Assembly: GCA_038749105.1 (NCBI GenBank)
Contig: JBCDIM010000013.1
Span: forward strand, 1,825-65,824
Reading direction: 5' to 3'
DNA from: Planctomycetota bacterium
Lineage (GTDB): Bacteria; Planctomycetota; Phycisphaerae; Phycisphaerales; Phycisphaeraceae
Length of the DNA stretch: 64,000 nt
Shown here: one piece after another, positions 1-64,000 of the stretch
Numbering within the stretch: position 1 is the first letter of the stretch
How the letters are laid out: each line of letters begins with the position of its first letter
Made by a program: the position numbers and the translations under genes
The notes under the pieces: generated by a model
What the model saw: the letters and a program-made list of their open reading frames with translations, nothing else
Databases searched by the model: none
Told to the model about the DNA's origin: nothing

Positions 1-437
1 CGGCCGCCGCGTTCGGGGACCGGGCGTACATCGGGCGGTTCTGCACCGTCGGGCTGGTGGACATGGGCCAGGACGCGAAGCTGGCGGACGGTGTGCAGGT
101 CTTGAGCGGGGCACACCAGCACGGCGACGCCCCGCGGTACGAGCGGGTCGTCATCGGGCCCCGGGCCTGGATCGGCGCGGGGGCGGTGGTGATGGCGGAC
201 GTCGGAGCGGACGCGGTGGTGGCGGCCGGGGCGGTGGTGAGGACGCCTGTCGCGGCGGGGCAGCGGGTCGCGGGCGTGCCGGCCAGGGTGATCAGCCGCG
301 GCGGCGGGTGGGGGTCAAGGCTCGGCGACAGGGCCAAAGCGACCTCAAGCGTGGTCTTTGACGAAGCACTGATCAATCAACGGCGGGAAGACGGCGATGG
401 CTGCGAGAAAGATGGCGGGGAGCGGCAAGCGGCGTGA
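1..437 (+). CDS. Hexapeptide-repeat (left-handed beta-helix) acetyltransferase, 3' part; 5' end lies outside the window
   Basis: Frame is open from the window edge. IGPRAWIGAGAVVMADVGADAVVAAGAVVRTPVAAGQRVAGVP shows the hexapeptide periodicity of sugar O-acetyltransferases. The stop overlaps the next start (GTGA at 434-437). Confidence 0.6.
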   Translation, partial: AAAFGDRAYIGRFCTVGLVDMGQDAKLADGVQVLSGAHQHGDAPRYERVVIGPRAWIGAGAVVMADVGADAVVAAGAVVRTPVAAGQRVAGVPARVISRGGGWGSRLGDRAKATSSVVFDEALINQRREDGDGCEKDGGERQAA

Positions 438-1513
438 GGGTGCGGGTGGTCGAACAGCTCGACGCCGGCTTCGCGGATGCGATCCGGGGGTACGTCGCTT
501 CGCAGCCGGAGGCCCGAGGGGCGTGCATGGAGCAAGACCCGGCTTGGCTCGGCGTGCTGCGGGATGGCCTCGGGCATCGGCCTCGGCTGATCGTGGCGGA
601 ACAGGACGGGGCACTGGTCGGCGTGCTGCCGCTGGCGGGCGTGCGGTCGGTGCTGTTCGGACGGTTCTTGGTGAGCCTGCCGTATCTGAACCGGGCCGGG
701 ATCGTGGCGGCGGACGACGCGGTGGCGCTCACGCTCTGGCAGGCAGCGAAGGACGAGGCGGCAGCGGCGGACGCGAAGTACCTGGAGCTCCGGCATCACG
801 CGTGGCGGCTGGGCGGGATGGAACAGGATGGCCTGGGCATCAGCCAGACCAAGGCGGAGAAATCGCGGATGGTCATGGCGTTGCCGACCGATGCCGACGC
901 CTTGTGGACCGGGCTGTCGGCGAAGGTCCGGAACCAGGTCCGCAAGGGCGACAAGCACGGGCTCAAGATCGCGTTCGGCGGGCGGGAGCTGCTCGACGGT
1001 TTCTACAGCGTGTTCGCGGTAAACATGCGGGACCTCGGGACGCCGGTGTACCCACGGAAGCTGTTCGCGGCGATGCTGGAACACCTGGGCGACGCGTGCG
1101 AGCTGGCTGTGGTCACGCAGGAAGGGGCGGCGATCGCGGGTGCGGTGCTGATGCACGATGAGCGCACGGGGCAAGGCATGAGTCAGGTCCCCTCGGCGAG
1201 CTGCCTCCGGCAGATGAACCACACCAACGCGAACATGTGGATGTACCACCGGCTGCTGTGCCGAGCGATCGAGCGCGGATCTACGCGTTTCGACTTCGGG
1301 CGCAGCAGCGAGGGCAGCGGGACCTGGCGGTTCAAGAAGCAGTGGGGGGCGCTGCCCGAACCCACGGCTTGGGAAGTACATCTGAGGAAGGGCGAAGTGG
1401 ACGCGGTGCGGCCGGACAACCCGAAATTTCAGCGGCGGATCGAGGCGTGGCAGAAGCTGCCGGTGTGGGTGACACGGCTTGCCGGGCCGGTGGTGGTGCG
1501 GGGGATTCCTTGA
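434..1513 (+). CDS. FemAB-like protein of the kind associated with PEP-CTERM/exosortase EPS loci
   Basis: 359 aa. GVLPLAGVRSVLFGRFLVSLPYLNRAGI and C-terminal RFDFGRSSEGSGTWRFKKQWGALPEP match my recollection of the FemAB-related PEP-CTERM-associated family (TIGR03019, accession from memory). Strong GC3 bias; coupled to the upstream acetyltransferase. Confidence 0.65.
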   Translation: MRVRVVEQLDAGFADAIRGYVASQPEARGACMEQDPAWLGVLRDGLGHRPRLIVAEQDGALVGVLPLAGVRSVLFGRFLVSLPYLNRAGIVAADDAVALTLWQAAKDEAAAADAKYLELRHHAWRLGGMEQDGLGISQTKAEKSRMVMALPTDADALWTGLSAKVRNQVRKGDKHGLKIAFGGRELLDGFYSVFAVNMRDLGTPVYPRKLFAAMLEHLGDACELAVVTQEGAAIAGAVLMHDERTGQGMSQVPSASCLRQMNHTNANMWMYHRLLCRAIERGSTRFDFGRSSEGSGTWRFKKQWGALPEPTAWEVHLRKGEVDAVRPDNPKFQRRIEAWQKLPVWVTRLAGPVVVRGIP

Positions 1514-1515
1514 AA

Positions 1516-1602
1516 GAAGTTGGAAGTTGGAATCAGGAATTTGGAAGCAAGCCAGGGCTTCCCTTCAATCCTTCCAACTTCTAAATTCCAGCTTCCAAAT
1601 TC
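1516..1602. repeat. Two inverted arrays of a GAAnnTG heptamer forming a long imperfect hairpin between convergent genes; candidate bidirectional terminator
   Basis: 1516-1550 reads GAAGTTG GAAGTTG GAATCAG GAATTTG GAAGCAA. The reverse complement of 1568-1602 reads GAATTTG GAAGCTG GAATTTA GAAGTTG GAAGGAT. Exact 12-nt complements: 1515-1526/1571-1582 and 1537-1548/1591-1602. Central hairpin GGAAGC-N8-GCTTCC at 1543-1562. Confidence 0.7.
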
Positions 1603-1606
1603 TCTA

Positions 1607-3199
1607 TCACACCACCGGCATCAGTGGGGCACTACGCGTTTCAATCACCAGGGGAAGTGTGAGGCCAAAGGTTGCGCCGTGACCAAGGTCGGACTCGAGG
1701 GTGATCTCGCCCTGGAGCATGGCGGCGAGCTCCTGGCAGATGGTGAGGCCGAGCCCCGTACCGCCGTGGGCTTTGGTGACCGAGGGATCGAGCTGTGAGA
1801 ACTTCTCGAAGACCTTGGGATGGTCTTCGGGCGCGATGCCCGGCCCCGTGTCGGTCACGGCGAGCCGGACACGGGGCGAGCCCATCGGGTCTTCGGAGGG
1901 GACCGCAGAAGCGACCAGCGTCACCCGGCCGCCCTCGGGAGTGAACTTGATCGCGTTCGACAGGAAGTTGAAGAGGATCTGGTGAAGCTTGCCTGGGTCG
2001 GTCTCGATGGCGGGGAGCTTGGGGGCGACCTCTACACCGAGCTGGATGCCGGCCTTCTCGGCGACGGGGCGGATCAGCGTGATCAGGCCCTCCACGGTGT
2101 CGGCGATCGACACGGTCTGCCGATTCAGCTCGACCCGGCCGGCCTCGATCTTCGCCAGGTCGAGCAGGTCGTTGATGAGGTCCAGAAGCCGACGCGAAGA
2201 GGTGATGATGTTGGCGGCGTAGCGTTTGCGCTTGTCATCGATCGGCCCGGTGCGGTCGGCCAGCGTTTCCTGCAAGACCTCGGCGAACCCGATGATCGAG
2301 TTGAGCGGGGTGCGGAGCTCATGGGACACGTTGGCGAGGAACTCGCCCTTGAGCTTGTTGGCCTCGTAGAGTGAGACGTTGGACTCGGCCAGCTCACCGA
2401 GCCGAAGGTCGAGGGTCTTGTTGGCGGCGGAGAGCTGGTCCTGGCGGTCGCGGAGGCGTTCGACCATGGTGTTGAAGACGTCGGAGAGGTCTTGGAATTC
2501 GTCGCCGGTGTTGATGTCCGAGCGGACCTGGGTCTGGCCGTCGGCGACCTTCTGTGCGTAGGTGCGCAGCAGGCGGACGGGCGAGAGGATAAGGCGTGTG
2601 GTGATGAACCAGAACACCGCGATGGCGAGCAGCCCGGCGAGGAGCCCCGCCGCGACGATGTAGATGCGGTTCGCCACCGTCTGGCGGGGCGTGGAGTCGT
2701 CGCGGAGGGTGACGACCCAGAGCTCGGTGATCCGGTTGGGGTTGGCGAACTCACGCTCGGCCTGGAGTGACGGCGGGCGGGGCTTGGCATCGGCGCGGCG
2801 GAACACGCGGAGATACCGGTGTCGGATCCGGCCTTCGTCGTCGATGGTGGTTTCGATCTGGTCGTGCTTGTCGGGCACCGCCCGGAACAGCTCGACGATG
2901 GGCGTGAGCTGGGGCTGGCTCTCCAGGAAGAGGGTGAGGCTGTCGCCGGGCACGAAGCGGATGGCGATGGCGGGGTCGTCGTCGGCGGCCTGGGTGGCGA
3001 CGGGGTTGCTGAGGAAGGCCTCGGGCTGCTGGCGGGCGAGGGTGACCGCGTCGCGGGCGCGCTCGAGGGGCTGGACCTTCACCAGCGTCTGCATGCGGGT
3101 CCAGACCACGGCAAGGGCCGCGGTGAGGATCAGCAGCACGGCGGCCCCAAAGAGCAGCTGGCACTTGTTGGCGAGGCTGATGCCGACGCGTTTGGGCAT
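1607..3199 (-). CDS. Sensor histidine kinase (2 TM segments, extracytoplasmic domain, HAMP, HisKA, HATPase_c)
   Basis: H-box SHELRTPLNSIIGFAEVL, N-box FNFLSNAIKFTPEGG, G1 DTGPGI, G2 GGTGLGL. N-terminal TM LLFGAAVLLILTAALAVVW and second TM before a HAMP-like segment. No response regulator is adjacent. Confidence 0.9.
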   Translation of the reverse strand: MPKRVGISLANKCQLLFGAAVLLILTAALAVVWTRMQTLVKVQPLERARDAVTLARQQPEAFLSNPVATQAADDDPAIAIRFVPGDSLTLFLESQPQLTPIVELFRAVPDKHDQIETTIDDEGRIRHRYLRVFRRADAKPRPPSLQAEREFANPNRITELWVVTLRDDSTPRQTVANRIYIVAAGLLAGLLAIAVFWFITTRLILSPVRLLRTYAQKVADGQTQVRSDINTGDEFQDLSDVFNTMVERLRDRQDQLSAANKTLDLRLGELAESNVSLYEANKLKGEFLANVSHELRTPLNSIIGFAEVLQETLADRTGPIDDKRKRYAANIITSSRRLLDLINDLLDLAKIEAGRVELNRQTVSIADTVEGLITLIRPVAEKAGIQLGVEVAPKLPAIETDPGKLHQILFNFLSNAIKFTPEGGRVTLVASAVPSEDPMGSPRVRLAVTDTGPGIAPEDHPKVFEKFSQLDPSVTKAHGGTGLGLTICQELAAMLQGEITLESDLGHGATFGLTLPLVIETRSAPLMPVV

Positions 3200-3235
3200 G
3201 CGGAGAGTCTACGGCTCAGCGGCCCGGCGCGCGGG

Positions 3236-3718
3236 TCAGCTGACGGCCCAGACGATCAGCAGGATGACGATCAGGGTGATAAACCCGATGAGCGAGCCAA
3301 CGATGATTCGGCGGGACCGGGTGCGGGCCTGGTGTTCGAGCCGATCCCGCCGGTTCGCTTCGATCCACTGCTCGGCGGTGATCCGCTCGCTCGACGGGTA
3401 AACCGCCAGCTCGTCTTCCAGGCGGAGCGCGGTGTTGCGGAGCATCGTCCCGACCTTGTGCTTGCCCGGGGGCTTGAGCCGGTTCGGCGTCTCCGCAAAC
3501 ACCGCAACCGTCATCCGCCCGCGGTCGTAGTTGACCGTTGCGCGTTGGGGCAGCTCGTGGATGAACACACCCGCCCCGGCACGCTTGCCCCCGCGCTCGG
3601 CCAGCAGCTTGCCTTCGTCGCGGCGGCAGACGAAACCCATCCCGCGCAGCGCGTCTTGCGCCAAGCCCTGGGCGTCAGATTCTTCGAGGGTGGTAATCCA
3701 TTCGTGTTCGACCAGCAT
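3236..3718 (-). CDS. Hypothetical C-terminally anchored membrane protein
   Basis: Start chosen at MLVEHEW (ATG 3718) because GAGGAA lies about 7 nt upstream; the ORF extends to 3781. Single C-terminal TM IIVGSLIGFITLIVILLIVWAVS. No family recognised. Confidence 0.5.
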   Translation of the reverse strand: MLVEHEWITTLEESDAQGLAQDALRGMGFVCRRDEGKLLAERGGKRAGAGVFIHELPQRATVNYDRGRMTVAVFAETPNRLKPPGKHKVGTMLRNTALRLEDELAVYPSSERITAEQWIEANRRDRLEHQARTRSRRIIVGSLIGFITLIVILLIVWAVS

Positions 3719-3782
3719 GCTGAATTCCTCGCTCGATCTTGGTCCTTGGCCCCCAGGCCCGAAAGACAGCCTTCCCCGCACG

Positions 3783-4664
3783 CTACATCAACCAGCCCTC
3801 AACCCCGACCACCAGCCCGTTGTGCACCGCATGGAAAACGATACACGGCCAGAGGGAGCCGCTCTTGACCCGCAGCCAGCCCGCGACAAGCCCCATCAGG
3901 AACTGAGGGATGGCGACCGTGAGGTGGATCACCGAAAACAGGGCGGAGGAAACGATGACGGCGTCGCGGGTCTTCATAAACCGCTGCAGGCCGGGCAGGA
4001 TGAGCCCACGGAACATGACCTCTTCGACAACCGCGGGCTGAATGACAAAGCTGATCATGACCACAGCCCAGCCGTAGCCCGCATCGAAATAGCCCTGGGT
4101 CTCGTACGCGCTCTCGAAGCCGACGAGGTTGTGCAAAGCGCTGACAAAGACCCAGGCGAACGCCATGGACGGGATGCCGATGAGGGCCGCGAGGGCGGTG
4201 TAGCCGAGGCTGAGTCGGCGGAGCGGGCCGATCAGCACGGTGAAGAACACCACGGCAAACGCGAGCACGATCAGGGTGTCCAACGCCTGGATCGCCAGAA
4301 CCTGGCGCACGGTGAGTTCCCCGGCGTACGCGAACATCGCAAAGAGCGAGGTAGCGAGAAAAAGGAAGTAGAGCCAGAGACTCGCGGCGAGGCCCGGAGC
4401 GTTGGGGTCTGCGTCCGGCTCGATCCGGCGCGTCGCCTGGTGAACCCTGATGCCGCCCGCGATGCTATCGACGGTGGACGGCGGGAGGCAGCTGGGGCAG
4501 GTCTGCCAGGCGGGATCCCACTTCACACCGCACCGGGCACAGAACTTCGGCACAGGCTCGACGGGAAGGGCGGGGGTCAGCGGTGCTGCCAGGGGTTCGG
4601 CGACCTCGGGAGACGAACCGGCGGGCGTGTCGGGATGGGGGGCCGCGTCTTGCGGTTCCTGCAT
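3783..4664 (-). CDS. CPBP (CAAX/Abi) family intramembrane glutamic endopeptidase with N-terminal zinc-ribbon
   Basis: EEVMFRGLILPG (EExxxR motif) and FHAVHN (HxxxN/D motif) in a multi-TM body. N-terminal CARCGVKWDPAWQTCPSC CxxC-N11-CxxC ribbon. Confidence 0.8.
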   Translation of the reverse strand: MQEPQDAAPHPDTPAGSSPEVAEPLAAPLTPALPVEPVPKFCARCGVKWDPAWQTCPSCLPPSTVDSIAGGIRVHQATRRIEPDADPNAPGLAASLWLYFLFLATSLFAMFAYAGELTVRQVLAIQALDTLIVLAFAVVFFTVLIGPLRRLSLGYTALAALIGIPSMAFAWVFVSALHNLVGFESAYETQGYFDAGYGWAVVMISFVIQPAVVEEVMFRGLILPGLQRFMKTRDAVIVSSALFSVIHLTVAIPQFLMGLVAGWLRVKSGSLWPCIVFHAVHNGLVVGVEGWLM

Positions 4665-4676
4665 CGGGGCCTCGGC

Positions 4677-5201
4677 TTACATCGACTCGACCAGACGCTT
4701 GTGCTGGAGGCCGGCCTGCACCGCACGCACCAGCACCACCACAATGATGACCTTGATCAGGATGCCCTGGAACAGTGTGGACGGGTCGAGCGCCGCGCCG
4801 ACGCCCAGCATCGTGAGGTAGACGATCAGCCCGGTCAGGGCCGCGGGGAACGGGCTGCTCCGTGACCACCACCACAGCCCCCAATAGACCGCACTGATCG
4901 CACCCACGACCACGAGGACCAGATTCTTGTCGGGTCCCGCGGGCAGCAGCCCCGCCAGGACTGCCAAGGCCACCAACTGAAGAATGGCGACGGCGAGCAA
5001 CGCCCCGGACGCAGACTTGGCCTTCTTCAGCATCGCGTCGGACTGCAGCTCCTTGCCCACCGAAGAACGACCGAGACTCTTGTCGTCGGTCAGCGTGGGG
5101 CCGCTAAAGCTACTGGTCCCGACCGCTTTCCCGCACTCGGTGCAGAACGTGTCACGGCTCTGGACGAAGGCGTCGCAGTGTGGGCAGGGCAATCCGCTCA
5201 T
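4677..5201 (-). CDS. Zinc-ribbon domain membrane protein (hypothetical)
   Basis: N-terminal CPHCDAFVQSRDTFCTEC ribbon followed by 4 predicted TM helices. 12-nt gap to the downstream CPBP gene suggests one operon. Confidence 0.6.
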   Translation of the reverse strand: MSGLPCPHCDAFVQSRDTFCTECGKAVGTSSFSGPTLTDDKSLGRSSVGKELQSDAMLKKAKSASGALLAVAILQLVALAVLAGLLPAGPDKNLVLVVVGAISAVYWGLWWWSRSSPFPAALTGLIVYLTMLGVGAALDPSTLFQGILIKVIIVVVLVRAVQAGLQHKRLVESM

Positions 5202-5342
5202 GGCTTCTCCTCAGCTAATGGGTTCCCGTACTGGAGCCCAGAATAGCCGGGTTCAGCCGGGTCGCAAGAGGAGCACGGGCGACGGACCGCCAGCCCCACA
5301 CCGGAGAGGCTGGTGATCAACCAACGGGCTGGGCCGGGGTGA

Positions 5343-5945
5343 TCAGCCGGGCGGGAGGTTGGCTTCGTCGATCGCGGGGCCGGTCGGGCTGAGGGCGGCG
5401 ACGCGTTGGGCCTGCCGGGAAGCGAGGGGCTTGGAGTTGCCGCGGGGCATGGCGATGACACCGGTGCGGGCCAGCTCGATGATGCCGTAGGGCGTGAGCA
5501 GCTCGATAAACGCGGCCAGCTTCTCCTCGGCCCCGGCCAACTCGATCATCAGGCGGTCACCAAACACGTCCACCACCTTCGCGCGGAACAGGCTGGCAAG
5601 GGTGGTGATCTCTTCACGCTTGTCGGCGTCGCCGCCAGGCCCCTTCGTGGAGACCGAGACCATGACCAGGTCACGCTCGACGAAGGCGACGTCCTGGTAG
5701 TCAACCACCTTGACGACCGGGACAAGCTTCTGGAGCTGCTTGCGGACCTGCTCAAGCACGGCGTCGTCCCCGACCACCACGATGGTCATGCGCGACAACT
5801 CGGGGTTCTCCGTCCGGCCCACGACGAGCGAATCGATGTTGAATCCGCGGGCGGCGAACATCCCGGCCACCTGGGCCAAGACCCCGGGCTCGTTGGTAAC
5901 CAGGGCGGCGATGACGTGGCGGTAGGCGAGGGGTTCAGCGGTCAT
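5343..5945 (-). CDS. ilvN: Acetolactate synthase small (regulatory) subunit
   Basis: ACT-domain N-terminus HVIAALVTNEPGVLAQVAGMFAARGFNIDSLVVGRTENPELSRMTIVV is the classic IlvH/IlvN signature. No ilvB lies upstream in this window. Confidence 0.85.
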   Translation of the reverse strand: MTAEPLAYRHVIAALVTNEPGVLAQVAGMFAARGFNIDSLVVGRTENPELSRMTIVVVGDDAVLEQVRKQLQKLVPVVKVVDYQDVAFVERDLVMVSVSTKGPGGDADKREEITTLASLFRAKVVDVFGDRLMIELAGAEEKLAAFIELLTPYGIIELARTGVIAMPRGNSKPLASRQAQRVAALSPTGPAIDEANLPPG

Positions 5946-6239
5946 CCGCGAATCATACTGAAATGAGGTCGCTGGGCGGGTGCCGGGCTGGGGGACAACG
6001 TGTGCAAGAACTTCATCACTGATGCAGGAGTCGACTGACGGACCCCCCGAAAACGTTCACTCTCACAGGATTTCCACCGCAAGAATCCACTACAGCGGGG
6101 GCCTTACCCCCATTTATGATCTGCTAGTGCGTTATAGGGTCTGTGATAGATCCACCGGAATCGATAGGGTGAATGTTTTAGGCAGAAGCACCCTCTTACC
6201 CAGCGGCATTGTGGAAAAGTAGCCAGACACCGCCTGCTG

Positions 6240-8006
6240 CTACCGGATGAACCGCATCCTGCCGAAGTCGGGAATGGGCAACTTCCGCTCGGGCAGGGCG
6301 TAGAACGGCGTGGGGTAGTAGACAAAGAACGCCCGTCCGCCAATCAAGCCACGCGGGACACGGCCTGCGAATGTGACCGGGTCTGCCCGAGGGCTCTGGG
6401 GCGATGATCCGGCCGAGTCCGGGTTGAAGTAGCGATCCAGCACACGGGGATCGACGGTCCGCCAAAACCGGCTGTCCTCGGACCGCGTCGTGTTGTCCCC
6501 GGAGACGTAGAAGTCGTCGGGACCGAGCCGGGCGGGGGGGTTGTCAGGTCCGCCGTTGCCCTGGCGACGCAGTCCGCCGCGGGCCATCTTGGCGTCGCTC
6601 GAAACGTTGTAGTAGACATCGCGGTCCAGCTGCACCTCACGCAGCTGAGCGGGCCCACCCGTGACGGTGATCAGCACCCGGGGCAGGGGGGTCGGCCTCG
6701 GCCGGTCATAGACCTGACTCAGCGTGGCGGGCCACTGCCAGCGGAGCCGTTCTCGGCCGTTAACAAACACGATGGCGGAATGGTCGACCTGCCAGAGCTC
6801 GACCCGGGTAAAGCCATCGGAGGGGAGCGGGTCGAGCTGGACGGGGTCGACCGGCGTACGGGTGTTGCCGTCGTCATCGGTGACGCGGAGCGAGAGGGTG
6901 CCGTCTGGGTCGAAGCGGGCTTCGAGGCGTTCGAGGCCCGGGCGGTCGAGCCTGGCCGTGACCACCAACGACAGGGCCGCGCCAGGCTGGTCGGGCATGA
7001 TATCGGCGGCGAGCCGGAGGTCGGTGATGGGCTGCGGGAGGGTGGTCGAGCGTTTCTGGTTGTACGGGTAACGGTTGTCGGTACGGGCCGAGCGGTTGGC
7101 CTGGAAGTCGAAGGCGAGCCGACCCACACCGCCGTCCTCAGCGGTAAAGGTGTAGAGCGGCGAGTCGAGGTCCTCCCAGGCCCCGGCCTCGGCTTTCCAA
7201 GGCACCTCAAACCCGAAACCCTCGGGGCGCCCCGAGGTGTCGGCCGCGTCGAGCGGCGTGTATCGGCTGTGATAGATGGGCTGAAACATCGCACGCTGCA
7301 CCCGTTCCCACGCGGGGTTCTCGGCGGGGTCGGTCTTGCGAGCGATGCGGTAGGCGTCGTCGCCGGGAGCCTTGACGAACACGTCCCCGTCCAGCAGGTA
7401 GAGGCTCTCGCCGGGCAGGCCAAGCACGCGCTTGATGAAGTTGGTGTCGGGGCCGGGGCTTTTTTGCGGGCTCTTGAAGACGATCACGTCCCAGCGATCG
7501 GGGTCGGTGAAGAGGTAGGCGAGCTTGTTGACGAGGATGCGGTCGCCGGTGCCGAGGGGCGTGCCCTTGGGGACGGTGACCGGGGCGTTGGTCATGGGCG
7601 ACATGACGACCAGGGCGTCGTGGTCGTCGTTGGGGACGGTGATGTAGTCGCGGAGGAGCGTGCGTGCCCGGCCGTCGGCGTCGATCACCGTCTCGCGGTA
7701 CGCCCACTCGGGGACCTCGACCGAGAAGGCGTAGCCCGAGGTGGGATCGGTCACACGGACGTGCTGGCCGAGCAGGGTGGGGGCCATCGACCCGGTCGGG
7801 ATGATGAAGGCCTCGATCACAAACCCGCGGAAGACGAACGCCAGGATCAGCGCGAGGATGACCGACTCGATCGTCTGCTTGATCGTGGCTTCGGTGGACG
7901 GCGACGTGCTGGGCGTCGAAGCCGGCTCAGACGCGGGTGCCGGCGGGGGCTGTGCGTCAGGTTTTTCCAGCTCGGCCTCGGGTGTTTCAGGTGTGCGGTC
8001 CGCCAC
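6240..8006 (-). CDS. lepB: Signal peptidase I, unusually long (588 aa)
   Basis: Box B IPTGSMAPTLLG (Ser nucleophile), box D FIKRVLGLPGESL (Lys), box E YVSGDNTTRSEDSRFW. About 300 aa lie between boxes D and E. Confidence 0.9.
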   Translation of the reverse strand: MADRTPETPEAELEKPDAQPPPAPASEPASTPSTSPSTEATIKQTIESVILALILAFVFRGFVIEAFIIPTGSMAPTLLGQHVRVTDPTSGYAFSVEVPEWAYRETVIDADGRARTLLRDYITVPNDDHDALVVMSPMTNAPVTVPKGTPLGTGDRILVNKLAYLFTDPDRWDVIVFKSPQKSPGPDTNFIKRVLGLPGESLYLLDGDVFVKAPGDDAYRIARKTDPAENPAWERVQRAMFQPIYHSRYTPLDAADTSGRPEGFGFEVPWKAEAGAWEDLDSPLYTFTAEDGGVGRLAFDFQANRSARTDNRYPYNQKRSTTLPQPITDLRLAADIMPDQPGAALSLVVTARLDRPGLERLEARFDPDGTLSLRVTDDDGNTRTPVDPVQLDPLPSDGFTRVELWQVDHSAIVFVNGRERLRWQWPATLSQVYDRPRPTPLPRVLITVTGGPAQLREVQLDRDVYYNVSSDAKMARGGLRRQGNGGPDNPPARLGPDDFYVSGDNTTRSEDSRFWRTVDPRVLDRYFNPDSAGSSPQSPRADPVTFAGRVPRGLIGGRAFFVYYPTPFYALPERKLPIPDFGRMRFIR

Positions 8007-8059
8007 GGCGTTATCCTAATCGCGTCGGCCAGAGCCGGCCGATGTCTTGAGCAGCCCTG

Positions 8060-9454
8060 GTGTTTTGCCCCGGAGTCGTCTTGTCCTACCTGTTCCCACT
8101 GCCCGCCCAGGTCTTCATCAGCCTCTGTGTCATCCTGGTCGTGCTGCACCTGATCCTGCTCTCGACGGCCTACCTCATCTTCCTGGAACGCAAGGTCGCC
8201 TCCTGGACTCAGGACCGTATCGGGCCCAACCGCACCGACTTCTCGTTTGGGCAGGACAACCTGATCATCAAGATCCCACTGATCGGCGGGCTTCTGACAC
8301 GATTGCTCGTCGGGCCCAAGGCGCTATTCGGGCTTGGTCAGGCGTTGGCGGACGGCGTCAAGCTCCTGATCAAAGAGGACTACACGCCGCCCCGCGTCGA
8401 TAAGGGGCTGTTCTTCCTGGCCCCGATCCTTGCGGTCGTCCCGGCCATGCTCGGCTGGGCCGTGATCCCCTGGGGCGGGCTTTGGGAATTCCCAGGCCTG
8501 TCGGTCTTTGGGATGCAGCTGGCAGAAGCAGGGCGGGTCTCGGTCACGGTCGCACCGCTGTCGATAGGAGCGATCTTCATCCTCGCCATCGGGTCGCTCG
8601 CGGTCTATGGCGTCGCGCTGGCGGGCTATGCCTCGAACAACAAGTTCTCGTTCCTCGGCGGGCTGCGGGCCACGGCTCAGATGCTCAGCTACGAGATCCC
8701 GATGGGCGTCTGCGTGCTCATCATGATCCTCATGTACCAGTCCGCCGACCTCGGGCTCATGACCAACCTCCAGGCGGGCGGCGTCGAAGGCGGCTGGTTC
8801 AGCTTCACCAGCACCTGGGGCATCTTCGCTCACCCGCTGCTGGCGGTGATCTTCTTCACCTGCGTGCTCGCGGAGTGCAACCGCGCCCCGTTTGACCTGG
8901 CGGAGGCCGAGCAGGAGCTGGTGGGGGGGTTCCACACCGAGTTCGGGTCGATGAAGTGGGCGCTGTTTTTCCTGGGCGAGTACATCCACATGATCACCGG
9001 CTGCGCGTTCTTTGCGGTGCTGTTCCTCGGGGGCTGGGACCTGCTGCCGTTCGTCAATCTGTTCCCGCAGGTCGGCGAAGGGTTCTGGGAAGGCCTGCTG
9101 GTCGCGCTGCTCAAGTTCGGCGTCTTGGCGGGGAAGGTGGCGTTCTTGCTGTTCGTGATGATGTGGGTGCGGTGGACGCTGCCGCGGTTCCGCTACGACC
9201 AGCTCATGAAGCTGGGGTGGCGGAGCATCATCCCGATGATGCTGGTGATGCTGCTGGTGGTCGGGACGATGGTGTACCTGGGGATCACCGGCTGGTGGTG
9301 GTACGCGTTGGCGAACCTGGGGGTGGCGGTGGCGGGGGCGGTCGTGAGCCCGCGTCTGCCGCAGGGCCCGGCCGTCAACCGGAAGGTGCCGCTGGCCGGT
9401 TCACGCTTCAGCCCGGCCGAGCCGCCGACAGGCCCGGCCGTCGCGTCGAGCTGA
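8060..9454 (+). CDS. nuoH: NADH-quinone oxidoreductase subunit H, solitary, with insertion and C-terminal extension
   Basis: LIFLERKVASWTQDRIGPNR ... ALADGVKLLIKED ... LAECNRAPFDLAEAEQELVGGFHTEFGSMKWALFFLGEY are the NuoH/ND1 signatures. 464 aa versus about 330 typical. Confidence 0.85.
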   Translation: MFCPGVVLSYLFPLPAQVFISLCVILVVLHLILLSTAYLIFLERKVASWTQDRIGPNRTDFSFGQDNLIIKIPLIGGLLTRLLVGPKALFGLGQALADGVKLLIKEDYTPPRVDKGLFFLAPILAVVPAMLGWAVIPWGGLWEFPGLSVFGMQLAEAGRVSVTVAPLSIGAIFILAIGSLAVYGVALAGYASNNKFSFLGGLRATAQMLSYEIPMGVCVLIMILMYQSADLGLMTNLQAGGVEGGWFSFTSTWGIFAHPLLAVIFFTCVLAECNRAPFDLAEAEQELVGGFHTEFGSMKWALFFLGEYIHMITGCAFFAVLFLGGWDLLPFVNLFPQVGEGFWEGLLVALLKFGVLAGKVAFLLFVMMWVRWTLPRFRYDQLMKLGWRSIIPMMLVMLLVVGTMVYLGITGWWWYALANLGVAVAGAVVSPRLPQGPAVNRKVPLAGSRFSPAEPPTGPAVASS

Positions 9455-9489
9455 TGTCCCCGGTCCAAACTGTCTGACGCAGCGTAGCC

Positions 9490-10014
9490 TCAGCCTTCGT
9501 CGGGCTCGTGCTCGCGGTAGAGATCGAGATAGAACTCGAGCATCGCCTTGCCCGGCGCGGTGCGGGTCCGGGTGTGCTGGAAGCCGATCTTGTCGAACAT
9601 ATCGACCGCGGTGTCGTTGTCGAACCGCGTATCCAGCCGGACCTTGAGGTAGCCGTGGTGCTTGCAGTGGGCCAGCGCGGTCTCCACCAGCGACGTGGCG
9701 ATCGGGGTGTGCTGGAGGCTGTCCTCCACGCGCAGCCGACGGACCTCGGCCGTGTCACGCTCGTCGGAGGCAACACCGATCATGCCCACCACATGCCCGT
9801 CGTTCTCGGCGACCCAGAAGTGGTGACGCTCGTCGTCGAAGTAGGCCTCGCGGACGTTGTCGATGTCGGCCCCGGTGTCGTTCGGCGCGATCTGCCCGGC
9901 GAGCAATCCGTGGTCGTAGAGGTACGACACCCGCTCCTGGTCACGCGGCTCGAACGACCGCACCTGGATCGGCGGGCTCGCATGGGCTTCGGGTTGTGCA
10001 GGGGTATCGTTCAT
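9490..10014 (-). CDS. GNAT family N-acetyltransferase
   Basis: 174 aa. HVVGMIGV ... AEVRRLRVEDSLQHTPIATSLVETALAHCKHHGY resembles the GNAT motif A/B region. Confidence 0.7.
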   Translation of the reverse strand: MNDTPAQPEAHASPPIQVRSFEPRDQERVSYLYDHGLLAGQIAPNDTGADIDNVREAYFDDERHHFWVAENDGHVVGMIGVASDERDTAEVRRLRVEDSLQHTPIATSLVETALAHCKHHGYLKVRLDTRFDNDTAVDMFDKIGFQHTRTRTAPGKAMLEFYLDLYREHEPDEG

Positions 10015-10166
10015 GACGGCGTATCTATCCCGGAATCCCTCCGCGGCCCCGCAGGCTTACCCCTCCGGCGATTCAGAGCCCGCAAGAGCTCAATCAAGGC
10101 ACCAAATATAGCCCAACCGCCTCGGCTCAACAGCCCGCAGGCTTGTGGGGTGGTCAAGCCTGGGTA

Positions 10167-10682
10167 TCAGCCAGCGGTCGGCACCTCGTGGACGGCGACC
10201 TCGTCCGTCTGGGTGTCCAGCACCGCGACGGTGTACCGGCTGGCCCGGAACAGGGCCCCGGGGTTGATCACCCGCGTCTGGCCCCGCCGCTCGTCGGAGC
10301 AGCGGTGGGTGTGGCCGTGGCAGAGGTAGTCGACCCCGTCGCGGAGGGCGTCTTCCATGTCGGCCTCGACGTGCCCGTGGCAGAACGCCAACCGTTTGCC
10401 GTCCAGCTCGATCCGGCCGGCGGGGTGGTCCACCGCGATGCCCAGGGTCTGGGCGTACTGGGACATCGCGGGGATGTCCCAGTCGGTGTTGCCGAAGACC
10501 AGCCGGGAGTCCACCGGGCGGTCCGTGACGCCCTCGACCGCCAACGCGTCCACGACCTCGACGCTGCCCACGTCGCCCAGGTGCAGCAGCACGTCGATGC
10601 CCTGGTCCAGCAGCAGGTCAACCGCCCGGAGGGTCGTCTGCGTTCGGCCGTGTGAGTCTGAGAGTAGTCCGATCTTTGCCAA
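10167..10682 (-). CDS. YfcE/MJ0936-type metallophosphoesterase
   Basis: LLSDSHG, LHLGDVG, GNTD, CHGHTH motifs in the canonical order of calcineurin-like phosphoesterases. Confidence 0.8.
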   Translation of the reverse strand: MAKIGLLSDSHGRTQTTLRAVDLLLDQGIDVLLHLGDVGSVEVVDALAVEGVTDRPVDSRLVFGNTDWDIPAMSQYAQTLGIAVDHPAGRIELDGKRLAFCHGHVEADMEDALRDGVDYLCHGHTHRCSDERRGQTRVINPGALFRASRYTVAVLDTQTDEVAVHEVPTAG

Positions 10683-10820
10683 TGCCCGCCACCGTGATTC
10701 GCGAGTCGCTCGGTTGCAGGCCGAGGCCGCAGATCATAGCGGGCTCGATCCGCGCCGCAACCCCTGCTGTCCCAAACGCCGGCCGCCACGCCGGGCACGT
10801 TCGCGGGCTATGCTCGCCGC

Positions 10821-11636
10821 ATGAGCGACGTCCTGGCCGAGATCGTGCAGCACACCCGGGGCGTGGTGGAAGACGCGCGGCAGAAGACCACGCTCGACGA
10901 CATCCAGCGAATGGCCCACGACGCCGAGCCGCCCCGCAACTTCTTCTCCGCCCTGACCCGGCCCGCCAACACGCTGCGGGTCATCGCCGAGGTCAAGCGG
11001 GCCTCGCCCTCCGCGGGGCTGATCCGCCCCGACTTCGACCCGGTTGCCATTGCTCGGGCCTACGCCGAGAACGGCGCCGCCGCCATCTCCTGCCTCACCG
11101 ACGAGAAGTACTTCGGCGGCGACCTGGCCTACATCCAGCAGATCAAGGACGCGGTCCGCCTGCCCGTGCTCCGCAAGGACTTCATCGTCGATCCGTACCA
11201 GGTCTACGAGGCCCGAGCCGCCGGGGCCGACGCCATCCTGCTCATCGCCGAATGCCTCGGCGAGCCGCAGATGATCGACCTCATGATCCTCGCCACCGAG
11301 CTCCGCATGACCACCCTCCTCGAGGTCCACAGCCTCGAGTCCCTCATCCAGGTCAAGCCCCACCTCGGGTTCCCCCACCCCGCCTACCAGCTCCTGGGCA
11401 TCAACAACCGCAACCTCAAGACCATGCACACCAACGTGCAGCACACCCTCGAACTGCTCCCCGAAGTCCCCAACCGCGACGTCCTGGTCAGCGAGTCCGG
11501 CATCACCACCCACGACCACACCCAGACCCTCCAACGCCACAGCGTCCACCGCGCCCTAGTTGGCGAACACCTCATGCGCCAGCCCGATGTCGGCCTCGCC
11601 CTCAAGCAGCTCATCCACGGCAATATCGGCGACTAG
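10821..11636 (+). CDS. trpC: Indole-3-glycerol phosphate synthase
   Basis: IAEVKRASPSAGLIR, ISCLTDEKYFGG, VLRKDFIVDPYQVYEARAAGADAILLI, GINNRNL are the TrpC signatures. Confidence 0.9.
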   Translation: MSDVLAEIVQHTRGVVEDARQKTTLDDIQRMAHDAEPPRNFFSALTRPANTLRVIAEVKRASPSAGLIRPDFDPVAIARAYAENGAAAISCLTDEKYFGGDLAYIQQIKDAVRLPVLRKDFIVDPYQVYEARAAGADAILLIAECLGEPQMIDLMILATELRMTTLLEVHSLESLIQVKPHLGFPHPAYQLLGINNRNLKTMHTNVQHTLELLPEVPNRDVLVSESGITTHDHTQTLQRHSVHRALVGEHLMRQPDVGLALKQLIHGNIGD

Positions 11637-12604
11637 CGCTTCGCCGTCGCCGTGGCGTTCGGCATCGCTCCCGTGTGGTGACCGTCCAGCTTGATCCGTA
11701 GCCCGTCGTACGCCAGGTTCACCCCGTCCGGTAGGGCCGCGTCGACCTCGGCGTGCATCAGGTCGTGGGCGATGTGGGTCAGGTAGGTCTGCTTTGCGCC
11801 CAGCTGCTCCGCCACCTCACACGCCCGCTCCACCGTCATGTGCGTCGGGTGGTGCCGGTGCCGCAGCCCGTCGATGATCAGCACGTCCAGCCCCTCCAGC
11901 AGCCGCCAGCTCTCCGGAGGCACCGTCGAGACGTCCGTGCAATACGCCAATGACGCCCCCCCGGAAGCTCCACCGGAAACTCCACCGAAGTCCACCCGAA
12001 ACCCCAGGATGGGCAGCCGCCCGTGCATCAGCCGCACCGGCGTCCACCGGCTCCCAAACCAGTCAAACCCCTCACCCGCGTGCAGCTCGTGCGCGATCAG
12101 GTTCGCGATGAACGTCTTCTTGTTCGGCCCCCGCTTGGCCTGGAAGATGTACGGCAGCATGTCCGACAACGCGTCGAGCGTCTGCCGCTCCGCGAACACA
12201 TCAATCGGCTGGCCCATCACCGCGTTAAACCGCCGGAGGTCGTCCGTCCCGAACACGTGATCGGCGTGCATGTGCGTGTACACCACCCCGTCCAGCCGGG
12301 ACAGCCGCTCCCGGATCGCCTGCACCCGAAGGTCTGGCGATGCGTCGATCAACACCTGCCGAACCCCCGCCTGCTCCGCATTGAACGCCACCGCCTCCCG
12401 GTTCGCCTCCGTGTCCGGCAGCCCGTCATCCGTCCACCGCACCAACACCGACGCCCGCATCCGGTTGTCCCGCGGATCATCCGACGTGCACACCGGACAA
12501 TCGCAGCCGATCATCGGCACCCCCGCCGACGTCCCGCTCCCAAGCACAATCAGTTCAAGCGACATCCGGGTAGCGTAGCCCGTCTGGCCCCACGGCCGCT
12601 TCAC
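11633..12604 (-). CDS. MBL-fold metallo-hydrolase (PhnP-like)
   Basis: LIVLGSGTSAGVPMIGCDCPVC N-terminus and YTHMHADHVFG (HxHxDH). 4-nt overlap with the tsaD stop. Confidence 0.75.
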   Translation of the reverse strand: MKRPWGQTGYATRMSLELIVLGSGTSAGVPMIGCDCPVCTSDDPRDNRMRASVLVRWTDDGLPDTEANREAVAFNAEQAGVRQVLIDASPDLRVQAIRERLSRLDGVVYTHMHADHVFGTDDLRRFNAVMGQPIDVFAERQTLDALSDMLPYIFQAKRGPNKKTFIANLIAHELHAGEGFDWFGSRWTPVRLMHGRLPILGFRVDFGGVSGGASGGASLAYCTDVSTVPPESWRLLEGLDVLIIDGLRHRHHPTHMTVERACEVAEQLGAKQTYLTHIAHDLMHAEVDAALPDGVNLAYDGLRIKLDGHHTGAMPNATATAKR

Positions 12605-13674
12605 CCGCGCGTCGTGCTGAATACCGGCAGGCCCAGCCCGTCGCCCACACCGTCCGCAGTCAATTGGTGGAAGGCTAGCCCGGCAATCATCGCGGCGTTG
12701 TCTACGCAGTAGCTCATCGGGGGGACGCCGACGCGTAGGCCGTGCCGCTCACCGAACGCGGGCAGCCGCCGGCGCAGTTCGCTGTTGGCCGTTACGCCCC
12801 CACCCGCCAGCAGCGTTTTCACCGTTGTGCCCTCGGCTTCAAGCTGGGTCAACGCCCGCTCGAGCTTCCGCTCCACCGTGTCCATCACCGCGGCTTGGAA
12901 CGACGCGGCGAGGTCGGCCCGCTCCTTCTCAGACAGGTCCGCCGCCGACTGTTCAAAACGACTCTCAGCTCCCCGGCCCACCGGCTTGCCGCGGACCTTG
13001 TACAGCAGCGCCGTCTTCAATCCCGAAAACGAGAAGTCCAGCGAATCCTTGCCGAGCATGGGACGGGGCAGATCGTGAGCTGTGGGATCGCCCGTCTGGG
13101 CCAACCGGTCCAGTGAGGGTCCGCCGGGATAACCCGCGTCGAGCATGACCGCGGCCTTGTCGTAGGCCTCGCCGACCGCGTCGTCGATCGTCGCCCCGAG
13201 ACGCGTCAAATCCGTCGGCCCACCGACCCGGTACAGGCTCGTGTGCCCGCCGGAAATCACCAGCCCCAACGCCGGATACACCTCGCTCTCCGATAGCTCG
13301 GTGTCGAGCAGGGGGGCGTACAGGTGCGCTTCGACGTGATCCACGCCGACCAGCGGCACACCCAATGACCACGCCAGCGCCTTCGCCGCCGACACGCCCA
13401 CCACGAGTGACCCGATCAGCCCCGGCCGATTCCCCACCGCCACCCCATCCACCCCGCCCCAACCGATTCCGGCCTCTCGAAGCGCCGCTTCCACCACCGG
13501 CGTCAGCCGCTCGAGGTGTGCCCGGCTTGCGACCTCCGGCACGACCCCGCCGTACTCCGCGTGCAGCTCGTGCTGCGACGCCACGACGTTCGACCGCACC
13601 GCTCGGCCGTTCTCGACGACAGACGCGGCCGTCTCATCGCAGCTCGATTCGAGCCCAAGGATCAGCATCGCCAA
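12601..13674 (-). CDS. tsaD: tRNA N6-adenosine threonylcarbamoyltransferase
   Basis: LILGLESSCDETAASVV, HLERL..., ISGGHTSLY, FSFSGLKTA are the Kae1/TsaD signatures. Confidence 0.9.
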   Translation of the reverse strand: MAMLILGLESSCDETAASVVENGRAVRSNVVASQHELHAEYGGVVPEVASRAHLERLTPVVEAALREAGIGWGGVDGVAVGNRPGLIGSLVVGVSAAKALAWSLGVPLVGVDHVEAHLYAPLLDTELSESEVYPALGLVISGGHTSLYRVGGPTDLTRLGATIDDAVGEAYDKAAVMLDAGYPGGPSLDRLAQTGDPTAHDLPRPMLGKDSLDFSFSGLKTALLYKVRGKPVGRGAESRFEQSAADLSEKERADLAASFQAAVMDTVERKLERALTQLEAEGTTVKTLLAGGGVTANSELRRRLPAFGERHGLRVGVPPMSYCVDNAAMIAGLAFHQLTADGVGDGLGLPVFSTTRG

Positions 13675-13761
13675 GCACCCCTCAGCAGCGAGCCGGGGCG
13701 TGTCGCCCCGGCCGACCCGACACGGGCCGGCTCGCCTGTAGATAGCGATTGATGCGACATG

Positions 13762-15294
13762 TCACTCACCGTCCGCCGGCTGCGTCGCCGGGGCCGTCGC
13801 TGGGGCGGCACCGCCCGCGTCGAGCTCGGCCAGCCGCTCCTCGATCTCCTGCCGGGTCTCGTCCAACAGCTCGAGCCGACGCTCCAGGTCCTGCCGCTGC
13901 TTCGCCTTGACCAGCAGGTCCACATCCCGGCGACCCACCTCGGGCCACGCGCCGCCGCCCAGCTTCCCGATCACCGCTTCGAGCGCCGCGGCCAGCTGCG
14001 GGTCCTTGATCGTTTCCCGCAGGAAATCGGGCGTCACCTCGGCGTCGTCATACGGCCGGGTCGTCGGCTCGTCCCGACGCAGCGTCAGCATCTCCCGGAT
14101 CGCCTCGGGGGTCATCGGCACATACGCGCCGTCCGACGGGTCGACGCCCCAACGCTCAGCCCCGTCGACCTTGTGGATCTTCTCGCCCGACGGGATGTAG
14201 TAGTAGGCGGTGGTCAGCTTGATCGCCCCGCGGTCGCGCCCGAGCGGCCGGAGCTGCTGCACGCTGCCCTTGCCGAAGGTCCGCGTGCCCACGATCAGCG
14301 CCCGCTGGTTGTCCTTAAGCGCCCCAGCCAGGATCTCGGACGCCGACGCCGAGTTCTCGTTCGCCAGCAGCACGATCGGCATCGCTTCGGGAATCAGAGG
14401 CCGGTCCTCGGACTTGAGCACCGACTCGGCGACCTTCCGCCCCCGCGTCGACACGATCGTCTGGCCCGCGGGCAGCAGCATGTCACCGATCGACTGGGCC
14501 TGATTGAGCAGGCCGCCGCCGTTGAACCGCACGTCCAGGATCAGGCCCCGCATGCCCAGGCCCTTGAGCTCCAGCAGGGCTTCACGCAGCTCCGCGTCGG
14601 TGCGCTTGCCGAACTGGGTCAGGCGGACGTAGCCGATCTTGTTGACCGGGTCGAGCATGTAGTCGAACCGCTGCTCTTCGACCCGCCGGACCCCACGGAC
14701 CGAGCGGACCTGGATGCGGTCGCGGGTGATGGTGATGTCGGCCTCTTCGCCCGAGCGGTGCCGGACGGTGATGGTCACGTCCGTGCCCTTGACGCCCTTG
14801 AGCCGCTTGATCGCGTCCTGCAAGGTCATGCCCAGCGTGTCCTCGTCCTCGATCTTCAGCACGATGTCGCCGGGCTGCACGCCCGAGTTCCAGGCCGGCG
14901 AATCCTCGAGCGGCGCGACGATCCGCAGCCGATCCTTGAACAGATCGACCTCGGCCCCGATGCCCACAAACGAGCCGTCCACCGACTCGGTGAACTGCTT
15001 CAGGTCGTCCGGCGACAGGTAGTTCGTGTACGGGTCGTTCAGCGAGTCGATCATGCCCTCGATCGCCGCCTCGGCCGCCGCTTCCTGGTCCACATCGGTG
15101 ACATACAGCTCGCTGAGCAGGTGACGCACCTCGATGAACCGCTCCAGCTCACCCAGGCTGTCGCCGCCGCCGGTCCGGGCGAAACCGGCTTTCACCCCCG
15201 CCAACACCACAAACAGCACGCCGATCAACGCCGCATTCTTGAGCACCCGATTCATCATGCGAAAACACCTCGAAGGAGAAAACCGTCGGTCCAA
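13762..15294 (-). CDS. Carboxyl-terminal processing (S41, tail-specific) protease with PDZ domain
   Basis: IVLLANENSASASEILAGALKD (Ser nucleophile) and TRTFGKGSVQ (Lys). PDZ segment GDIVLKIEDEDTLGMTL; N-terminal signal anchor. Confidence 0.85.
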   Translation of the reverse strand: MDRRFSPSRCFRMMNRVLKNAALIGVLFVVLAGVKAGFARTGGGDSLGELERFIEVRHLLSELYVTDVDQEAAAEAAIEGMIDSLNDPYTNYLSPDDLKQFTESVDGSFVGIGAEVDLFKDRLRIVAPLEDSPAWNSGVQPGDIVLKIEDEDTLGMTLQDAIKRLKGVKGTDVTITVRHRSGEEADITITRDRIQVRSVRGVRRVEEQRFDYMLDPVNKIGYVRLTQFGKRTDAELREALLELKGLGMRGLILDVRFNGGGLLNQAQSIGDMLLPAGQTIVSTRGRKVAESVLKSEDRPLIPEAMPIVLLANENSASASEILAGALKDNQRALIVGTRTFGKGSVQQLRPLGRDRGAIKLTTAYYYIPSGEKIHKVDGAERWGVDPSDGAYVPMTPEAIREMLTLRRDEPTTRPYDDAEVTPDFLRETIKDPQLAAALEAVIGKLGGGAWPEVGRRDVDLLVKAKQRQDLERRLELLDETRQEIEERLAELDAGGAAPATAPATQPADGE

Positions 15295-15356
15295 TCCACC
15301 CGTACCCGCTGTCGTGATGTTACCTGCCGGACCGCTGCCGGGTTCGCTCCCCGAGC

Positions 15357-16373
15357 CTACTCGACCTCATACACATCGCCGGCGTGGAACAGCTTCTCCA
15401 GCGTCCCGGCCCCGCGCTTCTCGGTCGCGTCATCGACCTGCCCCTGCACCAGGTCCTCGTAGACCTCCCGCTGCTCCCGGTAGAACACGCCCATCGGCTC
15501 GGGGAACTCGGGGTAGTGCAGCCGGGCGAGCATCATCGCCATCGCCGAGTTGGTCTCGTCGTGGAAGAGCAGGTCATCCTCGGTGATCCCCGCTTCTCCC
15601 AGGGCGACGACTTCCGGCGTGTGCCCGACCATGCGGAGGCCCTTGTCAAGGTTTTTGCCGAAGATCATCGGCTTGCCGTGGTCGAGGTACAGCACGCTGT
15701 CCTCGCGGGTGTCCTTGCCGGTGAGCGACTCGAACGCGCCGTCGTTGAAGATGTTGCAGTTCTGGTAGATCTCGCAGAACGACGTGCCGCGGTGGCTGTT
15801 GGCTTCGGTCAGCACATCCGTCAGCCCGCGGTCCTTGTCGGTCGACCGGGCCACGAAGGTCCCGCCCGCCGCCAGCGCGACTTGAACGGGATCGATCGGG
15901 AAGTCCAGCGAGCCCATCGGCGTCGACTTGGTCTTCTTCCCCTGCTCGCTCGTCGGCGAGTACTGCCCCTTGGTCAGCCCGTAGATCCGGTTGTTGAACA
16001 GCAGCACGTTGACGTCGACGTTCCGCCGCAGCAGGTGCATCATGTGGTTCCCGCCGATGGAGAACCCGTCGCCGTCGCCGGTGATCATCCAGACATCAAG
16101 CTCCGGGTTCGCGATCTTGAGGCCGGACACGATCCCGGGGGCCCGGCCGTGGATCGTGTGGAACCCGTAGGTGTCCATGTAGTACGGGAACCGCGACGAG
16201 CACCCGATGCCGGAGATGAAGACCGTGTTCTCGCGCCGGTGCCCCGTCTGGGCGACCACGCGCTGCACCGCGTTGAGGATCGCGTAGTCCCCACACCCCG
16301 GGCACCACCTCACATCCTGATCGGAGGCGAAGTCTTTGGCTTTCAGGACTGGGAGCTTGGCTTCAGTGGCCAT
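15357..16373 (-). CDS. korB: 2-oxoglutarate:ferredoxin oxidoreductase beta subunit
   Basis: WCPGCGDYAILNAVQRV and TGDGDGFSIGGNH (TPP-binding) are typical of the KorB/OorB family. Confidence 0.85.
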   Translation of the reverse strand: MATEAKLPVLKAKDFASDQDVRWCPGCGDYAILNAVQRVVAQTGHRRENTVFISGIGCSSRFPYYMDTYGFHTIHGRAPGIVSGLKIANPELDVWMITGDGDGFSIGGNHMMHLLRRNVDVNVLLFNNRIYGLTKGQYSPTSEQGKKTKSTPMGSLDFPIDPVQVALAAGGTFVARSTDKDRGLTDVLTEANSHRGTSFCEIYQNCNIFNDGAFESLTGKDTREDSVLYLDHGKPMIFGKNLDKGLRMVGHTPEVVALGEAGITEDDLLFHDETNSAMAMMLARLHYPEFPEPMGVFYREQREVYEDLVQGQVDDATEKRGAGTLEKLFHAGDVYEVE

Positions 16374-16623
16374 TGGGCGTAATCCACCACATACGGGGTT
16401 TGGGTTGTTCAGGTTGAAATTCGATGCTTTCGATCATGACGACATCAAGCAGATCAATGCCGCCTTGATCCGAAGGCTTAGCGATGACCAGGGTGCGTTT
16501 ATCGCCAGAGAGGATCGCTTGGTCGGCGCTGCTTACCCCGATCTGCCGACCACTTGGATATGAAATAATGAACGGCTTGAAAGGCTCTGCCGCCAGTGCA
16601 TCTTTCATTTCAGTGGGGTTCAT
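16363..16623 (-). CDS. Small hypothetical protein (86 aa from ATG 16623; TTG 16641 also possible) inserted between korA and korB
   Basis: Complete ORF on the same strand as korA/korB. It starts 21 nt after the korA stop, and its stop overlaps the korB start by 11 nt. GC is visibly lower than in both flanks. No family recognised with confidence. Confidence 0.55.
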   Translation of the reverse strand: MNPTEMKDALAAEPFKPFIISYPSGRQIGVSSADQAILSGDKRTLVIAKPSDQGGIDLLDVVMIESIEFQPEQPKPRMWWITPNGH

Positions 16624-16644
16624 GATCAGGTTCTCTTTCAAAAT

Positions 16645-18654
16645 CTAGGCGACCGATACTACGCCACCCTCCGGCCACAGCGCCTCGGCCTCGCCCCACT
16701 GCCCGCTCAGCATCAGTTCGATCGCCTGCTCGACCTCTTCGACGAGGAACGGCTTGCCCTGGACCTTGTTAAGGCCGCGGGCGTCAGCGAGATATCGGCC
16801 GCGGATCAGCAGGCGGAGCTGGCCGTCGTTGAGCTCGGGGATGAGGATCTTGTCGAACCGCTTGAGCACCTCGCCCAGGTTCTTGGGCATCGGGTTGAGG
16901 TAGCGGAGCTGGGCGCTGCTGACCGCGTGGCCTTTTTCGCGGGCCCGGTTGGCGGCGGTGGTGATGCTGCCGTAGGGGCCGCCCCAGCCCAGAAGCAGCA
17001 GGTCGCCGGTGTCGGGGCCGTTGAGTTCGAGCGGGGGCAGGTGGTCGGCGACCTTGCGGACCTTGTCGGCCCGCAGTCGGGTCATGGCCTGGTGGTTGTC
17101 GGGGTCATAGGAGACGTTGCCGGTGCCGTTTTGCTTTTCGAGGCCGCCGATGCGGTGCTCGCCGCCGGGCGTGCCGGGGACCATCCAGGGGCGGGCGTGG
17201 TTGGCGTCCCGCGTGTAGGGCTGGAAGGGTTCGAGCGGGACGCCGTTGGCGACGCGGGCGGGGGGGTGTTTGACGGTGATGGGCTCGAAGCCGTCGGCAT
17301 CGGGGACGGGCCAGGCCTCGGAGCCGTTGGCGAGGTAGCCGTCGGTCAGCAGCAGGACCGGAACCATGTGCTGCACCGCGACGCGGCAGGCCTCGACCGC
17401 GGCGTCGAAGCAGTCGGCGGGGGACTGTGGGGCGATGACGACCATGGGGCAGTCGCCGTTGCGCCCGAACATGGCCTGCAGGAGGTCGGACTGCTCGGTC
17501 TTGGTCGGTAGCCCGGTCGAGGGACCACCGCGCTGAACGTTGACGACGACCATGGGCAGCTCGGTCATCACTGCGAGGCCCATGGCTTCGCCCTTGAGCG
17601 CGAGGCCCGGGCCGGAGGTGCCGGTGACCGCGAGCTGGCCGGCGAAGGCGGCGCCGATCGCGGCACAGCAGGCGGCGATCTCGTCTTCTGCTTGGAAGGT
17701 CTTAACGCCGTAGTTCTTGGCCGGGGCGAGGTAGTGCAGGATGTCGGAGGCCGGCGTGATCGGGTACGAGCAATAGATCAGGTTTTTCTCGGCCAGCTTC
17801 GACGCGGTGACGAGGCCCATGGCGAGGGCTTCGTTGCCCGTGACCTTGCGGTACTTGCCGGGGGTGATGTCGGCCTTGGGCACCCGGTACCGGGCGGGGA
17901 AGATCTCGGCGGTCTCGCCGAAGTAGTACCCGGCCTTGAGCGCCCGGCTGTTGGCCTCGGTGACCTCTGGGCGTTTCTTGCGGACGGTGAAGGTCTGGTG
18001 CAGGTTGTTGAGCGTGTTGTCGAGCGGTCGGCCGTAGAGCCAGTAGACCAGCCCGAGGGCATACATGTTCTTGCAGCGGGACGCGTCTTTGGGCTTGAGC
18101 CCGAGGTCTTTCAGGGCCTCGGCGTTGAGCTTGGTGATCGGGACGCGGTAGAGCTTGTACTTCTGGTTGATCGCCTCGTCGTCGAGCGGGTTGATCGGTT
18201 CTTTGGAGCCCTCGGGCGTCGGGTAGCCGGCCTTCTTGAGGTTGGTCTTGGTGAACTCCGAGTCGTTGACGATGACGATGCCGCCGGGGTCGACGTCGGC
18301 GATGTGGGCCTTGAAGGCTGCGGGGTTCATGGCGATAAGGGCGTCGACGCGGTCGCCGGGCGTGAAGATCTCGGAGGCGGCGAAGTTGATCTGGAAGCCC
18401 GATACGCCGGCGACCGTGCCCGCGGGGGCGCGGATCTCGGCGGGGTAGTCTGGCAGGGTCGCGACGTCGTTCCCGAGCACGGCCGAGGTGTCCGTGAACT
18501 GCGTGCCCGCCAGCTGCATGCCGTCGCCCGAGTCGCCCGCAAAACGCACCACCGCCGACAACAGATCGTCAACCGGTTTGGACGATTCGGCGGGTAGAGG
18601 GGCGGACGCGGTGTCCGCCCCGGCGGGGTCGGTGGTAGGGGGGTCGGATGACAT
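16645..18654 (-). CDS. korA: 2-oxoglutarate:ferredoxin oxidoreductase alpha subunit (fused gamma/alpha, KorA type)
   Basis: VVRFAGDSGDGMQLAGTQFTDTSAVLGNDVATLPDYPAEIRAP (gamma-like domain), then GNEALAMGLVTA ... CSYPITPAS ... TSGPGLALKGEA. Start set at MSSDPP (ATG 18654); the ORF runs on to 18930, but that extension looks non-coding. Confidence 0.85.
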   Translation of the reverse strand: MSSDPPTTDPAGADTASAPLPAESSKPVDDLLSAVVRFAGDSGDGMQLAGTQFTDTSAVLGNDVATLPDYPAEIRAPAGTVAGVSGFQINFAASEIFTPGDRVDALIAMNPAAFKAHIADVDPGGIVIVNDSEFTKTNLKKAGYPTPEGSKEPINPLDDEAINQKYKLYRVPITKLNAEALKDLGLKPKDASRCKNMYALGLVYWLYGRPLDNTLNNLHQTFTVRKKRPEVTEANSRALKAGYYFGETAEIFPARYRVPKADITPGKYRKVTGNEALAMGLVTASKLAEKNLIYCSYPITPASDILHYLAPAKNYGVKTFQAEDEIAACCAAIGAAFAGQLAVTGTSGPGLALKGEAMGLAVMTELPMVVVNVQRGGPSTGLPTKTEQSDLLQAMFGRNGDCPMVVIAPQSPADCFDAAVEACRVAVQHMVPVLLLTDGYLANGSEAWPVPDADGFEPITVKHPPARVANGVPLEPFQPYTRDANHARPWMVPGTPGGEHRIGGLEKQNGTGNVSYDPDNHQAMTRLRADKVRKVADHLPPLELNGPDTGDLLLLGWGGPYGSITTAANRAREKGHAVSSAQLRYLNPMPKNLGEVLKRFDKILIPELNDGQLRLLIRGRYLADARGLNKVQGKPFLVEEVEQAIELMLSGQWGEAEALWPEGGVVSVA

Positions 18655-18814
18655 CTGGGGATCGGCCTGGGTGGGACCCGAGCTCAGCGGCGGGGTCTCG
18701 TAGCGGGGAATCGTGGAGTTTAGCCCCATTCGCGGGCCTCGCCAACACCCGACAGCCCATGAATTAGCCAGGAATTGTGCAGGCTTTTGGAGATTCCGGT
18801 GGCATACTTGAGTC

Positions 18815-19225
18815 GTGAACGGAGGCAAACCCGATCCAGGACGACGCCCGCGCGGCCGCGTGTGCAAGGCATGGCTGACCACGTTTGTGGTCGCCGGTGG
18901 CCTCGCCGGCTGCCAGACCGCGCCGGACATCAGCCGTCAGCGTGCGTATCAGCCTTTACAGGTCCAGGGCCAGCCCGCCCGGTCGCTGGTTATGCCCCCA
19001 TTCGCCGCGCCGGCTCCCACGACCCGTCAAGCCGGCTCGCCCGCCAACCCCTGGTATGCCTCACGCCTCGATCGTGGCCCGGCCGCGTTCGCCGGGTTCC
19101 GTGGGGTGCGTATCATCGAGTCGCAGACCCGTACCTTTGATCAGCAGCAAGTCTTCAGCGGCCGAGTCCGGGACAACTTCCGGGAGCAGCGGGTCACCCG
19201 CACCCGCGTCATCACCGCACAGTAA
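18815..19225 (+). CDS. Hypothetical lipoprotein
   Basis: Lipobox-like VAGGLAGC after a basic N-terminus. The stop overlaps the next start (TAATG). No family recognised. Confidence 0.4.
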   Translation: MNGGKPDPGRRPRGRVCKAWLTTFVVAGGLAGCQTAPDISRQRAYQPLQVQGQPARSLVMPPFAAPAPTTRQAGSPANPWYASRLDRGPAAFAGFRGVRIIESQTRTFDQQQVFSGRVRDNFREQRVTRTRVITAQ

Positions 19226-20115
19226 TGCAAAACGCACAAGGGCGGGGACGCACGCGGCGGATCAGTCGGTATGCTCGGCCTGTGCCCAAAATCCCTGTGT
19301 TGCTGTTGCCCGTCACGGCCGTACTGCTCGGCCTGATCGGCTGTGCCGGCCCGACCAACCCGTCATTCACCGTCGACCGCCAGGATGCCCGTGAAGCGAT
19401 CCGCGACATGCGGGCCCGTCCCGTCGAGCCGGTCCGCCCCATCGTTGTGGTGGGGCCGTTCCTTGACCCCGCGATCGCCGAGTGGCAGATGCGGCACCAG
19501 GTCCGCCAGGCCTTCGAGCCCGACCGCGTCGTCGGCGTCTCCTTCCCGTTCTGGTCCAACTTCGATCTCTGCCGCGAGCAGGTGATCGAAGCCGTCGAGG
19601 CCGAGTTCCCCAGCGACGACCCCGACTGGACCACCGAGGTCGATGTCATCGCGTTTTCCATGGGCGGACTCGTCGCCCGATACGCCGCCACCCCACCCAC
19701 TCCACCCACCCAAACCACCGCAGCCCAAGCCGATCATTCACCGCGTAAACAGCTCAAGATCGCCCGGCTCTACACCGTCTGCTCCCCCCACCAGGGCTCC
19801 GCTCTCGCCCGCTTGCCCAGCCTGCTGCCCCTGGTCCGCTCCATGGCCCCCGACTCGCCCTTCCTGACCGAGCTCAACAGCCAGTTCGAGGACGCCCCCT
19901 ACACCCTCACCGCCTACACCCGCCTCACCGACCCCATCGTCGACCCCACCCGCGCCGCCCCCGAAGGCCACCCCGTCCGCTGGGTCCAACCACCCCCGTT
20001 CACGCTTGCCCACAACTACGCCCTCGACGACCCTCGGCTCATCGCCGACATCCTCCGCCGACTCCGTAACGAAACCCCGCTCTCCACCGATCCGCCCGCA
20101 CCGCTCCCTGGCTAA
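19225..20115 (+). CDS. Alpha/beta-hydrolase (lipase/esterase-like) lipoprotein
   Basis: Lipobox LLGLIGC. Nucleophile elbow AFSMGG (GxSxG variant) followed by LVARYAA. Size fits a small lipase-class fold. Confidence 0.55.
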   Translation: MQNAQGRGRTRRISRYARPVPKIPVLLLPVTAVLLGLIGCAGPTNPSFTVDRQDAREAIRDMRARPVEPVRPIVVVGPFLDPAIAEWQMRHQVRQAFEPDRVVGVSFPFWSNFDLCREQVIEAVEAEFPSDDPDWTTEVDVIAFSMGGLVARYAATPPTPPTQTTAAQADHSPRKQLKIARLYTVCSPHQGSALARLPSLLPLVRSMAPDSPFLTELNSQFEDAPYTLTAYTRLTDPIVDPTRAAPEGHPVRWVQPPPFTLAHNYALDDPRLIADILRRLRNETPLSTDPPAPLPG

Positions 20116-20140
20116 TCCCGCAACACACCCGCTCGCCACG

Positions 20141-21634
20141 ATGCACCGACACCTCCCGCTGATGCTCACCCTCGCCGGAGCCCTTCTTGCATCGCCCAGC
20201 GACCCCGCCGCCGATGGCCTCGCCCCCCACCCCGACCGGCCCAAACTGATCGTCTCCGAAGAGACCACCTACTTCACGCAACCCCTCAACCCGGACGGCA
20301 CCGTCGAGTACATCGCGGCTCTGAACACCGCCGCCCGTGGAAACATGCAACCCGAAGAGAACGCGGCCGCCCACATCATCGCCTTGCTTCCGGAGTCAGA
20401 GCCGCCCGACCAAGACCTGAACCGGCTTGCTACCGCTCTGGGGGTTGCACTCGAACCCGACCGTGTCCGACTGCAACCGATCCCCTGGGACCTGACCGAC
20501 GACCGTGACCCTTTCGACCGCGCCTTGGACGGCCCTTGGACCCGACAAGACCTGCCCCGAGTCGCCCGCTGGCTTGACGCCAATGCCGAGGCGTTCGACG
20601 CATTCACCCAGGCCGTCCGCGTCCCCGACAGCTACTGGCCGCATGTGGAAGACCCCTCTAATCCCTATCTGCTTGCCGCGCTGTTTCCTGCTCTCAGCGA
20701 GGCTCGCGGTGCCTGCCGCGCCCTGCTCATCCGCTTTCACGCCCAGTGGGCCGCCGGCCAGCACGAGCAAGCTGTCGAGACCTTTCACACCTGCCTCAAC
20801 CTCAGCCATCACGTCGGGCGGCAGCAATCGCTCATCGCCGCCCTCACCGCCTTGTCCATCCGTGGCCTCACCCATGCCTCCGCTGCGTCTCTACTCAACG
20901 ACCCCAACCTCTCGCCCGCCGCGGCCCGCAGACTCCTTGCCACGCTCCAAGCCTCTCCACCTCTGCTTCCCGTCGCCCCGGCGATCAACCACCACGAACG
21001 AACACTCGCCCTCCGCTTCTTCCAAAACGCCTACGCCCGACCCGATCAGCTCAACGACACGACCGACGTGATCTTTAAGTTTGCCGCCCGGTCCCGCATG
21101 TTTGACATCAATACCACGTTGAAAGAGATCAACCGGGCCTACGACTTCGCCTTTCAGTCCGCCGAGATCGAGACCTTTGCCGAGCGCGAACAGTCCGCCC
21201 GTGCAATCGAAGCACAGTTCACGATCGTGCACCCGCTGATCATGCTCGACCCCGACAAGCCACTGCGTGAACGGTTCAGCCGTCGGATCGCCCAAGCGTT
21301 TCTGGACATCATCGTGCCGGCCCTGCTCGCTGCGGGTCGCTCCCAACTCCAGTACCGCACCCAGTCCGACCTCCTCCTCACCGCCGCCGCGCTCACCGTC
21401 TACCGCCTCGACCGCGACCGCTATCCCGAAAGCCTCGGCGACCTCGTCCCCGAATACCTCACCAAACTTCCCGTTGACCGCTACGACGGCCGACCCCTCA
21501 CCTACCGCCCCGGACCCGACGGCCAGACCTACCTCCTCTACAGCATCGGCAGTGACGGCGAAGACGACCACGGCGTGTTCGACTATCGCGACGGCGACAT
21601 CAGCATCGGGAACCCGCTCCCCGACGGATGGTGA
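20141..21634 (+). CDS. Secreted helical hypothetical protein with GspG-like C-terminal tail
   Basis: Start set at MHRHLPLMLTLAGALLASP (signal peptide). C-terminus DRYPESLGDLVPEYLTKLPVDRYDGRPLTYRPGPDGQTYLLYSIGSDGEDD resembles the C-terminal motif of T2SS major pseudopilins. Confidence 0.5.
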   Translation: MHRHLPLMLTLAGALLASPSDPAADGLAPHPDRPKLIVSEETTYFTQPLNPDGTVEYIAALNTAARGNMQPEENAAAHIIALLPESEPPDQDLNRLATALGVALEPDRVRLQPIPWDLTDDRDPFDRALDGPWTRQDLPRVARWLDANAEAFDAFTQAVRVPDSYWPHVEDPSNPYLLAALFPALSEARGACRALLIRFHAQWAAGQHEQAVETFHTCLNLSHHVGRQQSLIAALTALSIRGLTHASAASLLNDPNLSPAAARRLLATLQASPPLLPVAPAINHHERTLALRFFQNAYARPDQLNDTTDVIFKFAARSRMFDINTTLKEINRAYDFAFQSAEIETFAEREQSARAIEAQFTIVHPLIMLDPDKPLRERFSRRIAQAFLDIIVPALLAAGRSQLQYRTQSDLLLTAAALTVYRLDRDRYPESLGDLVPEYLTKLPVDRYDGRPLTYRPGPDGQTYLLYSIGSDGEDDHGVFDYRDGDISIGNPLPDGW

Positions 21635-21663
21635 TCCCAGCAACGCTTGCCACATTAATCTCA

Positions 21664-21689
21664 TAGCCGCGACGCGACGCGTCGCCGGC
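21664..21689. repeat. 26-nt GC-rich palindromic element, copy 1 (between convergent genes)
   Basis: TAGCCGCGACGCGACGCGTCGCCGGC is identical to 61747-61772. It contains the perfect palindrome GCGACGCGTCGC. Confidence 0.8.
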
Positions 21690-21703
21690 CGGCCGCCGAC
21701 AAA

Positions 21704-22999
21704 TCACCGCTTCAACGGCTGCAACACCACCACCCGCTCCTCCGCCGACTTTGGCACATGCACCAGCACCGAATAGGACACCCCAGCGCCCTCACCCTCG
21801 AGCACACTCAGCCGATACCGCCCCGCGAATACCCGCCGGTACACGTTGCCCAGCTCGTCGCCGGTCCCCACCGTGTCCGTCCACCACAGCCCACGGAACA
21901 AGCCCTCGAGCGCCTTGCCCGAAGGCGTCGGCTCCGCGTCGGCACCGATCAGCTCCGCGTGCCGCGCTAAGCCCTCACTCGGCCGGACCGACTTCATGTA
22001 CACCCCCGCGACGCTCGGCTCGGCGAACGCCAACCGCAGCACCGTCTCCAGGTTGATCGCCGCCGCCACCGGCGTAGGACCACCCACCTCCAGCTCCGCC
22101 AGCGTGATCGGCTTGCCCAGCGCCCCCGCACGATCCAGCGACCGCTCCAGCCGCAGCGGCTCGACCCGGCCCTCGAACCGCTGCTCAATGGTCAGCCCGT
22201 CGAACGGCACCACCAGCTGATTCAAACCCGCCACGGTCTCGAACAGCCGACCCTCCCGCCCCGGGCTCAGCCCGCCCCGCACCCGCAGGCTCATCGGCAC
22301 CCCCGGCGCCAGAAAACGCGCCTGCTGGAACAGCCGACGCACCCCCGCCAGCCCAAGCCGGTCCTGCATCATCGAGTGCGACAAAGCATCCGCATACAGG
22401 TCGAACCCGTCGATACGTTTGCCGAACACCGTCATCACCACCCCGACGTGCTCGCGGACGCTCGCTTCCACCGCCTTCGCGTCCTGCCCCGCGAGCCAGT
22501 CCGGGTTCGCCGCCGGGTCGGCCGACAGCACCGGGCCCCACCGGATCGTCCGCCCCGTGGTCGCCACCCCCGACAGCACCGCGTCCAGCCGGTCCAGCCC
22601 CCGCACGTCGTCCACCGCCGACTCCATCACCGCCCAGCCCGTCAGCGGCGCCAGCGAGATCGCGTTGAACACCCCCAGCACCGGGTCGCCCAGGTCCATC
22701 CCCATCACGACCCGGTCGTCGAACGTGCACCCGACCTCGAAGTCGTGCGCGACCTGCTCGATCCGCACCGTGGCCCCCTCGACCGGATCGCCGGCAGCAT
22801 CCAGCACGATTACCCGCAGGTCCGTCATCCGGTGCCGCTCGATCCGCTCCTGCGCCGCGTCTACCCACGCGCCCTGCAGAAGTTGCGCCTGAACGGGTGC
22901 TGTCAGGCCTAGCGTGAAGATCGCCAAGACGCCAAGACGCCAAGACGCCAAGAAGAAAAACCCACTCAAAACGGCGAAGCAATGGCTCCGATCCGCCAT
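21704..22999 (-). CDS. Secreted hypothetical protein, possibly a TIM-barrel glycoside-hydrolase-like fold
   Basis: Start set at MADRSHCFAVLSGFFFLASWRLGVLAIFTLGLTAPVQA (signal peptide). RIERHRMTDLRVIVLDAAGDPVEGATVRIEQVAHDFEVGC resembles N-terminal regions of GH10-like proteins, but the catalytic NE / TELD motifs are not clearly present. Confidence 0.45.
   Translation of the reverse strand: MADRSHCFAVLSGFFFLASWRLGVLAIFTLGLTAPVQAQLLQGAWVDAAQERIERHRMTDLRVIVLDAAGDPVEGATVRIEQVAHDFEVGCTFDDRVVMGMDLGDPVLGVFNAISLAPLTGWAVMESAVDDVRGLDRLDAVLSGVATTGRTIRWGPVLSADPAANPDWLAGQDAKAVEASVREHVGVVMTVFGKRIDGFDLYADALSHSMMQDRLGLAGVRRLFQQARFLAPGVPMSLRVRGGLSPGREGRLFETVAGLNQLVVPFDGLTIEQRFEGRVEPLRLERSLDRAGALGKPITLAELEVGGPTPVAAAINLETVLRLAFAEPSVAGVYMKSVRPSEGLARHAELIGADAEPTPSGKALEGLFRGLWWTDTVGTGDELGNVYRRVFAGRYRLSVLEGEGAGVSYSVLVHVPKSAEERVVVLQPLKR
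22923..22954. repeat. Octamer tandem array (GCCAAGAC x3 + GCCAAGAA), arm A of a 30-bp perfect inverted repeat; lies inside the signal-peptide codons of CDS 21704..22999
   Basis: Read directly. 22923-22952 is the exact reverse complement of 23035-23064. Confidence 0.9.
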
Positions 23000-23034
23000 G
23001 GTCTCGCGTGAAACCAAACACACCGATGCCCTCC

Positions 23035-23065
23035 CTTGGCGTCTTGGCGTCTTGGCGTCTTGGCG
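23035..23065. repeat. Octamer tandem array (CTTGGC + GTCTTGGC x3), arm B of the inverted repeat; lies upstream of the start codon of CDS 21704..22999
   Basis: Read directly. The 82-nt spacer between the arms contains the ATG at 22997-22999 (minus strand). Confidence 0.9.
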
Positions 23066-23186
23066 TTGAAAAGAGCGCATACACGCACTATCGACCAAGC
23101 CGTACCGCTCACCACAGCCTCGCGTCGCAACGAGTGGTCTCGCCACGCGACTGCGGATAAGATCGTGTCACCGACAGACAACGCCC

Positions 23187-23615
23187 ATGTGCAAACGCGT
23201 CGCCCAATACACCCTGATCGTCATCGCCGGCTACCTCCTCACCGGCCTGCCCACAGCAGCAAAAGTCTGCTGCCTGGGCTGCGGTGACAGCAACGCCCTC
23301 GCCGACACGACACCGATCAGCCACTCCACCGCGGTCCCGGCCCCGAGCCAGGGCTGCTGCGCCGTCGTCATCCCGATCGAACCGTCACCCACCCACGCCG
23401 AACCCTCGTCCGCTCTGGCGTCACCCGGATCTGAAGACACGCCCTCCACCAAGAAGCACTGCTCCGGAGCCCCCTGCTGCAAGGCGGCCCCCACGCTGAC
23501 CCCACCGGCCCCTAAGCCCTCACCCCTCCTCGCCTGCGGCACCCCGCAGGCCCTTCTCCAGGCCCTGGCCCCCACCGAAGCCTGGCCGCTCGATCCGCCC
23601 CCGCCACGCGGTTGA
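23187..23615 (+). CDS. Membrane-anchored cysteine-motif, proline-rich hypothetical protein
   Basis: 142 aa with GC3-rich codons. N-terminal TM YTLIVIAGYLLTGLP, then CCLGCG, GCC and HCSGAPCC motifs in a Pro/Ser/Thr-rich chain. Confidence 0.55.
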   Translation: MCKRVAQYTLIVIAGYLLTGLPTAAKVCCLGCGDSNALADTTPISHSTAVPAPSQGCCAVVIPIEPSPTHAEPSSALASPGSEDTPSTKKHCSGAPCCKAAPTLTPPAPKPSPLLACGTPQALLQALAPTEAWPLDPPPPRG

Positions 23616-23693
23616 TGCTGTGAAGTCCAGACGGGCGTCCGCCACACCGGCGGGCGCGGACCCTCGCATCATCCTTACGGAAAGGATCGAGCC

Positions 23694-23825
23694 ATGAAAA
23701 CCTTCACGGCCCTCCTCGTCGCATCCGTGCTGACCCTCGTCGGCCCGGTCGCCCTCGGCGGCAGCTGCAACTGCTGCCCCGTCGGCTGCGACTGCGACAC
23801 CTGCAACTGCAGCTGCTGCAAGTAA
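23694..23825 (+). CDS. Unannotated 43-aa exported cysteine-rich peptide (below the ORF-track length cutoff)
   Basis: ATG preceded by GGAAAGGA. Translation is MKTFTALLVASVLTLVGPVALGGSCNCCPVGCDCDTCNCSCCK, a Sec-type signal peptide plus a 20-residue tail with 9 Cys. GC3-rich codon usage matches the genome; a hairpin follows. Confidence 0.6.
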   Translation: MKTFTALLVASVLTLVGPVALGGSCNCCPVGCDCDTCNCSCCK

Positions 23826-23846
23826 CCCGTAGCAGTCAAAACCACC

Positions 23847-23875
23847 CCGGCCCGTCGCTCCCCGCGGCGGGCCGG
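23847..23875 (+). terminator. Candidate hairpin terminator between the Cys-peptide gene and the convergent hslU
   Basis: CCGGCCCG-N13-CGGGCCGG followed by CTTGCTTCC. No strong U-tract. Confidence 0.35.
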
Positions 23876-23950
23876 CTTGCTTCCCCACCACCGCCCAATA
23901 GCCGGCGAGCTACGCTCGCCCGGCCCCCACGCCCACACCACGCCACACGC

Positions 23951-25348
23951 CTACAAAACAAACCGGCTCAGATCCTGGTCCGCCACCACCCCCGCGACCT
24001 GCTCCCGTACAAACGCCTCGGTGACGACCAGCTTTTTCTCGCCCCCCGCCACCCGTTCAGGCGCATCGAAGTTCACTGTCTCAAACACCCGCTCCACGAT
24101 CGTCATCAAACGACGCGCCCCGATGTCCTCCAGCCGGGCGTTCGCCTCCGCCGCCAGCTCCGCCATCGCCTCCACCGCACCGTCATCGAACCGCACCGTC
24201 AGCCCTTCAACGCCCAGCAGCGCCTCCTGCTGACCCGTCAACGCGTTGCTCGGCTCGGTCAAGATCCGCACAAACTCGTCCTTGCCCAGCGGACTCAACT
24301 CCACCCGGATCGGGAAACGGCCCTGCAGCTCCGGCATCAGGTCACTCACCGCCGCATCGTGGAACGCGCCCGCCGCCACGAACAGGATGTGGTCCGTGTG
24401 CACCACGCCGTACCGCGTGGTCACCTGCGAGCCCTCGACAATCGGCAGCAGGTCCCGCTGCACGCCCTGCCGTGACACATCGGGAGACCCTTTACCACCG
24501 GAGCTACTTCCGGGGGTCGCAACCTTATCGATCTCGTCCAGGAACACGATCCCCGACTGCTCCGCCCGCTCGATTGCCTCGCCCTGCACCTTGTCCTGGT
24601 CCAGCAGCTTGTCGGTCTCCTGCTCGATCAGCTGTTCCCGTGCCGCGGCGACCTTCATCTTCTTCGTCTCGGTCTTCTCCGGGATCAGCTTCTCGAACAT
24701 CTCCGTCATGCTCGGGTCCATCTGGTCCAGCCCCATCCCCGAGAACATCACCTTCGTCGGCGGGCGACGGGTTAGCGTCAGCTCCACCTCCTTGTCATCG
24801 AGCGCCCCCGACGCGACCCGCTCGAGAAAACGCTGGCGCACCCGCTGCTTGCGTTCGATGCTCTCGGCCGTAGAGACAAACCCGCCGTTCGACGCACCCT
24901 CGCCGCCCGGCCCCTCGTCCCCCGCGTCTTCCGTCCCTGGCAGCATCAGATCGACCAGCCGCTCGTTCGCCGCCTCCGCCGCCCGCTCCCGCACCGCCTG
25001 GCCCTGCTCCTCCCGCACCATCGCCAGCGACTGATCGACCAGGTCGCGGATCATCGACTCGACATCCCGGCCGTGGTACCCCACCTCCGTGAACTTCGAC
25101 GCCTCGACCTTGATAAACGGTGCCCCGGTCATCCGCGCCAGCCGCCGCGCGATCTCCGTCTTCCCGACGCCCGTCGGCCCCGCCATGATAATGTTCTTCG
25201 GCGTCACCTCCCGCGCCACCTCCGGCGACAACCGCTGACGCCGCCAGCGGTTCCGGATCGCCACCGCCACCGCACGCTTCGCCTCCGCCTGGCCGATCAC
25301 ATACCCGTCCAGGTGCTCCACGATCTGCTTCGGCGTCAGGTCTTCCAT
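23951..25348 (-). CDS. hslU: ATP-dependent protease ATPase subunit HslU
   Basis: LTPKQIVEHLDGYVIGQAEAKRAVAVAIRNRWRRQ, Walker A GPTGVGKTEIARRLA, IVFLDEIDKV. The HslU I-domain insertion is present. No hslV is adjacent. Confidence 0.92.
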   Translation of the reverse strand: MEDLTPKQIVEHLDGYVIGQAEAKRAVAVAIRNRWRRQRLSPEVAREVTPKNIIMAGPTGVGKTEIARRLARMTGAPFIKVEASKFTEVGYHGRDVESMIRDLVDQSLAMVREEQGQAVRERAAEAANERLVDLMLPGTEDAGDEGPGGEGASNGGFVSTAESIERKQRVRQRFLERVASGALDDKEVELTLTRRPPTKVMFSGMGLDQMDPSMTEMFEKLIPEKTETKKMKVAAAREQLIEQETDKLLDQDKVQGEAIERAEQSGIVFLDEIDKVATPGSSSGGKGSPDVSRQGVQRDLLPIVEGSQVTTRYGVVHTDHILFVAAGAFHDAAVSDLMPELQGRFPIRVELSPLGKDEFVRILTEPSNALTGQQEALLGVEGLTVRFDDGAVEAMAELAAEANARLEDIGARRLMTIVERVFETVNFDAPERVAGGEKKLVVTEAFVREQVAGVVADQDLSRFVL

Positions 25349-25617
25349 CGCCGCACTCTAGCGAATCCACCCTCGCCCCAACGCCCGGCCGTACCGGTCG
25401 TGACGGTCGCACCGCCCACGCCGACGCTGCCGCCCAGGCAGTTCCGATAAACCCCGCCGGCCCCCCAACCCGCGGTTAAGCCCGCCTCACCCTCAGTCGA
25501 TCCTCATACCAAGCCTTGGCACTGCTGCGCCCACGGTCTCCCCCCACCCGCAGCCCCACCCGCAGCAGCCCCCTGGCGCAGTACCCCGGCCCCCACTCGG
25601 CCCCCCGGACCACCCCC

Positions 25618-26808
25618 ATGGCCTTCGGCATCACCAAAACCCGCCTCTCGCCCATCGCCGTCGATTTCGGGGCCGACCAGCTCAAGCTCCTCCAGTTCGA
25701 ACGCGGCAGCGAGGACAAGCTCGTCGCCGCCGCCTGCCACGTCCTGCCCGAAGCCGCCCGCCAACACCCCGCCGACCGACGCGCCGCCCTCGCCGACGCC
25801 CTGCCCAACCTCCTCCGCAACCACCCGTTCCGCGGCAAGCGCGCCTTCATCTCTATCCCCGCCTTCCAGACCCTCGTCCTCCACCTCGAGCTGCCCGGCT
25901 CCGACAACGCCGACCTCGAGTCCCAAGCCAACCTCCACCTTCAGACCGAGCTCGGGCTCAACCCCGGCTCCATGGTCGTCCGGCACCACCACGTCGGCTC
26001 GGTCCTCCGCAACGGCAAGACCCACCAGGCCGTCGTCACCATCGCCGCCGACCGCGGCACGGTCATGGCCTACCTCGAGCTCGCCCAGGCCTGCCGACTC
26101 GAGGTCGCCGGCATGCACGCCGAGCCCCACTGCGTCGTCCGCGCCTTCAGCACCGTCTACACCCGACGTGCCGACGACGCCAGCCGCGTCGCCGCCTACA
26201 TCGACATCGGCTCCGCCACCACCAAGATCGCCATCGCCCAGGGCGACACCCTCCGCTTCGCCCGGTCCATCCACGCCGGCGGCGAACAGCTCACCCGGCA
26301 GTTCTGCAAAGAGCACCGCATCGACTTCATGGAAGGCCGACTCGCCCGTGTCGCCCAGGCCGCCGGGTCTGCCGTCTCCATCTCCGCCGCCACGTCCCAC
26401 CTCATCCCCACCGGCAGCCCCCTCGCCGCACTCGCCGCCGCCGCTCCACCCGCCTCGCCGACCGTCACCGCAGACGACCGGCGCACCGACTACCTCGACC
26501 AGCCCGAGCCCGACCACGAGTGCTACCACACCCTCGCCGACGAGCTCGGCCTCGCCCTCCGCTACCACGACGAGGCCTTCCCCGACCACCCCGTCGACGC
26601 CCTGGTCTTCTGCGGCGGCGAAGCCAACCACACCGGCCTCTGCCGCTCGCTCGCCCAACGCTTCGGGCTCCGCGCCCAACTCGGCGACCCGTTCGTCCGG
26701 CTCCAGCGCGGCCCCGACGTCAAGCCCTGCCCCGGCATCGACCCCTTCGCCCCCCAGCCCGGCTGGGCCGTGCCCTTCGGCCTCTGCGTCAGCGAAGCCA
26801 ACCTCTAA
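25618..26808 (+). CDS. pilM: Type IV pilus assembly protein PilM (actin-like ATPase fold)
   Basis: Start set at MAFGITKTRLSPIAVDFGADQLKLLQF. AAYIDIGSATTKIAIAQGDTLRFARSIHAGGEQLT and VFCGGEA are typical PilM blocks. Followed by pilN/pilO-like genes. Confidence 0.75.
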   Translation: MAFGITKTRLSPIAVDFGADQLKLLQFERGSEDKLVAAACHVLPEAARQHPADRRAALADALPNLLRNHPFRGKRAFISIPAFQTLVLHLELPGSDNADLESQANLHLQTELGLNPGSMVVRHHHVGSVLRNGKTHQAVVTIAADRGTVMAYLELAQACRLEVAGMHAEPHCVVRAFSTVYTRRADDASRVAAYIDIGSATTKIAIAQGDTLRFARSIHAGGEQLTRQFCKEHRIDFMEGRLARVAQAAGSAVSISAATSHLIPTGSPLAALAAAAPPASPTVTADDRRTDYLDQPEPDHECYHTLADELGLALRYHDEAFPDHPVDALVFCGGEANHTGLCRSLAQRFGLRAQLGDPFVRLQRGPDVKPCPGIDPFAPQPGWAVPFGLCVSEANL

Positions 26809-26874
26809 GCAGCCCACAAGAACGTTTTCCCCCGACCGACACCCGATACCCGACACCCCAAACCCCACTCCGCC

Positions 26875-27642
26875 ATGAACCAGCCCAACCAGAGCTTCCT
26901 CCCCGAAGACTACGTCGAGCAGCGCGTCGCCCGACGCACCATCCTCATCTGCGTCAGCCTCTTCACCATCGTGCTCGTCGCCGTCGTCGTCACCTGGTTC
27001 GTCACCGGCAGCCAGTCCCAGCAGGTCCGCGACCAGCTCACCGCCATCAACCAAGAGCTCGAGACCAAGGCCCTGCAGATCAAACAGATCGAGCAGCTAC
27101 AGTCGCAGAAGCAGTCCATGATGACCAAGGCTCGGGTCACCGCCCAGCTCGTCGAGGCGGTCCCCCGGCCGATCCTGCTCTCCGAGCTCATCAACGCGAT
27201 GCCCCCCAGCCTCACGTTCCAATCGATCGACCTCGAGACCAAGCTCGTCAAGCCCGCCCCCGTCCGCACCTCCCTCGCCAAGGCCAAACGCGACGCCACC
27301 GCCAAAGCCACCGACGAAGTCACCGTCCCCGACAAGGACGCCACCGTCACCCTGATCGGCCTCGCCCCCGCCCACAAGGACATCGCCGACTACCAGAAGA
27401 CCCTCACCGACAACCCCCTGTTCTCCGCGGTCAACCTCGGCGGCATCGAGGCCATCAAGCTCGACGGCCGAGACATGCTCGAATTCCGCCTCCAGCTCGA
27501 CCTCAACCAGGACCTCGACCTGCAGCACCACGAGCCGCTCCGCCTCACCCGTCGCCCCGACCGCAACCCCCTGGGCGACCAATCCTTCGACGCCCAAGGC
27601 TCCGCCGTCATCCCGGTGACGACACCACCGGCAACCAACTAA
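26875..27642 (+). CDS. pilN: PilN-like fimbrial assembly protein
   Basis: Short cytoplasmic N-terminus (FLPEDYVEQR), single TM, coiled coil (QELETKALQIKQIEQLQSQKQ), then a ferredoxin-like C-domain. Sits between pilM and pilO. Confidence 0.65.
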   Translation: MNQPNQSFLPEDYVEQRVARRTILICVSLFTIVLVAVVVTWFVTGSQSQQVRDQLTAINQELETKALQIKQIEQLQSQKQSMMTKARVTAQLVEAVPRPILLSELINAMPPSLTFQSIDLETKLVKPAPVRTSLAKAKRDATAKATDEVTVPDKDATVTLIGLAPAHKDIADYQKTLTDNPLFSAVNLGGIEAIKLDGRDMLEFRLQLDLNQDLDLQHHEPLRLTRRPDRNPLGDQSFDAQGSAVIPVTTPPATN

Positions 27643-27652
27643 CGCCCCGATA

Positions 27653-27687
27653 CCTACGCCCTACGCCCTAAGCCCTACGCCCTCCAA
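27653..27687 (+). repeat. Heptamer tandem array (CCTACGC CCTACGC CCTAAGC CCTACGC CCTCCAA) in the pilN-pilO spacer
   Basis: Read directly. It ends 13 nt before the pilO ATG and has the same architecture as 46567-46601. Confidence 0.85.
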
Positions 27688-27700
27688 ACCCAGGCCCACC

Positions 27701-28252
27701 ATGCGATTCGGAATCCGCGAAGCCGTCTTCATCCTCGTCCTCATCGGCGTGCTCGCCACCACCTGGCTGTTCATCTTCCAGCCCCGCAACGAGCAGACCG
27801 AGGAGGCCCGCGCCGACATCCTCCGCAAGCAGCAGAAGCTCCAAGACCTCGAGGCCGCCACCGCCGCCTACATGGACCTCGACGCCGAGATCAAGAAGCT
27901 CGCCACCGCCATCGCCGACTTCGAGCAGAAGCTCCCCGCCGACCACCGCGAAGCGAGCGTCGTCGGCGACGTCACCGACATCGCCCGGCGGCACCGCCTC
28001 GACGTCCGCCTCGTGAAGCCCGACAAGCTCATCCGTAACCCCCGCTACTCCGAGAAGCCCATCCGCATGACCATCGTCGGCGACTTCGACCGCTTTTACA
28101 GCTTCCTCCTCGACCTCGACAAGATGCCCCGCATCACCCAGACCCCGCAGATGGTCCTCGAACGCCTCGACGGCGAGCAGGACGGCATGATGGAAGCCAA
28201 GCTCACCCTCAGCATCTTCTTCGAGGGCGAAGCCGCCAGCGCTACCAACTAA
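27701..28252 (+). CDS. pilO: PilO-like pilus assembly protein
   Basis: N-terminal TM, coiled coil, then IRMTIVGDFDRFYSFLLDLDKMPRI, which resembles the conserved PilO C-terminal block. Confidence 0.65.
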   Translation: MRFGIREAVFILVLIGVLATTWLFIFQPRNEQTEEARADILRKQQKLQDLEAATAAYMDLDAEIKKLATAIADFEQKLPADHREASVVGDVTDIARRHRLDVRLVKPDKLIRNPRYSEKPIRMTIVGDFDRFYSFLLDLDKMPRITQTPQMVLERLDGEQDGMMEAKLTLSIFFEGEAASATN

Positions 28253-28258
28253 TCCCCA

Positions 28259-28286
28259 ATTTAGCCCCGGGTCAACGACCCGGGGC
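28259..28286. repeat. TTTAGCC-hairpin element (short subfamily), copy 1
   Basis: ATTTAGCCCCGGGTCAACGACCCGGGGC. Perfect 10-bp stem 28264-28273/28277-28286 with a 3-nt loop. Same core GGTCAA(C/T)GACC as 57892-57920. Confidence 0.8.
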
Positions 28287-28341
28287 CCGCAGCGAGTCCG
28301 CTGTTCAACGACCACGAAACACTCCAACCCCGAGACTTCAA

Positions 28342-29157
28342 GTGAACCCCTCCTTCTTCACCAACCCCGAGCCGCCCAAAGACCCCCACGCCGACGAGCC
28401 CACGCCCGAGAGCGAAGCCCTGCCCGGCCTCGCCCCCGAGGCCCTGACCGACGAGGCCACGCCCGACGACGACCCCCAGTCCATGCCCCTGATGGCCGGC
28501 CTCGGCGCGATGGGCGGCAACAACGAGAACGCCGACCCCCTCGCCCTCGACGCCACCCCCAAGCCCAAGAAGCTCTCCCCCACCGTCCTCGCGCTCGTCA
28601 CCGTCCTGGGCATCTCCGCCGCGGCCCTCTTCGCCATGAAGATGACCTCCGGCCCCCAGTCCGTCGACGCCTCCACCGCCGACGCCATCGCCCAGATCGA
28701 CTCCGCCCTCCAACGCTTCAGCAACCCCGACAAGGTCGCCGCCAACGACCCGCTCCACCCCGACAACCTCGAGGCGATCTACAACACCAGCGACCTCATC
28801 GAGCAGTTCGACCTCGACCGCACCGAGAAGAACGTCCCCGTCAACGAGGTCCAGAAGAACCCGTTCCGCCTCGAAGCCCAGAAGGCCGCCGAACCTGTCG
28901 ACCCCGACGCCGCCCTCAAGGCCGCGGAGGCCGCCCGCATGAAGGCCGAAGCCGAGAAGCTCGCCGCCATCCGTAGCGAGCTCCAGACCCTGACCCTCCA
29001 ATCCGTCATGAACGGCCCTAACCCCATCGCCGTCATCAACGGTGACTTCCTCCGCGTCGGCGCCACCATCGGCTCGTTCAAGATCGCCCGCATCGACCGC
29101 CTCACCGTCACCCTCGAGGCCGACGGCACGTCCTACAAGCTCTCCGTCAAGCGCTAA
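28342..29157 (+). CDS. Hypothetical bitopic membrane protein in the PilP/GspC position
   Basis: GTG start. Acidic, disordered N-terminus, TM LSPTVLALVTVLGISAAALFAM, coiled coil, and a small C-terminal beta domain LQSVMNGPNPIAVINGDFLRVGATIGSFKIARIDRLTVTLE. Function is assigned by position and architecture only. Confidence 0.5.
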   Translation: MNPSFFTNPEPPKDPHADEPTPESEALPGLAPEALTDEATPDDDPQSMPLMAGLGAMGGNNENADPLALDATPKPKKLSPTVLALVTVLGISAAALFAMKMTSGPQSVDASTADAIAQIDSALQRFSNPDKVAANDPLHPDNLEAIYNTSDLIEQFDLDRTEKNVPVNEVQKNPFRLEAQKAAEPVDPDAALKAAEAARMKAEAEKLAAIRSELQTLTLQSVMNGPNPIAVINGDFLRVGATIGSFKIARIDRLTVTLEADGTSYKLSVKR

Positions 29158-29179
29158 TCCCACCCACCAGACCGACCCA

Positions 29180-30979
29180 GTGGACTTCGACCTCGACCAA
29201 CCCGCCGCCCCCGCAACCGCCGCCGCCCCCGCTGCGCCCGCGTCGCTCTTCGAGCCCACCAAGCCCCGGCCCCTCGGGCACGACGCCCTCGGCCAGGCCC
29301 TGGTCACCGCCAAGGCCATCACCGCCGCCCAGCTCGACGCCGCCCTGGCCGTCGCCCAACGCACGCCTGGCTCCCGGCTCATCGACCTCCTGCTCGCCGC
29401 CGGAGCCGACGCCGTCGCCGTCCAGACCGCCGCCGGCGCGTTCTTCGGCGTCCCCTTCCACGCCATCGCCGACGACCAGCTCCAGTCGCTCCACAAGCCC
29501 GTCCACCGGCTCGGCCTCGACTTCTGCGTCGACAAGCAAGTCCTGCCCCTCCGGCCCGACGGCTCCCGCTTCCTCGTCGGGATCGTCCATCCCCAGGACA
29601 TGATCACCCTCGACCACGTCCGCCACAAGCTCGGCCAGTCCATTAAGCCCGTCCTCATCACGCCCGCCGACGTCACCCGCGTCGTCGAGTCCCTTCGTGA
29701 CGACGACCCGCCGGACGAAGAGCTCGCGGTTGAAGACATCATCGCCGACATCGACGAAGACGACGTGGAAGTCGTCGAAGCGAAAGAAGAAGACCTCGAC
29801 CTCGAGAAGATGGCCGGCGAATCGCCCGTCATCCGCTACGTCAACTACCTGATCTACGACGCGGTCAAGCAGGGGGCTTCCGACATCCACATCGAGCCCC
29901 AGGAGAAGAAGCTCCAGGTCCGCTACCGCATCGACGGTGTCCTCTTCGACGCGATGAACCCGCCCGCCCACATGAAGGCGGCCATCGTCTCACGGCTCAA
30001 GATCATGGCGAACCTCGACATCTCCGAGCGACGCCTGCCCCAGGACGGCCGCATCCGGGCCATGGTCCACGGCCGAAAGCTCGACCTGCGTATGTCCACG
30101 CTCCCCATGGTCCAGGGCGAAAAGGTCGTGCTGCGTATCCTCGACACCCGCTCCATCCAGGTCGACCTCGACGACCTGGGCATGTCCGACGACATGCTCG
30201 CGATCTGGAAAAACCAGATCAAAAACCCACACGGCATTATCCTCGTCACCGGGCCCACCGGCTCGGGTAAGACGACGACGCTCTACTCGTCGCTCGGCCA
30301 GATGGACCGCGGCAAGCTCAACATCTCCACCGTCGAAGACCCCGTCGAATACCACCTCTCCGGCATCAACCAGACCCAGGTGCGCGACGACATCGGCATG
30401 TCTTTCGCCGCCGCCCTCCGCGCCCTGCTCCGGCAAGACCCCGACGTCGTCATGGTCGGCGAGATCCGCGACCAAGAGACCGCCAAGACCGCCATCCAGG
30501 CCTCGCTCACCGGCCACCTCGTCCTCTCTACCCTGCACACCAACGACGCGCCGTCCTCCGTCACCCGGCTGATCAACATCGGCGTCGAGCCGTACCTGAT
30601 CGGGTCGGCCGTCAACGCCTGCGTCGCCCAGCGTCTGGTGCGAAAGATCTGCCCGCACTGCGCCGAGCAGACCCCGCCCGACCCCAAGGTCGCCGACCAC
30701 CTCGCCATGCACGGCATCGCCCCGGACCAGGTCTACGCCGGCACCGGCTGCGACAAGTGCCGCAACACCGGCTACTCCGGCCGGATCGGGCTCTACGAGA
30801 TGCTGATCATGAACGACCAGCTCCGCGACCGCATCGCCGGCAACCCCAACGTCACCGAGTTCCGACGCATGTGCATCGAGGGCGGCATGACCACCCTCCG
30901 CGAAGACGGCTTCGCCAAGGTCGCCGCCGGCCAAACCACCGTCGAAGAAGTCCTCCGCGTCACCGAAGCCACGATCTGA
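29180..30979 (+). CDS. pilB: Type II/IV secretion ATPase (GspE/PilB family) with N-terminal T2SSE_N domain
   Basis: Start set at GTG 29180, just after the upstream stop. Walker A GPTGSGKTTT, Asp box, Walker B VVMVGEIRD, His box LVLSTLHTND, tetracysteine CPHC...CDKC. Confidence 0.9.
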   Translation: MDFDLDQPAAPATAAAPAAPASLFEPTKPRPLGHDALGQALVTAKAITAAQLDAALAVAQRTPGSRLIDLLLAAGADAVAVQTAAGAFFGVPFHAIADDQLQSLHKPVHRLGLDFCVDKQVLPLRPDGSRFLVGIVHPQDMITLDHVRHKLGQSIKPVLITPADVTRVVESLRDDDPPDEELAVEDIIADIDEDDVEVVEAKEEDLDLEKMAGESPVIRYVNYLIYDAVKQGASDIHIEPQEKKLQVRYRIDGVLFDAMNPPAHMKAAIVSRLKIMANLDISERRLPQDGRIRAMVHGRKLDLRMSTLPMVQGEKVVLRILDTRSIQVDLDDLGMSDDMLAIWKNQIKNPHGIILVTGPTGSGKTTTLYSSLGQMDRGKLNISTVEDPVEYHLSGINQTQVRDDIGMSFAAALRALLRQDPDVVMVGEIRDQETAKTAIQASLTGHLVLSTLHTNDAPSSVTRLINIGVEPYLIGSAVNACVAQRLVRKICPHCAEQTPPDPKVADHLAMHGIAPDQVYAGTGCDKCRNTGYSGRIGLYEMLIMNDQLRDRIAGNPNVTEFRRMCIEGGMTTLREDGFAKVAAGQTTVEEVLRVTEATI

Positions 30980-30990
30980 CCCCACCCGCC

Positions 30991-31042
30991 TTTAGCCCCC
31001 GGCTCTGCCGGGGGGCACTTGGCGTACCGGATGCCTCACGCC
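30991..31042. repeat. TTTAGCC-hairpin element (long, about 50-nt subfamily), copy 1, between convergent pilB and GT4
   Basis: TTTAGCCCCCGGCTCTGCCGGGGGGCACTTGGCGTACCGGATGCCTCACGCC aligns along its length with 45185-45237. The hairpin is GCCCCCGGC-TCTG-CCGGGGGGC. Confidence 0.8.
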
Positions 31043-32244
31043 GCCCGACGCCCGCCCCGCGTCTTCGGCTCTATCTGCGGCGTTGTCTCCACCCCAAGCA
31101 GCCGGTCATACACCGCCGCGACCTTCGCCATCCGCTGCGTAAAGCCATACTCCCGCACGACCCGCTCACGCGCCGCCGCGACCTGCGTCGCCACGTGCGA
31201 GCTCGGCCCGAGCAGACCCGATACCGCCCACGGCCAGTCCGCCTCGTGACGCCCCAGCAGCCGCCCACACCGGCCACCATCCAACGCCTCACTCACCGCA
31301 CCCACCGCCGTCGCCGCCACCGGCACTCCCACCGCCATCGCCTCCAGCAACGCGTTCGGCAGCCCCTCCGTCCGGCTGGGCAACAGCAACGCGTGCATCG
31401 CCTCTAGATACGTCTTCACGTCCCGCTGCCAGCCATGCCAGAACACCCGGCCGGTCATCCCCAACCGCTGCACCTGTTCCGTCAAACGCTTGCGCTCGGG
31501 CCCGTCACCAATCACGTGCAGCTCGACCCGCTCGTTCAGCTTCGCCAGTGTCGGCATCACTTCGATCGCCCGATCGACACCCTTCTCCACGCTCAGCCGG
31601 GCGATCACGCCGAGCACCACCGCGTCTTCCGACATCCCCAGCGCCGCCCGTGCCTCGGCCCGACTCCGCGTCCGCTGATAGACCGACGTGTCGATCGCGT
31701 TCGGCAGGGGGGTCACCCGCTCCTCGTCCATCCCCAGCCCACGGCAGTGCTCGACCAGCTCGAGGCTCACCGCGAACGCGTGGTCGTAACGCTTGATCGC
31801 GGGGTCGGCGATCTTGGCGTAGAGCCGGGTCTTCCAGGTGTCGCGTGTGAAGCCGTGCAGCGTTGTGATCAGCTTCATCGGGTGACGCCGCCGCAGCAGC
31901 AGCCCCAGCACCTCGCTCTTGTAGTCGTGGGCGTGCCAGACCTTCACCCCGTCCCGCCGACAGATCTCCAGCAGGGCGGGCAAGACCCGCCAGTCCAACG
32001 GCCCCCGATCCGCGATCGACTCGAACGGACAACCTTCTTCCAAGGCGGTGCGTTGAAGCACCGCCAGCCCTGGGTCTTCCGGGTCCGCCAGGTACGCCGC
32101 CGACAATGCGTAACGTGCCGGGTCCATCGCCTTCGGTGACCGCAAGATCGTCTTGTCCGGGCCACCCCCGGCACCGTTCACCACCCGCACATGCAACACC
32201 CGCACCCCGCGCCCGTTCTTCATCGTTTCAACAGTGTTCAACAT
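31036..32244 (-). CDS. Glycosyltransferase family 4 (GT-B)
   Basis: Start set at MLNTVETMKNGRGVRVLHV. C-terminal PSRTEGLPNALLEAMAVGVPVAAT (E-x7-E). Confidence 0.8.
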   Translation of the reverse strand: MLNTVETMKNGRGVRVLHVRVVNGAGGGPDKTILRSPKAMDPARYALSAAYLADPEDPGLAVLQRTALEEGCPFESIADRGPLDWRVLPALLEICRRDGVKVWHAHDYKSEVLGLLLRRRHPMKLITTLHGFTRDTWKTRLYAKIADPAIKRYDHAFAVSLELVEHCRGLGMDEERVTPLPNAIDTSVYQRTRSRAEARAALGMSEDAVVLGVIARLSVEKGVDRAIEVMPTLAKLNERVELHVIGDGPERKRLTEQVQRLGMTGRVFWHGWQRDVKTYLEAMHALLLPSRTEGLPNALLEAMAVGVPVAATAVGAVSEALDGGRCGRLLGRHEADWPWAVSGLLGPSSHVATQVAAARERVVREYGFTQRMAKVAAVYDRLLGVETTPQIEPKTRGGRRAA

Positions 32245-32261
32245 TTCCCGTTCCTTTCTTT

Positions 32262-33074
32262 TCATTCCGGCTTGCGCAGCACCACGATCAGGTTGCTCTG
32301 CAGCCCACGCAGCCCCGGCAGCGTCGTCGCCTTGATCATCAACATCTCGGGGACCACCCAACGCCCCAGCGTCCGCGTCTCCGGCGACGTCGGCACCCCG
32401 GCCAGCGCATCCATGACCAGGCCCGCCCGCTTCGCCACTCGACGCAACCGCCGCGTGCTATTCATCCGGTAGTAGGCGGGGTACACGTCCTCCGCCGCCC
32501 GCCCCTCCAACCAGCCCGCCATCCGACTCGCTAGCCGATCCGGCACCACACTCGCCGCCGCCGTCAGCGGGTACCACCGGTTGGGCGTGTGGATCAGCAC
32601 CCGACCACCCGGCCGCAGCACACGCGCCACCTCCGCCATCGCCCGCCGCGGACGACGCAGGTGCTCCGCCACCATGTTCATTGTCACAAGGTCCACACTC
32701 GCGTCCATCACGGGCAGCCGCGTGGCATCGCCCAACCGCAGATCGATCCCCGAAGTGTTTTCTTCTAAAGCCGATACATCCGGGTCCACCCCGATCACAT
32801 AGCCGGCTCGTTCCACCAACGCGTGCTGTCGCGCTTCGCCGCCCCGCAGCCAGCCCGGCGTCAGCCGACGCCCACAGCCCAGGTCCAGCCAGTCATCGCC
32901 CTCCCCGAGCACACCGTCCAGTACGTCGAAGTAGGCGTACTGCGAGTTCATTAAACCCGGCAACAGCCGACGTCGCATCGCCCAGTAGCAGCGGTCATCG
33001 ACGGGTGGCACAACGGGCGTCGCCACCAACGGGCTCGTAGCAGGGGACGCGGTCACAGCATGAACCCCGGGCAT
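32262..33074 (-). CDS. Class I SAM-dependent methyltransferase
   Basis: WLDLGCGRR (motif I), VDLVTMNMVAEHL, LRPGGRVLIHTPN. The ATG at 33074 overlaps the end of the upstream rSAM gene; ATG 32978 is an alternative start. Confidence 0.75.
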   Translation of the reverse strand: MPGVHAVTASPATSPLVATPVVPPVDDRCYWAMRRRLLPGLMNSQYAYFDVLDGVLGEGDDWLDLGCGRRLTPGWLRGGEARQHALVERAGYVIGVDPDVSALEENTSGIDLRLGDATRLPVMDASVDLVTMNMVAEHLRRPRRAMAEVARVLRPGGRVLIHTPNRWYPLTAAASVVPDRLASRMAGWLEGRAAEDVYPAYYRMNSTRRLRRVAKRAGLVMDALAGVPTSPETRTLGRWVVPEMLMIKATTLPGLRGLQSNLIVVLRKPE

Positions 33075-34324
33075 TCGGCACACGGGTTGTTTTCCGCCTG
33101 CTCGTCGGTGATCCGCTTCTTGAAGCTCCGCCGGGCCATCCGGTATTTCTCACCATTCCAGACCTTGCCGAAAGGGCGGTCCAGGGCGGATCCCATGTCC
33201 AGCTCGTGCTCGAACGACCCGCAGCAGACCACGACCTCACCGTCCCAGTTGATCACGCTCTGCCGCCAAGGCCAGGCACAGTTGTGCATCTTGCTCCCAT
33301 TGAATTCTGGTCCCGGATGCGCTCCCGTATCGCGGATCGATTGATAGTTCGACAACACGTAATCCGGGTTCTTGGGGAGCCACTCTTCGAGGTGGTCTTT
33401 GGTCTTTTTCTGAAGGAGGTCGTCGGCAAGCCCGAGCGGCTGGAGCTTCTTATCACGATCGAGGAACCGTAGGTTCATCGAAGCCTGCGAGAAGATCGGC
33501 CGGCAGTCCAGTGACTCCGCCAGTTCGCGGAATACCTCGATCTCGTGCTCGTTGTGCCGTGTCACGACAAAGTTCAGCTGGATCACCGGCGTTGCCGACT
33601 GCAATCGTTGCCGGGTCTCCACGATGTGCTTAACCTTCGCCAGCGTGTCTTCGTAGCTCTTGCCCGGCTGATAGATCGCGAAGGTCTCCTGGCTCGCCCC
33701 GTGCAGCGAGCAGGTCAGCATGTCCAGACCCGACTCGATCAGCTTGGTCGCGTCGTCCTTCCCTTCGACCCCGCCGTCTTTGGTCTTCCGCGGCTCGATC
33801 CGGAACGCGTGCAGGTTGGATGAGATGTAGGTCCAGACGCCGCTGCGGTGCGAGTGGTTGATCATCCGGTAGATATCGTTGTGCACCAGCGGGTCGCCCC
33901 ACATCGACAGGTCCAGCTCGAACAGGTGGCGTTTGACCTGCTTGAACAGCTTTTCGAACGACGCGAAATCCATGCGGCCCTTGCGTCGCCCTTTGAGTCC
34001 CTGGCCGGTCGGGCAGAGCTGGCAGCGGGTGTTGCAGATGTTGGTCGGCTCGATCTTCATCGCATATGGCCGACCGATCACGCGTTCCCGCTTGAGCAGG
34101 AACTCCACGTTGATCAGGGCCATGTTGGCGAGTTTGTAGGCCGTGAGGTACCGGCGGTTCCGCCAGGCCCAGAAGACCCCCCGGGCCAGGAAATCGACCG
34201 CGGCGGTCATTCGTTGCAGCGGAGCCCTCAGGTCGGGTTTGGCCTTCCAGCGCCCGGTCAGGGCGGTGGCCTGCGCCAGCCGGCGGTCAAGCGTCGAGCT
34301 CAGTGTGGTCGCGATTGCGGTCAT
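33053..34324 (-). CDS. Radical SAM enzyme with C-terminal SPASM/twitch-type cysteine cluster
   Basis: IEPTNICNTRCQLCPTG (CxxxCxxC). C-terminal CAWPWRQSVINWDGEVVVCCGSFE ... NPCAECPG. The start ATG overlaps the stop of the upstream ligase gene (ATGA at 34321-34324). GC is visibly lower than in the neighbours. Confidence 0.8.
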   Translation of the reverse strand: MTAIATTLSSTLDRRLAQATALTGRWKAKPDLRAPLQRMTAAVDFLARGVFWAWRNRRYLTAYKLANMALINVEFLLKRERVIGRPYAMKIEPTNICNTRCQLCPTGQGLKGRRKGRMDFASFEKLFKQVKRHLFELDLSMWGDPLVHNDIYRMINHSHRSGVWTYISSNLHAFRIEPRKTKDGGVEGKDDATKLIESGLDMLTCSLHGASQETFAIYQPGKSYEDTLAKVKHIVETRQRLQSATPVIQLNFVVTRHNEHEIEVFRELAESLDCRPIFSQASMNLRFLDRDKKLQPLGLADDLLQKKTKDHLEEWLPKNPDYVLSNYQSIRDTGAHPGPEFNGSKMHNCAWPWRQSVINWDGEVVVCCGSFEHELDMGSALDRPFGKVWNGEKYRMARRSFKKRITDEQAENNPCAECPGFML

Positions 34325-35724
34325 ACCCAAGCCCCCACCCGACCGCGGACACCCGGCTCCGGCTCCGGCTCGGCTTCCGTCTCGGCCTCCGGCGCATCCT
34401 CGTCTTCTTTCAGGCCCTGCTCTGACTCGCGCCGCATCAGCACCGGAGCCAGCCCGCCCAGGGCCATCAGCATCCAGGGCAGTTCCACAGCTTCGGCCGA
34501 CAGGAACAGCGCCGCCACCATAAAGCACAGCAGGCTCGCCTGGAGCGCGAGGCATAGCCGGGCCCGGTCGCCCCAGGCCGCTGCCTCCGGATCACTGGTC
34601 GAAATCAGGGGCGGATCACCCCGCGCGGGCGTGCCGTGCAGCCGCTCGGCCTCGAAGAGGCACGTCTTGCGAGCACGCCCGAACCCGTAGAACGCCAGCC
34701 CGATCGCCAGCACATAGGCGAGCGCCGCGGGGATCCCCGAGTCGGCCGCAAGCTGCAGGTACTGGTTATGGATCGTGCGGTTCGCCATGTCCGCCCCGAA
34801 GTTGTACGACAGCCGGTTCGAGTTCCGAACACCCCGGCCCAGCAGCGGCTCGTCCCAGGCGATCCGCCAGGCTGCGCCCCACGCGTCGAACCGCGACTGG
34901 GCCGACTCGTCCTCCTGGAAGTTCTTCGTCGACATGAACCGGTCGCGGATCTCCGGCCCCGCCATCACCGCCACCGCCAGCGAAAGCGCCGCTAGCCCCA
35001 CCAGCGCCTGCTTCCTGGGCCGGTGGTGCACCAGCAGCCAGATCAACGCCACCGACAACGCCACCATCGCCCCCCGCGAGTACGTCATCATCACCGCGTG
35101 CATCATCAGCAGCCCGAGGAACACCGCGAACACCCGCTTGACCATCACCATCCGGCCCGCCTGCATCAGCCCGAACACATACGCAAACGGCACGCCCATC
35201 GCGATGAACGCGCCTGCCCCGTTGTTGTCCAGCCCCCCGAACCCGTGATGGAACACATCCAGCCGACCGCCCTCGAAGAAGTACATCGCGTTGATCGAAT
35301 ACGCGTGATACCCGATGCACAGCAGCACCATCCCACCGACCGCCCAGAGGTGCCAGGGCTTGCTGATGATCAAGCTCGCCAGGAAGAACACCAGCAGCAC
35401 CTTCCCGTACTCCATCGCCCAGGCCTGGGCCAGGTACGGGTCGTCCGCAGTCACCACGCTCATGGTCATGAATGCTGTGTAGGCCAGCACACAGAGCAGC
35501 ACCGCCCCGAGCCGGGCCTGCCGCCACACCTTGCTGAAGTGCAGCATCACCGACCCCAGCAGCGCGAACGCCGCGATCAGTGACCAACGCAGCTCAGGCC
35601 CGGTGTTCAACGACCAGTGCCAGATGTGCTGCGGGCGCAGTGTCGCCAACCCGTAATACAGCAGCAGCGGCCAGAAAGGCGAGATCAGCCCGCCCAACGC
35701 CCCCACACCAATGGCTACCGTCAT
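34321..35724 (-). CDS. O-antigen ligase-like (Wzy_C domain) polytopic membrane protein
   Basis: More than 10 TM segments. MMTYSRGAMVALSVALIWLLV resembles the Wzy_C core, followed by a large loop. Start set at MTVAIGVG (ATG 35724); the ORF continues to 35856 through lower-GC sequence. Confidence 0.7.
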   Translation of the reverse strand: MTVAIGVGALGGLISPFWPLLLYYGLATLRPQHIWHWSLNTGPELRWSLIAAFALLGSVMLHFSKVWRQARLGAVLLCVLAYTAFMTMSVVTADDPYLAQAWAMEYGKVLLVFFLASLIISKPWHLWAVGGMVLLCIGYHAYSINAMYFFEGGRLDVFHHGFGGLDNNGAGAFIAMGVPFAYVFGLMQAGRMVMVKRVFAVFLGLLMMHAVMMTYSRGAMVALSVALIWLLVHHRPRKQALVGLAALSLAVAVMAGPEIRDRFMSTKNFQEDESAQSRFDAWGAAWRIAWDEPLLGRGVRNSNRLSYNFGADMANRTIHNQYLQLAADSGIPAALAYVLAIGLAFYGFGRARKTCLFEAERLHGTPARGDPPLISTSDPEAAAWGDRARLCLALQASLLCFMVAALFLSAEAVELPWMLMALGGLAPVLMRRESEQGLKEDEDAPEAETEAEPEPEPGVRGRVGAWV

Positions 35725-35884
35725 AAACAGGAAGTGCTTCACAAGAAAAGACTGGAAGACGAGGAAGTTCAACGTCGGGTCGTCCGTGACATCGGGTACG
35801 CGCGGAAAACCCCCCGGTCTATGTCGGCCCCCAACCCAAACCGCCTCCCCGATCACCCCCAGGCCCCCCGGTTATCGGCCCCTC

Positions 35885-37333
35885 ATGCACACACCGACCC
35901 CCGCCTCCAACGGCCAGTCCGTCCCCCAACCCGATACACCCTCAATGGCCGAGCTGCTCCGACCACACCCATCCAGACGCCGGCTCAGGCTCCCGCTGAT
36001 CTGCGTGGCCGTATTCGTGCTCGCGTTTGCTGTCCGCGTTGCCATGGCTTCCGCGTTCGTCGGACTGGGTGCCCCGCCCGACGCCAACGCGAACATCGAT
36101 CAGGTCGACTTCGAGATTATCGCCTGGCACCTCGCCCAAGGCCACGGCTTCACCGTCGATGGCTCCACCCCCACCGCCCGTCGCGCCCTCGGGGCCCCGC
36201 TGATCTTTGCGCCCGTCTACCTGATCACCGGGCAACGCGACTTCGGGATCCTCCGCCTCTGGATCATCGCCCTCTCCGCCGCGACGTGCGTGCTGACCGC
36301 CCTGATCGCCCGACGCCTCGCCCCACCCCGCTACGCCACGCTTGCCGCCGCCCTGGCGGGCCTGGGCCTCGCCCTCTACCCCGGGCACGCCTACTACGCC
36401 ATGCACATGCTCAGCGAGCCCCCCTTCGCCGCGTGCCTCGCCCTGGCGACCTACCTCTCGCTCCTCGCTTGGCAGCACCCCGCAGCCCGCTCCCGGCAGA
36501 CCTGGATCCTCACCGCCGCCGCTGGCACCGCTTGGGCACTGCTCATCCTCACCAAGCCGCAGTTCATCCTGCTGCTCCCGCTCGCCGCCGCCGCGCTGGT
36601 CACCCCGCCGACCGTCCGCTGGCTCCGCCGCCGACCAGTCCGCCTCGTGCAGACGCCCGGCCCGCAGCTGGCCTTCGCGCTGCTCCTCACCACACTGCTC
36701 GTCGTGCCCTGGGGTGTCCGCAACCACCAACAGCTCGGCGTCACCGGGCTCTCCTCCATCGTCGGGCTCGGGCTCTGGGGCGGCAACAACGAGCTGATCC
36801 TTGACGACCCGATCTGGCGCGGCCGATGGCTCCGCATCAGCGAGGTCGAACGCCGGCTCAACCAGCCACTGCCCGACGGCGAAGCCGCCGCCAACCGCGA
36901 GGCCAAGCAGCGCGGCCTCGCCTTCATGAGAGCCCACGCCGCCGAGATGCCCGCCCTCACCCTAACCAAGCTGCAACGCCTCGTCACGCCCTTCCCCCGC
37001 ACCACCAACACCGCCGCCCGCTGGTCCGAAGCGCTCGCCTGGATCACCCTCGCCCCGCTGACCCTCCTCGGCCTCATCCACCTGCTCCGGCACCAACGCC
37101 ACACCCTGGCGTTACCCCTGCTCCTCGCCCCGGTCGTCGTCACCGTCGGTACCGCGGCCGTCTTCTTCGGCATCGTCCGCTACCGCAACGCCCTGGCCCC
37201 CACGCTCCTGGTCCTGGGCGCCCTCGGCCTCGCCTCGCTCCTACACGCCCTCCGCAGCCGCTACGCCAAACCTAACCACACTGCTTACCCGCTGCGCACC
37301 GAAGAGCCACTCCCGACGCGCCGGGCCGCGTGA
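35885..37333 (+). CDS. GT-C fold glycosyltransferase (ArnT / PMT_2, family 39/83-like)
   Basis: Polytopic. N-terminal TM followed by DQVDFEIIAWHLAQGHGF (the D-x-x-Y/F ... G-x-G loop typical of ArnT/PMT-like enzymes). Alternative start 35945. Confidence 0.6.
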   Translation: MHTPTPASNGQSVPQPDTPSMAELLRPHPSRRRLRLPLICVAVFVLAFAVRVAMASAFVGLGAPPDANANIDQVDFEIIAWHLAQGHGFTVDGSTPTARRALGAPLIFAPVYLITGQRDFGILRLWIIALSAATCVLTALIARRLAPPRYATLAAALAGLGLALYPGHAYYAMHMLSEPPFAACLALATYLSLLAWQHPAARSRQTWILTAAAGTAWALLILTKPQFILLLPLAAAALVTPPTVRWLRRRPVRLVQTPGPQLAFALLLTTLLVVPWGVRNHQQLGVTGLSSIVGLGLWGGNNELILDDPIWRGRWLRISEVERRLNQPLPDGEAAANREAKQRGLAFMRAHAAEMPALTLTKLQRLVTPFPRTTNTAARWSEALAWITLAPLTLLGLIHLLRHQRHTLALPLLLAPVVVTVGTAAVFFGIVRYRNALAPTLLVLGALGLASLLHALRSRYAKPNHTAYPLRTEEPLPTRRAA

Positions 37334-37366
37334 TACACCAGCGACTGGGCCGTACGCCCCGCCCGA

Positions 37367-38035
37367 TCACACCCCGATCTGCCGCAGCACCCAGTCCAGC
37401 CCGTCCATCCCCATCCGGTGCAGGTTGAACGCCGCCGGCACCAGCACCCGCGACGAGAGCACAAACACCCCTACAAACGCCAGCATCCACACGCCCCGCT
37501 TCGCCGGGTCCGACACCGCCCGCGCATACCCGTCGCTGAAGTTCGCCATGATGTGCGACCCGTCCAGCGGCGGCACGGGCATCAGGTTGAACAGCATCAG
37601 CAGCAGGTTGATGTAGCCGAACACCACCAGGAAGTTCACCAGGTTGCCCCGCCAGTCCGGGTCCTCCGGCCGAAACCCCAGCCGAAGACAAACCGTCAGC
37701 CCCACCACCCCCACCGCCGCCAGCAGCAGGTTCGTCACCGGCCCCGCCACCGCCACCAACGCCTCGGCAAACTTGCCCCGAAGCCGGCCCGGGTCGATCG
37801 GCATCTGGCCCCACGCGATCCCCGCAATAAACAACGCCAGCAGCGACCACGGCCCCATGTGCACCAAAGGGTTCCCCGTCATCCGGCCCATCGCCTGGGG
37901 CGTTGGATCCCCCAGCCGCAAGGCCATCCAACCGTGGGCCAGCTCGTGCAGCACGATGCTGATCACCACCGTCACAATCACCGAGCAGAAGAAGAACGGG
38001 TTCTCTGCCGCGGACGTGATAAACAGGCTGCCCAT
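37367..38035 (-). CDS. Site-2 protease family (M50) intramembrane metalloprotease, short form without PDZ
   Basis: HELAHG (HExxH) in TM1 and FNLMPVPPLDGSH (NxxPxxxLDG). Confidence 0.85.
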   Translation of the reverse strand: MGSLFITSAAENPFFFCSVIVTVVISIVLHELAHGWMALRLGDPTPQAMGRMTGNPLVHMGPWSLLALFIAGIAWGQMPIDPGRLRGKFAEALVAVAGPVTNLLLAAVGVVGLTVCLRLGFRPEDPDWRGNLVNFLVVFGYINLLLMLFNLMPVPPLDGSHIMANFSDGYARAVSDPAKRGVWMLAFVGVFVLSSRVLVPAAFNLHRMGMDGLDWVLRQIGV

Positions 38036-38086
38036 GGGTTACTGTGCTCAGCGGAATCGGTCTTCAAGCCACAAAGACGTGCGGCC

Positions 38087-39319
38087 ATGATAGGACAGCC
38101 ATCGGATCAATCCCCCGCCCGGCTCGACCCCCGATATAACCGGGCGGCTTTTGTGCTCGTGCTCGCGGCACTCTTGATGCTCACCGGCTGCGCGGGCTCA
38201 CCCATGCCCACCGCCGACCCCGCCGCCCCCGACTACGCCCGGCCTCTCCCGCCCGGCCAGCCCGCACTCCGCCTCGTCAACGACCCCACCGCCCACCTGT
38301 CCTGGGACGAGCTCGCTCTCCAGGCCCAGCGGCCCGGCTTCCGCGCCGCCCTCGACCGCAGCCGTGTCTGGTTCACCCTCCCGTCCTCGCCCACCCACTT
38401 CCCCCGCTCCGGGATCACCTTCGACCACGCCAAACGCAGCGTCGATGCCTTCGCCGAACTCCTCGATCAACACACCAACCCGGCCGACCAACCCGCGCTC
38501 ACCGCCGCACTCGAAGCCCGCTTCGATCTCTACATGTCCGTCGGCTGGGACGACGCCGGCACCGTCCTCTTCACCGCCTACTACTCCCCCGAGTTCACCG
38601 CCTCAAAAAACCCGGACGCCACCTTCCGCTACCCGCTCTACCAACGCCCCGCCGACCTCGTCTCCGACCCCCGCACCGGCGAAGTCTTCGGCCGAGCCAC
38701 CGCCGCGGGTTACGAGCCATACCCCACTCGCGCCCAGCTCCTCGACTCGGGCGCCCTCCAGGGCACCGAACTCGTCTACCTCCCGGCTCGCCTCGACGCC
38801 TATCTCATCGAGGTCAACGGCTCGGCCAAGCTCAACATGACCGACGGCTCGGTGATGTACGTCGGCCACGCCGGCACCAACGGCCGAGACTACACCTCCA
38901 TCGGCCGAGAGCTCGTCGCCGACGGCAAGCTCGACCCCGCCACCGCCTCGCTGCCTACCCTCAAGGCCCACTTCGAGCAGTCCCCCGACGAGCTGCCCGG
39001 CTACATCCGCCGCAACGACCGCATGGTCTTCTTCAAGGCCTACCCCGGCACCGACTGGCCCGCCGGCTCGCTCGGCTTTACCGTTACTCCTTACCGCTCC
39101 GTCGCCACCGACAAGGCCATCTTCCCACGCGGCGGCGTGACCTTCGCCACCGTCCCCAACCAGGGCATCCGCCTGCTCATGCTGGACCAGGACACCGGCG
39201 GCGCGATCCGAGCCCCCGGCCGTGCCGACCTCTACTTCGGGATCGGCGATGCCGCCGAAGCCGACGCCGGACGTGTCGCCCACGAGGGCAGGCTGTTCTA
39301 TTTGCTCACAACCCGTTAG
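38087..39319 (+). CDS. mltA: Murein transglycosylase A lipoprotein
   Basis: Lipobox LMLTGC. MltA-specific domain plus 3D domain LMLDQDTGGAIRAPGRADLYFGIG. Confidence 0.85.
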   Translation: MIGQPSDQSPARLDPRYNRAAFVLVLAALLMLTGCAGSPMPTADPAAPDYARPLPPGQPALRLVNDPTAHLSWDELALQAQRPGFRAALDRSRVWFTLPSSPTHFPRSGITFDHAKRSVDAFAELLDQHTNPADQPALTAALEARFDLYMSVGWDDAGTVLFTAYYSPEFTASKNPDATFRYPLYQRPADLVSDPRTGEVFGRATAAGYEPYPTRAQLLDSGALQGTELVYLPARLDAYLIEVNGSAKLNMTDGSVMYVGHAGTNGRDYTSIGRELVADGKLDPATASLPTLKAHFEQSPDELPGYIRRNDRMVFFKAYPGTDWPAGSLGFTVTPYRSVATDKAIFPRGGVTFATVPNQGIRLLMLDQDTGGAIRAPGRADLYFGIGDAAEADAGRVAHEGRLFYLLTTR

Positions 39320-39370
39320 ATGGCCCCCAACCACCTTCCATCGCCTGTCTAACCGCCGCGACCCAGACAA

Positions 39371-40270
39371 TCAGGGTGGTGGCGGCTGCCAGTCGGGGTC
39401 GCCTATCGTCGCCGCTAGATTGTTCCACCGCGTCATATCCGACAACGCAACGAAATCAAGATAGGTCGCCGAGCCATCGAGGTGAGACACAATCGCGCTC
39501 TCCTGGCAGCGGAAATCAACCGAGCCCGTATCTTCAGGGACCCCGTCCGGATCGTACGCCGTACCCTGCCACCGGTTCGAAGCGAGTTGATCACTCGGGG
39601 CGGTCACTCGGTAGTTCCCCGGCACCACGTCTTCGCCCGCCGCATCAAGCCCGAACGCCGAAGCGAAGACCAGCAGCCGACTGGGGTCCACCGCCTCTTC
39701 AAACCGGCGGACCACGCCGGGGTTGTTCTCGGTGTTACCCCCCAAGACGAAATAGCCTCCAACGTTATTGGTGTTCATCCCGAAGCTCGGGTTAATGCTG
39801 ACGCGGTACATCCAGACACCGTACTCCGGGTCGCCAGCCCCACCGGTGAAGTCTGTGCTAAACGCAGCCCCGCCTGGCGGGGTAGCGTCCGCATCGGCCC
39901 GCTCGTTGATTAGCACCGACCCTTCCAACGCGTAATCCAGGTAGTTCACCAGCCGCCACGGATAACGCCAAGCTGAGACCCCAAAGAACGGCTCACCGTT
40001 CGGTGCGTAGCCCGGCTCGTCCACCGCATAGCCCTTGATAATCAACCCGTCCTCGTCCAATGACCTGATCGTCACCGCTTGGAGGAGCGTCCGCGCAGCC
40101 GCCAATTCGGCCGCACACGCCGCCGCCTGCCGGCTGGCACCCAACACCGGCAGCAGAATACCAATCAGCAGCGCAATGATGCTGATCACCACCAACAACT
40201 CCACCAAGGTAAAACCACGCACTGCCCGATACTTCACGCCGTGTTCCTTTGCAAGGAGCATCCCGAACAA
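39371..40270 (-). CDS. Prepilin-type N-terminal cleavage/methylation domain protein (DUF1559 / HX9DG-type pseudopilin-like)
   Basis: RGFTLVELLVVISIIALLIGILLPVLG prepilin signal. The C-terminal ...VSHLDGSATYLD resembles the DG end of the HX9DG motif. 24-nt gap to the upstream PEP-CTERM gene. Confidence 0.8.
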   Translation of the reverse strand: MFGMLLAKEHGVKYRAVRGFTLVELLVVISIIALLIGILLPVLGASRQAAACAAELAAARTLLQAVTIRSLDEDGLIIKGYAVDEPGYAPNGEPFFGVSAWRYPWRLVNYLDYALEGSVLINERADADATPPGGAAFSTDFTGGAGDPEYGVWMYRVSINPSFGMNTNNVGGYFVLGGNTENNPGVVRRFEEAVDPSRLLVFASAFGLDAAGEDVVPGNYRVTAPSDQLASNRWQGTAYDPDGVPEDTGSVDFRCQESAIVSHLDGSATYLDFVALSDMTRWNNLAATIGDPDWQPPPP

Positions 40271-40294
40271 TCGCCCGCAGCGTAATCCAATGCC

Positions 40295-41074
40295 TTAGAT
40301 CTTGGCGGCTGCACGCCGACGCCGGCCACACACCACAGCCCCGCTCAAGCCAAACAGCAGCAACGCGTTTGGTTCGGGGATTACCAATGCGAAGGTATCG
40401 CTCTGATCAAGTTGGAGAGCAAGGATCGTACTACTTGTTCCCGCCGTCTCGAAACGGACATCCACCTCACTGATCGGCCCAAGGCCACGCAAGTCCCACT
40501 GATACCGCAGCGTCCCGACCGGCACCGGCCCAAAGCCCGAATCGAAAGGGGGGGCCACCGAAAGATCAGACGCTACATAACCGATATTGGTGGTCTCATC
40601 CCCGTTGATGTAGAGCGTCGGATCATCCTCCAAGTACACGCCAAACTCGGAGCCCGATCCGATCTCGATCTGAAAAATCAGCGTTTCGATGTCAGTCACA
40701 GGCGTGGTGTCGAAGACCTTGAATACGCCGCTGCCGTTCGGCGACGTATAGATGCTGATCCCCGCCGGGTAGCCATTGCCTGAGACCTTGTCGAAGAGGG
40801 CGTCACCCGTGGGGTCATCGTCGCTGGAGCTAAAGGTATTGAACGTGAGTAGCGACTCGATCGGTTCCGGCCACAGAGCCGAACCAGGAAAATTGGGGAA
40901 GATCGGATCGGCCGTCGCGACCTGCGGATTCGTCCGCGTCAGGTTGTCCCACGCATCGAAGTCCGCACTACCCGGAAGACTGACCGAGGTGACGACGGCA
41001 ACCGCACTTTGGGTCCACAGCAACGCAGCCAAGACCGAAACACTGGCGTATCGCGATTGAGTCAAAGCAAGCAT
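40295..41074 (-). CDS. PEP-CTERM sorting-domain protein (paralog 1)
   Basis: Signal peptide SVLAALLWTQSAVA. C-terminus VIPEPNALLLFGLSGAVVCGRRRR (PEP motif, TM, Arg cluster). Shares WDNL..TNPQV and SSDDDPTGDA.FDK.SG.GYP.G.SIY blocks with 41266..42066. Confidence 0.85.
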   Translation of the reverse strand: MLALTQSRYASVSVLAALLWTQSAVAVVTSVSLPGSADFDAWDNLTRTNPQVATADPIFPNFPGSALWPEPIESLLTFNTFSSSDDDPTGDALFDKVSGNGYPAGISIYTSPNGSGVFKVFDTTPVTDIETLIFQIEIGSGSEFGVYLEDDPTLYINGDETTNIGYVASDLSVAPPFDSGFGPVPVGTLRYQWDLRGLGPISEVDVRFETAGTSSTILALQLDQSDTFALVIPEPNALLLFGLSGAVVCGRRRRAAAKI

Positions 41075-41265
41075 CCTAAGCCTTACCGAATCACCGGATG
41101 TTTGTCCGGAATGCCCAAACCATCAACCTTGTGGCTAACCGAGCGACAGTGTGACAGTCATTCGGCGAGGGTGTGGTCACCTCGATCCAGAAAACCGCCC
41201 ACGTCCCCCCCAAAAACACTCCGACGCCGGTCAAGGAGAGGGAGTGATCGGATCGCGACAGCGGC

Positions 41266-42066
41266 TCAGCCTTCCCGCCGACGACGTCGAGCCGTAAGCA
41301 TGACACCGCCCAGCCCGAGCAGGGCCAAGGAGGCCGGCTCAGGAATCACTTGGGACAACGGGGCAAACGTATCGCCCTGGTCAAGCTGCAATTGACGGAT
41401 ACTGGTACTCGACCCACCCATGGTGAAATCGATGTCGAACGAGCCGATGGGATCGCTGATTCCGGAGACGTCCCAACTAAAAGCGATTGTGTTGACCGTC
41501 AGGGGGCCAAACTCTCCAGCGGGGTCAAAAATAGACTCAAGAATAGAAACCTCGGTCGGAAGGATCGTGGGAGTGTCACCGTTTACGCCAAGCACCGGAT
41601 CGCCAGCCAGAAAAACACCGCCATCACCACTGCCTAACTGGATCTGAAAGACCACGATTTCAAGATCGTCGACGGGGGTGGCGTCGGAGATACGATGGAC
41701 TGCGGGGATGTGCGGCGGAGCGGGCGCCGGAAACTGTGGCCCGCCATAGATCGACTGGCCGGACGGATAGCCCTGCCCCGAAAGCTTGTCGAACTGGGCG
41801 TCTCCGGTGGGGTCATCGTCAGACGTGTCAAATGTGCCCTGGGTCAAAACGGACTCGATCGGGACAGCCCAGGGCTGCAAACCGGGGAAGCCGCCGAACG
41901 CCCCAGGAGCCACCAGCACCTGCGGGTTAGTCGCCGACAGGTTGTCCCACCCGTCATTCTGCGTGTCACCCGACAGAAAAACCTCCACGGGCTCGGCCTG
42001 TGCCGAACCCGCAACAACAATTCCAGCAGCAGCAATCGCTGCCAACATGGTGGACCGACTCGTCAT
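41266..42066 (-). CDS. PEP-CTERM sorting-domain protein (paralog 2)
   Basis: Start set at MTSRSTMLAAIAAAGIVVAGSAQA with GGAGG 8 nt upstream. C-terminus VIPEPASLALLGLGGVMLTARRRRR. Confidence 0.85.
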   Translation of the reverse strand: MTSRSTMLAAIAAAGIVVAGSAQAEPVEVFLSGDTQNDGWDNLSATNPQVLVAPGAFGGFPGLQPWAVPIESVLTQGTFDTSDDDPTGDAQFDKLSGQGYPSGQSIYGGPQFPAPAPPHIPAVHRISDATPVDDLEIVVFQIQLGSGDGGVFLAGDPVLGVNGDTPTILPTEVSILESIFDPAGEFGPLTVNTIAFSWDVSGISDPIGSFDIDFTMGGSSTSIRQLQLDQGDTFAPLSQVIPEPASLALLGLGGVMLTARRRRREG

Positions 42067-42214
42067 TTCAAAACCTCCACAAAAGGGGCGGGCTGGACAG
42101 CCCAAAGGGCGGGATCCGCTGTGGCAGCAGGCCACTCGGACTCAAGCGATTCGAGCGGTTGTGCTTAAGAACAAAAGCGCTCCTTAGCAGCTGAGACTCT
42201 GTCGCTGGTCACAG

Positions 42215-42243
42215 ATACTAGAAAGACTGCGACACGTTTGCAA
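42215..42243 (-). promoter_or_regulatory. Candidate sigma70-type promoter for the PEP-CTERM/pseudopilin gene string
   Basis: The minus strand reads TTGCAA (42243-42238), a 17-nt spacer, then TAGTAT (42220-42215), within an AT-richer spacer. This implies a 5' UTR of about 140 nt before ATG 42066. Confidence 0.4.
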
Positions 42244-42438
42244 CGACACAGCCTCCACTTTTGGGCTTTTCTCACATTTTTTTCTAATAAACCTATGAGA
42301 TGTCCAATACTGCCTGGCTAAGCCTCCAGGTCCAGAGCTCGCGTGCCCGCTGTGTGTGCCATACCTGCTTCGGAGGACCGCATGCCGTGCGCGGCTCTTG
42401 CTCACAACCCGCATCCACAGCCCGCTACACTCCGCGGC

Positions 42439-43131
42439 ATGCCCGACGCCTCACCCGAAGGCCTCATCGTGACCCTTGACGGGCCTGCCGGCTCCGGGAA
42501 GTCCACCGTGGCCCGACGGCTCGCAAAACGCCTCCGTGTCGACTTCCTCGATACCGGGGCGATGTACCGCGGTCTCACCGCGATGGCCCTGCTCCGGGGT
42601 ATCGACCCCGAGAACGAGCCTTTCTATGTCGTCGAGCTCGCCCGCAACTGCCCGCTGACCTTCAACTGGTCCACCGACCCGCCACGCATGCACGTCCGCG
42701 GCATGGACCTCACCGAACGCCTCCGCGATGCCGACGTCACCGGCTCGGTCTCCGATGTCGCCAAGCTCCCGGGTGTCCGCCAGGTGCTGGTCCAGAACCA
42801 GCGGCGGATCGGCCGGGAGCACCCCCGCCTGGTCACCGAAGGCAGAGACCAGGGCTCGGTCGTCTTCCCCGACGCCCACGCCAAGTTCTATCTCGACGCC
42901 AACGCCACCGTCCGGGCCCAACGGCGTGCCGATCAGCTCAAAGCCGCCGGCGTCCGGGCTGAGGTCGACCAGATCCGCCGCGAGATCCTCGCCCGTGACG
43001 AGAAGGACTCGACCCGCGAAGAGGCCCCGCTGATCTGCCCCGAGGACGCCCTGCATGTCGATACCAGCGACATGACCCTCGACCAGGTCGTCGACTACCT
43101 CGAACAGCACATCCAGCAACACACCCGCTAA
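42439..43131 (+). CDS. cmk: Cytidylate kinase
   Basis: IVTLDGPAGSGKSTVARRLA ... FLDTGAMYR ... GRDQGSVVFPDA are the Cmk signatures. Start set at MPDASPEG. Confidence 0.9.
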   Translation: MPDASPEGLIVTLDGPAGSGKSTVARRLAKRLRVDFLDTGAMYRGLTAMALLRGIDPENEPFYVVELARNCPLTFNWSTDPPRMHVRGMDLTERLRDADVTGSVSDVAKLPGVRQVLVQNQRRIGREHPRLVTEGRDQGSVVFPDAHAKFYLDANATVRAQRRADQLKAAGVRAEVDQIRREILARDEKDSTREEAPLICPEDALHVDTSDMTLDQVVDYLEQHIQQHTR

Positions 43132-43179
43132 CAGTCCAACCCAACCGCACCCCAGCCTTACTCTGGCTTCCGCCCCCCC

Positions 43180-43887
43180 ATGCTCGCCGCCCTCCGCCAA
43201 CGCCAACCCGGCCAGCCCCTCTACCGCATCCTCTGGTGGCACCTCTACCACGGGCTCTGCTTCCTCGCGTTCGTCCCGCTCTACCGCTTCCGCGCCTACC
43301 ACGTCCACCGCATCCCCCGCACCGGGCCCATCCTCTTCGTCGCCAACCACCAGTCCTACTACGACCCGATCATCGTCGGGCTCGGCGCCCACTTCCGCCA
43401 GTTCTTCGCCATGGCCCGGGCCTCCCTCTGGAAGTCCAGAGCCTTCCGCTGGATGACCGTGCCCCTCAACCCCATCCCCGTCGAACAGGGCACCGGCGAC
43501 ATCAAGGCCATCAAACGCTGCGTCCAAGCCCTCAAGGACGGCCAGGCCCTCCTCGTCTTCCCCGAAGGCGCCCGCACCCCCGACGGCAGCATCCAGACCT
43601 TCGAACCCGGCGTCATGCTCCTGATCAAGCGCGCCAAGCCCACCGTCATCCCCGTCGCCCTCGACGGTGCCTATGACGCCTGGCCCATCCACGAATCCTC
43701 CCCCAAAGCCACCGGCCGCATCGGCTGCATCTACGGCCACCCCATCCCCGCCCAGACCCTGCTCGACATGGAGGCCGCCGACGCCTGCGAACACCTCCGC
43801 ACCGAGGTCGCCGGGCTCCAGGCTGAACTGCGCACCCACCTCCACCCCAAGCCCCGTCGGGGCCTCGCCCGCGCCGCTTGGCAGTAG
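43180..43887 (+). CDS. plsC: 1-acyl-sn-glycerol-3-phosphate acyltransferase
   Basis: FVANHQSYYDP (HX4D) and VFPEGARTPDG motifs. Confidence 0.85.
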   Translation: MLAALRQRQPGQPLYRILWWHLYHGLCFLAFVPLYRFRAYHVHRIPRTGPILFVANHQSYYDPIIVGLGAHFRQFFAMARASLWKSRAFRWMTVPLNPIPVEQGTGDIKAIKRCVQALKDGQALLVFPEGARTPDGSIQTFEPGVMLLIKRAKPTVIPVALDGAYDAWPIHESSPKATGRIGCIYGHPIPAQTLLDMEAADACEHLRTEVAGLQAELRTHLHPKPRRGLARAAWQ

Positions 43888-43957
43888 CCCCATCTCCGGC
43901 CCCGCCGCCCAGCCCGCATGCTGTCGCCGAGACGCCGACTCTGCCGATGTCTCTTCC

Positions 43958-45178
43958 ATGCGCATCGCCCTCGACGCCCGCGTCCTCGCCGCCCCTCAGC
44001 GGCGCGGCATCGCCAAGAGCCTCTTCCGGCTCTACCAGGCCCTCGCCCTGGCGCGACCGGACTGGCAGGTCGTCGCCTACCACCGCGGCCTCCACCGCCT
44101 CGATCTGACGATGCCCGACAACGTCGTCGAGCAGCACGTCATCGAGATCCCCGGCGACCGCTTCGACGCCTGGCCCCGGCTCCGCCTCCCCGCCGCCGTC
44201 CGGAACGCCGACGTCGACCTCCTGCACTGCCCCGCCAACGCCGGCCCGCGCTGGATGCCCAAGCCCACCGTCGTCACCGTCCACGACCTGATCCCGCTGG
44301 ACATGCCCGAGGGCCGGGACGAGACCGAGGTCGACCGCTTCGAGGTCGGCGTCCGCACCGCCTGCCGCCGCGCCGCCGCTGTCGTCTGTCCCTCCGCTTA
44401 TACCCGTGAGCGCCTGATCGCCGAGCACGGCCTCAACCCCGCCCGCGGGTTCGTCGTCCCCTGGGGCGTCACCACTTCACCCGCTGACCCCACCGACCCG
44501 CACACCCTCACCACGCTCAACCGCTACCAGCTCGAGCACCCCTACTTCCTCCACTTCGGGGCCGCCGAGCCCCGCAAGAACACCCGCGGCCTCATCGAGG
44601 CCTACGCCCTGGTCCCGCCGGTCTACCGCCAACGCGTGCCCCTGCTCATCCTGGGCCTCGACGAGCGCGCCAAGGCCGAGATGACCCGCCTCGCCGACTC
44701 CCTCGGCGTGCCCACCACCGCCAGCCCGACACAGCCCGTCCCGACCCGCACCCCCCGCGGCCTCATCCGGTTCGCCGGCTTCGTCCCCGAGGACGACCTC
44801 GGCCCGCTCCTCGCCGGTGCCCTCAGCCTCGCCTACCCCAGCTACGCCGAGGGCTTCGGCCTGCCCATCCTCGAAGCCTTCGCCGCCGGTATCCCCGTAC
44901 TCGCCTCCGATCGCTCGGCCATCCCCGAGATCGCACACGACGCCGCCGAGGTCGTCCACCCCGACGATCGTGTCGCCATCACCAAAGCCCTCACCCGGCT
45001 CGCCAAGGACCCCCTGCGCCGCCGAGAGCTTGTCCACCTCGGCCGACAACGCGTCACCGCCTTCTCGTGGAAGCACGCCGCCGAGGCCTTCGCCGCCGCC
45101 CTCGAACACGCCGCCGTCCAGGCCCGCCGTCCCAGCCCCCGCGTCCTGGCCCTCCAGCAGCGACGCCCCGCCGCCTGA
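43958..45178 (+). CDS. Glycosyltransferase family 4 (GT-B)
   Basis: Start set at MRIALDARVL. PSYAEGFGLPILEAFAAGIPVLASD (E-x7-E). Confidence 0.8.
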   Translation: MRIALDARVLAAPQRRGIAKSLFRLYQALALARPDWQVVAYHRGLHRLDLTMPDNVVEQHVIEIPGDRFDAWPRLRLPAAVRNADVDLLHCPANAGPRWMPKPTVVTVHDLIPLDMPEGRDETEVDRFEVGVRTACRRAAAVVCPSAYTRERLIAEHGLNPARGFVVPWGVTTSPADPTDPHTLTTLNRYQLEHPYFLHFGAAEPRKNTRGLIEAYALVPPVYRQRVPLLILGLDERAKAEMTRLADSLGVPTTASPTQPVPTRTPRGLIRFAGFVPEDDLGPLLAGALSLAYPSYAEGFGLPILEAFAAGIPVLASDRSAIPEIAHDAAEVVHPDDRVAITKALTRLAKDPLRRRELVHLGRQRVTAFSWKHAAEAFAAALEHAAVQARRPSPRVLALQQRRPAA

Positions 45179-45184
45179 CCACCC

Positions 45185-45237
45185 TTTAGCCCCGGGCTCT
45201 GCCCAGGGGCACGCGGCGTGCCCGATGCCTCACCCGC
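45185..45237. repeat. TTTAGCC-hairpin element (long subfamily), copy 2, between two co-directional GT genes
   Basis: TTTAGCCCCGGGCTCTGCCCAGGGGCACGCGGCGTGCCCGATGCCTCACCCGC aligns with 30991-31042. Confidence 0.8.
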
Positions 45238-45257
45238 TACCTGCACGCTCCCGCCCC

Positions 45258-46550
45258 ATGTGCGACGTCCTCTTCATCAGCGAACGCCCGCTCTGGCCCC
45301 TCGACCAGGGCTTCCGCGTCCACGGCATCGCCCTCGCCCGTGCACTCGCCGACCTCGGCCAATCCGTCCGCCTGTCTTCCCTACAACCGACTCAACACTC
45401 CGAGACGCCCGACGACATCCGGGCCATGCTCACCCCCTGGCCCGAGCCCACCGCCGACGACATCGCCCATACCAAGCAAGCCTGGCAGCAGCAGGGCGGT
45501 CCCCTCACCCGAGCCCTCCGCCGCAAAGCCGCCGCCCACCAAGCCCTCGCCCCCCGCGACACCGCCGGCCTGCTCCCCCTCATCCACCAACTCCAACCCA
45601 CTCACCTCATCGCCCTCGGCCCCCACGGCCCCGTCTTCCTCCAATCCCTCGCCTCCACCCCACACACCCCGACCCGCACCTGGTACGCCGCCGACGAGCC
45701 CGCCTCCTTCGCCCTCTCCTGCCTCCGCCGCGAACCAATGACCCGCTGGCCCCACCGCCTCCGCCAGGCCGCCGTCTTCGCCACCCTCCAACACACATCA
45801 TCCCCCGCGATCCAAACCGTCATCGGGGTCTCACCCACCGACACCCGCCGGCTCAAACGCCTCACCCGCGCCCCCCACGCCCTGCTCCTCCCCAACGGTG
45901 TCGACCCCACCCGCTTCCCCTTCCGCCCCCAACCGCCCCAAACCGGATACGCCCAGTCCATCGCCTTCTGGGGCAACCTCGCCTTCGAGCCCAACGCCGA
46001 CGCCGCCCGATTCCTGCTCAAGCGCCTCTGGCCCACGCTCATCAAGAACCACCCCAACGCCAAGCTCTCCCTCATCGGCCCCGGCCTCCCCAACAACCTC
46101 CGCCCACTGACCCAACAGCCCGGCGTCACCGTCACCGGCCACGTCCGCGACCTGACCCAGCTCCTCCACCAGCACGCCCTCGCTGTCATGCCCTTCCGCC
46201 TAGGCCTCGGCATCAAGAACAAGCTGCTCGAAGCCGCCGCCCTCGGGCTCCCCCTCGTCGCCTCGCCGCATGCCGTCCGAGAACTCCGCCACTCCACCGA
46301 TTCGCCCCCGTGGCTCACCGCCCAATCCCCGCGTCAGTGGATCGACGCCATCACCCACCTCTGGGCCCACCCCGAGGAGGCCAGCACCCTCGCCCACGCC
46401 GCCCACGCCTGGGTCCGCACCCACCACGACTGGACCACCCAAGCCCAAACGCTCCTCGACCACCTCAACCGGCTCACCCCACCCGCCCGCCAACCCGATG
46501 ACACCCACAGCGAACACGCCAGTCTGCAACCACCCGCCCGTGCCGCCTGA
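45258..46550 (+). CDS. GT-B glycosyltransferase resembling the PEP-CTERM/EpsH1-associated sugar transferase family
   Basis: Start set at MCDVLFISERPLWPLDQGFRVH. FWGNLAFEPNADAARFLLKRLWPTL...LSLIGPG...GVTVTGHVRDL...MPFRLGLGIKNKLLEAAALGLPLVAS matches my recollection of that family (TIGR03087, from memory). Confidence 0.65.
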   Translation: MCDVLFISERPLWPLDQGFRVHGIALARALADLGQSVRLSSLQPTQHSETPDDIRAMLTPWPEPTADDIAHTKQAWQQQGGPLTRALRRKAAAHQALAPRDTAGLLPLIHQLQPTHLIALGPHGPVFLQSLASTPHTPTRTWYAADEPASFALSCLRREPMTRWPHRLRQAAVFATLQHTSSPAIQTVIGVSPTDTRRLKRLTRAPHALLLPNGVDPTRFPFRPQPPQTGYAQSIAFWGNLAFEPNADAARFLLKRLWPTLIKNHPNAKLSLIGPGLPNNLRPLTQQPGVTVTGHVRDLTQLLHQHALAVMPFRLGLGIKNKLLEAAALGLPLVASPHAVRELRHSTDSPPWLTAQSPRQWIDAITHLWAHPEEASTLAHAAHAWVRTHHDWTTQAQTLLDHLNRLTPPARQPDDTHSEHASLQPPARAA

Positions 46551-46566
46551 ACCCACGCCCCGCCGA

Positions 46567-46601
46567 CCTACAACCTACGGCCTACCACCTACCACCTCCC
46601 C
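46567..46601 (+). repeat. Heptamer tandem array (CCTACAA CCTACGG CCTACCA CCTACCA CCTCCCC) immediately upstream of ATG 46604
   Basis: Read directly. Same 4x CCTACNN + CCTCCNN architecture as 27653-27687. Confidence 0.85.
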
Positions 46602-46603
46602 CC

Positions 46604-47035
46604 ATGGCCTGGACCTCCATGCATTTCGCCGTCGGCATGGCCTGCGGCGCCGCCCTCAGCGTCGCCCCCTGCCTCGTCCGGCCCCGCCTCTTCCGGCAAC
46701 TCCCCCGCGTCCTGCCCCTCGCCATGACCGCCGGCGGACTCACCGCCTGCATCCCCGACGCCACCCGTCTTTTCACCGAAGACTTCCCCAACGCCCCCTT
46801 CGCCGCCACGCTCGGCTCCCGCCATCTCCGCGATTGGCTGCAGCACCACGCCGACTGGTTCTTCTTCCACGGCCACCTCGACCGCCAGCCCCGCGAGTTC
46901 GCCCTCCACGGCCTCGCCCTGATCATCCTGCTCTACAACCTCGCCCTGCTCCCCACCCTCTTCCGACGCTCACCCCCACCCGCCCCCCAACCCGCCCGCG
47001 AACCCAGGCCCCAAACCCCCTCCAATCCCGCCTGA
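46604..47035 (+). CDS. Hypothetical membrane protein
   Basis: 143 aa, 3-4 hydrophobic segments, His-rich loop WLQHHADWFFFHGHLD. No family recognised. Confidence 0.45.
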   Translation: MAWTSMHFAVGMACGAALSVAPCLVRPRLFRQLPRVLPLAMTAGGLTACIPDATRLFTEDFPNAPFAATLGSRHLRDWLQHHADWFFFHGHLDRQPREFALHGLALIILLYNLALLPTLFRRSPPPAPQPAREPRPQTPSNPA

Positions 47036-47243
47036 TCAGGCTAAACCCCTCTCCTAGGCAAATCACCAGCCTTTCACGCGAATCTCAAATCAATCCCGCT
47101 TGACTCGCCTAACCTTCTGGCCGAAAGCAATCAAGCTGGTCCGATCTATTCAACCCGCTCCGGGCACTGCCACCCAGCGTTCGCCACGCATCAGCCTGTC
47201 GCTCCCTCCGAATCAGAAAACGTTCACCCGCAGCACGATCCCC

Positions 47244-47591
47244 ATGCCGGCCTCCACTCCCCAAGCCAACTCGACCCCGTCCACCGCCGCACCCGTCGAG
47301 GAATGGCTTATCACCGCCTACGCGCCCCACGCCGACGCCACCCACCTCGCCCGGGATACCAACGGCCAAGGCGTGGCCTGGCTCCCCCTCCAGGCCGACC
47401 CCGAGCGCCCCGGCCACTGGTCCGCCACCCTCACCCTCACCCCCGGCGCCCACCGCCTGCGCTACTACGCCCAGCAGGACGGCACCTACCTGAACTGCGG
47501 CGCCGCCGGCCTCACCGCTCACCGCCTGTCAAACCCCACGGGCCTGGTCCACGTCGAGCTCGCGACCAACCGCTTTGCCCTCGCCATCTGA
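47244..47591 (+). CDS. Hypothetical protein, possible E-set/CBM48-like beta-sandwich
   Basis: Start set at MPASTPQ. WSATLTLTPGAHRLRYYAQQDGTYL resembles glycogen-binding/early-set domains. Weak call. Confidence 0.35.
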   Translation: MPASTPQANSTPSTAAPVEEWLITAYAPHADATHLARDTNGQGVAWLPLQADPERPGHWSATLTLTPGAHRLRYYAQQDGTYLNCGAAGLTAHRLSNPTGLVHVELATNRFALAI

Positions 47592-47667
47592 TTGAGGCCC
47601 AGGCGATCTCATACCAACTTCATTGATGGCCGCGATGCGACGCATCGCCGGCCCCGTTCCGCCCGAC

Positions 47668-48054
47668 TCACCCCTGACCTAACATCCCCGACATCGCCGA
47701 CAGGTCAATCCCGCCCGCCGCCTCCGCCATCTTCGCCTGCACCGCCGCCTGCGCTTTTTCCATCGCCGCGTTCACCGCCGCCGCCATCAGTTCCTCGATC
47801 ATCTCCCGGTCCTCCGCCGCCCGCTGCTCATCCCCATCACCCGCGACCAGGCCCGCCATCATCGCCGGCTCGATCCGCACCGACAGCACCCTGAACTTCC
47901 CGTTCATCTCCACCCGCACCGCTCCCGCGCCCGACTCCCCCTCCACCCGCAGCTCTTCAAGCTCCGCCTGCGCCCGCTCCATCTTCTCCCGGAGCTCCGC
48001 CGGATTCCCCAGCATCCCCATCAACGACTTCAGCTGTTTCATCTGTTCAAACAT
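47668..48054 (-). CDS. ybaB: YbaB/EbfC family nucleoid-associated protein
   Basis: MFEQMKQLKSLMGMLGNPAELREKMERAQAELEELRVEGESGAGAVRVEMNGKFRVLSVRIEP is a typical YbaB layout. Confidence 0.85.
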   Translation of the reverse strand: MFEQMKQLKSLMGMLGNPAELREKMERAQAELEELRVEGESGAGAVRVEMNGKFRVLSVRIEPAMMAGLVAGDGDEQRAAEDREMIEELMAAAVNAAMEKAQAAVQAKMAEAAGGIDLSAMSGMLGQG

Positions 48055-48100
48055 GCACCCATTCTAACCCCGCACACTCCACCCGCTCGTCTCCCACCCG

Positions 48101-49090
48101 TCACGCCTCCACGACGTTCCGTGCCGTCGCCGCCGGCACATACACCACCACGCCCTGCTCGCCCCGCACCGCCAGCCCCTGCGCCGGGTCGATCGCCACC
48201 ACCTCCCCCCGGACCTCCCGGCCATCGCTGAGCAGCACCACCCGCCGACCCAGCTGCACACACCGCTTCCGCCAAAAATCCACCACCCCCGGATCAGCCC
48301 CCGCACCGCCGACCGCCATCCCTTCAAGCCCCGCGATCAGCTCCCGTACCACCGCCAACCGGTGCATCGGCCCCACCACGCCCACCGCTCCCACCAACCC
48401 GACCGCTCCCAACTCATCCAACGCCGCCGCCACGCCCTCTATCTCGCCCGGCCAACCCCCGGCAGGGCGGTGCACGTTCAACCCCACCCCGACCACCACC
48501 TTCCCGGCCACCCGCTCGATCAATACCCCCGCCAACTTCCGCCCGCCCACCAGCACATCGTTCGGCCAACGCATCTCCGCAGCCCCGTCCCCCGCCCACT
48601 GCTCGACCACGCTCGCCACCACCACCCCGACCGCCAGGCTCAACGCCTCCCCTGCGTCACCGCCATCGTTCAACACCATTGACAGCCACACCCCCGACCC
48701 CGCCGGCGACGCCCACGCTCGGCCCAACCGACCACGCCCCGCCGACTGCGCATCGGCCAGCACCACCCCGGTCCGCCCCGACTCCGCCAGCTCCCGCGCC
48801 ACCGCCTGCGTCGAAGCCGTCTCCCGCAACACCACCACATGGCGTTCATCACCTGAAGAAGCAGGGGGGTACGCCACCAGGTAGTCCGCCCACACCGACA
48901 GGCCCGCGCTCAGCAGCCGAACCCCTCGCTGCGGGTGCCGTTCCAGCTCACAGCCCGCCGTCTCCAACCGCTCCAACTCGCGGCCCGCCCGTGGCCCCAA
49001 GGCCTCCACCCCGACGGGCTCCGCCGCTTTCAACAGCACATCAAGCAACCCCACGTCGACCAAAGCCGGCCCACTCAACCCTGGCCCCAA
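48101..49090 (-). CDS. birA: Biotin--[acetyl-CoA-carboxylase] ligase
   Basis: ETASTQAVARELAE ... VVLADAQSAGRGRLGRAWASPAGSGVWLS (GRGRxGRxW motif). C-terminal SH3-like domain. Confidence 0.85.
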   Translation of the reverse strand: MGPGLSGPALVDVGLLDVLLKAAEPVGVEALGPRAGRELERLETAGCELERHPQRGVRLLSAGLSVWADYLVAYPPASSGDERHVVVLRETASTQAVARELAESGRTGVVLADAQSAGRGRLGRAWASPAGSGVWLSMVLNDGGDAGEALSLAVGVVVASVVEQWAGDGAAEMRWPNDVLVGGRKLAGVLIERVAGKVVVGVGLNVHRPAGGWPGEIEGVAAALDELGAVGLVGAVGVVGPMHRLAVVRELIAGLEGMAVGGAGADPGVVDFWRKRCVQLGRRVVLLSDGREVRGEVVAIDPAQGLAVRGEQGVVVYVPAATARNVVEA

Positions 49091-50001
49091 TCCAGCCCGA
49101 GGTCCAGCGCCGGGGCCGAGTGCGTCAACGCCCCCACCGAGACCCGGTCCACCCCCGACGCCGCCAGCCCCGCCACCGTCTCCAGCGTGACTCCCCCCGA
49201 CGCTTCCAAACGCACCGCCGGCGCGACCCGATCCCGCATCGCCACCGCCTCCCGCAAAACCTCGGCCGGCATGTTGTCCAACAACACCAGATCGATCGGG
49301 GCCTCCAGCACCACCGCCAGCTGCTCCAGCGTGTCCACTTCCACCTGCACAGACTGCAGCTGCGGGTTCAACCGGCGGGCCTCGACCACCGCCTCCTCCA
49401 GCCGTGCGACCAAACCGCCCATCGGCACCCCAGCCAGGTGGTTGTCTTTCACCAGCACCGCGTCATACAGCCCCATCCGGTGCGTCGTCCCGCCGCCGCA
49501 CGCCACCGCATACTTCTCCAGGCCGCGTAGCCCCCAGTGCGTCTTCCGCGTGCAACAGACCTCCGCCCGTGTGCCCTTGACCTGCTCGACGTAGGACGCT
49601 GTCAGCGTGGCGATCCCGGACAGGTGCGTCAGCAGGTTCAGCAGCACCCGCTCCACCATCAGCACCCCCCACGCCGGCCCCCGCAGCGTCGCCACCGCGT
49701 CGCCCGCCGCCAAACGATCCCCGTCCGACCTCGACTCCTCCAGCTCCAGTTCTTCCCCATACGCCGCCACCACCCTCGACCCCAACGCCAGCCCGCTCAA
49801 CACCCCCGCCTGCCGTGCCACCACCCGCATCTCCAGCACCGCCGCCCGGTCCACGAACGCCATCGTCGTAACATCCAACCCACCGCCCCCAACGCCCCCA
49901 CCGGCACCACCACCCTCAAGCTGCCCCAGGTCCTCCTCCCGCGCCACCGCGATCAGCCCCATCAACGCCGCCTCCGAGATAAACGCATTCAGGTCCGGCA
50001 T
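49075..50001 (-). CDS. nadC: Nicotinate-nucleotide diphosphorylase (carboxylating)
   Basis: Start set at MPDLNAFISEAALMG. CCTRKTHWGLRGLEKYAVACGGGTTHRMGLYDAVLVKDNH and LDNM ... ASGGV are the NadC signatures. Confidence 0.88.
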   Translation of the reverse strand: MPDLNAFISEAALMGLIAVAREEDLGQLEGGGAGGGVGGGGLDVTTMAFVDRAAVLEMRVVARQAGVLSGLALGSRVVAAYGEELELEESRSDGDRLAAGDAVATLRGPAWGVLMVERVLLNLLTHLSGIATLTASYVEQVKGTRAEVCCTRKTHWGLRGLEKYAVACGGGTTHRMGLYDAVLVKDNHLAGVPMGGLVARLEEAVVEARRLNPQLQSVQVEVDTLEQLAVVLEAPIDLVLLDNMPAEVLREAVAMRDRVAPAVRLEASGGVTLETVAGLAASGVDRVSVGALTHSAPALDLGLDWGQG

Positions 50002-50003
50002 GG

Positions 50004-50681
50004 TCACTCCCCCGCCCGATCCTTCCGCGGGAAGCTCACAACATACCGCCGCTCCCCGACACGAACCAACCGCACCACATCCCCGCCGCGCACCCCGTGC
50101 TCCGCGTACAGCCGGCCAAACACCCGGCTCCGCAGCATCGCCCCCTTCGCGAAGTCCGTCTCCACCACCCCGCCCCCCGGCAGCTCCAGCGTCACCCGGC
50201 TCGCCCGCATCTTCGCCGACGCAAACGGCAGGCTCAGATACCCGTTCCGCACCGCACCCCCACGCAGCACCACCTCCCGCACCGGGCTCACCTCCTCCGG
50301 CAACGCGTACCACGCCCGCATCGCCTGCACCGCATACCTCGGCCCGACCGCCATCGGCTCCACCCGCTCCAGCCCCATGAACACCGCGAACCGGCTCGCC
50401 GACTTCCCCTCCCAATACGCGTCATCCCCGCACACCGCGGGCTCGTAGCGCTCCCGCAAACCCGCCACCCTCCGCGGCGTCAGCCCAGCGTGCTCCTCCA
50501 CCCAACCCACCTCCGCCATCCCCACAAACGGCCCGCCGCTCTGTTTGAGAAACACCCGCTCCCCCGCCTTCACCACCCCGTACGGCTCCCGCCCCTGACG
50601 CATCAGCCGAGACTCCACCGTCTTCTGCCCACCGAGCACGAGCCCGCAGTACCGCCGCAGCAAAATCGCCACATGGATCAT
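50004..50681 (-). CDS. ASCH-domain protein with an additional C-terminal beta-rich domain
   Basis: N-terminal LVLGGQKTVESRLMRQGREPYGVVKAGERVFLKQSGG is ASCH/PUA-like. The stop lies 2 nt before the nadC start. Confidence 0.6.
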   Translation of the reverse strand: MIHVAILLRRYCGLVLGGQKTVESRLMRQGREPYGVVKAGERVFLKQSGGPFVGMAEVGWVEEHAGLTPRRVAGLRERYEPAVCGDDAYWEGKSASRFAVFMGLERVEPMAVGPRYAVQAMRAWYALPEEVSPVREVVLRGGAVRNGYLSLPFASAKMRASRVTLELPGGGVVETDFAKGAMLRSRVFGRLYAEHGVRGGDVVRLVRVGERRYVVSFPRKDRAGE

Positions 50682-50720
50682 GGCCGCAACCTACACCGGC
50701 CGTCCACCCCGCACACAGGC

Positions 50721-51533
50721 TCACGCCAACGCGGTCCAGATCATCCACCCCGCCGCCGCCGCTGCGCCGCTGTACATCACCGCCATGAACGGCCGCTCCG
50801 GCATCCGGCGGTGCATCCAAAAACCCAGCGCCGCCCCCAAGGGGATCAGCGGGATCACCAGCGCCGACTCCATCAGCGTCGCCCCGTTGATCAGGCCCAG
50901 CCCGAGGTAGAAAGGCACCTTCACCCAGTTCACCACGAAGAAGAACACGACCAGCGTCCCCACCAACGCCGCCTTGCTGAACCGCCGTTCCAGCCAATAG
51001 ATCGACATCACCGGGCCCGCCGCGTGCGCCAGCGTCGACACCCCGCCCGCGATCCCGCCCGCAATCCCGCCCGCCACCGGCGTCCCAGGCAGCCGGGGCA
51101 CCCGACCGCCGATCATCCGGTATACCTGCACCCCCACAAACACCAGGCACACCCCGCCCACCACCAGCCGCAGCGCCACCTCCAGCACCCCCCGGTCCCG
51201 GAACAGCAGGATCACCCCCGCGCCCAACACAACCCCCACCGCCGCACCGATCAACGCCGGCCGAAGCGCCCCCCAGTCCGTGCTCCGCCGGTGCTGCCAC
51301 ACCGCCACCACGTCCGCCGCGATCAGCACCGGCAGCATCACCCCCACCGTCCGGCTCACCGGCAGCGCACTGGCGACCAACGGCACCGCCAGGATCCCGA
51401 TCCCCCCGCCAAACCCGCTCTTGGCGATCCCGATCACCACCACCGCCCCCGCCAACGCCGTGATGTACCACCACAGCGGCGTCCCTTCCGGCGGCAGACT
51501 CGTGAACCAATCCATAACCAACCCATCGGCCAA
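50721..51533 (-). CDS. TauE/SafE family sulfite/anion exporter
   Basis: AKSGFGGGIGILAVPL and a repeated 4-TM architecture. Confidence 0.75.
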   Translation of the reverse strand: MADGLVMDWFTSLPPEGTPLWWYITALAGAVVVIGIAKSGFGGGIGILAVPLVASALPVSRTVGVMLPVLIAADVVAVWQHRRSTDWGALRPALIGAAVGVVLGAGVILLFRDRGVLEVALRLVVGGVCLVFVGVQVYRMIGGRVPRLPGTPVAGGIAGGIAGGVSTLAHAAGPVMSIYWLERRFSKAALVGTLVVFFFVVNWVKVPFYLGLGLINGATLMESALVIPLIPLGAALGFWMHRRMPERPFMAVMYSGAAAAAGWMIWTALA

Positions 51534-51582
51534 TCCCCTGCACGCCCGCCTTCCAATCTCCGAATTCAGACGCCCACTCGCG

Positions 51583-53661
51583 TCACGTCAGATAGGTGTA
51601 CCCCGCCAACCCCTCGTCATAAAACCCCTGCAGCGCCCGCGACTCCTCGGCCGTCAGCCGACCGTCCCCCTCGGCCCGGCGTACCGCCGCCCGGAAACTC
51701 CCCCGCAGCACGTCCGGGTTGAACTGCACATACCCCAGCACCTGCGCCGACGTATCGCCCTCCACCACCTCATCGATCGACCAGCTGCCGTCCGCCTCCA
51801 CCGTGACGTGCACCGCATTGGTGTCGCCGAACAGGTTGTGCAGGTCGCCCAGCGTCTCCTGGTAGGCCCCCACGAGAAACACCCCCAGGTCGTAGGGCTC
51901 GCCCGTGTACGGGTGCAGGTCCAACACGCGTCGCGTCCGCCACGGTGCCGACGGGTCCCGGAACCGGTCCAGCTTCCCGTCGCTGTCGCACGTCATATCC
52001 GCCAACACCCCCCGGCACACCGGCTCCTCGTCCAAACGATGCAGCGGCACCACCGGGAACACCTGCCCGATCGCCCAGGCATCCGGCAGCGACTGGAAGA
52101 CCGACGCGTTGCAGAAATACGTCTCGCACAACCGCGTCTCCAACGCCCGCAGCTCCGGCGGAAGCTCCGACGGCATCGCCTCCCGCTGCTTGACCAACGC
52201 CCAGACCTTCGCGCAACCCGCACGGTACAACCGCTGCCCCAGCGCCCGCTGGTCCAGCGTGCAATACCCCAACGCGAAGAGCTGGTCCACCGCCTCCTTA
52301 GCAGATTCCAGATCGTGGAAGGACTCCACCACGTTTGCCAGCTCCAGCCCGTCCACCGTCTCGTGCATCAACCTTACCGGCTCGGGGACGCCCGAGAGCT
52401 CCGCCCGTTCCAACTCAGCCGAAGCCCCGTCGCGCTCGCTACCGGTCCACCCCACCACGCTCATCACCAGGACGCTGTGGTGGGCGGTCAGCGCCCGGCC
52501 CGACTCGCTCACGAGGTGGGGGCACGGCTGACCCGACGCCTGACAAACCGACTGCGTGTGGTACACCACGTCGTTCGCGTACTCCCGCAGGCCGTAGTTC
52601 ATCCCCCAACCCGCGCCGCCCCCCGACGCCTCGCCGCTCTGCCCGACACCCGACGCGCCCACATAGTCCACCGCCAGCCCGCCCCCCACGTTCACCGTGT
52701 CCAGCCCCGCCGCCCCCAGCCGCCGCAGCTCTACATACACCCGGGCCAGCTCGGTCACCGCCGACTTCACGCTCCGGATGTCGCTGACCTGACTCCCCAC
52801 ATGCGCGTGCACCATCCGCAAGCAGTCGAGCATGCCCGCGCCTTCGAGCTGCCGCACCGCCTTGATCAGCTCAGAGTAGGAAAGCCCGAACTTGCTCCGC
52901 TCCCCGCCCGACGCCTCCCACTTCCCCGACCCCATCGCGCTCAGCTTCACCCGCACCCCGAGCGTCGGGCGCACCCCATGCTTCGCCGACAGCTCAATCA
53001 ACTCCTCCAGCTCGCCAAACCGCTCAACCACCGGCGTGATGTCTCGGCCCAGCTTCGTCGCCAGCACCACCGCCTCCAGGTAACGCCGATCCTTGAACCC
53101 ATTGCACACGATCGGCGTCCGCTCGTCCTCCACCATCGCCAGCACCGCAAGCAGCTCCGGCTTCGACCCCGCCTCCAGCCCAAACCCAAACCGCCGACCG
53201 AAACGCAGCACCTCCTCTACCACATGCCGCTGCTGGTTGACCTTCACCGGATACACACAGCGGTAACCGCCGTCGTAGCCGTGCTCGCCCGCCGCCCCCG
53301 CAAACGTCTCCGCCAGCCGACGCATGCGGTCTTCCAGGATGTGCCCAAACCGCAGCAGCACCGGTGTCTGCACGCCGCGATGCCGGAGCTGATCAACCAC
53401 GCGACGGATGCAGATACCGTTCTCGGGCCAAGCCTCCTGCCCTACAGGCACGGGCAGAACCAAAACATTGCCCCCACGATCGATCTCGAAATAATCAGCA
53501 CCCCAAGAACGAACGCCATACCGTTCCCTGTTCCTGATAACCGCGGGGGAGCACGACGAACATCCCTCAAATCCCTCGGTTGCTTCCAAAGCAACGCGGC
53601 CCCGATCCGACTGCCCATCATTCTTCGCGTCAGGAATGGCAACAGCAGCGGACTCATCCAT
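51583..53661 (-). CDS. speA: Biosynthetic arginine decarboxylase
   Basis: WGADYFEIDRGGNVLV, YRCVYPVKVNQQRHVVEEVL (PLP Lys), LEAGSKPEL, NVGGGLAVDY, and the C-terminal SpeA-specific domain. Confidence 0.92.
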   Translation of the reverse strand: MDESAAVAIPDAKNDGQSDRGRVALEATEGFEGCSSCSPAVIRNRERYGVRSWGADYFEIDRGGNVLVLPVPVGQEAWPENGICIRRVVDQLRHRGVQTPVLLRFGHILEDRMRRLAETFAGAAGEHGYDGGYRCVYPVKVNQQRHVVEEVLRFGRRFGFGLEAGSKPELLAVLAMVEDERTPIVCNGFKDRRYLEAVVLATKLGRDITPVVERFGELEELIELSAKHGVRPTLGVRVKLSAMGSGKWEASGGERSKFGLSYSELIKAVRQLEGAGMLDCLRMVHAHVGSQVSDIRSVKSAVTELARVYVELRRLGAAGLDTVNVGGGLAVDYVGASGVGQSGEASGGGAGWGMNYGLREYANDVVYHTQSVCQASGQPCPHLVSESGRALTAHHSVLVMSVVGWTGSERDGASAELERAELSGVPEPVRLMHETVDGLELANVVESFHDLESAKEAVDQLFALGYCTLDQRALGQRLYRAGCAKVWALVKQREAMPSELPPELRALETRLCETYFCNASVFQSLPDAWAIGQVFPVVPLHRLDEEPVCRGVLADMTCDSDGKLDRFRDPSAPWRTRRVLDLHPYTGEPYDLGVFLVGAYQETLGDLHNLFGDTNAVHVTVEADGSWSIDEVVEGDTSAQVLGYVQFNPDVLRGSFRAAVRRAEGDGRLTAEESRALQGFYDEGLAGYTYLT

Positions 53662-53924
53662 GCCTGGAGTCTACCGGACCATGCATCCGCCCTCCGAGTG
53701 CACCACCTGCCCCCAACGATCGGCTCCAAGCCACGAACCGGACGGATCCGAACAGGACCAGACGCCCCAGTAGCGAGAACAAGATCCTGGGACTTCCGCC
53801 CGAAGCCAGGAGAGAACAGGAATTAGGGTTTCAGAGCCGGAGACCGCGTTAAATGAGCTACAGCCGACATCCCAGCGTCAGGAAACGCAAGACTGGTCTA
53901 AGTCTGACCGAGAAGCCAGAGGGT

Positions 53925-54677
53925 TCACCCACGCCGGCGTCGGGTAACCATGGCACCGATGCCGAGAGCCAAGAGCACGGCACTGCTGGGCTCGGGGATC
54001 ACATCCACCTTGAAGTCCTTCTTGCGGATGAATGTGGTCACGGGCTGTTCGAGATCACCAACTGCCTGAAGGGTATTGTTCAGAACGATCTCCACCTCGG
54101 TCAGGCCAAGTCCACTCAAATCGACAGTGACGCTGTTTTCCCAGAACACACCTTCAAAAGGCGGGTCATCAAACACCTCAATGAAAACAGACGCCAGAGG
54201 TGAGGGAGGGGAAATCTCAGAGTCGTCACTGGGGTCAAAAACACGGACCGAAAGAATCGATGCAACGAATTCGGCACCAGTGGGCAGGCCAAGCATCGCG
54301 AAGTCACCCGACTCGTAGATGAATAGTCCCGGGATCGGATCGCCGTTGTTCGAGGTAACCGTGAAGGTCAATGACCCGTCGGTTGTGTCAGCGGGAGGCG
54401 AGTCCGCGGAGAACGGGTTCACGCCGGGATCGAAGTCTAGGAGATTGCCGCTGGCAATACTCGGCGGCCCAAACAGCGGCTCGGGGTCGTTAATCGGGTC
54501 GGCGCTGGACTCGATGACGTTGGAGTAGGTGACCGAAGAACCGACGAACGGCCCTGGGTAGATCACAGCCGCGGCGCTGGGCGAACCGGCCGCTACAGCA
54601 AACGAACATCCTGATGCCCAGATAAGTGCTTTCAAACGTTGTTTTCGCCTTCCGTCCCGGGCAACCAATTTCTCCAC
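53925..54677 (-). CDS. PEP-CTERM sorting-domain protein (third, unrelated N-domain)
   Basis: GTG start with GGAGGA upstream; signal peptide. C-terminus VIPEPSSAVLLALGIGAMVTRRRRG. Gene and both flanking spacers are visibly lower in GC. Confidence 0.8.
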   Translation of the reverse strand: MEKLVARDGRRKQRLKALIWASGCSFAVAAGSPSAAAVIYPGPFVGSSVTYSNVIESSADPINDPEPLFGPPSIASGNLLDFDPGVNPFSADSPPADTTDGSLTFTVTSNNGDPIPGLFIYESGDFAMLGLPTGAEFVASILSVRVFDPSDDSEISPPSPLASVFIEVFDDPPFEGVFWENSVTVDLSGLGLTEVEIVLNNTLQAVGDLEQPVTTFIRKKDFKVDVIPEPSSAVLLALGIGAMVTRRRRG

Positions 54678-54843
54678 GACTTCCTCCGCTAAGCGTTTCT
54701 TGAACCAGTGGTAACGACTAATGGCCTAATAATAGCCAACCGAAAGAACCCCTACAACCCGAAATACCCGCAAAAGCAGTCAATTCACGGTAAAACTACC
54801 TGAATCGCCAGAAACTTCTTTGTAAAGCACTTTCAAAAAGAGC

Positions 54844-56076
54844 TTAAAGGCGATCCGGGAGCACGTCCACCCGATTCCGTGCCCGTTGGGCCGCGTCCAT
54901 GGCTTCAGGCCCTGGGCTCTCACCGGTGTCCATCATCACCCGGAAGCAATCAAACAGATACCGAGCATCGTGCGGCCCAGGGCTCGCCTCGGGGTGATAT
55001 TGAACCGCAAATACCGGCTCGCTGCGGTGACGGAACCCTTCGACCGTCTGATCGTTCAGGTTGATGTGCGTCTGCTCCGCCCCCACCGCGTCCAGCGTGT
55101 CCGGTGCCACCGCGAAGCCGTGGTTCTGGCTCGTGATCTCCACCTTGCCCGTCCCCAGGTTCTGGACCGGCTGGTTCCCGCCGCGGTGCCCGAACTTCAG
55201 CTTGAACGTCTCGGCCCCCATCGCCAGGCTCAGCAGCTGGTGCCCCAGGCAGATCCCGAAGATCGGCAGCTCCCCAATCAGCTCCTGGAGATGCCCGATG
55301 GTCGGCTCCACCGCCGACGGGTCGCCCGGCCCGTTCGACACAAACAGCCCGTCCGGCTTCAGCTCCCGCACCTCCCCCGGCGACGCGTCATACGGCAGCA
55401 CCGTCACGTCACACCCGCTGTCCACCAGGTTCCGCAAAATGTTGTGCTTCGCCCCGCAGTCCAACGCCACCACCCGCTTCCGCGCCCCGCCCGGATGCTC
55501 CACCCCGCCCTGGAATGGCTCCCAGCCCCCCAAGTCCTCCGACCACGCCGACGCCTCCGATCGGCTCACCGTCGCCACCAGGTTCTTCCCCACCAACCCC
55601 TCCGCCGCCCGGGCCCGCTCGACCAGCTCGCCATCGGTCAACGCCCCATCCGTACACAGCACCGCGTCCATCGCCCCGTCCGACCGCAGCCGACGCGTCA
55701 ACGCCCGCGTGTCGATCCCCGCGATGCCCAGCACCCCGTGCTCCGCCAGCCACTGCTCCACCCGCTGCGTCGACCGGTGGTTCGACGCCGACCGGGCCAG
55801 CTCCCGCACCACAAACCCCCGCACGCTCGGCTTCCCCGACTCCACATCCTCGGGATTCACCCCGTAGTTCCCGATCAGCGGGTACGTCATCGTCACGATC
55901 TGCCCCGCATACGACGGATCGGTCAGCACCTCCTGATACCCCGACAACGACGTATTGAAACACGCCTCCCCCTCCACCACCCGTGGCGAGGTGTCGCCGA
56001 ACGCCGTGCCCCGGAACACCGTGCCGTCTTCCAACGCCAATCGTGCCGTACTAATTTGGGTCTGCAGACTGCTCAT
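54844..56076 (-). CDS. carA: Carbamoyl-phosphate synthase small (glutaminase) subunit
   Basis: Start set at MSSLQTQIS. EVLTDPSYAGQIVTMTYPLIGNYG, ICLGHQLL (Cys nucleophile), FAVQYHPEASPGPHD. Confidence 0.92.
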   Translation of the reverse strand: MSSLQTQISTARLALEDGTVFRGTAFGDTSPRVVEGEACFNTSLSGYQEVLTDPSYAGQIVTMTYPLIGNYGVNPEDVESGKPSVRGFVVRELARSASNHRSTQRVEQWLAEHGVLGIAGIDTRALTRRLRSDGAMDAVLCTDGALTDGELVERARAAEGLVGKNLVATVSRSEASAWSEDLGGWEPFQGGVEHPGGARKRVVALDCGAKHNILRNLVDSGCDVTVLPYDASPGEVRELKPDGLFVSNGPGDPSAVEPTIGHLQELIGELPIFGICLGHQLLSLAMGAETFKLKFGHRGGNQPVQNLGTGKVEITSQNHGFAVAPDTLDAVGAEQTHINLNDQTVEGFRHRSEPVFAVQYHPEASPGPHDARYLFDCFRVMMDTGESPGPEAMDAAQRARNRVDVLPDRL

Positions 56077-56172
56077 CGCCGAGCACTGTAACCCAGCCCA
56101 CGCCCCTCGGTTTCCAGCACCCACCACGCCGAGGCTTGCCGAAGCCCGACGCTCCGGTTAAATCTTGAGTCC

Positions 56173-57093
56173 ATGCCGATGCCCCGTGACCGCGTGCTGC
56201 TCTTGCTCTCGACCATTCTCTGCGTGGGCGTCTGGTCCACCATCGCCCTGATCGTCGCCACCGACAGCTACGCCGGGGCCCCCGGCCAAACGCCCGTCCA
56301 GGCCGAGCCTGAGCCCGAGGTCATCAAGACCATCCCCGGCGACCCTCGCAAACGCGTCACCGAACACCCGCTGCCGTTCTCGACCCACGCGATCGCTCGG
56401 TTGAGGTCTTCAACAAGAGGTTGCACAGCCACGCTCGTGAGTCCCCGGATCGCAGTGACCGCTTACCACTGCCTGGCAAGACGGTCGAAAGATCAGAGAG
56501 AAGGCCTGCCTGAAGGTGCGCATTCAGATCGCAGACATGACGATCTGGTCTTGAAGTTCGGCTACGACCGCGGAAAGTTTGTGGTGGAACGCGGCGTCAA
56601 ACGGTTTGGGGCCGTGAGTCCCACCAGCGACTACGCCATTCTGATCCTCGACCGAGCCGTCAACACCACGGACCCGAACAGCGATGAGCCCTACATCCGG
56701 CCACTGGTGCCAATGATCGACTTTGGTGGTTTGAGTTACCGAGACTTCAAACACGAGAACGTTATCCTGCTCGGCTACAGCAGCGACGGTCAAATCGGCC
56801 AGCGTGGCGAACGCCTGACCTATCACGCGGGGTGCATTGCAGGGAGTAATCGTAACGAACACATCGTTGGCTCCAACTGTGTGGGCTATCCCGGCGCGAG
56901 CGGCGGGCCGCTCGTTTCTTACGAACTCAACGACGAAACCGGCAAGCTCGAACCCGCACTGATTGGGATCGCAAGCGGTCAGCTCCGTACCGAACTGCGG
57001 ACAATTTCAATAAGCACCGCCGACAACTTCGCCGACGATCTCGACGACCTGCTCATCCACGAAGAAGAGCAGACCGGCCCCTTCAAGCCTTAG
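56173..57093 (+). CDS. Trypsin-like (S1) serine protease with N-terminal signal anchor
   Basis: Catalytic triad contexts TAYHC (His), DYAILILD (Asp), GYPGASGGPLV (Ser). The central part is visibly lower in GC. Confidence 0.7.
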   Translation: MPMPRDRVLLLLSTILCVGVWSTIALIVATDSYAGAPGQTPVQAEPEPEVIKTIPGDPRKRVTEHPLPFSTHAIARLRSSTRGCTATLVSPRIAVTAYHCLARRSKDQREGLPEGAHSDRRHDDLVLKFGYDRGKFVVERGVKRFGAVSPTSDYAILILDRAVNTTDPNSDEPYIRPLVPMIDFGGLSYRDFKHENVILLGYSSDGQIGQRGERLTYHAGCIAGSNRNEHIVGSNCVGYPGASGGPLVSYELNDETGKLEPALIGIASGQLRTELRTISISTADNFADDLDDLLIHEEEQTGPFKP

Positions 57094-57112
57094 CTCATAG
57101 TCCACGCCCGTC

Positions 57113-57871
57113 TCACCACACCCCCAGCGTCTCCAGCTCCGTCGTCGCTTGCTCCGCCCACCCGCGGTTCGCCGCCGGGCTCGCTGGGCTCGGGTGCAAG
57201 ACACGCCCGACCCGCACATCCGAAGCTTCATCGCCCATCCCCGCCAACACCCGCTCCGCCCGCTTCTCCGCAAACGCCCCGACCCCCACCACCCACGCCG
57301 GCCGCAACACCCCGATCACCCGCGCCAGGTGCGCATCGCACGCCGCCTCCAACGGCCCACGCTCTGCCGCCGGCAGCTTGTCCGGCGTCCGGTTCTTCCC
57401 GCCCGCCTCCATAAACACCAGCGGGCAGTAGTTCACCACCGCGTGCCGCTCCGCAAACGCCTCCAGCGTCCCGAACCGCTCCGCCATCAAGCCCCACAGC
57501 CGCCGCCCCGACACCTCGCTCCGCTCACACCCCAAACCCAGCACCGGCCGCTTCGGATGCTCCCCCACCCACCCCTTCGGCCGACCGATTTTCTCATCCA
57601 ACCCCATCCAGTCCCGCACCGCCGCTACCTCCCCAAACGGCACCCCCGTCTGCGCCATCCCCCAGGGCCCGGGGTTCATCCCCAGCAGCACCACCCCGCC
57701 CGTCTTCTTCGGCGTCCCCTTCTGCAGAAACGCTTCGTGCATCGCCCAGGCATAACGCAGCGGGTTGTATATGTGCGTCACCGGCTCCCCGAACCGCAGC
57801 CCGTCCATCGTCGCGCTCAACGCCCGCGCCGACGCCATCATCCCGTCACTCAACGCCGCTCGCTTCGCCAT
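57113..57871 (-). CDS. Uracil-DNA glycosylase superfamily, SMUG1-like (family 3)
   Basis: LLGMNPGPWGMAQTGVPFG (GMNPGP motif) and VLHPSPASPAANRGW (HPSP motif). Confidence 0.75.
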   Translation of the reverse strand: MAKRAALSDGMMASARALSATMDGLRFGEPVTHIYNPLRYAWAMHEAFLQKGTPKKTGGVVLLGMNPGPWGMAQTGVPFGEVAAVRDWMGLDEKIGRPKGWVGEHPKRPVLGLGCERSEVSGRRLWGLMAERFGTLEAFAERHAVVNYCPLVFMEAGGKNRTPDKLPAAERGPLEAACDAHLARVIGVLRPAWVVGVGAFAEKRAERVLAGMGDEASDVRVGRVLHPSPASPAANRGWAEQATTELETLGVW

Positions 57872-57891
57872 CCCCGCATGCTAACCGGCCG

Positions 57892-57920
57892 ATTTAGCCG
57901 GCGGTCAATGACCGCCGGTC
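57892..57920. repeat. TTTAGCC-hairpin element (short subfamily), copy 2
   Basis: ATTTAGCCGGCGGTCAATGACCGCCGGTC. 9-bp stem 57898-57906/57910-57918 with a 3-nt loop. Confidence 0.75.
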
Positions 57921-57934
57921 GCGCTGCTCCCCCC

Positions 57935-59317
57935 TCACACCCCGGCAGCCGCCTCCGCATACCACGCCTCCGGCAACGCATCCCGCTCCGCTTCAAACAA
58001 CTCCTCCATTAACCCATCGATGTCCCCGATCGACGCGGTCAGCGGGTCGGTCAGCAACGCCCGACGCACCAGTCCGCGGTCGCAGCGGTAGGCCGCCTCG
58101 GCCGTCAGCTCGTGCGTGTCCAGCACCTGCTCGCACAACCCCCGCACCCCCCGCGGCATCGCCGGATACGCCCTGGGCCTCGGCCCATCCATGCCCACAT
58201 CACACAGCAGCTCCAAGAACGCGTCGTCCGCCATGTTCGGCACCGCGCCGCCGTTCATCGTGTTGATATGCATCTGCTTGCTCAGGCCACCCCACATGTT
58301 CTCGATCAGGTCCGTCGCCGGGTCTGCCCCGAACTCCGTGTCGAATTCCCCGATTTCCGCCGCCCCCGACAGGTAGTCATCGACTCGTTTCCACACCCGG
58401 TCGGTCCAAGCGACCCGGTCATCGCTCTCGAAGATCTTCAGCGGCGGGTGTCTGTCCCGACCCGCAACCCCGGGCCTCTGGTAGAACCGCACATACTCCT
58501 TCGTGTGCCCCAGCACGCTCGGCAGCACGCCGAATGCTTCGTAGAGCTCGACCGCGATCCCGTTGTTCAGCCAGCCCTTTGCGCTGGCCTGCCCGCCCTG
58601 GGCCTGCGTGTTCGCGTCCCGGTCCGCCTGCTCACGCATGTGGTCCACCAGCTTCGGCGTCAGGTCCTCGCCGTCGTAGCTGCACTCGAGAACCCAGGTG
58701 AAGTGGTTCGGCCCGGCCGTGAGCAGCACAAACCGCTCGTCGTCCGGAACGCCGTTAATCTCTGCGTATCGCCGCCGCAATCGGAACTGCGCATCGCACA
58801 ACGCCAGCGTCTTGAGATCGGGGAAGAACCGCCGGAGCCCGATGCCGTGCACCGCCGCCGGGTTGATGTAATTGATCACCCACGCCGCCGGGCAGAGCTC
58901 GCGCACCGCCTCGGCCGTCGCCGCGATATGCGGCCACTCCCGCAGCGTCCGGAACACCCCGCCGGGCCCGATCGTGTCGCCCGAGCACATCCGGATGCCG
59001 TACTTCTCCGAGACTTCGCAGTCGATCCGCCGGAAATGCGCGTTGCGGTCCGCAAACGACAGCACCACGAAGTCCGCCCCCGGAAGCACGTCGCGCTGAT
59101 CGGTCGAGGCTTCGAGCTTCAACGGCACCCCGTTGTGCGCGATCACCATCTCCGCCAGCCGACGCATCTTCTCCAGCCGCTCCGCATCGGTGTCCACTAG
59201 CGCCAGCGTCCCCGTCCGCAGGTGCTCAGAGTGCACCATCTGCCAGACCGCCTTCCGCCCAAAAAACAGGCTCCCCGCCCCCACGATCACCACCTTCGGA
59301 CCTCGACGCTCAGACAT
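57935..59317 (-). CDS. Glycoside hydrolase family 4 (NAD/Mn-dependent glycosidase)
   Basis: Start set at MSERRGPKVVIVGAGSLFFG (Rossmann). PAAWVINYINPAAV...KTLALC fits the GH4 signature. Divergent AraC regulator. Confidence 0.75.
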   Translation of the reverse strand: MSERRGPKVVIVGAGSLFFGRKAVWQMVHSEHLRTGTLALVDTDAERLEKMRRLAEMVIAHNGVPLKLEASTDQRDVLPGADFVVLSFADRNAHFRRIDCEVSEKYGIRMCSGDTIGPGGVFRTLREWPHIAATAEAVRELCPAAWVINYINPAAVHGIGLRRFFPDLKTLALCDAQFRLRRRYAEINGVPDDERFVLLTAGPNHFTWVLECSYDGEDLTPKLVDHMREQADRDANTQAQGGQASAKGWLNNGIAVELYEAFGVLPSVLGHTKEYVRFYQRPGVAGRDRHPPLKIFESDDRVAWTDRVWKRVDDYLSGAAEIGEFDTEFGADPATDLIENMWGGLSKQMHINTMNGGAVPNMADDAFLELLCDVGMDGPRPRAYPAMPRGVRGLCEQVLDTHELTAEAAYRCDRGLVRRALLTDPLTASIGDIDGLMEELFEAERDALPEAWYAEAAAGV

Positions 59318-59399
59318 GACACGCTCCTGAATGCGGAAACCTCCCAGGCACAGAGCCCAGGCCTGACATGGAATATGTCTCCACAGTCGCCGCGAAACA

Positions 59400-60359
59400 A
59401 TGGATTCGAGGCCGGTTTTGATAGACAATCTTGCTTTAATGCCGCTGCTCGTCTCCGACCTGCCCGCCCACCTGCAGTCCCGGCCCAAACCGCCGCCCAC
59501 GGCCATGCCGTACCGCATCCGCACCGCCGGGCACATCTACCAGCAGCCCCTGCATTCCACCCGCGGCACCCACCACCACGACGCCATGCTCACCCTCATC
59601 GTCGCCGGCAGGGGGGTCTACCACCCCACCCGTTTCGCCGACCCGACCCGCCCCAGCAAACCCGCCCAGCCGCAGCCTCTCAAAGCCGGTATGGTCGGGC
59701 TCGTCCTCCCCGCTACCCATCACGGACCCGCCGACCCCGGCATCCTGCTTGCCGACCCCGACGACCCCTACGAACACTTCTACTGCCGCTTTGCCGGCGA
59801 CCTCGCCCTGCACACCGCCGCCCGTATCGCCAAGCGGCACCCCGAGCCGTTCTTCCCACGACACGACGCCGCCGACACACTGGCCCCGCTCTTCGCCCGC
59901 CTCGTGAAGCTCCAACTCAAGCAGCCTGGGCTGACTCAGGGCTCCAACGACGAGCTCGACACGCTCACCCCCGCCGAGGCGATGCTGGCTCAGCTGCTGA
60001 CCATCCTCGAACACAACCCCACCGACGACCCGCCACCGCTCACCGCCGAGGCCCTCCGTGGCTACCTGCAGGACCGCACCGCTAGCCAGTTCGATCTCGA
60101 ACACGCCGCCGAATACTTCAATGTCAGCGCATCACACCTGTGCCGAAAAGCCAAGGTGCTGCTGGGGCGCACCCTCCAGCAGGAAGCTCAGGCCCTGAAG
60201 CTCGACTGGGCCAAGGTCCTGCTCACCGAATCCACCATGCCCATCGCCGAGGTCGCCCGCCGCGTGGGCTACGCCGACCCGCTGTATTTCTCCCGCGTCT
60301 TCAGCCGTACCTTCCATCAAAGCCCCACCGACCACCGAAACCAAAGCCAACACGCCTGA
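59400..60359 (+). CDS. AraC family transcriptional regulator
   Basis: C-terminal double HTH: LEHAAEYFNVSASHLCRKAKVLLGRTLQQ ... IAEVARRVGYADPLYFSRVFSRTFHQSP. The N-terminal start is uncertain. Confidence 0.85.
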   Translation: MDSRPVLIDNLALMPLLVSDLPAHLQSRPKPPPTAMPYRIRTAGHIYQQPLHSTRGTHHHDAMLTLIVAGRGVYHPTRFADPTRPSKPAQPQPLKAGMVGLVLPATHHGPADPGILLADPDDPYEHFYCRFAGDLALHTAARIAKRHPEPFFPRHDAADTLAPLFARLVKLQLKQPGLTQGSNDELDTLTPAEAMLAQLLTILEHNPTDDPPPLTAEALRGYLQDRTASQFDLEHAAEYFNVSASHLCRKAKVLLGRTLQQEAQALKLDWAKVLLTESTMPIAEVARRVGYADPLYFSRVFSRTFHQSPTDHRNQSQHA

Positions 60360-60435
60360 CCCAACCTCCAACACCTCTCTGCGTTTTTTTCTGCGCCTCT
60401 TTGCGGCTAAAACCCCGCGTTACCATGCCCCCCGC

Positions 60436-61710
60436 ATGACCACCACCGCCCCCACCAACCTCTACGACACCCTCGAGCAGCGCGGCCTCGTCGCCCAGTG
60501 CACCGACACCCCCAACGACATCCGCGCCCGCCTGTCTCAGCCCGAGCCCGTCACCGCCTACTGCGGCTTCGACCCCACCGCCGACTCCCTGCACGTCGGA
60601 AACCTCGTCCCCGTCATGGCCCTGGCCCACCTGCAACGCGCCGGCCACCGGCCGATCGTCGTCGTCGGCGGCGCGACCGCCCTTGTCGGCGACCCCTCCG
60701 GCAAGACCGAGGCCCGGCAGATGCTCTCCCGTGAGCAGATCAACCACAACGCCCAAGGCATCGGCGACCAGATCGGGCGCGTGGTCAACTTCGCCCCCGG
60801 AAGTGAACAACCGGCAGCAGTACTCGTCAACAACGCCGACTGGCTCGCCGACCTCTCTTGGATCGACCTGCTCCGCGAGGCCGGGCCGCACTTCTCAGTC
60901 AACCGCATGCTCACCATGGACTCGGTCCGTTCGCGCATGGACGCCGAGGGCTCGGGCATCTCGTTCCTCGAGTTCAACTACATGGTCATGCAGGCCTACG
61001 ACTTCCTCCACCTGCACCGCTCACACGGCTGCACCCTCCAGCTCGGCGGGCAGGACCAGTGGGGCAACATCGTCATGGGCATCGAGCTCGGCCGACGCCT
61101 CGCCGACGCCTCCCTCGCCGGGCTCACCCTCCCGCTCGTCACCAAGTCGGACGGCAGCAAGTTCGGCAAGTCCGAGTCCGGCAACATCTGGCTCGACGCC
61201 AACCGCACCTCCCCCTACGACTTCTTCCAGTTCTGGCGCAACACCGCCGACGCCGACGTCGGCAAGTTCCTCGGCTACTTCACATTCCTCCCGATCGAAG
61301 AGGTCCAGGCCCTCGCCGCCGCCGAAGGCCCCGCGCTCAACGAATCCAAGGCCGTGCTTGCTTACGAGGTCACCAAGCTGGTGCACGGCGAGGCCGAAGC
61401 CGCCAAGGCCCGCGACGCCGCCGCCAAGGCCTTCGGCGCCGGCGACGTCACCGCCGACGGCGTCCCATCCCAACCGCTCGCCAGTGCCCGACTCGCCGAG
61501 GGCCTCACCGTGACCGACCTCCTCCGCGACGCCGGCTTCGCCAAGTCCAACGGCGAAGCCCGACGCCTCGTCCAGGGCGGCGGCGTCCGGCTCCACGACG
61601 CCAAGGTCGCCGACCCCTTCCAGCCCGTCACCGCCGAAGACGCCCCCGACGGCTACGTCCTGCTCCGCGTCGGCAAGAAGAAGCTCTGCCGCTTCGACCT
61701 CGTGGACTAA
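60436..61710 (+). CDS. tyrS: Tyrosine--tRNA ligase
   Basis: YCGFDPTADSLHVGNL (HIGH), KFGKSESG (KMSKS-like), C-terminal S4 domain. Confidence 0.92.
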   Translation: MTTTAPTNLYDTLEQRGLVAQCTDTPNDIRARLSQPEPVTAYCGFDPTADSLHVGNLVPVMALAHLQRAGHRPIVVVGGATALVGDPSGKTEARQMLSREQINHNAQGIGDQIGRVVNFAPGSEQPAAVLVNNADWLADLSWIDLLREAGPHFSVNRMLTMDSVRSRMDAEGSGISFLEFNYMVMQAYDFLHLHRSHGCTLQLGGQDQWGNIVMGIELGRRLADASLAGLTLPLVTKSDGSKFGKSESGNIWLDANRTSPYDFFQFWRNTADADVGKFLGYFTFLPIEEVQALAAAEGPALNESKAVLAYEVTKLVHGEAEAAKARDAAAKAFGAGDVTADGVPSQPLASARLAEGLTVTDLLRDAGFAKSNGEARRLVQGGGVRLHDAKVADPFQPVTAEDAPDGYVLLRVGKKKLCRFDLVD

Positions 61711-61714
61711 GCCC

Positions 61715-62956
61715 GTGATGCCCACCACTCCGAGCACGACGCTTCGTAGCCGCGACGCGACGCGTCGCCGGCGCGTCGCGATCTGCCTGCTACTGCTCAC
61801 GGCTTTCACAACCCACGCGCAACCCTCCACCGCTCCTAATCCACCCAGCTGGCAGCCCATCGCCCCGATGCCCCGCGCCCTTATCGGGCACGCCGCGTCT
61901 GCTGCCAACAACCGGCTCCTGGTCACCGGTGGCCTCTACGCCAGCACCACGCTCCAAGGCCCCAAGCCTGCCGCCTCCGCAGACGTCTTCGCCTACGACC
62001 CCGAACAAGACCGCTGGCAGGCACACGCCCAACTCCCCCGGGGCCGATTCAACCACGCCCAGATCATGCTCTCCGACGGCCGTCTGCTCATTGTCGGCGG
62101 CAGCACCTACAACGACCAACGCCAACGGCGGCCGCTCGCCGGCTGCCTGCTCCTGGACCCCGAGACGGGCCAAATCGAACCCGGCCCCGAGCTGCCCGAA
62201 CCGATGAGTGCCCCCACCGTGCATCGGGTGGGCGCGCTCGGCGAATCCCCGCCCAAGATCGTCGCCATCGGCGGCCGGTACGCCGCCGTCCTCCAAGGCG
62301 ACCGGTGGCTGCCCATCAAGCTCCAACACCCCCGCACCAGCCACGCCGTGGTCCGCTTCTGGAACGGTACCGCCCTCGTCATCGGGGGCACCGGCCAGGA
62401 CACCCTCGAGCTCGTGGATCTTCACGACCTCACCTCCGAACTCCTGCCCGTCCGTCTGCCCCAAGCCCTCGACGACCACGCCGCGGTCAGCTTCGGTGGC
62501 GGCATCGCTGTCCTCGGCGGGCAGTACTCCCGCGGTGGCAACACCACCAGCGACACGCTCACCCTGGACCTCTCGCGCAGCCTCGGCCCACGTCAGTTCA
62601 AGCCCGGCCCCAGCCTCGGCGTCCCCCTCGGCATGGCCGACCACCGCACAGTCCCCTTCATCCCCGCCGACCAGCCCGACGCCCGGGCCTACCTGCTCAT
62701 CGGCGGCGAGTCCCAGCTCGACGGCCAAGACACCGAGCTCGCCGACACCCGCATCGTCACCGGCCACCCGCTGCGCATAACCACCGGCCCGACCCTCCCG
62801 CAACCCCACGACGACGCCGCCGTCGTCCCCCACTTCCGAGGCCACTCCTACGTCCTCGGCGGGGCGGTCACCCGCACCGTCTTCGGGCGCACCGTCCCCG
62901 TCCCCGTGTCGTACGCCCACCGCCTCGACCTCACCCGCCTCCGCATCGAGCGTTGA
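61715..62956 (+). CDS. Kelch-repeat beta-propeller protein, secreted
   Basis: Signal peptide RRRRVAICLLLLTAFTTHAQP. About 7 repeats of roughly 50 aa with GG and W landmarks (LLVTGGLY, LLIVGGST, IVAIGGRY, ALVIGGTG, IAVLGGQY, YLLIGGES, SYVLGGAV). Confidence 0.6.
   Translation: MMPTTPSTTLRSRDATRRRRVAICLLLLTAFTTHAQPSTAPNPPSWQPIAPMPRALIGHAASAANNRLLVTGGLYASTTLQGPKPAASADVFAYDPEQDRWQAHAQLPRGRFNHAQIMLSDGRLLIVGGSTYNDQRQRRPLAGCLLLDPETGQIEPGPELPEPMSAPTVHRVGALGESPPKIVAIGGRYAAVLQGDRWLPIKLQHPRTSHAVVRFWNGTALVIGGTGQDTLELVDLHDLTSELLPVRLPQALDDHAAVSFGGGIAVLGGQYSRGGNTTSDTLTLDLSRSLGPRQFKPGPSLGVPLGMADHRTVPFIPADQPDARAYLLIGGESQLDGQDTELADTRIVTGHPLRITTGPTLPQPHDDAAVVPHFRGHSYVLGGAVTRTVFGRTVPVPVSYAHRLDLTRLRIER
61747..61772. 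repeat. 26-nt GC-rich palindromic element, copy 2, inside the N-terminal codons of the Kelch gene
   Basis: Identical to 21664-21689. Extended by GCGCGTCGCG (61771-61780), giving nested stems. Translated as SRDATRRRRVA. Confidence 0.8.
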
Positions 62957-63022
62957 CCCCCCCACGCGGGGGCCATATCTTGAAATGGCAAGGCCGCACC
63001 CTCTTTCTGTGACACCCCGCCG

Positions 63023-64000
63023 ATGCCCGACCCGCCCGATCCGCTTGCGGCCAAACCCAAACGCCGCTCCGGGCCCAGCTTTAAACGCTTCTTCACCCGC
63101 GGGCTCGGCGTCCTGCTGCCCACCCTAATCACCTTCGGCCTCGTCGTCTGGGCCTACGGCATGGTCTCCAACACCATCGCCGAGCCGATCAACCGGCTCA
63201 TCCGGTTTGCCATCGTCGAATACACCCCTTTCCCCGCAGCCACCGACCGCGACTTCGACGAGATCTTCGAACAGCTCGACCGCTCCATCCAGCGCGACTG
63301 GGAAAAGGTCGACGACATCAACCGACTCATCGCCAGCCAGAACAACCGCCTCTACACCACCGAGCAGTCCCTCGTCGAACAACGCGACTGGCTCCGCCAA
63401 CGCCCCGAGGCTGTCACCCTCGCCCGGCGGCACCACCTGCTCGAACGCTGGGACGCCATCCGCATCGGCGAGTGGGTCGTCACCGACCTCATCGGGATCG
63501 CCGTCGCCATCGTCCTCATCTTCGTGGTGGGCGTCTTCCTGTCCAACCTCGTCGGCCGACGCCTGGTCAACAAGTCCGAAGAGCTCATCGCCCGCCTCCC
63601 CCTGGTCCGACGCGTCTACCCGTCGGTCAAGCAGGTCACCGACTTCTTCTTCGGGGAGTCTGAAACCCCCATCGAGTTCAACCGGGTTGTCGCCGTCCAG
63701 TACCCCCGCAAGGGCCTGTGGTCCGTCGGGCTCGTCACCGGCTCGACCATGAAACGCATCCAGCAGGAGGCCGGTGCCGAGTGCCTCACCGTCTTCGTCC
63801 CCAGCTCGCCCACCCCGTTTACCGGCTACGTCATCACCGTCCCCGTCCACGACACCATCGACCTGAACATCTCCATCGAAGACGCCCTGAAGTTTGCCGT
63901 CTCCGGCGGCGTGCTGATCCCGCCCAGCCAGCAGATCACCGAAGCCTCCGCCGCCGTGACCGACCTCGACCCCGACGGCACGACCGATCAGCCCGACGGC
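63023..64000 (+). CDS. DUF502 family membrane protein; 3' end outside the window
   Basis: Not in the ORF track because no stop is reached. ATG 63023, frame open to the window end. FKRFFTRGLGVLLPTLITFGLVVW ... LPLVRRVYPSVKQV ... VAVQYPRKGLWSVGLVTG ... VFVPSSPTPFTGYVITVP match DUF502 blocks. Confidence 0.7.
   Translation, partial: MPDPPDPLAAKPKRRSGPSFKRFFTRGLGVLLPTLITFGLVVWAYGMVSNTIAEPINRLIRFAIVEYTPFPAATDRDFDEIFEQLDRSIQRDWEKVDDINRLIASQNNRLYTTEQSLVEQRDWLRQRPEAVTLARRHHLLERWDAIRIGEWVVTDLIGIAVAIVLIFVVGVFLSNLVGRRLVNKSEELIARLPLVRRVYPSVKQVTDFFFGESETPIEFNRVVAVQYPRKGLWSVGLVTGSTMKRIQQEAGAECLTVFVPSSPTPFTGYVITVPVHDTIDLNISIEDALKFAVSGGVLIPPSQQITEASAAVTDLDPDGTTDQPDG

Follow-up and report, generated by a model that had tools for sequence, protein, structure and literature searches.

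Two adjacent genes in a 64-kb stretch of Planctomycetota DNA (the whole stretch analysed, hereafter the window) encode a Cys-rich pair: a protein with one predicted membrane helix and several Cys motifs (the CC protein) and a 43-aa peptide with a Cys-cluster tail. Judging from their sequences, we suggest, with a probability of roughly 0.4, that the two products form a thiolate pair of the envelope, restricted to this lineage, which buffers metal or passes it on and is metallothionein-like, outside the known families. Both products of the bicistronic unit, rich in thiols, would end up on the periplasmic face of the inner membrane. By its single helix the CC protein would insert N-in/C-out, and its flexible Pro-rich chain, which carries CxxC, CC and Cx4CC, would dangle outside. 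The peptide would be exported by Sec and either cleaved near the ALG-G junction to a tail of ~21 residues or remain anchored. This tail (CxCC...CxC...CxCxCC) may form thiolate clusters with soft metal ions such as Cu(I), Zn, Cd or Hg, and the tethered CC protein may capture the metal or pass it on. The pair would amount to a metallothionein plus a chaperone in the envelope, yet in no metallothionein family. From its sequence, a metallothionein-like function of the peptide is plausible. We are more doubtful about a fuller proposal, in which an unmodified Sec-exported metallothionein-like micro-protein (~20 mature residues) and a tethered disordered multi-Cys partner, co-translated via sequestration of the Shine-Dalgarno (SD) sequence, would be an undescribed soft-metal buffer or relay in the Planctomycetota envelope.

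Both ORFs are conserved coding genes

An earlier note on this DNA, made from the sequence alone, had described the short peptide gene, and ORF translation returned exactly the product that it gave. The note called the gene unannotated, which was mistaken: GenBank already lists it as AAGI68_05075, a hypothetical protein. We compared the window locus with two other Planctomycetota MAGs, L001 (near) and L148 (more distant); runs SRR22824307 and SRR22824308 of the source project carry the orthologs. The peptide ortholog is called as a gene in L148 and is uncalled only in L001; the gene is a micro-protein case that gene callers handle inconsistently (called in 2/3 genomes). The three MAGs are close kin, with hslU 95-97% identical, so that the depth of conservation is shallow. 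The order GH10-like gene, CC-protein gene, peptide gene, hslU is identical in all three.

Several properties claimed for the small gene were confirmed. Its codon-position GC is 0.48/0.57/0.93, in agreement with the GC3-rich codons reported, compared with 0.81/0.62/0.67, without a GC3 peak, in the exactly antisense frame. The density of 9 Cys per 20 residues is the top value over six frames of the 64 kb, the runner-up having 6, and the ribosome-binding site just upstream of the ATG is present (Table 1). The upstream gene with CCLGCG, GCC and HCSGAPCC motifs was likewise found in the 142-aa product. That either ORF, or both, should be no gene but a chance ORF of a G+C-rich genome, an Ala-rich antisense shadow or a 3' UTR is scarcely credible. 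Two open antisense ORFs (123 and 138 aa) do span the region, and GCN-rich DNA yields TGC on its reverse complement. However, the GC3 signature is found in the plus-strand frames only, and conservation is no better in the antisense translation (7 changes/44 aa); an Ala-rich antisense ORF as the true gene was rejected on the same two grounds. The ATG, SD and stop of the peptide gene are kept in 3/3 genomes, and an insertion of 18 nt in L148 is in-frame, contrary to the possibility raised earlier that the segment is only a 3' UTR. All nine Cys codons are kept in L001, one of them through a synonymous change (TGC to TGT), and the reading frame of the CC gene survives several indels although its orthologs are only 57-59% and 38-39% identical. 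Both ORFs are genuine, conserved coding genes.

Table 1. Features of the Cys-rich unit and its surroundings in the window
Feature	Position	Strand	Remarks
Upstream non-coding region shared with divergent GH10-like gene	23066-23186	+	Blocks CACTATCGACCAAG and ACCACAGCC kept in 3/3 loci
CC-motif protein gene, 142 aa	23187-23615	+	GC3 0.82; motifs invariant among orthologs
Candidate anti-SD arm GCTCGATCC	23588-23596	+	In PLDP codons, 3' end of CC gene; complements 23684-23692
Intergenic G+C hairpin	23635-23657	+	GCGTCCGCC, loop ACACC, GGCGGGCGC
Shine-Dalgarno-like GGAAAGGA	23679-23686	+	7 nt 5' of ATG; unchanged in 3/3 loci
Peptide ORF, 43 aa	23694-23825	+	Translation as earlier given
Peptide codons 1-22, MKTFTALLVASVLTLVGPVALG	23694-23759	+	Predicted Sec-type signal peptide, or possibly uncleaved anchor
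Peptide codons 23-43 and stop, GSCNCCPVGCDCDTCNCSCCK	23760-23825	+	CxCC pair flanking CxC
Terminator-like hairpin	23847-23875 (arms 23847-23858/23864-23875)	+	Ends unit before convergent hslU

The peptide tail changes its Cys framework between relatives

The claimed architecture of the peptide, a Sec-type hydrophobic N-terminus followed by a Cys-cluster tail, is supported by hydrophobicity and the -3/-1 rule, simple heuristics on which the predicted cleavage and topology of both products rest. K2 is followed by a hydrophobic run of 19 residues (Kyte-Doolittle 15-residue maximum 2.4), and small residues occupy -3/-1 in ALG before G. The tail, ~45% Cys, is arranged as CxCC, CxC and CxCxCC, with CNCC and CSCC as its CxCC copies. 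A relaxed PROSITE-style lipobox pattern fits LGGS before the first Cys in the window and L001; L148 has no lipobox, with GMD in that place.

Relatives kept the ORF and its synteny, as the earlier note had asked of them, and kept 9/9 Cys in L001; the number and spacing of Cys were not kept in L148. The L148 peptide is 47 aa long, and its tail, MDCPCGTACGCGPTHCGC, has 6 Cys as three CxC pairs, together with His and Met. Its N-terminus retains the pattern M-x3-TALL-x3-VL-x4-P. Compared with L001, the peptide gene carries 3 synonymous and 5 non-synonymous codon changes, and 4/11 non-Cys tail residues differ. The peptide and CC genes both evolve much faster than their neighbours; pN/pS of the CC gene is 0.5-0.7, versus 0.06-0.2 for hslU and the GH-like gene.

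These data bear on whether the peptide is instead a disulfide-rich secreted or surface peptide (antimicrobial, toxin, signal or structural), with the CC protein as immunity factor, docking site or mixed-disulfide anchor, a reading that we consider rather unlikely. Nucleotide identity to L001 is higher in the signal-peptide part (96%) than in the mature part (89%), where non-Cys residues were replaced and every Cys was kept. This is the pattern of Cys-framework toxins and defensins. The fast evolution of both genes also fits this reading, and disulfides are favoured in the oxidising periplasm. However, it is weakened because the number and spacing of Cys are not conserved (9 versus 6), and complete internal pairing is impossible because 9 is odd. 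Furthermore, GG stands before the core in the window and L001, whereas L148 has APAG followed by MD; the CC protein has no recognisable immunity-like multi-pass topology; and a Pfam scan of ~60 ORFs across the 64 kb revealed neither a C39 peptidase nor a dedicated or ABC exporter among them. The missing GG in L148 and the lack of such an exporter also set the peptide apart from double-glycine-leader bacteriocins, as does its uniformly hydrophobic leader.

For the metal-thiolate pair, the change from 9 to 6 Cys with new spacing, in which CxC periodicity is kept and His and Met are gained, argues for metal sites over a fixed fold. The absence of any aromatic or large hydrophobic residue from the tail, and the predicted disorder of the partner beyond its helix, were counted on the same side.

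The CC protein is conserved in its helix, Cys motifs and C-terminus

The CC protein consists of N-terminal K/R, a single hydrophobic helix (~aa 8-24) and a Pro-rich chain. AlphaFold2 modelled only a helix at 3-19, the remainder having pLDDT <50; the chain outside the helix is predicted to be disordered. Conservation is limited to the Cys motifs, the helix and the C-terminus. The invariant motifs are CxxC (C29, C32), CC (C57-58), Cx4CC (C92, C97-98), SPLL and the C-terminal PLDPPPPRG. K3/R4 precede the hydrophobic helix, as K2 does in the peptide, and this charge distribution supports the topology assumed in the metal model.

Pfam and NCBIfam gave no family consistently for the CC orthologs. 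A match of the CC protein to DUF6510 (Pfam, E 0.007, below cut-off) was not reproduced by the orthologs and is noise; a weak DUF6233 match of one family member (P0004) was treated likewise. The sole PDB profile-search result for the family, hemocyanin at E 1.2, is a chance match. A c-type haem site was also rejected, since CPVCH occurs in L148 only and the others have CLGCG or CFGCG. TIGR04222 membrane proteins have periplasmic Cys-rich ends and are MNIO-associated (PMC12452194); a link of the CC protein to them was dropped, there being no NCBIfam match.

The best-conserved part of the CC protein is its helix (Y-x-LIV-x-AGYLLTG-x-P invariant), and the CxxC follows directly behind it. Both facts would suit a small heteromeric thiol relay, in which both products are held in the membrane by their N-terminal helices and serve redox, persulfide/polysulfide or thiol-disulfide exchange and not metal buffering. 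The survival of the hydrophobic pattern of the peptide in L148, unusual for a mere signal peptide, points the same way, and the translational coupling predicted below suggests matched amounts of the two products. On the other hand, plausible signal-peptidase sites are present, and the unit and the scanned window ORFs yielded no domain of the thioredoxin-like, DsbD-like or sulfurtransferase type. A relay of this kind is distinctly unlikely in our estimate.

The unit and predicted translational coupling

The description of the pair as a self-contained two-gene unit held up: the pair is syntenic and conserved in three MAGs and is closed by a conserved hairpin. This terminator-like hairpin, already noticed earlier, has a 12-bp G+C stem (z = -3.9 versus shuffles). 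L001 and L148 share the identical stem (z = -4.2), and TTTCTATT follows it in L148. The upstream border proposed earlier did not survive. The two arms of the octamer inverted repeat (22922-22952 / 23035-23065) flank the start codon of the GH10-like gene, divergent and on the minus strand; the repeat belongs to that gene instead of the Cys-rich unit. The unit's own promoter must fall within the non-coding region upstream of the CC gene, where a scan for the sigma-70 consensus gave zero matches. The TTGAAA-17-TATCGA candidate was accordingly abandoned, its spacer being 17 nt in the window but 20 nt in L148. A search with Rfam found no family at gathering score within the window, the best local match reaching 33 bits against a threshold of 60.

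In the predicted fold, the SD sequence of the peptide pairs with the extreme end of the CC gene. The candidate anti-SD arm is a perfect 9-nt complement, matched by 12/5000 shuffles; in L001 the complement is 10 nt (5/5000 shuffles), and in L148 CCTTTCC immediately 3' of the stop codon pairs with the SD GGAAAGG (326/5000 shuffles). The SD region is paired in 3/3 predicted folds. The intergenic hairpin appears in the MFE and centroid structures of 3/3 loci, with an 8-bp stem of altered bases in L148. The leader (23633-23693) differs from L001 at 2/61 nt, with pS 0.28 in neighbouring genes, and it is far more conserved than synonymous sites. Such pairing of the SD would couple translation of the peptide to that of its partner, and both the pairing and the conserved leader were counted in favour of the metal model. 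A Cys-rich attenuation leader peptide was considered and rejected, as downstream there are only the terminator and convergent hslU.

Searches for relatives and genomic context

The family is known from three closely related MAGs only. A phmmer search of the 43-mer against 1.84 billion protein representatives returned the peptide itself only, and so did a word-indexed search. The peptide matched nothing in Pfam (metallothionein families included), NCBIfam or the PDB (phmmer), and hmmscan of full peptides and mature tails from the three loci gave zero metallothionein families at E up to 10. A scan of genome contigs for the Cys spacing alone was swamped by (TGC)n/(TGT)n microsatellites and is uninformative on reference genomes; no relative was among at least 120 loci listed. 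Adding Pro and Gly to the Cys spacing gave 25 loci in metagenome contigs, all of low complexity and none a relative. Our literature search on periplasmic or exported metallothioneins, Planctomycetota cases or these MAGs found nothing specific.

The neighbours of the unit are housekeeping genes. Among the scanned window ORFs there was no metal-resistance gene (copper, zinc, mercury), P-type ATPase, RND pump or metal sensor. This counts against the metal reading, as do the lack of a Pfam metallothionein or PDB match, the restriction to close relatives, and the tendency of free thiols to form disulfides because the periplasm is oxidising.

We also considered that the peptide is a RiPP precursor and that an enzyme whose gene lies elsewhere, such as the sole radical SAM/SPASM gene of the window (33053-34555), modifies its Cys (thioether, thiooxazole or similar). 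The peptide has a Cys-rich core behind an N-terminal segment, and bufferins show that RiPP precursors with Sec signals exist (PMC11626156). The radical SAM gene is 9.2 kb off and syntenic in 3/3 loci; this synteny is uninformative because the MAGs are collinear for every gene in this region. Furthermore, it lies within a GT4/methyltransferase/Wzy glycan cluster, beyond hslU and a pilMNO(P)-ATPase operon. The reading is weakened because no maturase (MNIO/DUF692, DUF2063, YcaO, Lan or other) adjoins the unit, nor was one found among the scanned window ORFs; the genes called in L001 and L148 likewise include neither MNIO (DUF692) nor DUF2063. SCIFF and other ranthipeptides, bufferins and other precursor models gave no match (NCBIfam, Pfam). 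We regard a RiPP precursor as very unlikely.

Comparison with known systems

Known periplasmic Cys-based metal binders are either folded proteins (CopG, Csp1) or enzymatically protected peptides (bufferins). If the metal-thiolate reading is true, the pair would open a third category, that of a gene-encoded thiolate peptide acting bare outside the cytoplasm. It would raise the question of how free thiols persist in an oxidising compartment, to which the tethered partner may be the answer, and it would offer a minimal metal-binding module that is easy to synthesise. A disulfide peptide would instead be of modest interest, as a small secreted factor specific to the lineage.

The earlier note considered an exported metallothionein-like peptide with a membrane partner unusual. 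This was overstated, as exported Cys metal binders are known (Csp1, CopG, bufferins; PMC7558416, PMC11626156). Csp1 is a Tat-exported, Cys-based store of Cu(I) outside the cytoplasm (PMC7558416). The peptide is likewise Cys-based and predicted to be exported, but Csp1 is a four-helix bundle tetramer of >100 aa, and the peptide, at 43 aa, has no twin-arginine motif and no room for such a bundle. CopG is periplasmic, and its CxCC binds a tetranuclear Cu cluster; Cu-thiolate clusters are thus possible in the periplasm (PMC7558416). The peptide shares the predicted location and has CxCC twice, whereas CopG has a folded thioredoxin-like DUF411 domain with CxCC and Met and is linked to copA, cus or cueO. 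The peptide has no such domain match or neighbours and is too short for such a domain. Bufferins are Sec-exported copper binders, RiPP metallophores with a Sec-type N-terminus on a small Cys-bearing product, proposed to buffer periplasmic metal (PMC11626156). The peptide resembles them in being small and Cys-bearing, with an N-terminus that looks like a Sec signal by hydrophobicity and the -3/-1 rule. Their precursors are 80-120 aa with DUF2282 or BUF_6/12Cys and require adjacent MNIO and DUF2063 (PMC11626156). In contrast, the unit and the scanned window ORFs yielded no match to these precursor families or enzymes.

In the MerP/MerT/MerF logic, a periplasmic Cys protein and a membrane protein with vicinal Cys pairs pass on a soft metal. 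The unit has the same combination of a putative periplasmic Cys product and a membrane Cys-pair partner. It differs in having no HMA fold or Mer match (Pfam, NCBIfam) and one predicted helix versus two or three, and neither merA nor merR turned up in the scanned window ORFs.

The known bacterial metallothioneins (SmtA/BmtA and MymT types) are, to our knowledge, cytosolic. The peptide differs from metallothioneins in its Sec-type hydrophobic N-terminus (by heuristics), its mature part of ~20 residues and its membrane-anchored Cys-motif partner, and a profile match to SmtA/BmtA (Pfam Metallothio_Pro) and other Pfam metallothionein families failed. The alpha domain of human MT2A contains CCSCCPVGCAKC, near CNCCPVGCDC of the peptide; this likeness is most likely compositional convergence. 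What the peptide shares with metallothioneins is small size, a tail nearly half Cys, CxC/CC motifs, a lack of aromatic residues and non-Cys positions that are free to evolve. In an operational sense, the tail of the peptide and the L148 tail with its three CxC pairs both have the composition and motif pattern of a metallothionein.

The cysteine-rich pair and its coding evidence

The coordinates and products of both ORFs, the CC gene (CC-motif protein) and the peptide gene (Cys-rich peptide), are exactly those described in the earlier note (Table). In the window, which has a G+C content of 67%, the GC contents at the three codon positions of the peptide ORF (0.48/0.57/0.93) and the CC gene (0.64/0.64/0.82) are close to those of neighbouring hslU (0.71/0.41/0.87). 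This coding signature is absent from the ORFs antisense to the peptide gene (0.81/0.62/0.67) and to the CC gene (0.67/0.65/0.81). The antisense frame over the peptide gene was considered as a real gene and rejected, as it is no better conserved (7 changes in 44 aa). Because of this, and because the Cys motifs are unchanged amid fast evolution, both ORFs are genes, and the smaller one is not just the 3' UTR of the larger. The peptide, with 9 Cys in 20 residues, has the highest Cys density in all six frames of the 64 kb window; the runner-up density is 6, found exclusively in out-of-frame or antisense stretches. The small gene had been regarded as unannotated, but GenBank has it as AAGI68_05075, a hypothetical protein, and the CC gene of the same Planctomycetota MAG is AAGI68_05070. 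Overall, the earlier observation was confirmed, with corrections to this annotation status, to the proposed promoter (TTGAAA-17-TATCGA) and to the ownership of an octamer inverted repeat.

Features of the window and of contig L148 (window positions unless L148 is named)
Feature	Position	Strand	Remark
CC gene	23187-23615	+	142 aa
Peptide gene	23694-23825	+	43 aa
Octamer arms	22922-22952 and 23035-23065		31 nt each, 82-nt loop
Spacer hairpin	23635-23657		9 bp, G+C; kept in L148 with altered bases
GGAAAGGA	23679-23686		ATG 7 nt further on
GGAUCGAGC / GCUCGAUCC	23684-23692 / 23588-23596		peptide SD/spacer with last codons of CC gene
CCUUUCC / GGAAAGG (L148)	10418-10424 / 10482-10488		CCUUUCC right after stop codon of CC gene
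Stem 3' of peptide stop	23847-23858/23864-23875		12 bp, G+C
GT4 glycosyltransferase	31036-32361		radical SAM/SPASM neighbour
Methyltransferase	32262-33083		radical SAM/SPASM neighbour
Radical SAM/SPASM gene	33053-34555	-	9.2 kb from pair
Wzy-type O-antigen ligase	34321-35856		radical SAM/SPASM neighbour
PMT_2 protein	35711-37333		radical SAM/SPASM neighbour
Pseudopilin-motif protein	39371-40270	-	N-terminal methylation motif
PEP-CTERM protein	40295-41074	-	
Peptidase_S26 protein	6240-8006	-	588 aa

Relatives and evolution

Among 5.8 billion proteins, a word-indexed search recovered a single homolog of the CC protein (59% identity), and a profile built from these two found a third (38%). Both homologs belong to further Planctomycetota MAGs. 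The contigs concerned, the nearer L001 and the more distant L148, run collinear to the window, with the common gene order TsaD, CtpB-like protease, POR subunits, esterase-like, T2SSG-like, GH10-like and the pair, followed by hslU, pilM/N/O, T2SS/T4P ATPase, GT4, methyltransferase and radical SAM/SPASM. hslU is 95-97% identical across the three genomes (pS 0.28-0.34), which are close yet distinct.

In L001, an uncalled ORF between the CC gene and hslU encodes MKTFTAVLVASVLTLVGPVALGGSCSCCPVGCDCSPCDCSCCK. It differs from the window gene by 3 synonymous and 5 non-synonymous codons; 4 of the 11 non-Cys tail positions are altered, and all nine Cys are retained, one through TGC to TGT. L148 has a called 47-aa gene, whose product is MTLLTALLTTFVLSIASPTAPTAPTAPAGMDCPCGTACGCGPTHCGC. 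Its GGAAAGGA, ATG and terminator stem are identical to those of the window; there is an in-frame insertion of 18 nt, and its tail has 6 Cys as three CxC pairs, together with His and Met. The CC gene has a pN/pS of 0.5-0.7, compared with 0.06-0.09 in hslU and 0.14-0.20 in the GH10-like gene. Relative to the genome background both genes of the pair change quickly, yet their Cys motifs are unchanged.

With the 43-mer as query, phmmer recovered nothing beyond the query itself from 1.84 billion cluster representatives. When metagenome contigs were scanned at the DNA level for the Cys spacing together with Pro and Gly, every hit was low-complexity. The scan of genome contigs used a bare TGY pattern; microsatellites swamp the matches listed, and it says nothing about absence from reference genomes. 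Small ORFs are frequently uncalled, as in L001. With the searches that worked, members of the family were seen in three related MAGs and nowhere else; the pair is a lineage-restricted orphan.

RNA-level features

The stem 3' of the peptide stop has z = -3.9 against shuffles. The 78-nt intergenic spacer is conserved well above synonymous sites: only 2 of 61 nt before the peptide ATG differ between the window and L001, against a pS of 0.28. In predicted folds, the SD region pairs with the end of the CC gene. This pairing is 10 nt long in L001, and a different sequence pair would have the same effect in L148 (shuffle counts: window 12/5000, L001 5/5000, L148 326/5000). This suggests that translation of the peptide may be coupled to that of its partner. 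Rfam gave no match at the unit.

The octamer repeat, CGCCAAGA in arrays of four forming a perfect inverted repeat, had been assigned to the Cys-rich unit. It instead encloses the likely start codon of the GH10-like gene (~22999, minus strand); one arm is 5' UTR and the other codes for LASWRLGVLA within the signal peptide. The repeat is unique in the window (6 matches; 0.19 expected), and L001 (9727-9758/9842-9871) and L148 (9708-9740/9823-9855) keep it. It may be a long stem controlling translation or a protein-binding array.

Predicted topology of the two proteins

After K2 the peptide has a hydrophobic stretch of 19 residues, and small residues occupy -3/-1 (ALG|G; SIA|SP in L148), which fits a Sec signal peptide with a putative cleavage site. 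A relaxed lipobox (LGGS|C) and a GG before the core occur in the window and L001. Both are missing from L148, so neither lipidation nor double-glycine processing is a conserved feature. The tail matched no metallothionein or other entry in Pfam or NCBIfam models or PDB sequences.

Invariant in all three CC proteins are the helix Y-x-LIV-x-AGYLLTG-x-P, the CxxC immediately after it (C29, C32), CC (C57-58), C-x4-CC (C92, C97-98) followed by AAP-x-L, SPLL and the C-terminal PLDPPPPR. Linkers rich in Pro/Ala/Ser/Thr diverge freely with in-frame indels. AlphaFold2, from a shallow alignment, gave only helix 3-19, with pLDDT <50 elsewhere. The residues ahead of the helix are basic (K3/R4 in the window protein, K3 in its L148 ortholog), and by the positive-inside rule the Cys-bearing chain is thus predicted to lie outside. 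No reproducible match was found in Pfam, NCBIfam or PDB families. Residues 25-33 of the L148 ortholog (P0004, 10001-10417) hold a canonical lipobox (VLSAC) and a c-type haem motif (CPVCH). The window protein reads AAKVCCLGCG at this place, and neither motif is conserved in the window or L001.

Neighbourhood and possible function

Pfam scans of ~60 window ORFs revealed genes for housekeeping, pili/secretion and glycans. Among these ORFs there was no enzyme of the MNIO/DUF692, DUF2063, YcaO or lanthipeptide kinds and no C39/ABC exporter; metal pumps, metal sensors and mer/cop/cus/czc genes were likewise missing. A RiPP is disfavoured by the lack of an adjoining enzyme. The sole radical SAM/SPASM gene lies past hslU and the pil operon, inside a GT4/methyltransferase/Wzy cluster. 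It has no obvious peptide substrate close by, and its surroundings are syntenic in both L001 and L148. Elsewhere, ~39500-42500, including the pseudopilin-motif and PEP-CTERM genes, has 58-63% G+C against 67-71% around it and ORFs without the usual GC3 peak; it may be acquired DNA. The unusually long protein with a signal peptidase I domain is possibly relevant to exported-peptide processing in this organism.

Judged from these sequences, the likeliest reading is that the pair are thiol-rich proteins of the envelope, which would bind soft metals or pass them on. A disulfide peptide would account for the fast evolution and for the conserved signal, variable mature region and fixed Cys between the two closest genomes, but the Cys framework is lost in L148. 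Metal sites are favoured over a fixed disulfide fold because Cys number and spacing vary between orthologs (peptide 9 to 6, partner's external Cys 9 to 7) while CxC/CC periodicity is kept, because His and Met are present where Cys are fewer, because the Cys count is odd and core-forming residues are missing, and because in the partner, predicted to be disordered, nothing but the Cys motifs is conserved. The tightly conserved helix of the partner would also suit a membrane thiol relay. Against metal binding stand the oxidising compartment and the lack of any metal-related neighbour or regulator among the window ORFs scanned.

The earlier note considered an exported metallothionein-like peptide with a membrane partner unusual, which is only partly right, as Cys-based metal binding outside the cytoplasm has precedents in CopG, whose CxCC binds a tetranuclear Cu cluster, and Tat-exported Csp1 (PMC7558416), and in the Sec-exported bufferins (PMC11626156). 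The new element would be an unmodified thiolate peptide of ~20 residues with a tethered partner. The interpretation in the earlier note is supported in part: the unit belongs to none of the families tested, and at best it would work like a metallothionein-plus-chaperone system.

Follow-up and report, generated by a model that had tools for sequence, protein, structure and literature searches.

Wzy_C/WaaL-fold proteins are known to use polyprenyl-diphosphate-linked glycans and not simple glycolipids. Calditol synthase Cds and the hopanoid enzymes HpnI/HpnK/HpnJ have been proposed to rearrange or oxidize lipid-bound sugars. The locus described here lies in a 64,000-nucleotide stretch of a Phycisphaeraceae genome (the window) and combines a Wzy_C gene, a radical SAM (rSAM) gene and a GT4 glycosyltransferase gene. 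It is probably a conserved cell-envelope glycoconjugate assembly operon with a sugar-tailoring radical SAM enzyme. We infer its substrate, chemistry, order of steps and final acceptor; the functional evidence for the rSAM/Wzy_C/GT4 module is association throughout.

The first gene of the operon (34321 to 35742, minus strand) encodes a membrane protein of the Wzy_C family that has the fold of WaaL, the O-antigen ligase. It is followed on the same strand by the genes for a 423-residue radical SAM enzyme whose C terminus forms a twitch-type auxiliary-cluster domain (33053 to 34324), a class I SAM-dependent methyltransferase (32262 to 33074) and, last, a GT4 glycosyltransferase (GT-B fold, retaining-type family 4; 31036 to 32244). 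A GT-C fold membrane glycosyltransferase (PMT_2/ArnT-like) is encoded divergently on the plus strand (35945 to 37333), starting at ATG 35945. The Wzy_C stop codon (TGA, 34323 to 34321) and the rSAM start codon (ATG, 34324 to 34322) share the sequence ATGA at 34321 to 34324. The methyltransferase frame opens at ATG 33074, which gives a 22-nt overlap with the end of rSAM, or alternatively at GTG 33056, which shares the sequence GTGA with the stop codon of rSAM; the GT4 start at ATG 32244 (MLNTVETMKNG...) lies 17 nt past the methyltransferase stop at 32262. A sequence-only reading of this DNA had described four tightly packed genes with these two overlaps and the 17-nt gap, divergent from the GT-C gene, and the coordinates bear it out in each respect. 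Wzy_C probably starts at GTG 35742 (MKHFLF...), which fits the family consensus MKQF. The ORF list also has long frames at 35856 and 35711, whose mutual overlap is due only to spurious 5′ extensions. The divergent region between Wzy_C and GT-C (35743 to 35944, no strand assigned) is the presumed promoter region; it yielded neither a sigma-70-like site nor an Rfam match.

Related loci were compared in 80 Phycisphaeraceae/Phycisphaerales genomes, with 72 loci assessable on both rSAM flanks. Among the cultured bacteria that have the rSAM gene are Mucisphaera calidilacus Pan265, Poriferisphaera sp. WC338 and strain ZRK32. Wzy_C, rSAM and GT4 occur on one strand and in that order in 69 of the 72, at identities of 34 to 88% (Wzy_C), 45 to 94% (rSAM) and 36 to 86% (GT4). 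The distance from the Wzy_C stop to the rSAM start ranges from −58 to +53 nt (70 loci), and the stop-start overlap is kept down to 45% identity. Across the family, Wzy_C, rSAM and GT4 are thus both conserved and translationally coupled. GT4 lies downstream of rSAM in every locus whose contig extends past rSAM (72/72), directly adjoining it in nearly all, with a methyltransferase, GT-C or extra GT4-like gene inserted in about 10. Three loci have rSAM-GT4 without Wzy_C, so the pairing with the ligase has exceptions. Most genes inserted within or next to the core encode glycan enzymes (methyltransferase, GT-C, extra GT4, GT2); the exception is L043, where a sulfatase gene lies immediately upstream of rSAM. 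Just 7 of the 80 loci (L001, L002, L006, L007, L008, L012 and L013) have the methyltransferase separating rSAM from GT4, whereas about 34 of the 80 have GT-C homologues, of two types, close to the triad, with no fixed position or orientation. Both genes are lineage-specific additions to the module. Conservation of gene order, a check proposed beforehand, is borne out for the three-gene core and does not extend to the methyltransferase or the placement of GT-C. GT-C homologues near the triad are often accompanied by a methyltransferase and a GT2.

The earlier observation that the rSAM gene is lower in GC than its neighbors is real (0.585 to 0.62 versus 0.65 to 0.72), and 61 of 69 related loci show the same drop. 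The GC3 of 0.842 is like that of the neighbors (0.82 to 0.89), the fall being confined to codon positions 1 and 2. The low GC reflects amino acid composition, not horizontal transfer, and carries no information.

The surrounding genes (HslU, PilMNO-GspE, aminotransferases, rotamase) are also syntenic across the Phycisphaeraceae, so conservation of gene order is not specific by itself. The adjacency could in principle be inherited synteny without a common pathway, with rSAM serving an unrelated housekeeping role (such as maturing a cofactor or metallocluster) or an antiviral role like that of viperin, a reading with only the slimmest chance of being correct. PADLOC returned weak pVip matches (32 bits) for rSAM, and viperin-like proteins were among its Foldseek matches, but the NCBIfam viperin model scored 20 bits against a cut-off of 180. 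Survival of the Wzy_C/rSAM overlap at 45% identity also argues against mere synteny, as do independent fusions in other lineages and the recurrence of the GT4/rSAM/Wzy_C association in more distant metagenomic loci. Among relatives matching the family profile at E ≤ 1e-50, P0132 is a GT4-rSAM fusion, P0227 joins Methyltransf_11 to rSAM, and P0260 joins rSAM to a DegT/DnrJ/EryC1 sugar aminotransferase, an arrangement that we take to mirror the BtrN/BtrS dehydrogenase-aminotransferase pairing. The locus with the GT4-rSAM fusion (L088) encodes Wza, Wzx, acetyltransferases, the fusion protein, Wzy_C and asparagine synthase. L091/L092 contain Wzx, GT2s, the series GT4, rSAM, GT4, GT4 and Wzy_C, and a deacetylase; glycan clusters are also found at L083 and L089. 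Two of the six outgroup contexts inspected individually (L084-86 and L087) are not glycan clusters. The neighbors of 41 metagenomic rSAM relatives, taken up to two positions away (142 genes), include 16 GT2, 11 GT4, about 7 class I methyltransferases, 5 NDP-sugar epimerase/dehydratases, 4 PMT_2, 3 GT9 and 21 other rSAMs, and no RiPP family appears in the top 25 of this census.

The radical SAM enzyme matched Pfam Radical_SAM (1.4e-10) and SPASM (2.1e-13), and 338 homologues were found at E ≤ 1e-10. The best 120 of these are 57 to 94% identical, and those with an organism name come from Phycisphaerae or unclassified Planctomycetota. No curated NCBIfam family was reached, which upholds the separation from characterized families that the sequence-only reading had proposed to check: the best match, TIGR04317, scored 75 bits where 380 are required, and PqqE, MoaA, MftC, NirJ/Ahb and viperin were far under their cut-offs. 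The 22 matches listed include no model for the anaerobic sulfatase maturase (anSME). The four cysteine motifs reported earlier are all present in the translation. CNTRCQLC (residues 97 to 104; 34013 to 34036, minus strand) is a CX3CX2C motif whose cysteines, C97, C101 and C104, are invariant in 15 homologues and bind the SAM-cleaving [4Fe-4S] cluster. In the C-terminal region, CAWPW (C349), CCGSFE (C367/C368) and CAECPG (C415/C418) make up the pattern C349-X12-G-X4-C367C368 ... C415-X2-C418 (33071 to 33280, minus strand), and the protein ends 5 residues past C418. All five cysteines are invariant in the 15 aligned homologues. C349, C367, C415 and C418 each align with a cysteine of the BtrN C-terminal domain, and the CX2CX5CX3C block required for a second SPASM cluster is absent from rSAM. 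The cysteine pattern permits one auxiliary cluster, not two, and the region reads as a BtrN-type twitch domain with a single cluster at those four residues. Of the earlier "SPASM/twitch-like" description, the Cys-rich C terminus stands and the SPASM label does not.

A family-profile search of PDB sequences matched BtrN (1.8e-9, over the twitch domain) and BlsE (0.008) and no others. With the AF2 model of rSAM (pLDDT 82, pTM 0.83), the top Foldseek matches were the sugar-modifying enzymes DesII (2e-10) and BlsE (2e-8), a likeness of general rSAM fold only (TM about 0.45 to 0.5, identity 12 to 16%). The peptide-modifying PqqE, anSME, SkfB and EpeE were also returned (E 1e-7 to 1e-5). These matches, together with the Pfam SPASM match and the weak best NCBIfam matches (W-cofactor maturase, rSAM_Geo_metal and PqqE), would suit a protein or peptide maturase acting, like anSME, on sulfatases or on a RiPP, a PEP-CTERM protein or Wzy_C itself, with its substrate encoded elsewhere. 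The sulfatase gene at L043 points the same way, as do the other rSAMs among the outgroup neighbors, an arrangement also known in some RiPP clusters, and two PEP-CTERM proteins in the window (40295 to 41074 and 41266 to 42135), 3 to 5 kb from the module. We nevertheless consider a maturase very unlikely. The named maturase families all scored far under their cut-offs, the cysteines fit one auxiliary cluster only, and the fusion partners (GT4, methyltransferase, DegT) include none that handles peptides. No credible small ORF was found in the 17-nt, 56-nt or 202-nt divergent gap of the window, and about 70 related loci, with their larger gaps, have no conserved one, in agreement with the earlier statement that there is no precursor peptide. 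PEP-CTERM genes adjoin the module only in the window and in L002, the relative closest to it, and the ORFs scanned in the window include no exosortase; the PEP-CTERM proteins are indeed nearby, but their earlier candidacy as rSAM substrates is not sustained.

The N terminus was compared with the peptide-recognition element (RRE) fold as defined previously (PMC8326336). There was no Pfam match to an RRE, and the AF2 model shows an extension of about 85 residues (34070 to 34324, minus strand) with three helices (residues 2 to 27, 34 to 55 and 62 to 77; pLDDT 87 to 96) and no beta strands; it is thus not an RRE fold. The extension is basic and aromatic-rich, without a transmembrane segment. Its first 40 or so residues are confined to the Phycisphaeraceae clade, as outgroup proteins begin to align only at profile position ~35 to 57. 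A glycan rather than a peptide substrate, already favored in the sequence-only reading, is strengthened by the BtrN-type twitch, the lack of an RRE, the GT4, methyltransferase and DegT fusions and the Wzx/Wzy loci.

The Wzy_C protein matched Pfam Wzy_C (8.2e-26) and, at 123 bits, fell under the TIGR03097 cut-off of 188; the sole significant Foldseek match of its AF2 model (pLDDT 81.7) was WaaL (7tpg; E 2e-7, TM 0.55/0.62). Its conserved His/Arg loop, RTIHNQYLQLAADSG (34735 to 34779, minus strand), is a candidate catalytic motif; 21 homologues show no variation at R316, H319, Q321, L323, Q324, A327, D328 or G330. The motif presumably resembles the WaaL motif H[NSQ]X9GXX[GTY]. GT4 matched Glycos_transf_1 (4.8e-29) and Glyco_transf_4 (1.8e-14); its best NCBIfam match was stp2, a PEP-CTERM/XrtA glycosyltransferase (116 bits, well under the cut-off of 409). 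The closest solved structures to GT4 are BshA-type GT4s (7e-18) and WaaG/WaaB, with PimA and MshA also close. The methyltransferase matched Methyltransf_11 (4.1e-17) and reached no NCBIfam cut-off. The PMT_2 assignment of GT-C is marginal because it scored 26.9 bits against a cut-off of 26.1, and GT-C had no NCBIfam or PDB sequence match.

Alternatively, the module might remodel a membrane-glycolipid head group rather than a polyprenyl-linked surface glycan: GT4 would glycosylate a membrane lipid, rSAM would rearrange or oxidize the lipid-bound sugar, and the Wzy_C-like protein would handle the lipid in the membrane. Cds and HpnJ are precedents for rSAM chemistry on lipid-bound sugars (PMC13459092). 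The module is small, single-copy and family-wide, and it is surrounded by housekeeping genes rather than lying in a variable exopolysaccharide (EPS) island; BshA, PimA and MshA act on small or lipid acceptors; and the basic, aromatic-rich helices of rSAM could rest on the surface of a membrane. The pathway is incomplete in cis: the window locus has no initiating phosphoglycosyltransferase, no Wzx flippase and no NDP-sugar genes, and no Wza export protein is encoded nearby. We regard this alternative as unlikely, since the substrates used by Wzy_C/WaaL-fold proteins speak against it, rSAM relatives sit within full Wzx/Wzy polysaccharide loci, and neither HpnH nor HpnJ is among the 22 NCBIfam matches listed for rSAM.

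For the favored surface-glycan operon, GT4 would move a sugar on the cytoplasmic side from a nucleotide sugar onto a lipid-linked acceptor, probably a polyprenyl-phosphate-linked one. rSAM, which most likely performs radical chemistry on a sugar, would then act on the transferred sugar or its activated precursor. Carrying a SAM-cleaving cluster and one BtrN-type auxiliary [4Fe-4S] cluster, it would abstract a hydrogen atom, most likely so that a secondary alcohol undergoes two-electron oxidation to give a keto sugar while the auxiliary cluster takes up the electrons; the evidence for alcohol oxidation is solely the analogy with BtrN and one fusion protein. Epimerization, deoxygenation or ring rearrangement are alternative outcomes. 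In the window sub-lineage, the class I methyltransferase would add a methyl group. Once the glycan is flipped to the outer side of the cytoplasmic membrane, the WaaL-fold Wzy_C protein would transfer or polymerize it there, and the divergent GT-C may add further decoration from a polyprenyl-phosphate sugar. To our knowledge, a radical step on a sugar has not yet been described for bacterial surface glycans, and this radical SAM enzyme is a good target for enzymology.

Region 31036-37333 of the window, which has a GC content of 67% over its whole length, contained four close-set minus-strand genes and one divergent plus-strand gene. The minus-strand genes encode a Wzy_C-family membrane protein (34321-35742; Pfam Wzy_C, 8.2e-26), a 423-aa radical SAM protein (rSAM; 33053-34324; Pfam Radical_SAM, 1.4e-10, and SPASM, 2.1e-13), a class-I SAM methyltransferase (32262-33074; Pfam Methyltransf_11, 4.1e-17), and a GT4 glycosyltransferase (31036-32244; Pfam Glycos_transf_1, 4.8e-29). 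The plus-strand gene (35945-37333) encodes a GT-C/PMT_2-like protein with a marginal PMT_2 match (26.9 bits versus a cut-off of 26.1). The tight packing and the divergent GT-C gene described in the sequence-only reading were borne out by these coordinates. The sequence ATGA at 34321-34324 contains both the Wzy_C stop and the rSAM start. The methyltransferase gene begins within the end of the rSAM gene, at ATG 33074 or GTG 33056, and 17 nt separate the methyltransferase stop from the GT4 start. Homologue alignment indicated GTG 35742 (MKHFLF...) as the start of Wzy_C and ATG 35945 as that of GT-C; given these starts, the divergent region is 202 nt long. Neither this region nor the two short gaps contained a credible small ORF or an Rfam match, and promoter/terminator and Rfam scans of 30.5-38.5 kb yielded no useful signal.

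The rSAM protein carries all of the motifs first noticed by eye (CNTRCQLC, CAWPW, CCGSFE, and CAECPG). It matched the radical SAM superfamily (PF04055) at 42.1 bits against a gathering threshold of 29.5, and its SAM-binding [4Fe-4S] motif, CX3CX2C (C97-X3-C101-X2-C104), was invariant in 15 homologues. Residues 349-419 matched Pfam SPASM (PF13186; 50.7 bits versus 21.5), a model that also catches twitch domains. SPASM proper has the pattern CX9-15GX4C ... CX2CX5CX3C ... C, with seven cysteines and two auxiliary [4Fe-4S] clusters, a definition said to come from Haft and Basu in 2011 and Grell in 2015. The C-terminal pattern of rSAM is C349-X12-G-X4-C367 plus C415-X2-C418, with the chain stopping 5 residues past C418, and the CX2CX5CX3C block of the second auxiliary cluster of a true SPASM domain was not present. 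Across the 15-homologue alignment the invariant cysteines were C97, C101, C104, C349, C367, C368, C415, and C418. In a family-profile alignment (E 1.8e-9), C349, C367, C415, and C418 paired with cysteines of the C-terminal domain of BtrN (PDB 4m7t), which we take to be the ligands of the BtrN auxiliary cluster. The cysteine pattern argues for one predicted auxiliary cluster and not two. Because of this one-cluster pattern and the BtrN profile match, the C-terminal region, proposed earlier as SPASM/twitch-like, is better called a putative BtrN-type twitch domain; its cysteine motifs and Pfam match stand, and the designation as SPASM proper does not. A twitch rSAM model, NF033640, aligned to residues 349-418 at 27.2 bits, well below its cut-off of 170.

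BtrN, the 2-deoxy-scyllo-inosamine dehydrogenase of the butirosin pathway, is the prototype twitch-domain radical SAM enzyme, and its substrate is of the carbohydrate type. It has in common with rSAM the CX3CX2C motif and a single C-terminal auxiliary-cluster domain, predicted in the case of rSAM. The two proteins are otherwise far apart: rSAM is 423 aa long and BtrN about 250 aa, only rSAM has 85 residues of N-terminal helices and a long pre-twitch insert, identity is about 14% (Foldseek 1.7e-6, TMq 0.37), and the rSAM gene lies in a glycan-assembly operon rather than an aminoglycoside cluster. BtrN (1.8e-9) and BlsE (0.008) were the only PDB sequences matched by the rSAM family profile. The best structural neighbors of an AlphaFold model of rSAM (pLDDT 82, pTM 0.83) were DesII (8hzv; 2e-10) and BlsE (7vob; 2e-8), followed by PqqE, viperin-like enzymes, MoaA, anSME, SkfB, and BtrN. 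Since all TM scores were below 0.5, rSAM shares just a general fold with these proteins. DesII and BlsE, a cytosylglucuronate decarboxylase, act on TDP-sugar or nucleoside-sugar substrates, and the nearest structurally characterized enzymes to rSAM are thus sugar acting. Nevertheless, rSAM belongs to neither family (TM 0.44-0.49, identity 12-16%), and the gene contexts differ.

No NCBIfam cut-off was reached by rSAM. Its best match was TIGR04317, a tungsten (W)-cofactor maturase (75.2 bits versus 380), with PqqE (33.9 versus 381), MoaA (28.8 versus 284), MftC (28 versus 265), and viperin (20.2 versus 180) lower still. The NirJ/Ahb (AhbC/AhbD) scores were also far under the TIGR04317 score, and the HpnH, HpnJ, and anSME models were not among the matches at E<=0.01. 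Ten members drawn from the closest outgroup sequences of the family likewise reached no NCBIfam cut-off, and membership in a named family was rejected for them as well as for the window protein. As the sequence-only reading had implied, rSAM stands outside the characterized families checked with NCBIfam, among them the HpnH, MoaA, heme, and PQQ types.

A role for rSAM as a protein or peptide maturase is unlikely. The protein shares the Pfam SPASM match and the core fold with the SPASM maturases (anSME, PqqE, MftC, and sactisynthases), but unlike them it has no second-cluster block, RRE, precursor gene, or family-level score. No PqqD/RRE Pfam match was found in rSAM. An RRE is a winged helix-turn-helix with a three-stranded sheet (PMC8326336); residues ~1 to 85 of rSAM are three helices with no strands in the AlphaFold2 model, and the N terminus is therefore not an RRE. 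Hydrophobic-moment analysis gave no clear sign of a membrane anchor in these helices. In most of about 70 related loci the gaps around rSAM are too short for a precursor gene, and no conserved ORF was found in the larger rSAM-GT4 gaps of six others (L031, L037, L040, L046, L052, and L064). With none credible in the window gaps and none conserved in those of relatives, a hidden precursor peptide was rejected, in agreement with the initial proposal that the operon has none.

A search of a database of 5.8 billion proteins returned 338 rSAM homologues at E<=1e-10. The best 120 of these were full-length, 57 to 94% identical, and named merely "radical SAM/SPASM domain protein"; those with an organism name were Phycisphaerae or unclassified Planctomycetota, with Poriferisphaera, Mucisphaera, Phycisphaera, and many MAGs among the sources. 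The rSAM gene does have a lower GC content than its neighbors, as had been noticed. However, its GC3 is normal (0.842 versus 0.82-0.89 in neighbors), the deficit lies in codon positions 1 and 2, and the offset recurs in 61 of 69 relatives. The dip is therefore no sign of foreign origin but a matter of amino-acid composition, and horizontal transfer was rejected as its cause. Two 2-oxoacid:ferredoxin oxidoreductase genes with POR and TPP-binding domains are found at 15357-18930 (minus strand). They fit the availability of low-potential ferredoxin as a reductant for radical SAM enzymes in this organism.

The Wzy_C protein matched PF04932 at 91 bits (gathering threshold, 31.7), and its family has the invariant motifs GGLDNNGAG, SRGAM, DxSxxxR, RN, and R316-T-I-H319-N-Q-Y-L-Q...D328-x-G330. 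PDB sequence searches with the single sequence and with a profile gave no match; fold search alone identified WaaL. WaaL (7tpg_B of entry 7tpg) was the sole significant PDB fold match of the AlphaFold model (pLDDT 81.7; E 2e-7, TMq 0.55, TMt 0.62). WaaL has a periplasmic-loop catalytic motif, H[NSQ]X9GXX[GTY], with which H319-N-X9-G330-I-P-A of the window protein agrees save at the last position; R316, H319, D328, and G330 were invariant in 21 homologues. WaaL, the fold match, and the PglL/PilO O-oligosaccharyltransferases belong to the same Pfam family as the Wzy_C protein. To our knowledge, translational coupling with a radical SAM gene is not described for any characterized WaaL, PglL, or Wzy protein. 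In NCBIfam, the best match was TIGR03097, "putative O-glycosylation ligase," at 123.4 bits, below the cut-off of 188.1; several homologues carry a name of this style in JGI. The RfaL score was 21.8 bits versus a cut-off of 277. The GT4 protein matched Glycos_transf_1 (101.5 bits) and Glyco_transf_4 (54.5 bits), both over cut-off; it is a generic GT4, with BshA-type and LPS-core GT4s as its nearest structures. Its best NCBIfam match, TIGR03088 stp2, a PEP-CTERM/XrtA system glycosyltransferase, was subthreshold (116 bits versus 409). The GT-C protein had no NCBIfam match and no PDB sequence match, and its homologue in locus L082 is likewise annotated, weakly, as PMT_2.

The best NCBIfam matches of the Wzy_C (TIGR03097) and GT4 (stp2) proteins belong to exosortase-A/PEP-CTERM EPS loci. 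The window differs from those loci in that the scores were below cut-off, no exosortase was found, and the adjacency of PEP-CTERM genes is not conserved. We know of no radical SAM enzyme described in that system. Wzx, Wza, an initiating transferase, and an exosortase were all lacking among the ~45 window ORFs scanned. Two PEP-CTERM proteins are encoded 3 to 5 kb from the operon and had been put forward as a candidate rSAM substrate. Among 80 related loci, this adjacency was otherwise found only in L002, the closest relative, and with no exosortase found the proposal gained no support. The two genes are part of a separate, lower-GC stretch (39371-42135, minus strand; GC 0.57-0.63 versus 0.67 for the window), which also encodes a prepilin-type N-terminal-methylation protein; this stretch looks like a variable island, because its homologues adjoin the operon only in L002.

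To characterize conservation, a one-genome-per-species scan that produced 80 loci was followed by tblastn with the window proteins. Nearly all of the loci are labeled Phycisphaeraceae, Phycisphaerales, or unclassified Planctomycetota, and two are labeled Planctomycetaceae. The order Wzy_C, rSAM, GT4 on the same strand was observed in 69 loci; in 8 more, the contig ended before one partner was visible. The remaining three (L028, L043, and L070) retained rSAM-GT4 with no Wzy_C gene upstream, its place being taken by a GT-C gene, a sulfatase gene, and a short ORF, respectively. The rSAM start lay between -58 and +53 nt from the Wzy_C stop, mostly overlapping it, in 70 of 70 measured loci, and the coupling held down to 45% rSAM identity. 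A methyltransferase gene between rSAM and GT4 was present in just 7 loci, all near relatives of the window; other inserts at this site were a GT-C gene (L014) and an extra GT4-like gene (L073 and L074). Upstream of Wzy_C is a variable slot occupied by one of two GT-C types, a methyltransferase, a GT2, or varied combinations of these, and bordered by housekeeping genes that form a conserved block, two of the aminotransferase fold and one for a rotamase. Because the accessory genes vary between lineages, the core is Wzy_C-rSAM-GT4, with rSAM-GT4 as the most invariant pair. The window methyltransferase and GT-C genes are accessories, though glycan related. Thus, the proposed four-gene order held for three of its genes, and the methyltransferase is not a conserved part of it. 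The accessories recall three-component periplasmic glycosylation, in which a GtrB/ArnC-type GT2 and a flippase work with a GT-C enzyme such as ArnT: the GT-C protein is PMT_2/ArnT-like, and many related loci add a GT2 and a methyltransferase. The window differs in having the GT-C gene only, with no adjoining GT2 or small flippase.

Other genes near the core were also recorded. In L043, the sulfatase gene that replaces Wzy_C directly upstream of rSAM (8423-9910) is a single case and recalls sulfatase/anSME pairs. A class-V aminotransferase-fold gene lies on the same strand upstream of Wzy_C in L029/L081 (7000-8208), L043 (7233-8453), L070 (8111-9334), and ~24 more loci. This gene, which has the cysteine-desulfurase-like motifs YLDNAATS, GHK, and GIHCAP, was found near Wzy_C in ~27 of the 80 loci and directly upstream in several. 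A role in sulfur supply for Fe-S clusters is conceivable, as is mere synteny; since no copy is present near the window operon, it was rejected as an obligate partner in cis.

The wider clade was surveyed with an exhaustive profile search of the rSAM family over 1.84 billion cluster representatives (50% identity clusters). The Phycisphaeraceae clade appeared as one representative at 767 bits, with the next score at 410 bits; in all, 1,232 representatives were found at E<1e-30 and 9,360 at E<1e-10, mostly 330 to 380 aa long. Fusions were present among the 150 best matches. In the outgroup protein P0132, a GT4 domain precedes the rSAM/twitch module, and in P0227 a Methyltransf_11 domain does so. 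In P0260, rSAM is followed by a DegT/DnrJ/EryC1 sugar aminotransferase, a fusion that presumably mirrors the BtrN/BtrS pairing. P0146 and P0198 have B12-binding rSAM domains joined to the rSAM/twitch module, with TPR repeats in some.

The readable genomic contexts of outgroup rSAM genes were mostly glycan loci. The GT4-rSAM fusion gene lies in a canonical Wzx/Wzy locus (L088) with genes for Poly_export, a ParA-like ATPase, a FemAB-like acyltransferase, glycosyltransferases, Wzx, and acetyltransferases, then the fusion gene, Wzy_C, and asparagine synthase. The locus of P0128 (L091/L092) encodes Wzx, pyruvyl and acetyl transferases, and GT2s, then GT4, rSAM, GT4, GT4, and Wzy_C in that order, and after Wzy_C a deacetylase, a HisKA_7TM kinase, and a sigma-54 regulator. 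That of P0139 (L083) has three GT4s, two asparagine synthases, a sulfotransferase, and an adjoining methyltransferase. The asparagine synthases, the HisKA_7TM kinase, and the sigma-54 regulator are typical of exosortase-A/PEP-CTERM EPS loci. The methyltransferase-rSAM fusion gene (L089) is accompanied by many glycosyltransferase and methyltransferase genes, NDP-sugar enzymes, and a DegT aminotransferase. Two contexts were not obviously glycan related: an isolated gene in L084 to L086 and two tandem rSAM paralogues in L087.

In a census of 80 metagenomic outgroup loci, 142 genes within two positions of 41 rSAM members were scanned with Pfam. The neighbors included 21 Radical_SAM proteins (15 with SPASM), 16 Glycos_transf_2, 11 Glycos_transf_1 (GT4), ~7 class-I methyltransferases, 5 NAD epimerase/dehydratases, 4 each of PMT_2 and B12-binding proteins, and 3 each of GT9 and FkbM methyltransferases. 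RiPP-associated families were absent from the 25 commonest Pfam families of these neighbors. The rSAM family is therefore predominantly part of glycan-biosynthesis loci in this sample, and the window gene set (Wzy_C, rSAM, methyltransferase, GT4, and GT-C) recurs in more distant metagenomic loci.

Several outgroup loci had features of their own. Tandem rSAM/SPASM neighbors are frequent for outgroup rSAM/twitch genes (e.g., L087, 1760-4154), and in L089 the methyltransferase-rSAM fusion gene (10001-13275) is immediately followed by a B12-binding rSAM gene. Tandem rSAMs and B12-binding rSAM fusions suggest multistep radical chemistry in some outgroup loci. The same large glycan cluster in L089 encodes a PMT_2 (GT-C)-methyltransferase fusion protein (18042-19856), which mirrors the side-by-side genes for these two enzymes in many Phycisphaeraceae loci. 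In the metagenomic locus L093 (24-1918), a Wzy_C gene and the start of an rSAM gene overlap; the rSAM has 408 aa and shares 44% identity with the outgroup protein P0122. Wzy_C-rSAM coupling may therefore reach beyond the genome-sampled clade.

Together, these results support a functional tie between rSAM and glycan handling, not peptides, as the sequence-only reading had favored. The tie is drawn from the persistent Wzy_C stop/start coupling, from fusions in which GT4, methyltransferase, and DegT domains were independently joined to rSAM, from the full polysaccharide loci in which GT4/rSAM/Wzy_C recurs, and from the BtrN-like domain with one predicted cluster; all functional statements on the operon rest on association. 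Alongside this coupling and these fusions, mere synteny without a common pathway is an unlikely explanation of the shared gene order. A role in a defense system is also unlikely. PADLOC returned only generic matches for it: pVip at 32 bits, over the core of rSAM, and mad2 at 41 bits, with the methyltransferase. GT4, Wzy_C, and GT-C had none, and the rSAM viperin score in NCBIfam (20 bits versus 180) is likewise against it.

The operon is surrounded by housekeeping genes for HslU, a PilM-PilN-PilO-GspE cluster, an M50 protease, MltA, Cmk, PlsC, pyruvate:ferredoxin oxidoreductase, and TsaD. The Pil/GspE cluster, PilM-PilN-PilO-(271-aa protein)-GspE/PilB ATPase (25516-30979, plus strand), lies beside HslU (23951-25348, minus strand) and runs toward the GT4 gene, ending 56 nt from it. 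The cluster, usually with HslU, is downstream of GT4 in at least 30 related loci. Since Wzy_C-family O-oligosaccharyltransferases glycosylate pilins in other bacteria, a pilin or pseudopilin is, by analogy, a conceivable glycan acceptor. On the other side are an M50-family intramembrane protease gene (37367-38035, minus strand) and, within region 37367-39319, a 633-aa plus-strand ORF of which residues 384-629 (~38567-39304) encode an MltA/3D-domain lytic transglycosylase; the long 5′ part of this ORF, which overlaps the M50 gene antisense, is probably not coding. Further along (42343-46550, plus strand), genes for a cytidylate kinase, a PlsC-type acyltransferase, and two more GT4-type glycosyltransferases lie in a row and may represent a separate glycolipid or glycan pathway.

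A pathway can be proposed from these associations. The GT4 enzyme would add a sugar to a lipid-linked intermediate at the cytoplasmic face, and this sugar, or its nucleotide precursor, would lose a hydrogen atom to rSAM. With electrons passing to the putative auxiliary cluster, the product could be a keto sugar or a rearranged, epimerized, or deoxygenated derivative, which the methyltransferase might alter in some lineages. Once flipped, the glycan would be ligated or polymerized by the WaaL-fold protein, and GT-C enzymes may add periplasmic decorations. The main alternative is a membrane-glycolipid version of the same logic. In the HpnI/HpnK/HpnJ and calditol synthase (Cds) systems, a glycosyltransferase sugars a lipid and a radical SAM enzyme reworks that sugar (PMC13459092). 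The window operon shares this logic; however, those systems have no Wzy_C partner, and rSAM is not an HpnJ or HpnH member by NCBIfam. The family-wide, single-copy, syntenic distribution of the genes suggests that the product is a conserved envelope component, for example, LPS core, O-unit, a conserved glycolipid, or the conserved glycan of a glycoprotein. It does not resemble a capsule that varies from strain to strain.

Nucleotide-sugar chemistry, glycosyltransferases, and Wzy/WaaL-type membrane enzymes normally account for the synthesis of bacterial surface glycans. A characterized radical SAM step within a Wzy_C/WaaL-type module was not found in curated family libraries or in targeted searches of open-access papers, as the sequence-only reading had suspected. 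The arrangement itself is not unseen, because the genes are visible and automatically annotated in databases. The new element is to recognize that the module is conserved and coupled and that the twitch-rSAM clade is large and associated with glycans, and we rate the module as Wzy/WaaL-dependent glycan assembly with an unprecedented putative tailoring enzyme. One bolder reading, to which we give rather low odds, is that rSAM uses its clade-specific N-terminal helices to dock on the WaaL-fold protein, at the cytoplasmic face, and there performs radical chemistry directly on the lipid-linked glycan. The result would be a sugar new to bacterial surface polymers (e.g., keto, carbocyclic, or C-C-linked) and a conserved signature of the Phycisphaeraceae envelope. 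The clade of >1,200 clusters (50% identity, E<1e-30) would then be a widespread oxygen-independent class of enzymes that tailors glycans across bacterial polysaccharide loci.

The family-wide ligase coupling, the fusions, and the metagenomic polysaccharide loci make it a strong, testable hypothesis that a large, unstudied twitch-type rSAM clade (~1,200 clusters at 50% identity, E<1e-30) tailors glycans. It can be tested in cultured carriers, namely, Mucisphaera calidilacus Pan265, Poriferisphaera sp. WC338, and strain ZRK32. If the hypothesis is true, thousands of genes named "radical SAM/SPASM domain protein" would gain an annotation and glycan biosynthesis a new reaction type, and new sugar structures would be indicated in planctomycete envelopes.

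Follow-up and report, generated by a model that had tools for sequence, protein, structure and literature searches.

A PEP-CTERM Beta-Sandwich Family Recurrently Paired with a Prepilin-Type Gene in Planctomycetota and Verrucomicrobiota

PEP-CTERM proteins and the prepilin-like proteins of planctomycete type are among the largest uncharacterised envelope groups in environmental bacteria, with almost none assigned a function. Among modular minor pilins and the minor pseudopilins of T2SS (GspH/I/J/K), some carry grafted functional modules. Proteins of the PEP-CTERM/exosortase system (TIGR02595, PF07589) combine an N-terminal signal with a C-terminal PEP motif, TM helix and Arg cluster (PMC1569441), a build that the PEP-CTERM proteins described here share. 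More than 65% of PEP-CTERM genes sit in single-gene operons, and a sigma-54/PrsR site has been described for them in Proteobacteria (Haft et al. 2006; PMC1569441). The DUF1559/H-X9-DG families of Planctomycetes, with 68 DUF1559 paralogs in Planctopirus limnophila (PMC10632474), are likewise without an assigned function. In the literature searched, we found no link of PEP-CTERM proteins with pseudopilins, DUF1559 or heme uptake in the sense considered here. To find one PEP-CTERM family and one prepilin-like family in a fixed pairing offers a concrete, testable hypothesis for both groups.

The genes and their products

The window analysed here is the whole 64-kb stretch of DNA from a Planctomycetota bacterium, and its relevant features are as follows.

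25516 to 30979, plus strand: PilM, PilN, PilO, an unassigned 271-aa ORF and a T2SSE/PilB-type ATPase, 8.4 kb from the trio
39371 to 40270, minus strand: prepilin-type gene, probable product 288 aa from GTG 40237
40238 to 40294, minus strand: gap between paralog 1 and the prepilin-type gene, 57 nt to GTG 40237 and 24 nt to TTG 40270
40295 to 41074, minus strand: PEP-CTERM paralog 1, 259 aa, the copy kept beside the pilin gene in relatives
41212 to 41246, minus strand: weak hairpin CACUCC...GGAGUG plus UUUUU just 3' of the paralog 2 stop, a possible partial terminator
41266 to 42066, minus strand: PEP-CTERM paralog 2, 266 aa; the longest ORF reaches 42135
42067 to 42214, minus strand: leader, about 140 nt long, containing a conserved AGTCTCAGC block and, at 42074-42078, a GGAGG ribosome-binding site
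42215 to 42220, minus strand: -10-like hexamer TAGTAT, 6 nt past the palindrome
42227 to 42243, minus strand: degenerate palindrome TTGCAA-acgtg-TCGCAG, agreeing with TTGAGA-N5-TCTCAA at 8 of 12 specified positions

An earlier, sequence-only reading of this DNA had described three minus-strand genes, two of them PEP-CTERM paralogs and the third a DUF1559-type pseudopilin-like gene. All three ORFs were found, the 191-nt spacer that it gave between paralogs 2 and 1 is of the correct length, and every peptide motif that it quoted is present. The lower GC that it had noticed was also borne out, at 58-62% for the trio against 65-72% in the flanks (GC3 0.66-0.74 against 0.85-0.93). Both paralogs, which are 47% identical (E 2e-65), pass the PEP-CTERM cut-offs of PF07589 (22.9 and 22.6 bits; cut-off 20.7) and TIGR02595 (18.5 and 27.4 bits; cut-off 16), with C-terminal tails IPEPNALLLFGLSGAVVCGRRRR and IPEPASLALLGLGGVMLTARRRRR. 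Paralog 2 runs from a Sec-type signal (..AGSAQA/EP; by inspection MTSRSTMLAAIAAAGIVVAGSAQA/EP) through the ectodomain to IPEP, a TM helix and RRRRR, while the signal of paralog 1, again by inspection, reads ..SVSVLAALLWTQSAVA/VV and its AF2 model has an N-terminal helix followed by the beta domain. All full-length NCBIfam PEP-CTERM subfamily models score far under cut-off on the ectodomain.

The flocculation protein PepA matches paralog 2 in the tail only, at 29 bits against a cut-off of 80. One could read this match, the EPS-type genes and pilMNO plus ATPase within the window, and the low GC3 and rapid divergence of the genes, as is common for surface proteins, as signs that the beta-sandwich proteins are classical PEP-CTERM/EPS matrix or floc proteins and the pilin-like protein a minor pilin of an adhesive type IV pilus, co-regulated without physical coupling. 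We consider this distinctly unlikely, since the PepA match is confined to the anchor region, the tight pairing described below is kept through three gene orders and many contexts, and location in heme-uptake operons fits a purely adhesive role poorly.

The ectodomain shared by the paralogs is confidently predicted to be a jelly-roll beta-sandwich (AF2 model of paralog 1, pLDDT 89.5, pTM 0.82). Foldseek searches of the PDB gave weak matches (best E 1.5e-3, TM-scores 0.29-0.44) to the Eph ligand-binding domain, CBM27/29/35 and the L-type lectins VIP36/Emp46, a resemblance of fold class only, and no sequence match was found in the PDB. Conserved aromatics (W42, W68, Y109, F134, W193) mark the family, with Tyr109 near-invariant, and an acidic insert, DDDPTGDA, is specific to the window clade. 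As a separate observation, the fold resembles carbohydrate-binding modules and not known hemophores, and no conserved His is present in the family, which speaks against a heme role.

The prepilin signal that the sequence-only reading had seen on the third gene is clear, passing PF07963 (30.2 bits; cut-off 21.2) and TIGR02532 (24.6 bits; cut-off 16.3); the leader and helix start read MKYRAVRG/FTLVELLVVISIIALL, the segment after Gly beginning FTLVELLVV. This gene more likely starts at GTG 40237 than at TTG 40270, as AAGGA lies 7 nt upstream of the GTG (40245-40249), the resulting leader is MKYRAVRG/FTLVE, and this start yields exactly the 288-aa protein of NCBI call P0045. The gap to paralog 1 would then be 57 nt, and the 24 nt reported earlier stands only if the gene begins at the TTG. 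The AF2 model (pLDDT 92.8, pTM 0.88) has a 50-residue N-terminal helix followed by a globular head of about 230 aa; solved pilins match over the helix only, and no solved relative of the head was found.

The proposed DUF1559 identity of this protein did not survive profile searches. Neither PF07596 (DUF1559, SBP_bac_10; cut-off 23.3 bits) nor TIGR04294 (H-X9-DG; cut-off 19 bits) matches the window protein or nine family members at E<=1, while control DUF1559 proteins from two related loci (L002 and L009) score 166-167 and 39-43 bits, respectively, and the window protein carries FRCQESAIVSHLDG at the H-X9-DG position, with Cys where His is expected. DUF1559/H-X9-DG membership is thus ruled out. 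Among T2SS pseudopilins, no full-length equivalog match to GspG/H/I/J/K was obtained, the best being GspG at 30 bits (cut-off 88.85) over residues 18-72 only. The gene is a member of a large uncurated prepilin family.

Upstream of the trio, the promoter candidate TTGCAA-17-TAGTAT of the sequence-only reading is present (42243-42215), about 140 nt before ATG 42066, and is conserved in the nearest relative, L001, where TAGTAT recurs at the same spacing in an intergenic region that has otherwise diverged. It nevertheless matches the consensus at only 8/12 positions and was not called by a sigma-70 scanner, and its "-35" hexamer is the left half of the degenerate palindrome, whose L001 counterpart is TTGAAA-atcga-TCTCAG (10/12). 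As for the co-transcription proposed earlier, no terminator-like site was found in the gap between paralog 1 and the pilin gene, and these two genes are likely co-transcribed. A single transcript of all three genes is less certain, as a hairpin and U-run follow paralog 2. In the window this hairpin is no better than shuffled sequence (z +0.6), and its counterpart in L001 is a strong GC hairpin of 12 bp (z -4.2).

Recurrent pairing with one pilin family

Counting same-strand clusters that hold an ectodomain-family member and a full-length pilin-family member (A3 profile, E 1e-60 to 1e-105), we found 13 paired loci in at least 10 genomic contexts in Planctomycetota and Verrucomicrobiota (the window, L001, L003, L008, L015/16, L017/18, L019, L020, L021, L105, L106, L107 and L108/109). 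The gene order is PEP then pilin; DUF6607, PEP, "mid" and pilin; or beta-sandwich, pilin and PEP. Only L001, which is collinear, has flanks in common with the window; L003 lies among TPR, proB and KDO-transferase genes, L008 among flagellar genes, and L015 between serA and recG. Among the first 22 sources whose ORFs were scanned (L001-L021 and the window), every full-length pilin-family match adjoins a PEP-family gene, and the pairwise identities of the two partners are correlated (r=0.75, Mantel p=4e-4). Against this, no pilin gene at all occurs in five family loci of sufficient length (L005, L010, L012, L013, L104), and in L002 and L009 the only pilin-type gene is a true DUF1559 gene 2-4 kb away. 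The paired loci support a non-random, recurrent pairing of the PEP-CTERM ectodomain family with a prepilin-type gene, as the sequence-only reading had anticipated from a single locus; the lack of synteny elsewhere that it had named as grounds for rejection was not observed. The cassette is carried by the cultured Luteolibacter yonseiensis and Haloferula chungangensis, in which it is testable.

Prepilin-type genes are very abundant in PVC genomes, as the DUF1559 paralogs of Planctopirus limnophila illustrate (PMC10632474), and the nearest relative of the window is simply collinear, so common descent or chance might alone account for the adjacency, without any functional link. This explanation is already disfavoured, and we regard it as highly improbable, given the number of contexts, the two phyla and three gene orders involved, a partner that is always of the same pilin family and never DUF1559, and the correlated divergence.

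The one-to-one pairing and co-divergence would also suit a sorting adaptor, a substrate-specific pseudopilin acting as tip or piston of a T2SS-like apparatus that takes its cognate PEP-CTERM protein across the outer membrane, in which case the pairing would reflect secretion and not a joint surface function. The pilin family also pairs with "mid", an unrelated secreted family carrying a PEP-CTERM or dockerin tail, and among 52 generic metagenomic prepilin-type genes, 6 are preceded by some PEP-CTERM gene that ends no more than 350 nt upstream. To our knowledge, no route by which PEP-CTERM proteins cross the outer membrane has been established, which also counts for such an adaptor. Against it, a third PEP-CTERM gene in the window has no pilin partner, several family members lack a nearby pilin gene, the prevalence of single-gene operons among PEP-CTERM genes (PMC1569441) is not what it would predict, and the heme-gene neighbourhoods and shared operator described below are left unexplained. 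We consider a sorting adaptor unlikely.

The PilMNO and ATPase genes of the window are candidate assembly machinery for prepilin-type proteins. Neither a prepilin peptidase nor PilC/GspF was present among the window ORFs scanned, and no exosortase (EpsH/Xrt) was found among the 30 window ORFs scanned with Pfam, in the 64 kb of the genome covered here.

Heme genes, a shared palindrome and a possible capture module

The two most informative clues, neither of which the sequence-only reading had noticed, are the heme-gene neighbourhoods of related loci and a shared palindromic, operator-like site. Six related loci lie directly beside heme genes. In L013, L105, L106 and L107 the PEP-family gene adjoins a HugZ/HutZ-like gene, HmuT and HmuU, with HmuV next in L013, L105 and L106 (the L106 ATPase scores 294 bits against the heme ABC model NF010068, cut-off 261); in L017 it adjoins a HutX-like gene, and in L019 HemP and a ChuW/HutW-like radical SAM gene. 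The palindrome TTGAGA-N5-TCTCAA, which we take to be Fur-box-like, being two symmetric positions off the Fur-box core TGATAAT-N-ATTATCA, occurs at two or fewer mismatches 26 times in 367 kb, where about 4 copies would be expected. The majority sit upstream of PEP-family genes, at distances of 60-250 nt, and others precede the L023 pilin gene and, in L019, hemP and hutW (one copy each). Window-clade members (L003, L005, L007, L009, L004/L010, L001) are among the carriers.

For the window copy itself, a heme or iron role is extrapolated from these relatives, as no heme genes lie nearby, the trio sits among housekeeping and glycan genes, and the palindrome is degenerate. A tblastn search with six heme-gene queries and the ORF scan found no heme or iron genes in the window, and no canonical Fur box was found upstream of the trio; the palindrome there has 4/12 mismatches and alone is not above chance, though L001 has its 2-mismatch site at the orthologous position. 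The strongly heme-linked members are all distant from the window clade, in subfamilies of <=40% identity without its DDDPTGDA insert.

In a variant of this reading, the same coupled module has a heme role only in those distant subfamilies, while its ligand in the window clade is a glycan or exopolysaccharide, bound perhaps with the aid of Ca2+, for nutrient capture or matrix attachment. The lectin- and CBM-like structural matches, the conserved aromatics, the clade-specific acidic loop and the lack of heme genes in the window would all agree with a glycan ligand, as would the glycosyltransferase, Wzy_C, PMT_2 and MltA genes on either side of the trio. The structural matches are weak, however (E >= 1.5e-3, TM 0.3-0.4), window-clade members carry the very palindrome that precedes hemP and hutW in L019, and flanks differ in all other loci, so the glycan neighbours may be incidental. 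We judge a glycan ligand for the window clade unlikely.

The reading that we prefer, and to which we give an even chance, takes the trio for a single example of a two-component envelope module, conserved among PVC bacteria (Planctomycetota and Verrucomicrobiota) but so far undescribed, that probably serves iron- or heme-linked capture. Its first component would be one or two Sec-exported jelly-roll beta-sandwich proteins of about 190 aa whose PEP-CTERM anchor implies presumed exosortase processing and display at the cell surface. The second would be a prepilin-type protein dedicated to the module, combining a class III signal and Glu5 with a long N-terminal helix and a novel head of about 230 aa. 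After presumed cleavage by prepilin peptidase it would join a short type IV pilus or T2SS-like fibre as a modular subunit of low abundance, and PilMNO and ATPase machinery of the type encoded 8 kb away could assemble that fibre. The beta-sandwich would capture a ligand at the surface, and the pilin head, on a fibre that spans the periplasm, would be its partner. Across the whole family, the best-supported ligand class is heme or another iron-bearing tetrapyrrole, and control may lie with an iron-responsive (Fur-like) repressor. The domain identities, the recurrent pairing, the heme-gene neighbourhoods of relatives and the shared palindrome are direct observations; from them we infer the physical interaction, localisation and ligand of the two partners and a heme or iron role for the window copy, and a surface structure using both sorting systems, as first proposed for the trio, is likewise a hypothesis. 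If the iron/heme link is true, the module would show how abundant aquatic and soil bacteria obtain a limiting nutrient.

A more specific version, unlikely in our estimation, is a previously unrecognised PVC route for heme or iron-tetrapyrrole in which the exosortase-sorted PEP-CTERM beta-sandwich acts as surface receptor or hemophore and passes its ligand to the pilin-like head. A short, retractile fibre, either a type IV pilus or T2SS-like, would bear this head and deliver the ligand to HmuTUV, with the whole set repressed by a Fur-like protein through the variant box TGAGAAT-N-ATTCTCA. Were this route true, it would give one branch of the huge planctomycete and verrucomicrobial prepilin-like paralog families its first concrete function, and two sorting systems, exosortase and prepilin peptidase, would for the first time be known to work together in a single machine.

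Comparison with described systems

Whereas the PEP-CTERM genes of Haft et al. (PMC1569441) are mostly in single-gene operons, the gene here has a prepilin gene as its fixed neighbour and a different palindrome upstream. Like the window pilin family, DUF1559/H-X9-DG proteins join a prepilin leader and long helix to a head of about 250 aa, with a ...DG... strand at the C-terminal end, and in profile-profile comparison (hhalign) the two align over residues 8-101, roughly the first 95 and beyond the helix; the head motifs differ, however, here being RYPWRL, PSFGMN and LRDMTRWN, with Cys in place of the His of H-X9-DG. Minor pilins and pseudopilins also resemble the window protein in their class III signal, Glu5 and bulky non-pilin head on a pilin stalk, and probably in being low-abundance subunits that add a binding function to a fibre. 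They differ in that only the N-terminal 60 or so residues of the window protein match pseudopilin models, its head has no solved relative, and a minor-pilin gene set is absent alongside.

The Verru_Chthon cassette (TIGR02596-TIGR02600) is similar as a verrucomicrobial multi-gene cassette with prepilin-type proteins, and TIGR02596 is the sole curated model that aligns past the helix, in one pilin-family member (L024, residues 7-179), albeit well under its cut-off of 70 (22 bits for the window protein, 34 for L024). Its components differ from the DUF6607, PEP-family, "mid" and pilin cassette. Lastly, although the module has no sequence or fold similarity to the known heme binders HasA, NEAT, HmuY and TonB-dependent receptors, in six loci it takes the gene position usual for the outer receptor or hemophore of heme loci (HmuTUV, HugZ/HutZ, HutX/ChuX, HutW/ChuW, HemP), lying directly upstream of or within the Hmu/Hut genes and having its palindrome in common with hemP and hutW.

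Three consecutive genes and their products

The two PEP-CTERM paralogs and the prepilin-type gene described in the sequence-only reading are three consecutive ORFs on the minus strand (window 39371-42135):

41266-42066, minus strand: paralog 2, PEP-CTERM protein with a Sec-type signal sequence, starting at ATG 42066
40295-41074, minus strand: paralog 1, PEP-CTERM protein with a Sec-type signal sequence
start at TTG 40270 or GTG 40237, minus strand: pilin-like gene

Both paralogs, 47% identical to each other across 244 residues (E 2e-65), score above the curated Pfam and NCBIfam cut-offs for PEP-CTERM, with none of the curated subfamily models matching beyond the anchor. A GGAGG precedes the start codon of paralog 2 and is conserved in the nearest relative. 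In the third ORF, the prepilin leader and methylation motif are canonical (PF07963, 30 bits; TIGR02532 also above cut-off). In its longest reading it begins at TTG 40270, and the originally reported 24-nt distance from the paralog 1 stop holds for that start; GTG 40237 is the likelier one, as it has AAGGA 7 nt upstream, gives a short, typical leader (MKYRAVRG/FTLVELL) and exactly matches P0045, a 288-aa pilin-like protein from an NCBI MAG. The gap to paralog 1 would then be 57 nt. As had also been noted, the trio is lower in GC than its surroundings (58-62% GC; GC3 0.66-0.74 vs 0.85-0.93 in neighboring genes). A third PEP-CTERM gene lies at 53925-54677 on the minus strand (PF07589, 23 bits; GC3 0.65), with a different ectodomain and without a pilin partner.

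A word-index search gives 44 homologs of paralog 1, none from outside Planctomycetota and Verrucomicrobiota, and an exhaustive profile search places 913 cluster representatives in the ectodomain family at E≤1e-3 (248 at E≤1e-30). The ectodomain is confidently modeled as a jelly-roll beta-sandwich (pLDDT 89.5, pTM 0.82) whose PDB matches, to Eph ligand-binding domains, CBM27/29/35 and L-type lectins, are weak (best E 1.5e-3, TM 0.3-0.4). Its invariant or near-invariant residues are mainly aromatic (W42, W68, Y109, F134/Q135, W193/D194), with K96 also conserved. An acidic insert, DDDPTGDA, is present in the window clade and missing from distant members.

The pilin-like protein had been assigned to the DUF1559 type, an identity that we reject: PF07596 and TIGR04294, the latter modeling the H-X9-DG motif, give no match to it even at E≤1, and nine further family members match neither, while control DUF1559 proteins from two related loci (L002, L009) score 166-167 and 39-43 bits in the same searches. 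Profile-profile alignment with 26 DUF1559 sequences spans residues 8-101 only. The pilin family is instead large and uncurated, with at least 2889 proteins at E≤1e-3, part of them helix-only matches; its named members come from Phycisphaerae-type Planctomycetota, and its motifs are RYPWRL, VSV-PSFGMN-GG, PSRLIVFASA and LRDMTRWN-AA-DPDW. A confident AlphaFold model (pLDDT 92.8, pTM 0.88) combines a 50-residue helix with an alpha/beta head for which the PDB holds no structural or sequence relative (Foldseek best E 0.64, in a search probably dominated by the long helix).

Recurrent pairing of the two families

Related loci were reached by a scan of a genome collection with a 19-sequence ectodomain alignment, by pilin-homolog look-ups and by distant-ectodomain-homolog look-ups, and HMMs from the ectodomain and pilin alignments were run over all their ORFs. 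A same-strand cluster with an ectodomain-family member and a full-length pilin-family member was found in 13 loci, in several gene orders.

Gene order in loci with both families
PEP, pilin: window, L001, L003, L008, L015/16, L017/18, L019
DUF6607, PEP, 'mid', pilin: L020 (Luteolibacter yonseiensis), L021 (Haloferula chungangensis), L108/109
Beta-sandwich, pilin, PEP: L105, L106
Pilin, beta-sandwich, PEP: L107

L019 holds an additional, divergent PEP/pilin pair, and in the first 22 ORF-scanned sources (L001-L021 and the window) each full-length pilin-family match adjoins a PEP-family gene. The window shares its flanks with L001 only (flanking proteins 72-93% identical; PEP 70%, pilin 66%), and all other loci lie in different neighborhoods; we therefore reject chance or synteny by descent alone. 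Identities of ectodomain and pilin head are correlated over nine pairs (r=0.75, Mantel p=4e-4). The pairing is thus real and conserved, and the recurrent association with a prepilin-type gene that the sequence-only reading had predicted is borne out. No prepilin gene occurs within the available sequence of L005, L010/L004, L012, L013 or L104, a true DUF1559 gene lies 2-4 kb off in L002 and L009/L007, and loci lacking a pilin gene have no conserved neighbor except between close relatives. The upstream paralogs of the window (41266-42066) and L001 (7040-7882) are only about 40% identical despite the 72-93% identity of the flanking proteins, meaning that the first paralog has either diverged very rapidly or been replaced independently.

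The pilin family has further secreted partners, among them the 'mid' family (351-376 aa, without a Pfam match), whose tail is a PEP-CTERM in L022 and a dockerin in L023. In Verrucomicrobia, 'mid' belongs to the four-gene cassette of DUF6607 (PF20311), PEP, 'mid' and pilin (L020 5045-8571; L021 5059-8521; L108 1-3079), followed in L020 and L108 by FAD/Trp-halogenase-like genes; DUF6607 went unmentioned in the literature searched. Directly after the pilin gene of L019 (6868-7092) and L022 (5829-6074) comes a small protein of 74-81 aa, sharing 52% identity across the two loci, with the motif RLYxCQHxTxHLNxG; the L019 copy, the one scanned, has no family match. Extra secreted beta-sandwich proteins weakly similar to the PEP family stand beside the module in L105 (3209-4195), L106 (3198-4193), L107 (3807-4925) and L013 (6474-7931), and at the C-terminus, in place of a PEP-CTERM anchor, those of L105, L106 and L107 have a DPDADGLPNLLEYALG motif in common. 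Kelch and PQQ propeller genes lie downstream of the L022 PEP/pilin pair (6117-8495) and a Kelch-repeat beta-propeller gene lies at 61715-62956 on the plus strand of the window, which may be coincidental.

A metagenome scan with the pilin alignment caught the generic N-terminal motif only, and its mostly unrelated prepilin genes were reused as background; full-length family members were confined to L024 and L025. Among the 52 generic prepilin-type genes with enough upstream sequence (L024-L103) are six with a same-strand PEP-CTERM gene whose end lies ≤350 nt upstream (L024, L034, L045, L046, L060, L097); the PEP-CTERM-then-prepilin arrangement therefore extends beyond the two families studied here.

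A conserved palindrome and transcription of the trio

Partial Fur-box matches in other loci led us to recognize a 17-bp palindrome, TTGAGA-N5-TCTCAA, which has 26 copies at ≤2 mismatches across 367 kb of related loci vs about four in shuffles. Most are found 60-250 nt ahead of PEP-family genes (L001, L003, L004, L005, L007, L008, L009, L010, L012, L015, L017, L104), often just after a -10-like hexamer; single copies precede the L023 pilin gene, a large ORF after the L002 PEP gene, and hemP and hutW of L019. The consensus, TGAGAAT-N-ATTCTCA, differs at two symmetric positions from the classical Fur-box core, TGATAAT-N-ATTATCA.

The sequence-only reading had called TTGCAA-17-TAGTAT a good promoter candidate. 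TTGCAA is the left half of the window's orthologous palindrome, TTGCAA-acgtg-TCGCAG (42243-42227), with TAGTAT 6 nt on; in L001, TTGAAA-atcga-TCTCAG is likewise followed by TAGTAT 6 nt later. Palindrome and hexamer stand out as conserved where the rest of the intergenic region has diverged, in support of a real promoter/operator here. A sigma-70 scanner calls no promoter in 38.8-42.8 kb. The window copy (4/12 mismatches) is not significant alone, matches at ≤3 mismatches across the window are not enriched (three vs nine expected), and in a scan of the window's promoter and spacer the canonical 19-bp Fur box does no better than in shuffles. A palindrome resembling that of the trio, TTGAAA-gtgct-TTACAA (54820-54836), lies about 145 nt upstream of the third PEP-CTERM gene.

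Neither the 24-57-nt gap nor the 191-nt spacer gave a call in a terminator scan. Paralog 1 and the pilin gene are likely co-transcribed, given that no terminator-like feature separates them and that the pair is the unit conserved elsewhere. A hairpin with U5 follows paralog 2, weak in the window (z +0.6), whereas the corresponding place in L001 has a strong 12-bp GC hairpin (z -4.2), so read-through from paralog 2 may be partial; of the co-transcription first proposed for all three genes, the downstream half is likely and a single three-gene transcript is unproven. Overall, the original observation holds for the most part, the exceptions being the DUF1559 label and promoter strength, and its interpretation is partly supported.

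Genomic setting and possible role

In six related loci the module lies directly against heme genes. A HutX/ChuX-like gene begins 34 nt after the pilin gene in L017, and L019 has the order hemP, PEP, pilin ... second PEP, second pilin, radical SAM gene, the last with ChuW/HutW as its best match by far (350 bits vs a cut-off of 400). After the PEP gene, L105, L106 and L107 encode a HugZ/HutZ-like protein, then a periplasmic binding protein and a FecCD permease, and L105 and L106 encode the ATPase as well (that of L106 above the heme-ABC cut-off, 294 vs 261 bits), and L013 reads PEP, HmuTUV, HugZ-like gene. A PEP-CTERM-tailed, NF038122-metalloprotease-like protein (HELGHILGF) is encoded between the two PEP/pilin pairs of the L019 heme-utilization cluster (7187-8092).

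Heme or iron is the best-supported ligand class for the whole family. Applied to the window clade it is an extrapolation: heme genes are absent near the trio, the clade has its own acidic insert, and the ectodomain fold is CBM-like, all of which make glycan binding the main rival there. The trio is bracketed by glycan and envelope genes (31036-37333 and 43667-46550). One side encodes a GT4 glycosyltransferase, a radical SAM/SPASM protein, a protein resembling Wzy_C/O-antigen ligase, PMT_2, an M50 protease and MltA; the other has cmk together with genes for an acyltransferase and two glycosyltransferases of the GT1 family.

An assembly cluster of the type IV pilus or T2SS kind (25516-30979, plus strand) lies 8.4 kb from the trio, placing PilM, PilN, PilO and the ATPase at 25.5-31 kb of the window:

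25516-26808, plus strand: PilM
26875-27642, plus strand: PilN
27701-28252, plus strand: PilO
28342-29157, plus strand: unassigned 271-aa ORF
29042-30979, plus strand: T2SSE ATPase with MshEN domain

In the most economical mechanism, the beta-sandwich protein would be displayed at the surface following exosortase processing, the pilin-like protein would form part of a short fiber of the type IV pilus or T2SS type, and the two would jointly capture a ligand and relay it inward. Alternatively, the pilin-like protein may be a secretion adaptor for its PEP-CTERM partner. Our data support a module in which a beta-sandwich protein with a PEP-CTERM anchor is functionally coupled to a dedicated pilin-like partner.

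PEP-CTERM genes were described as mostly forming single-gene operons, with prepilin neighbors unmentioned (Haft et al. 2006, PMC1569441). The literature searched contained no paper linking the two; one on Akkermansia and bile acids names both PEP-CTERM and prepilin proteins, as unrelated genes. The module itself is an undescribed one, built from known kinds of parts.
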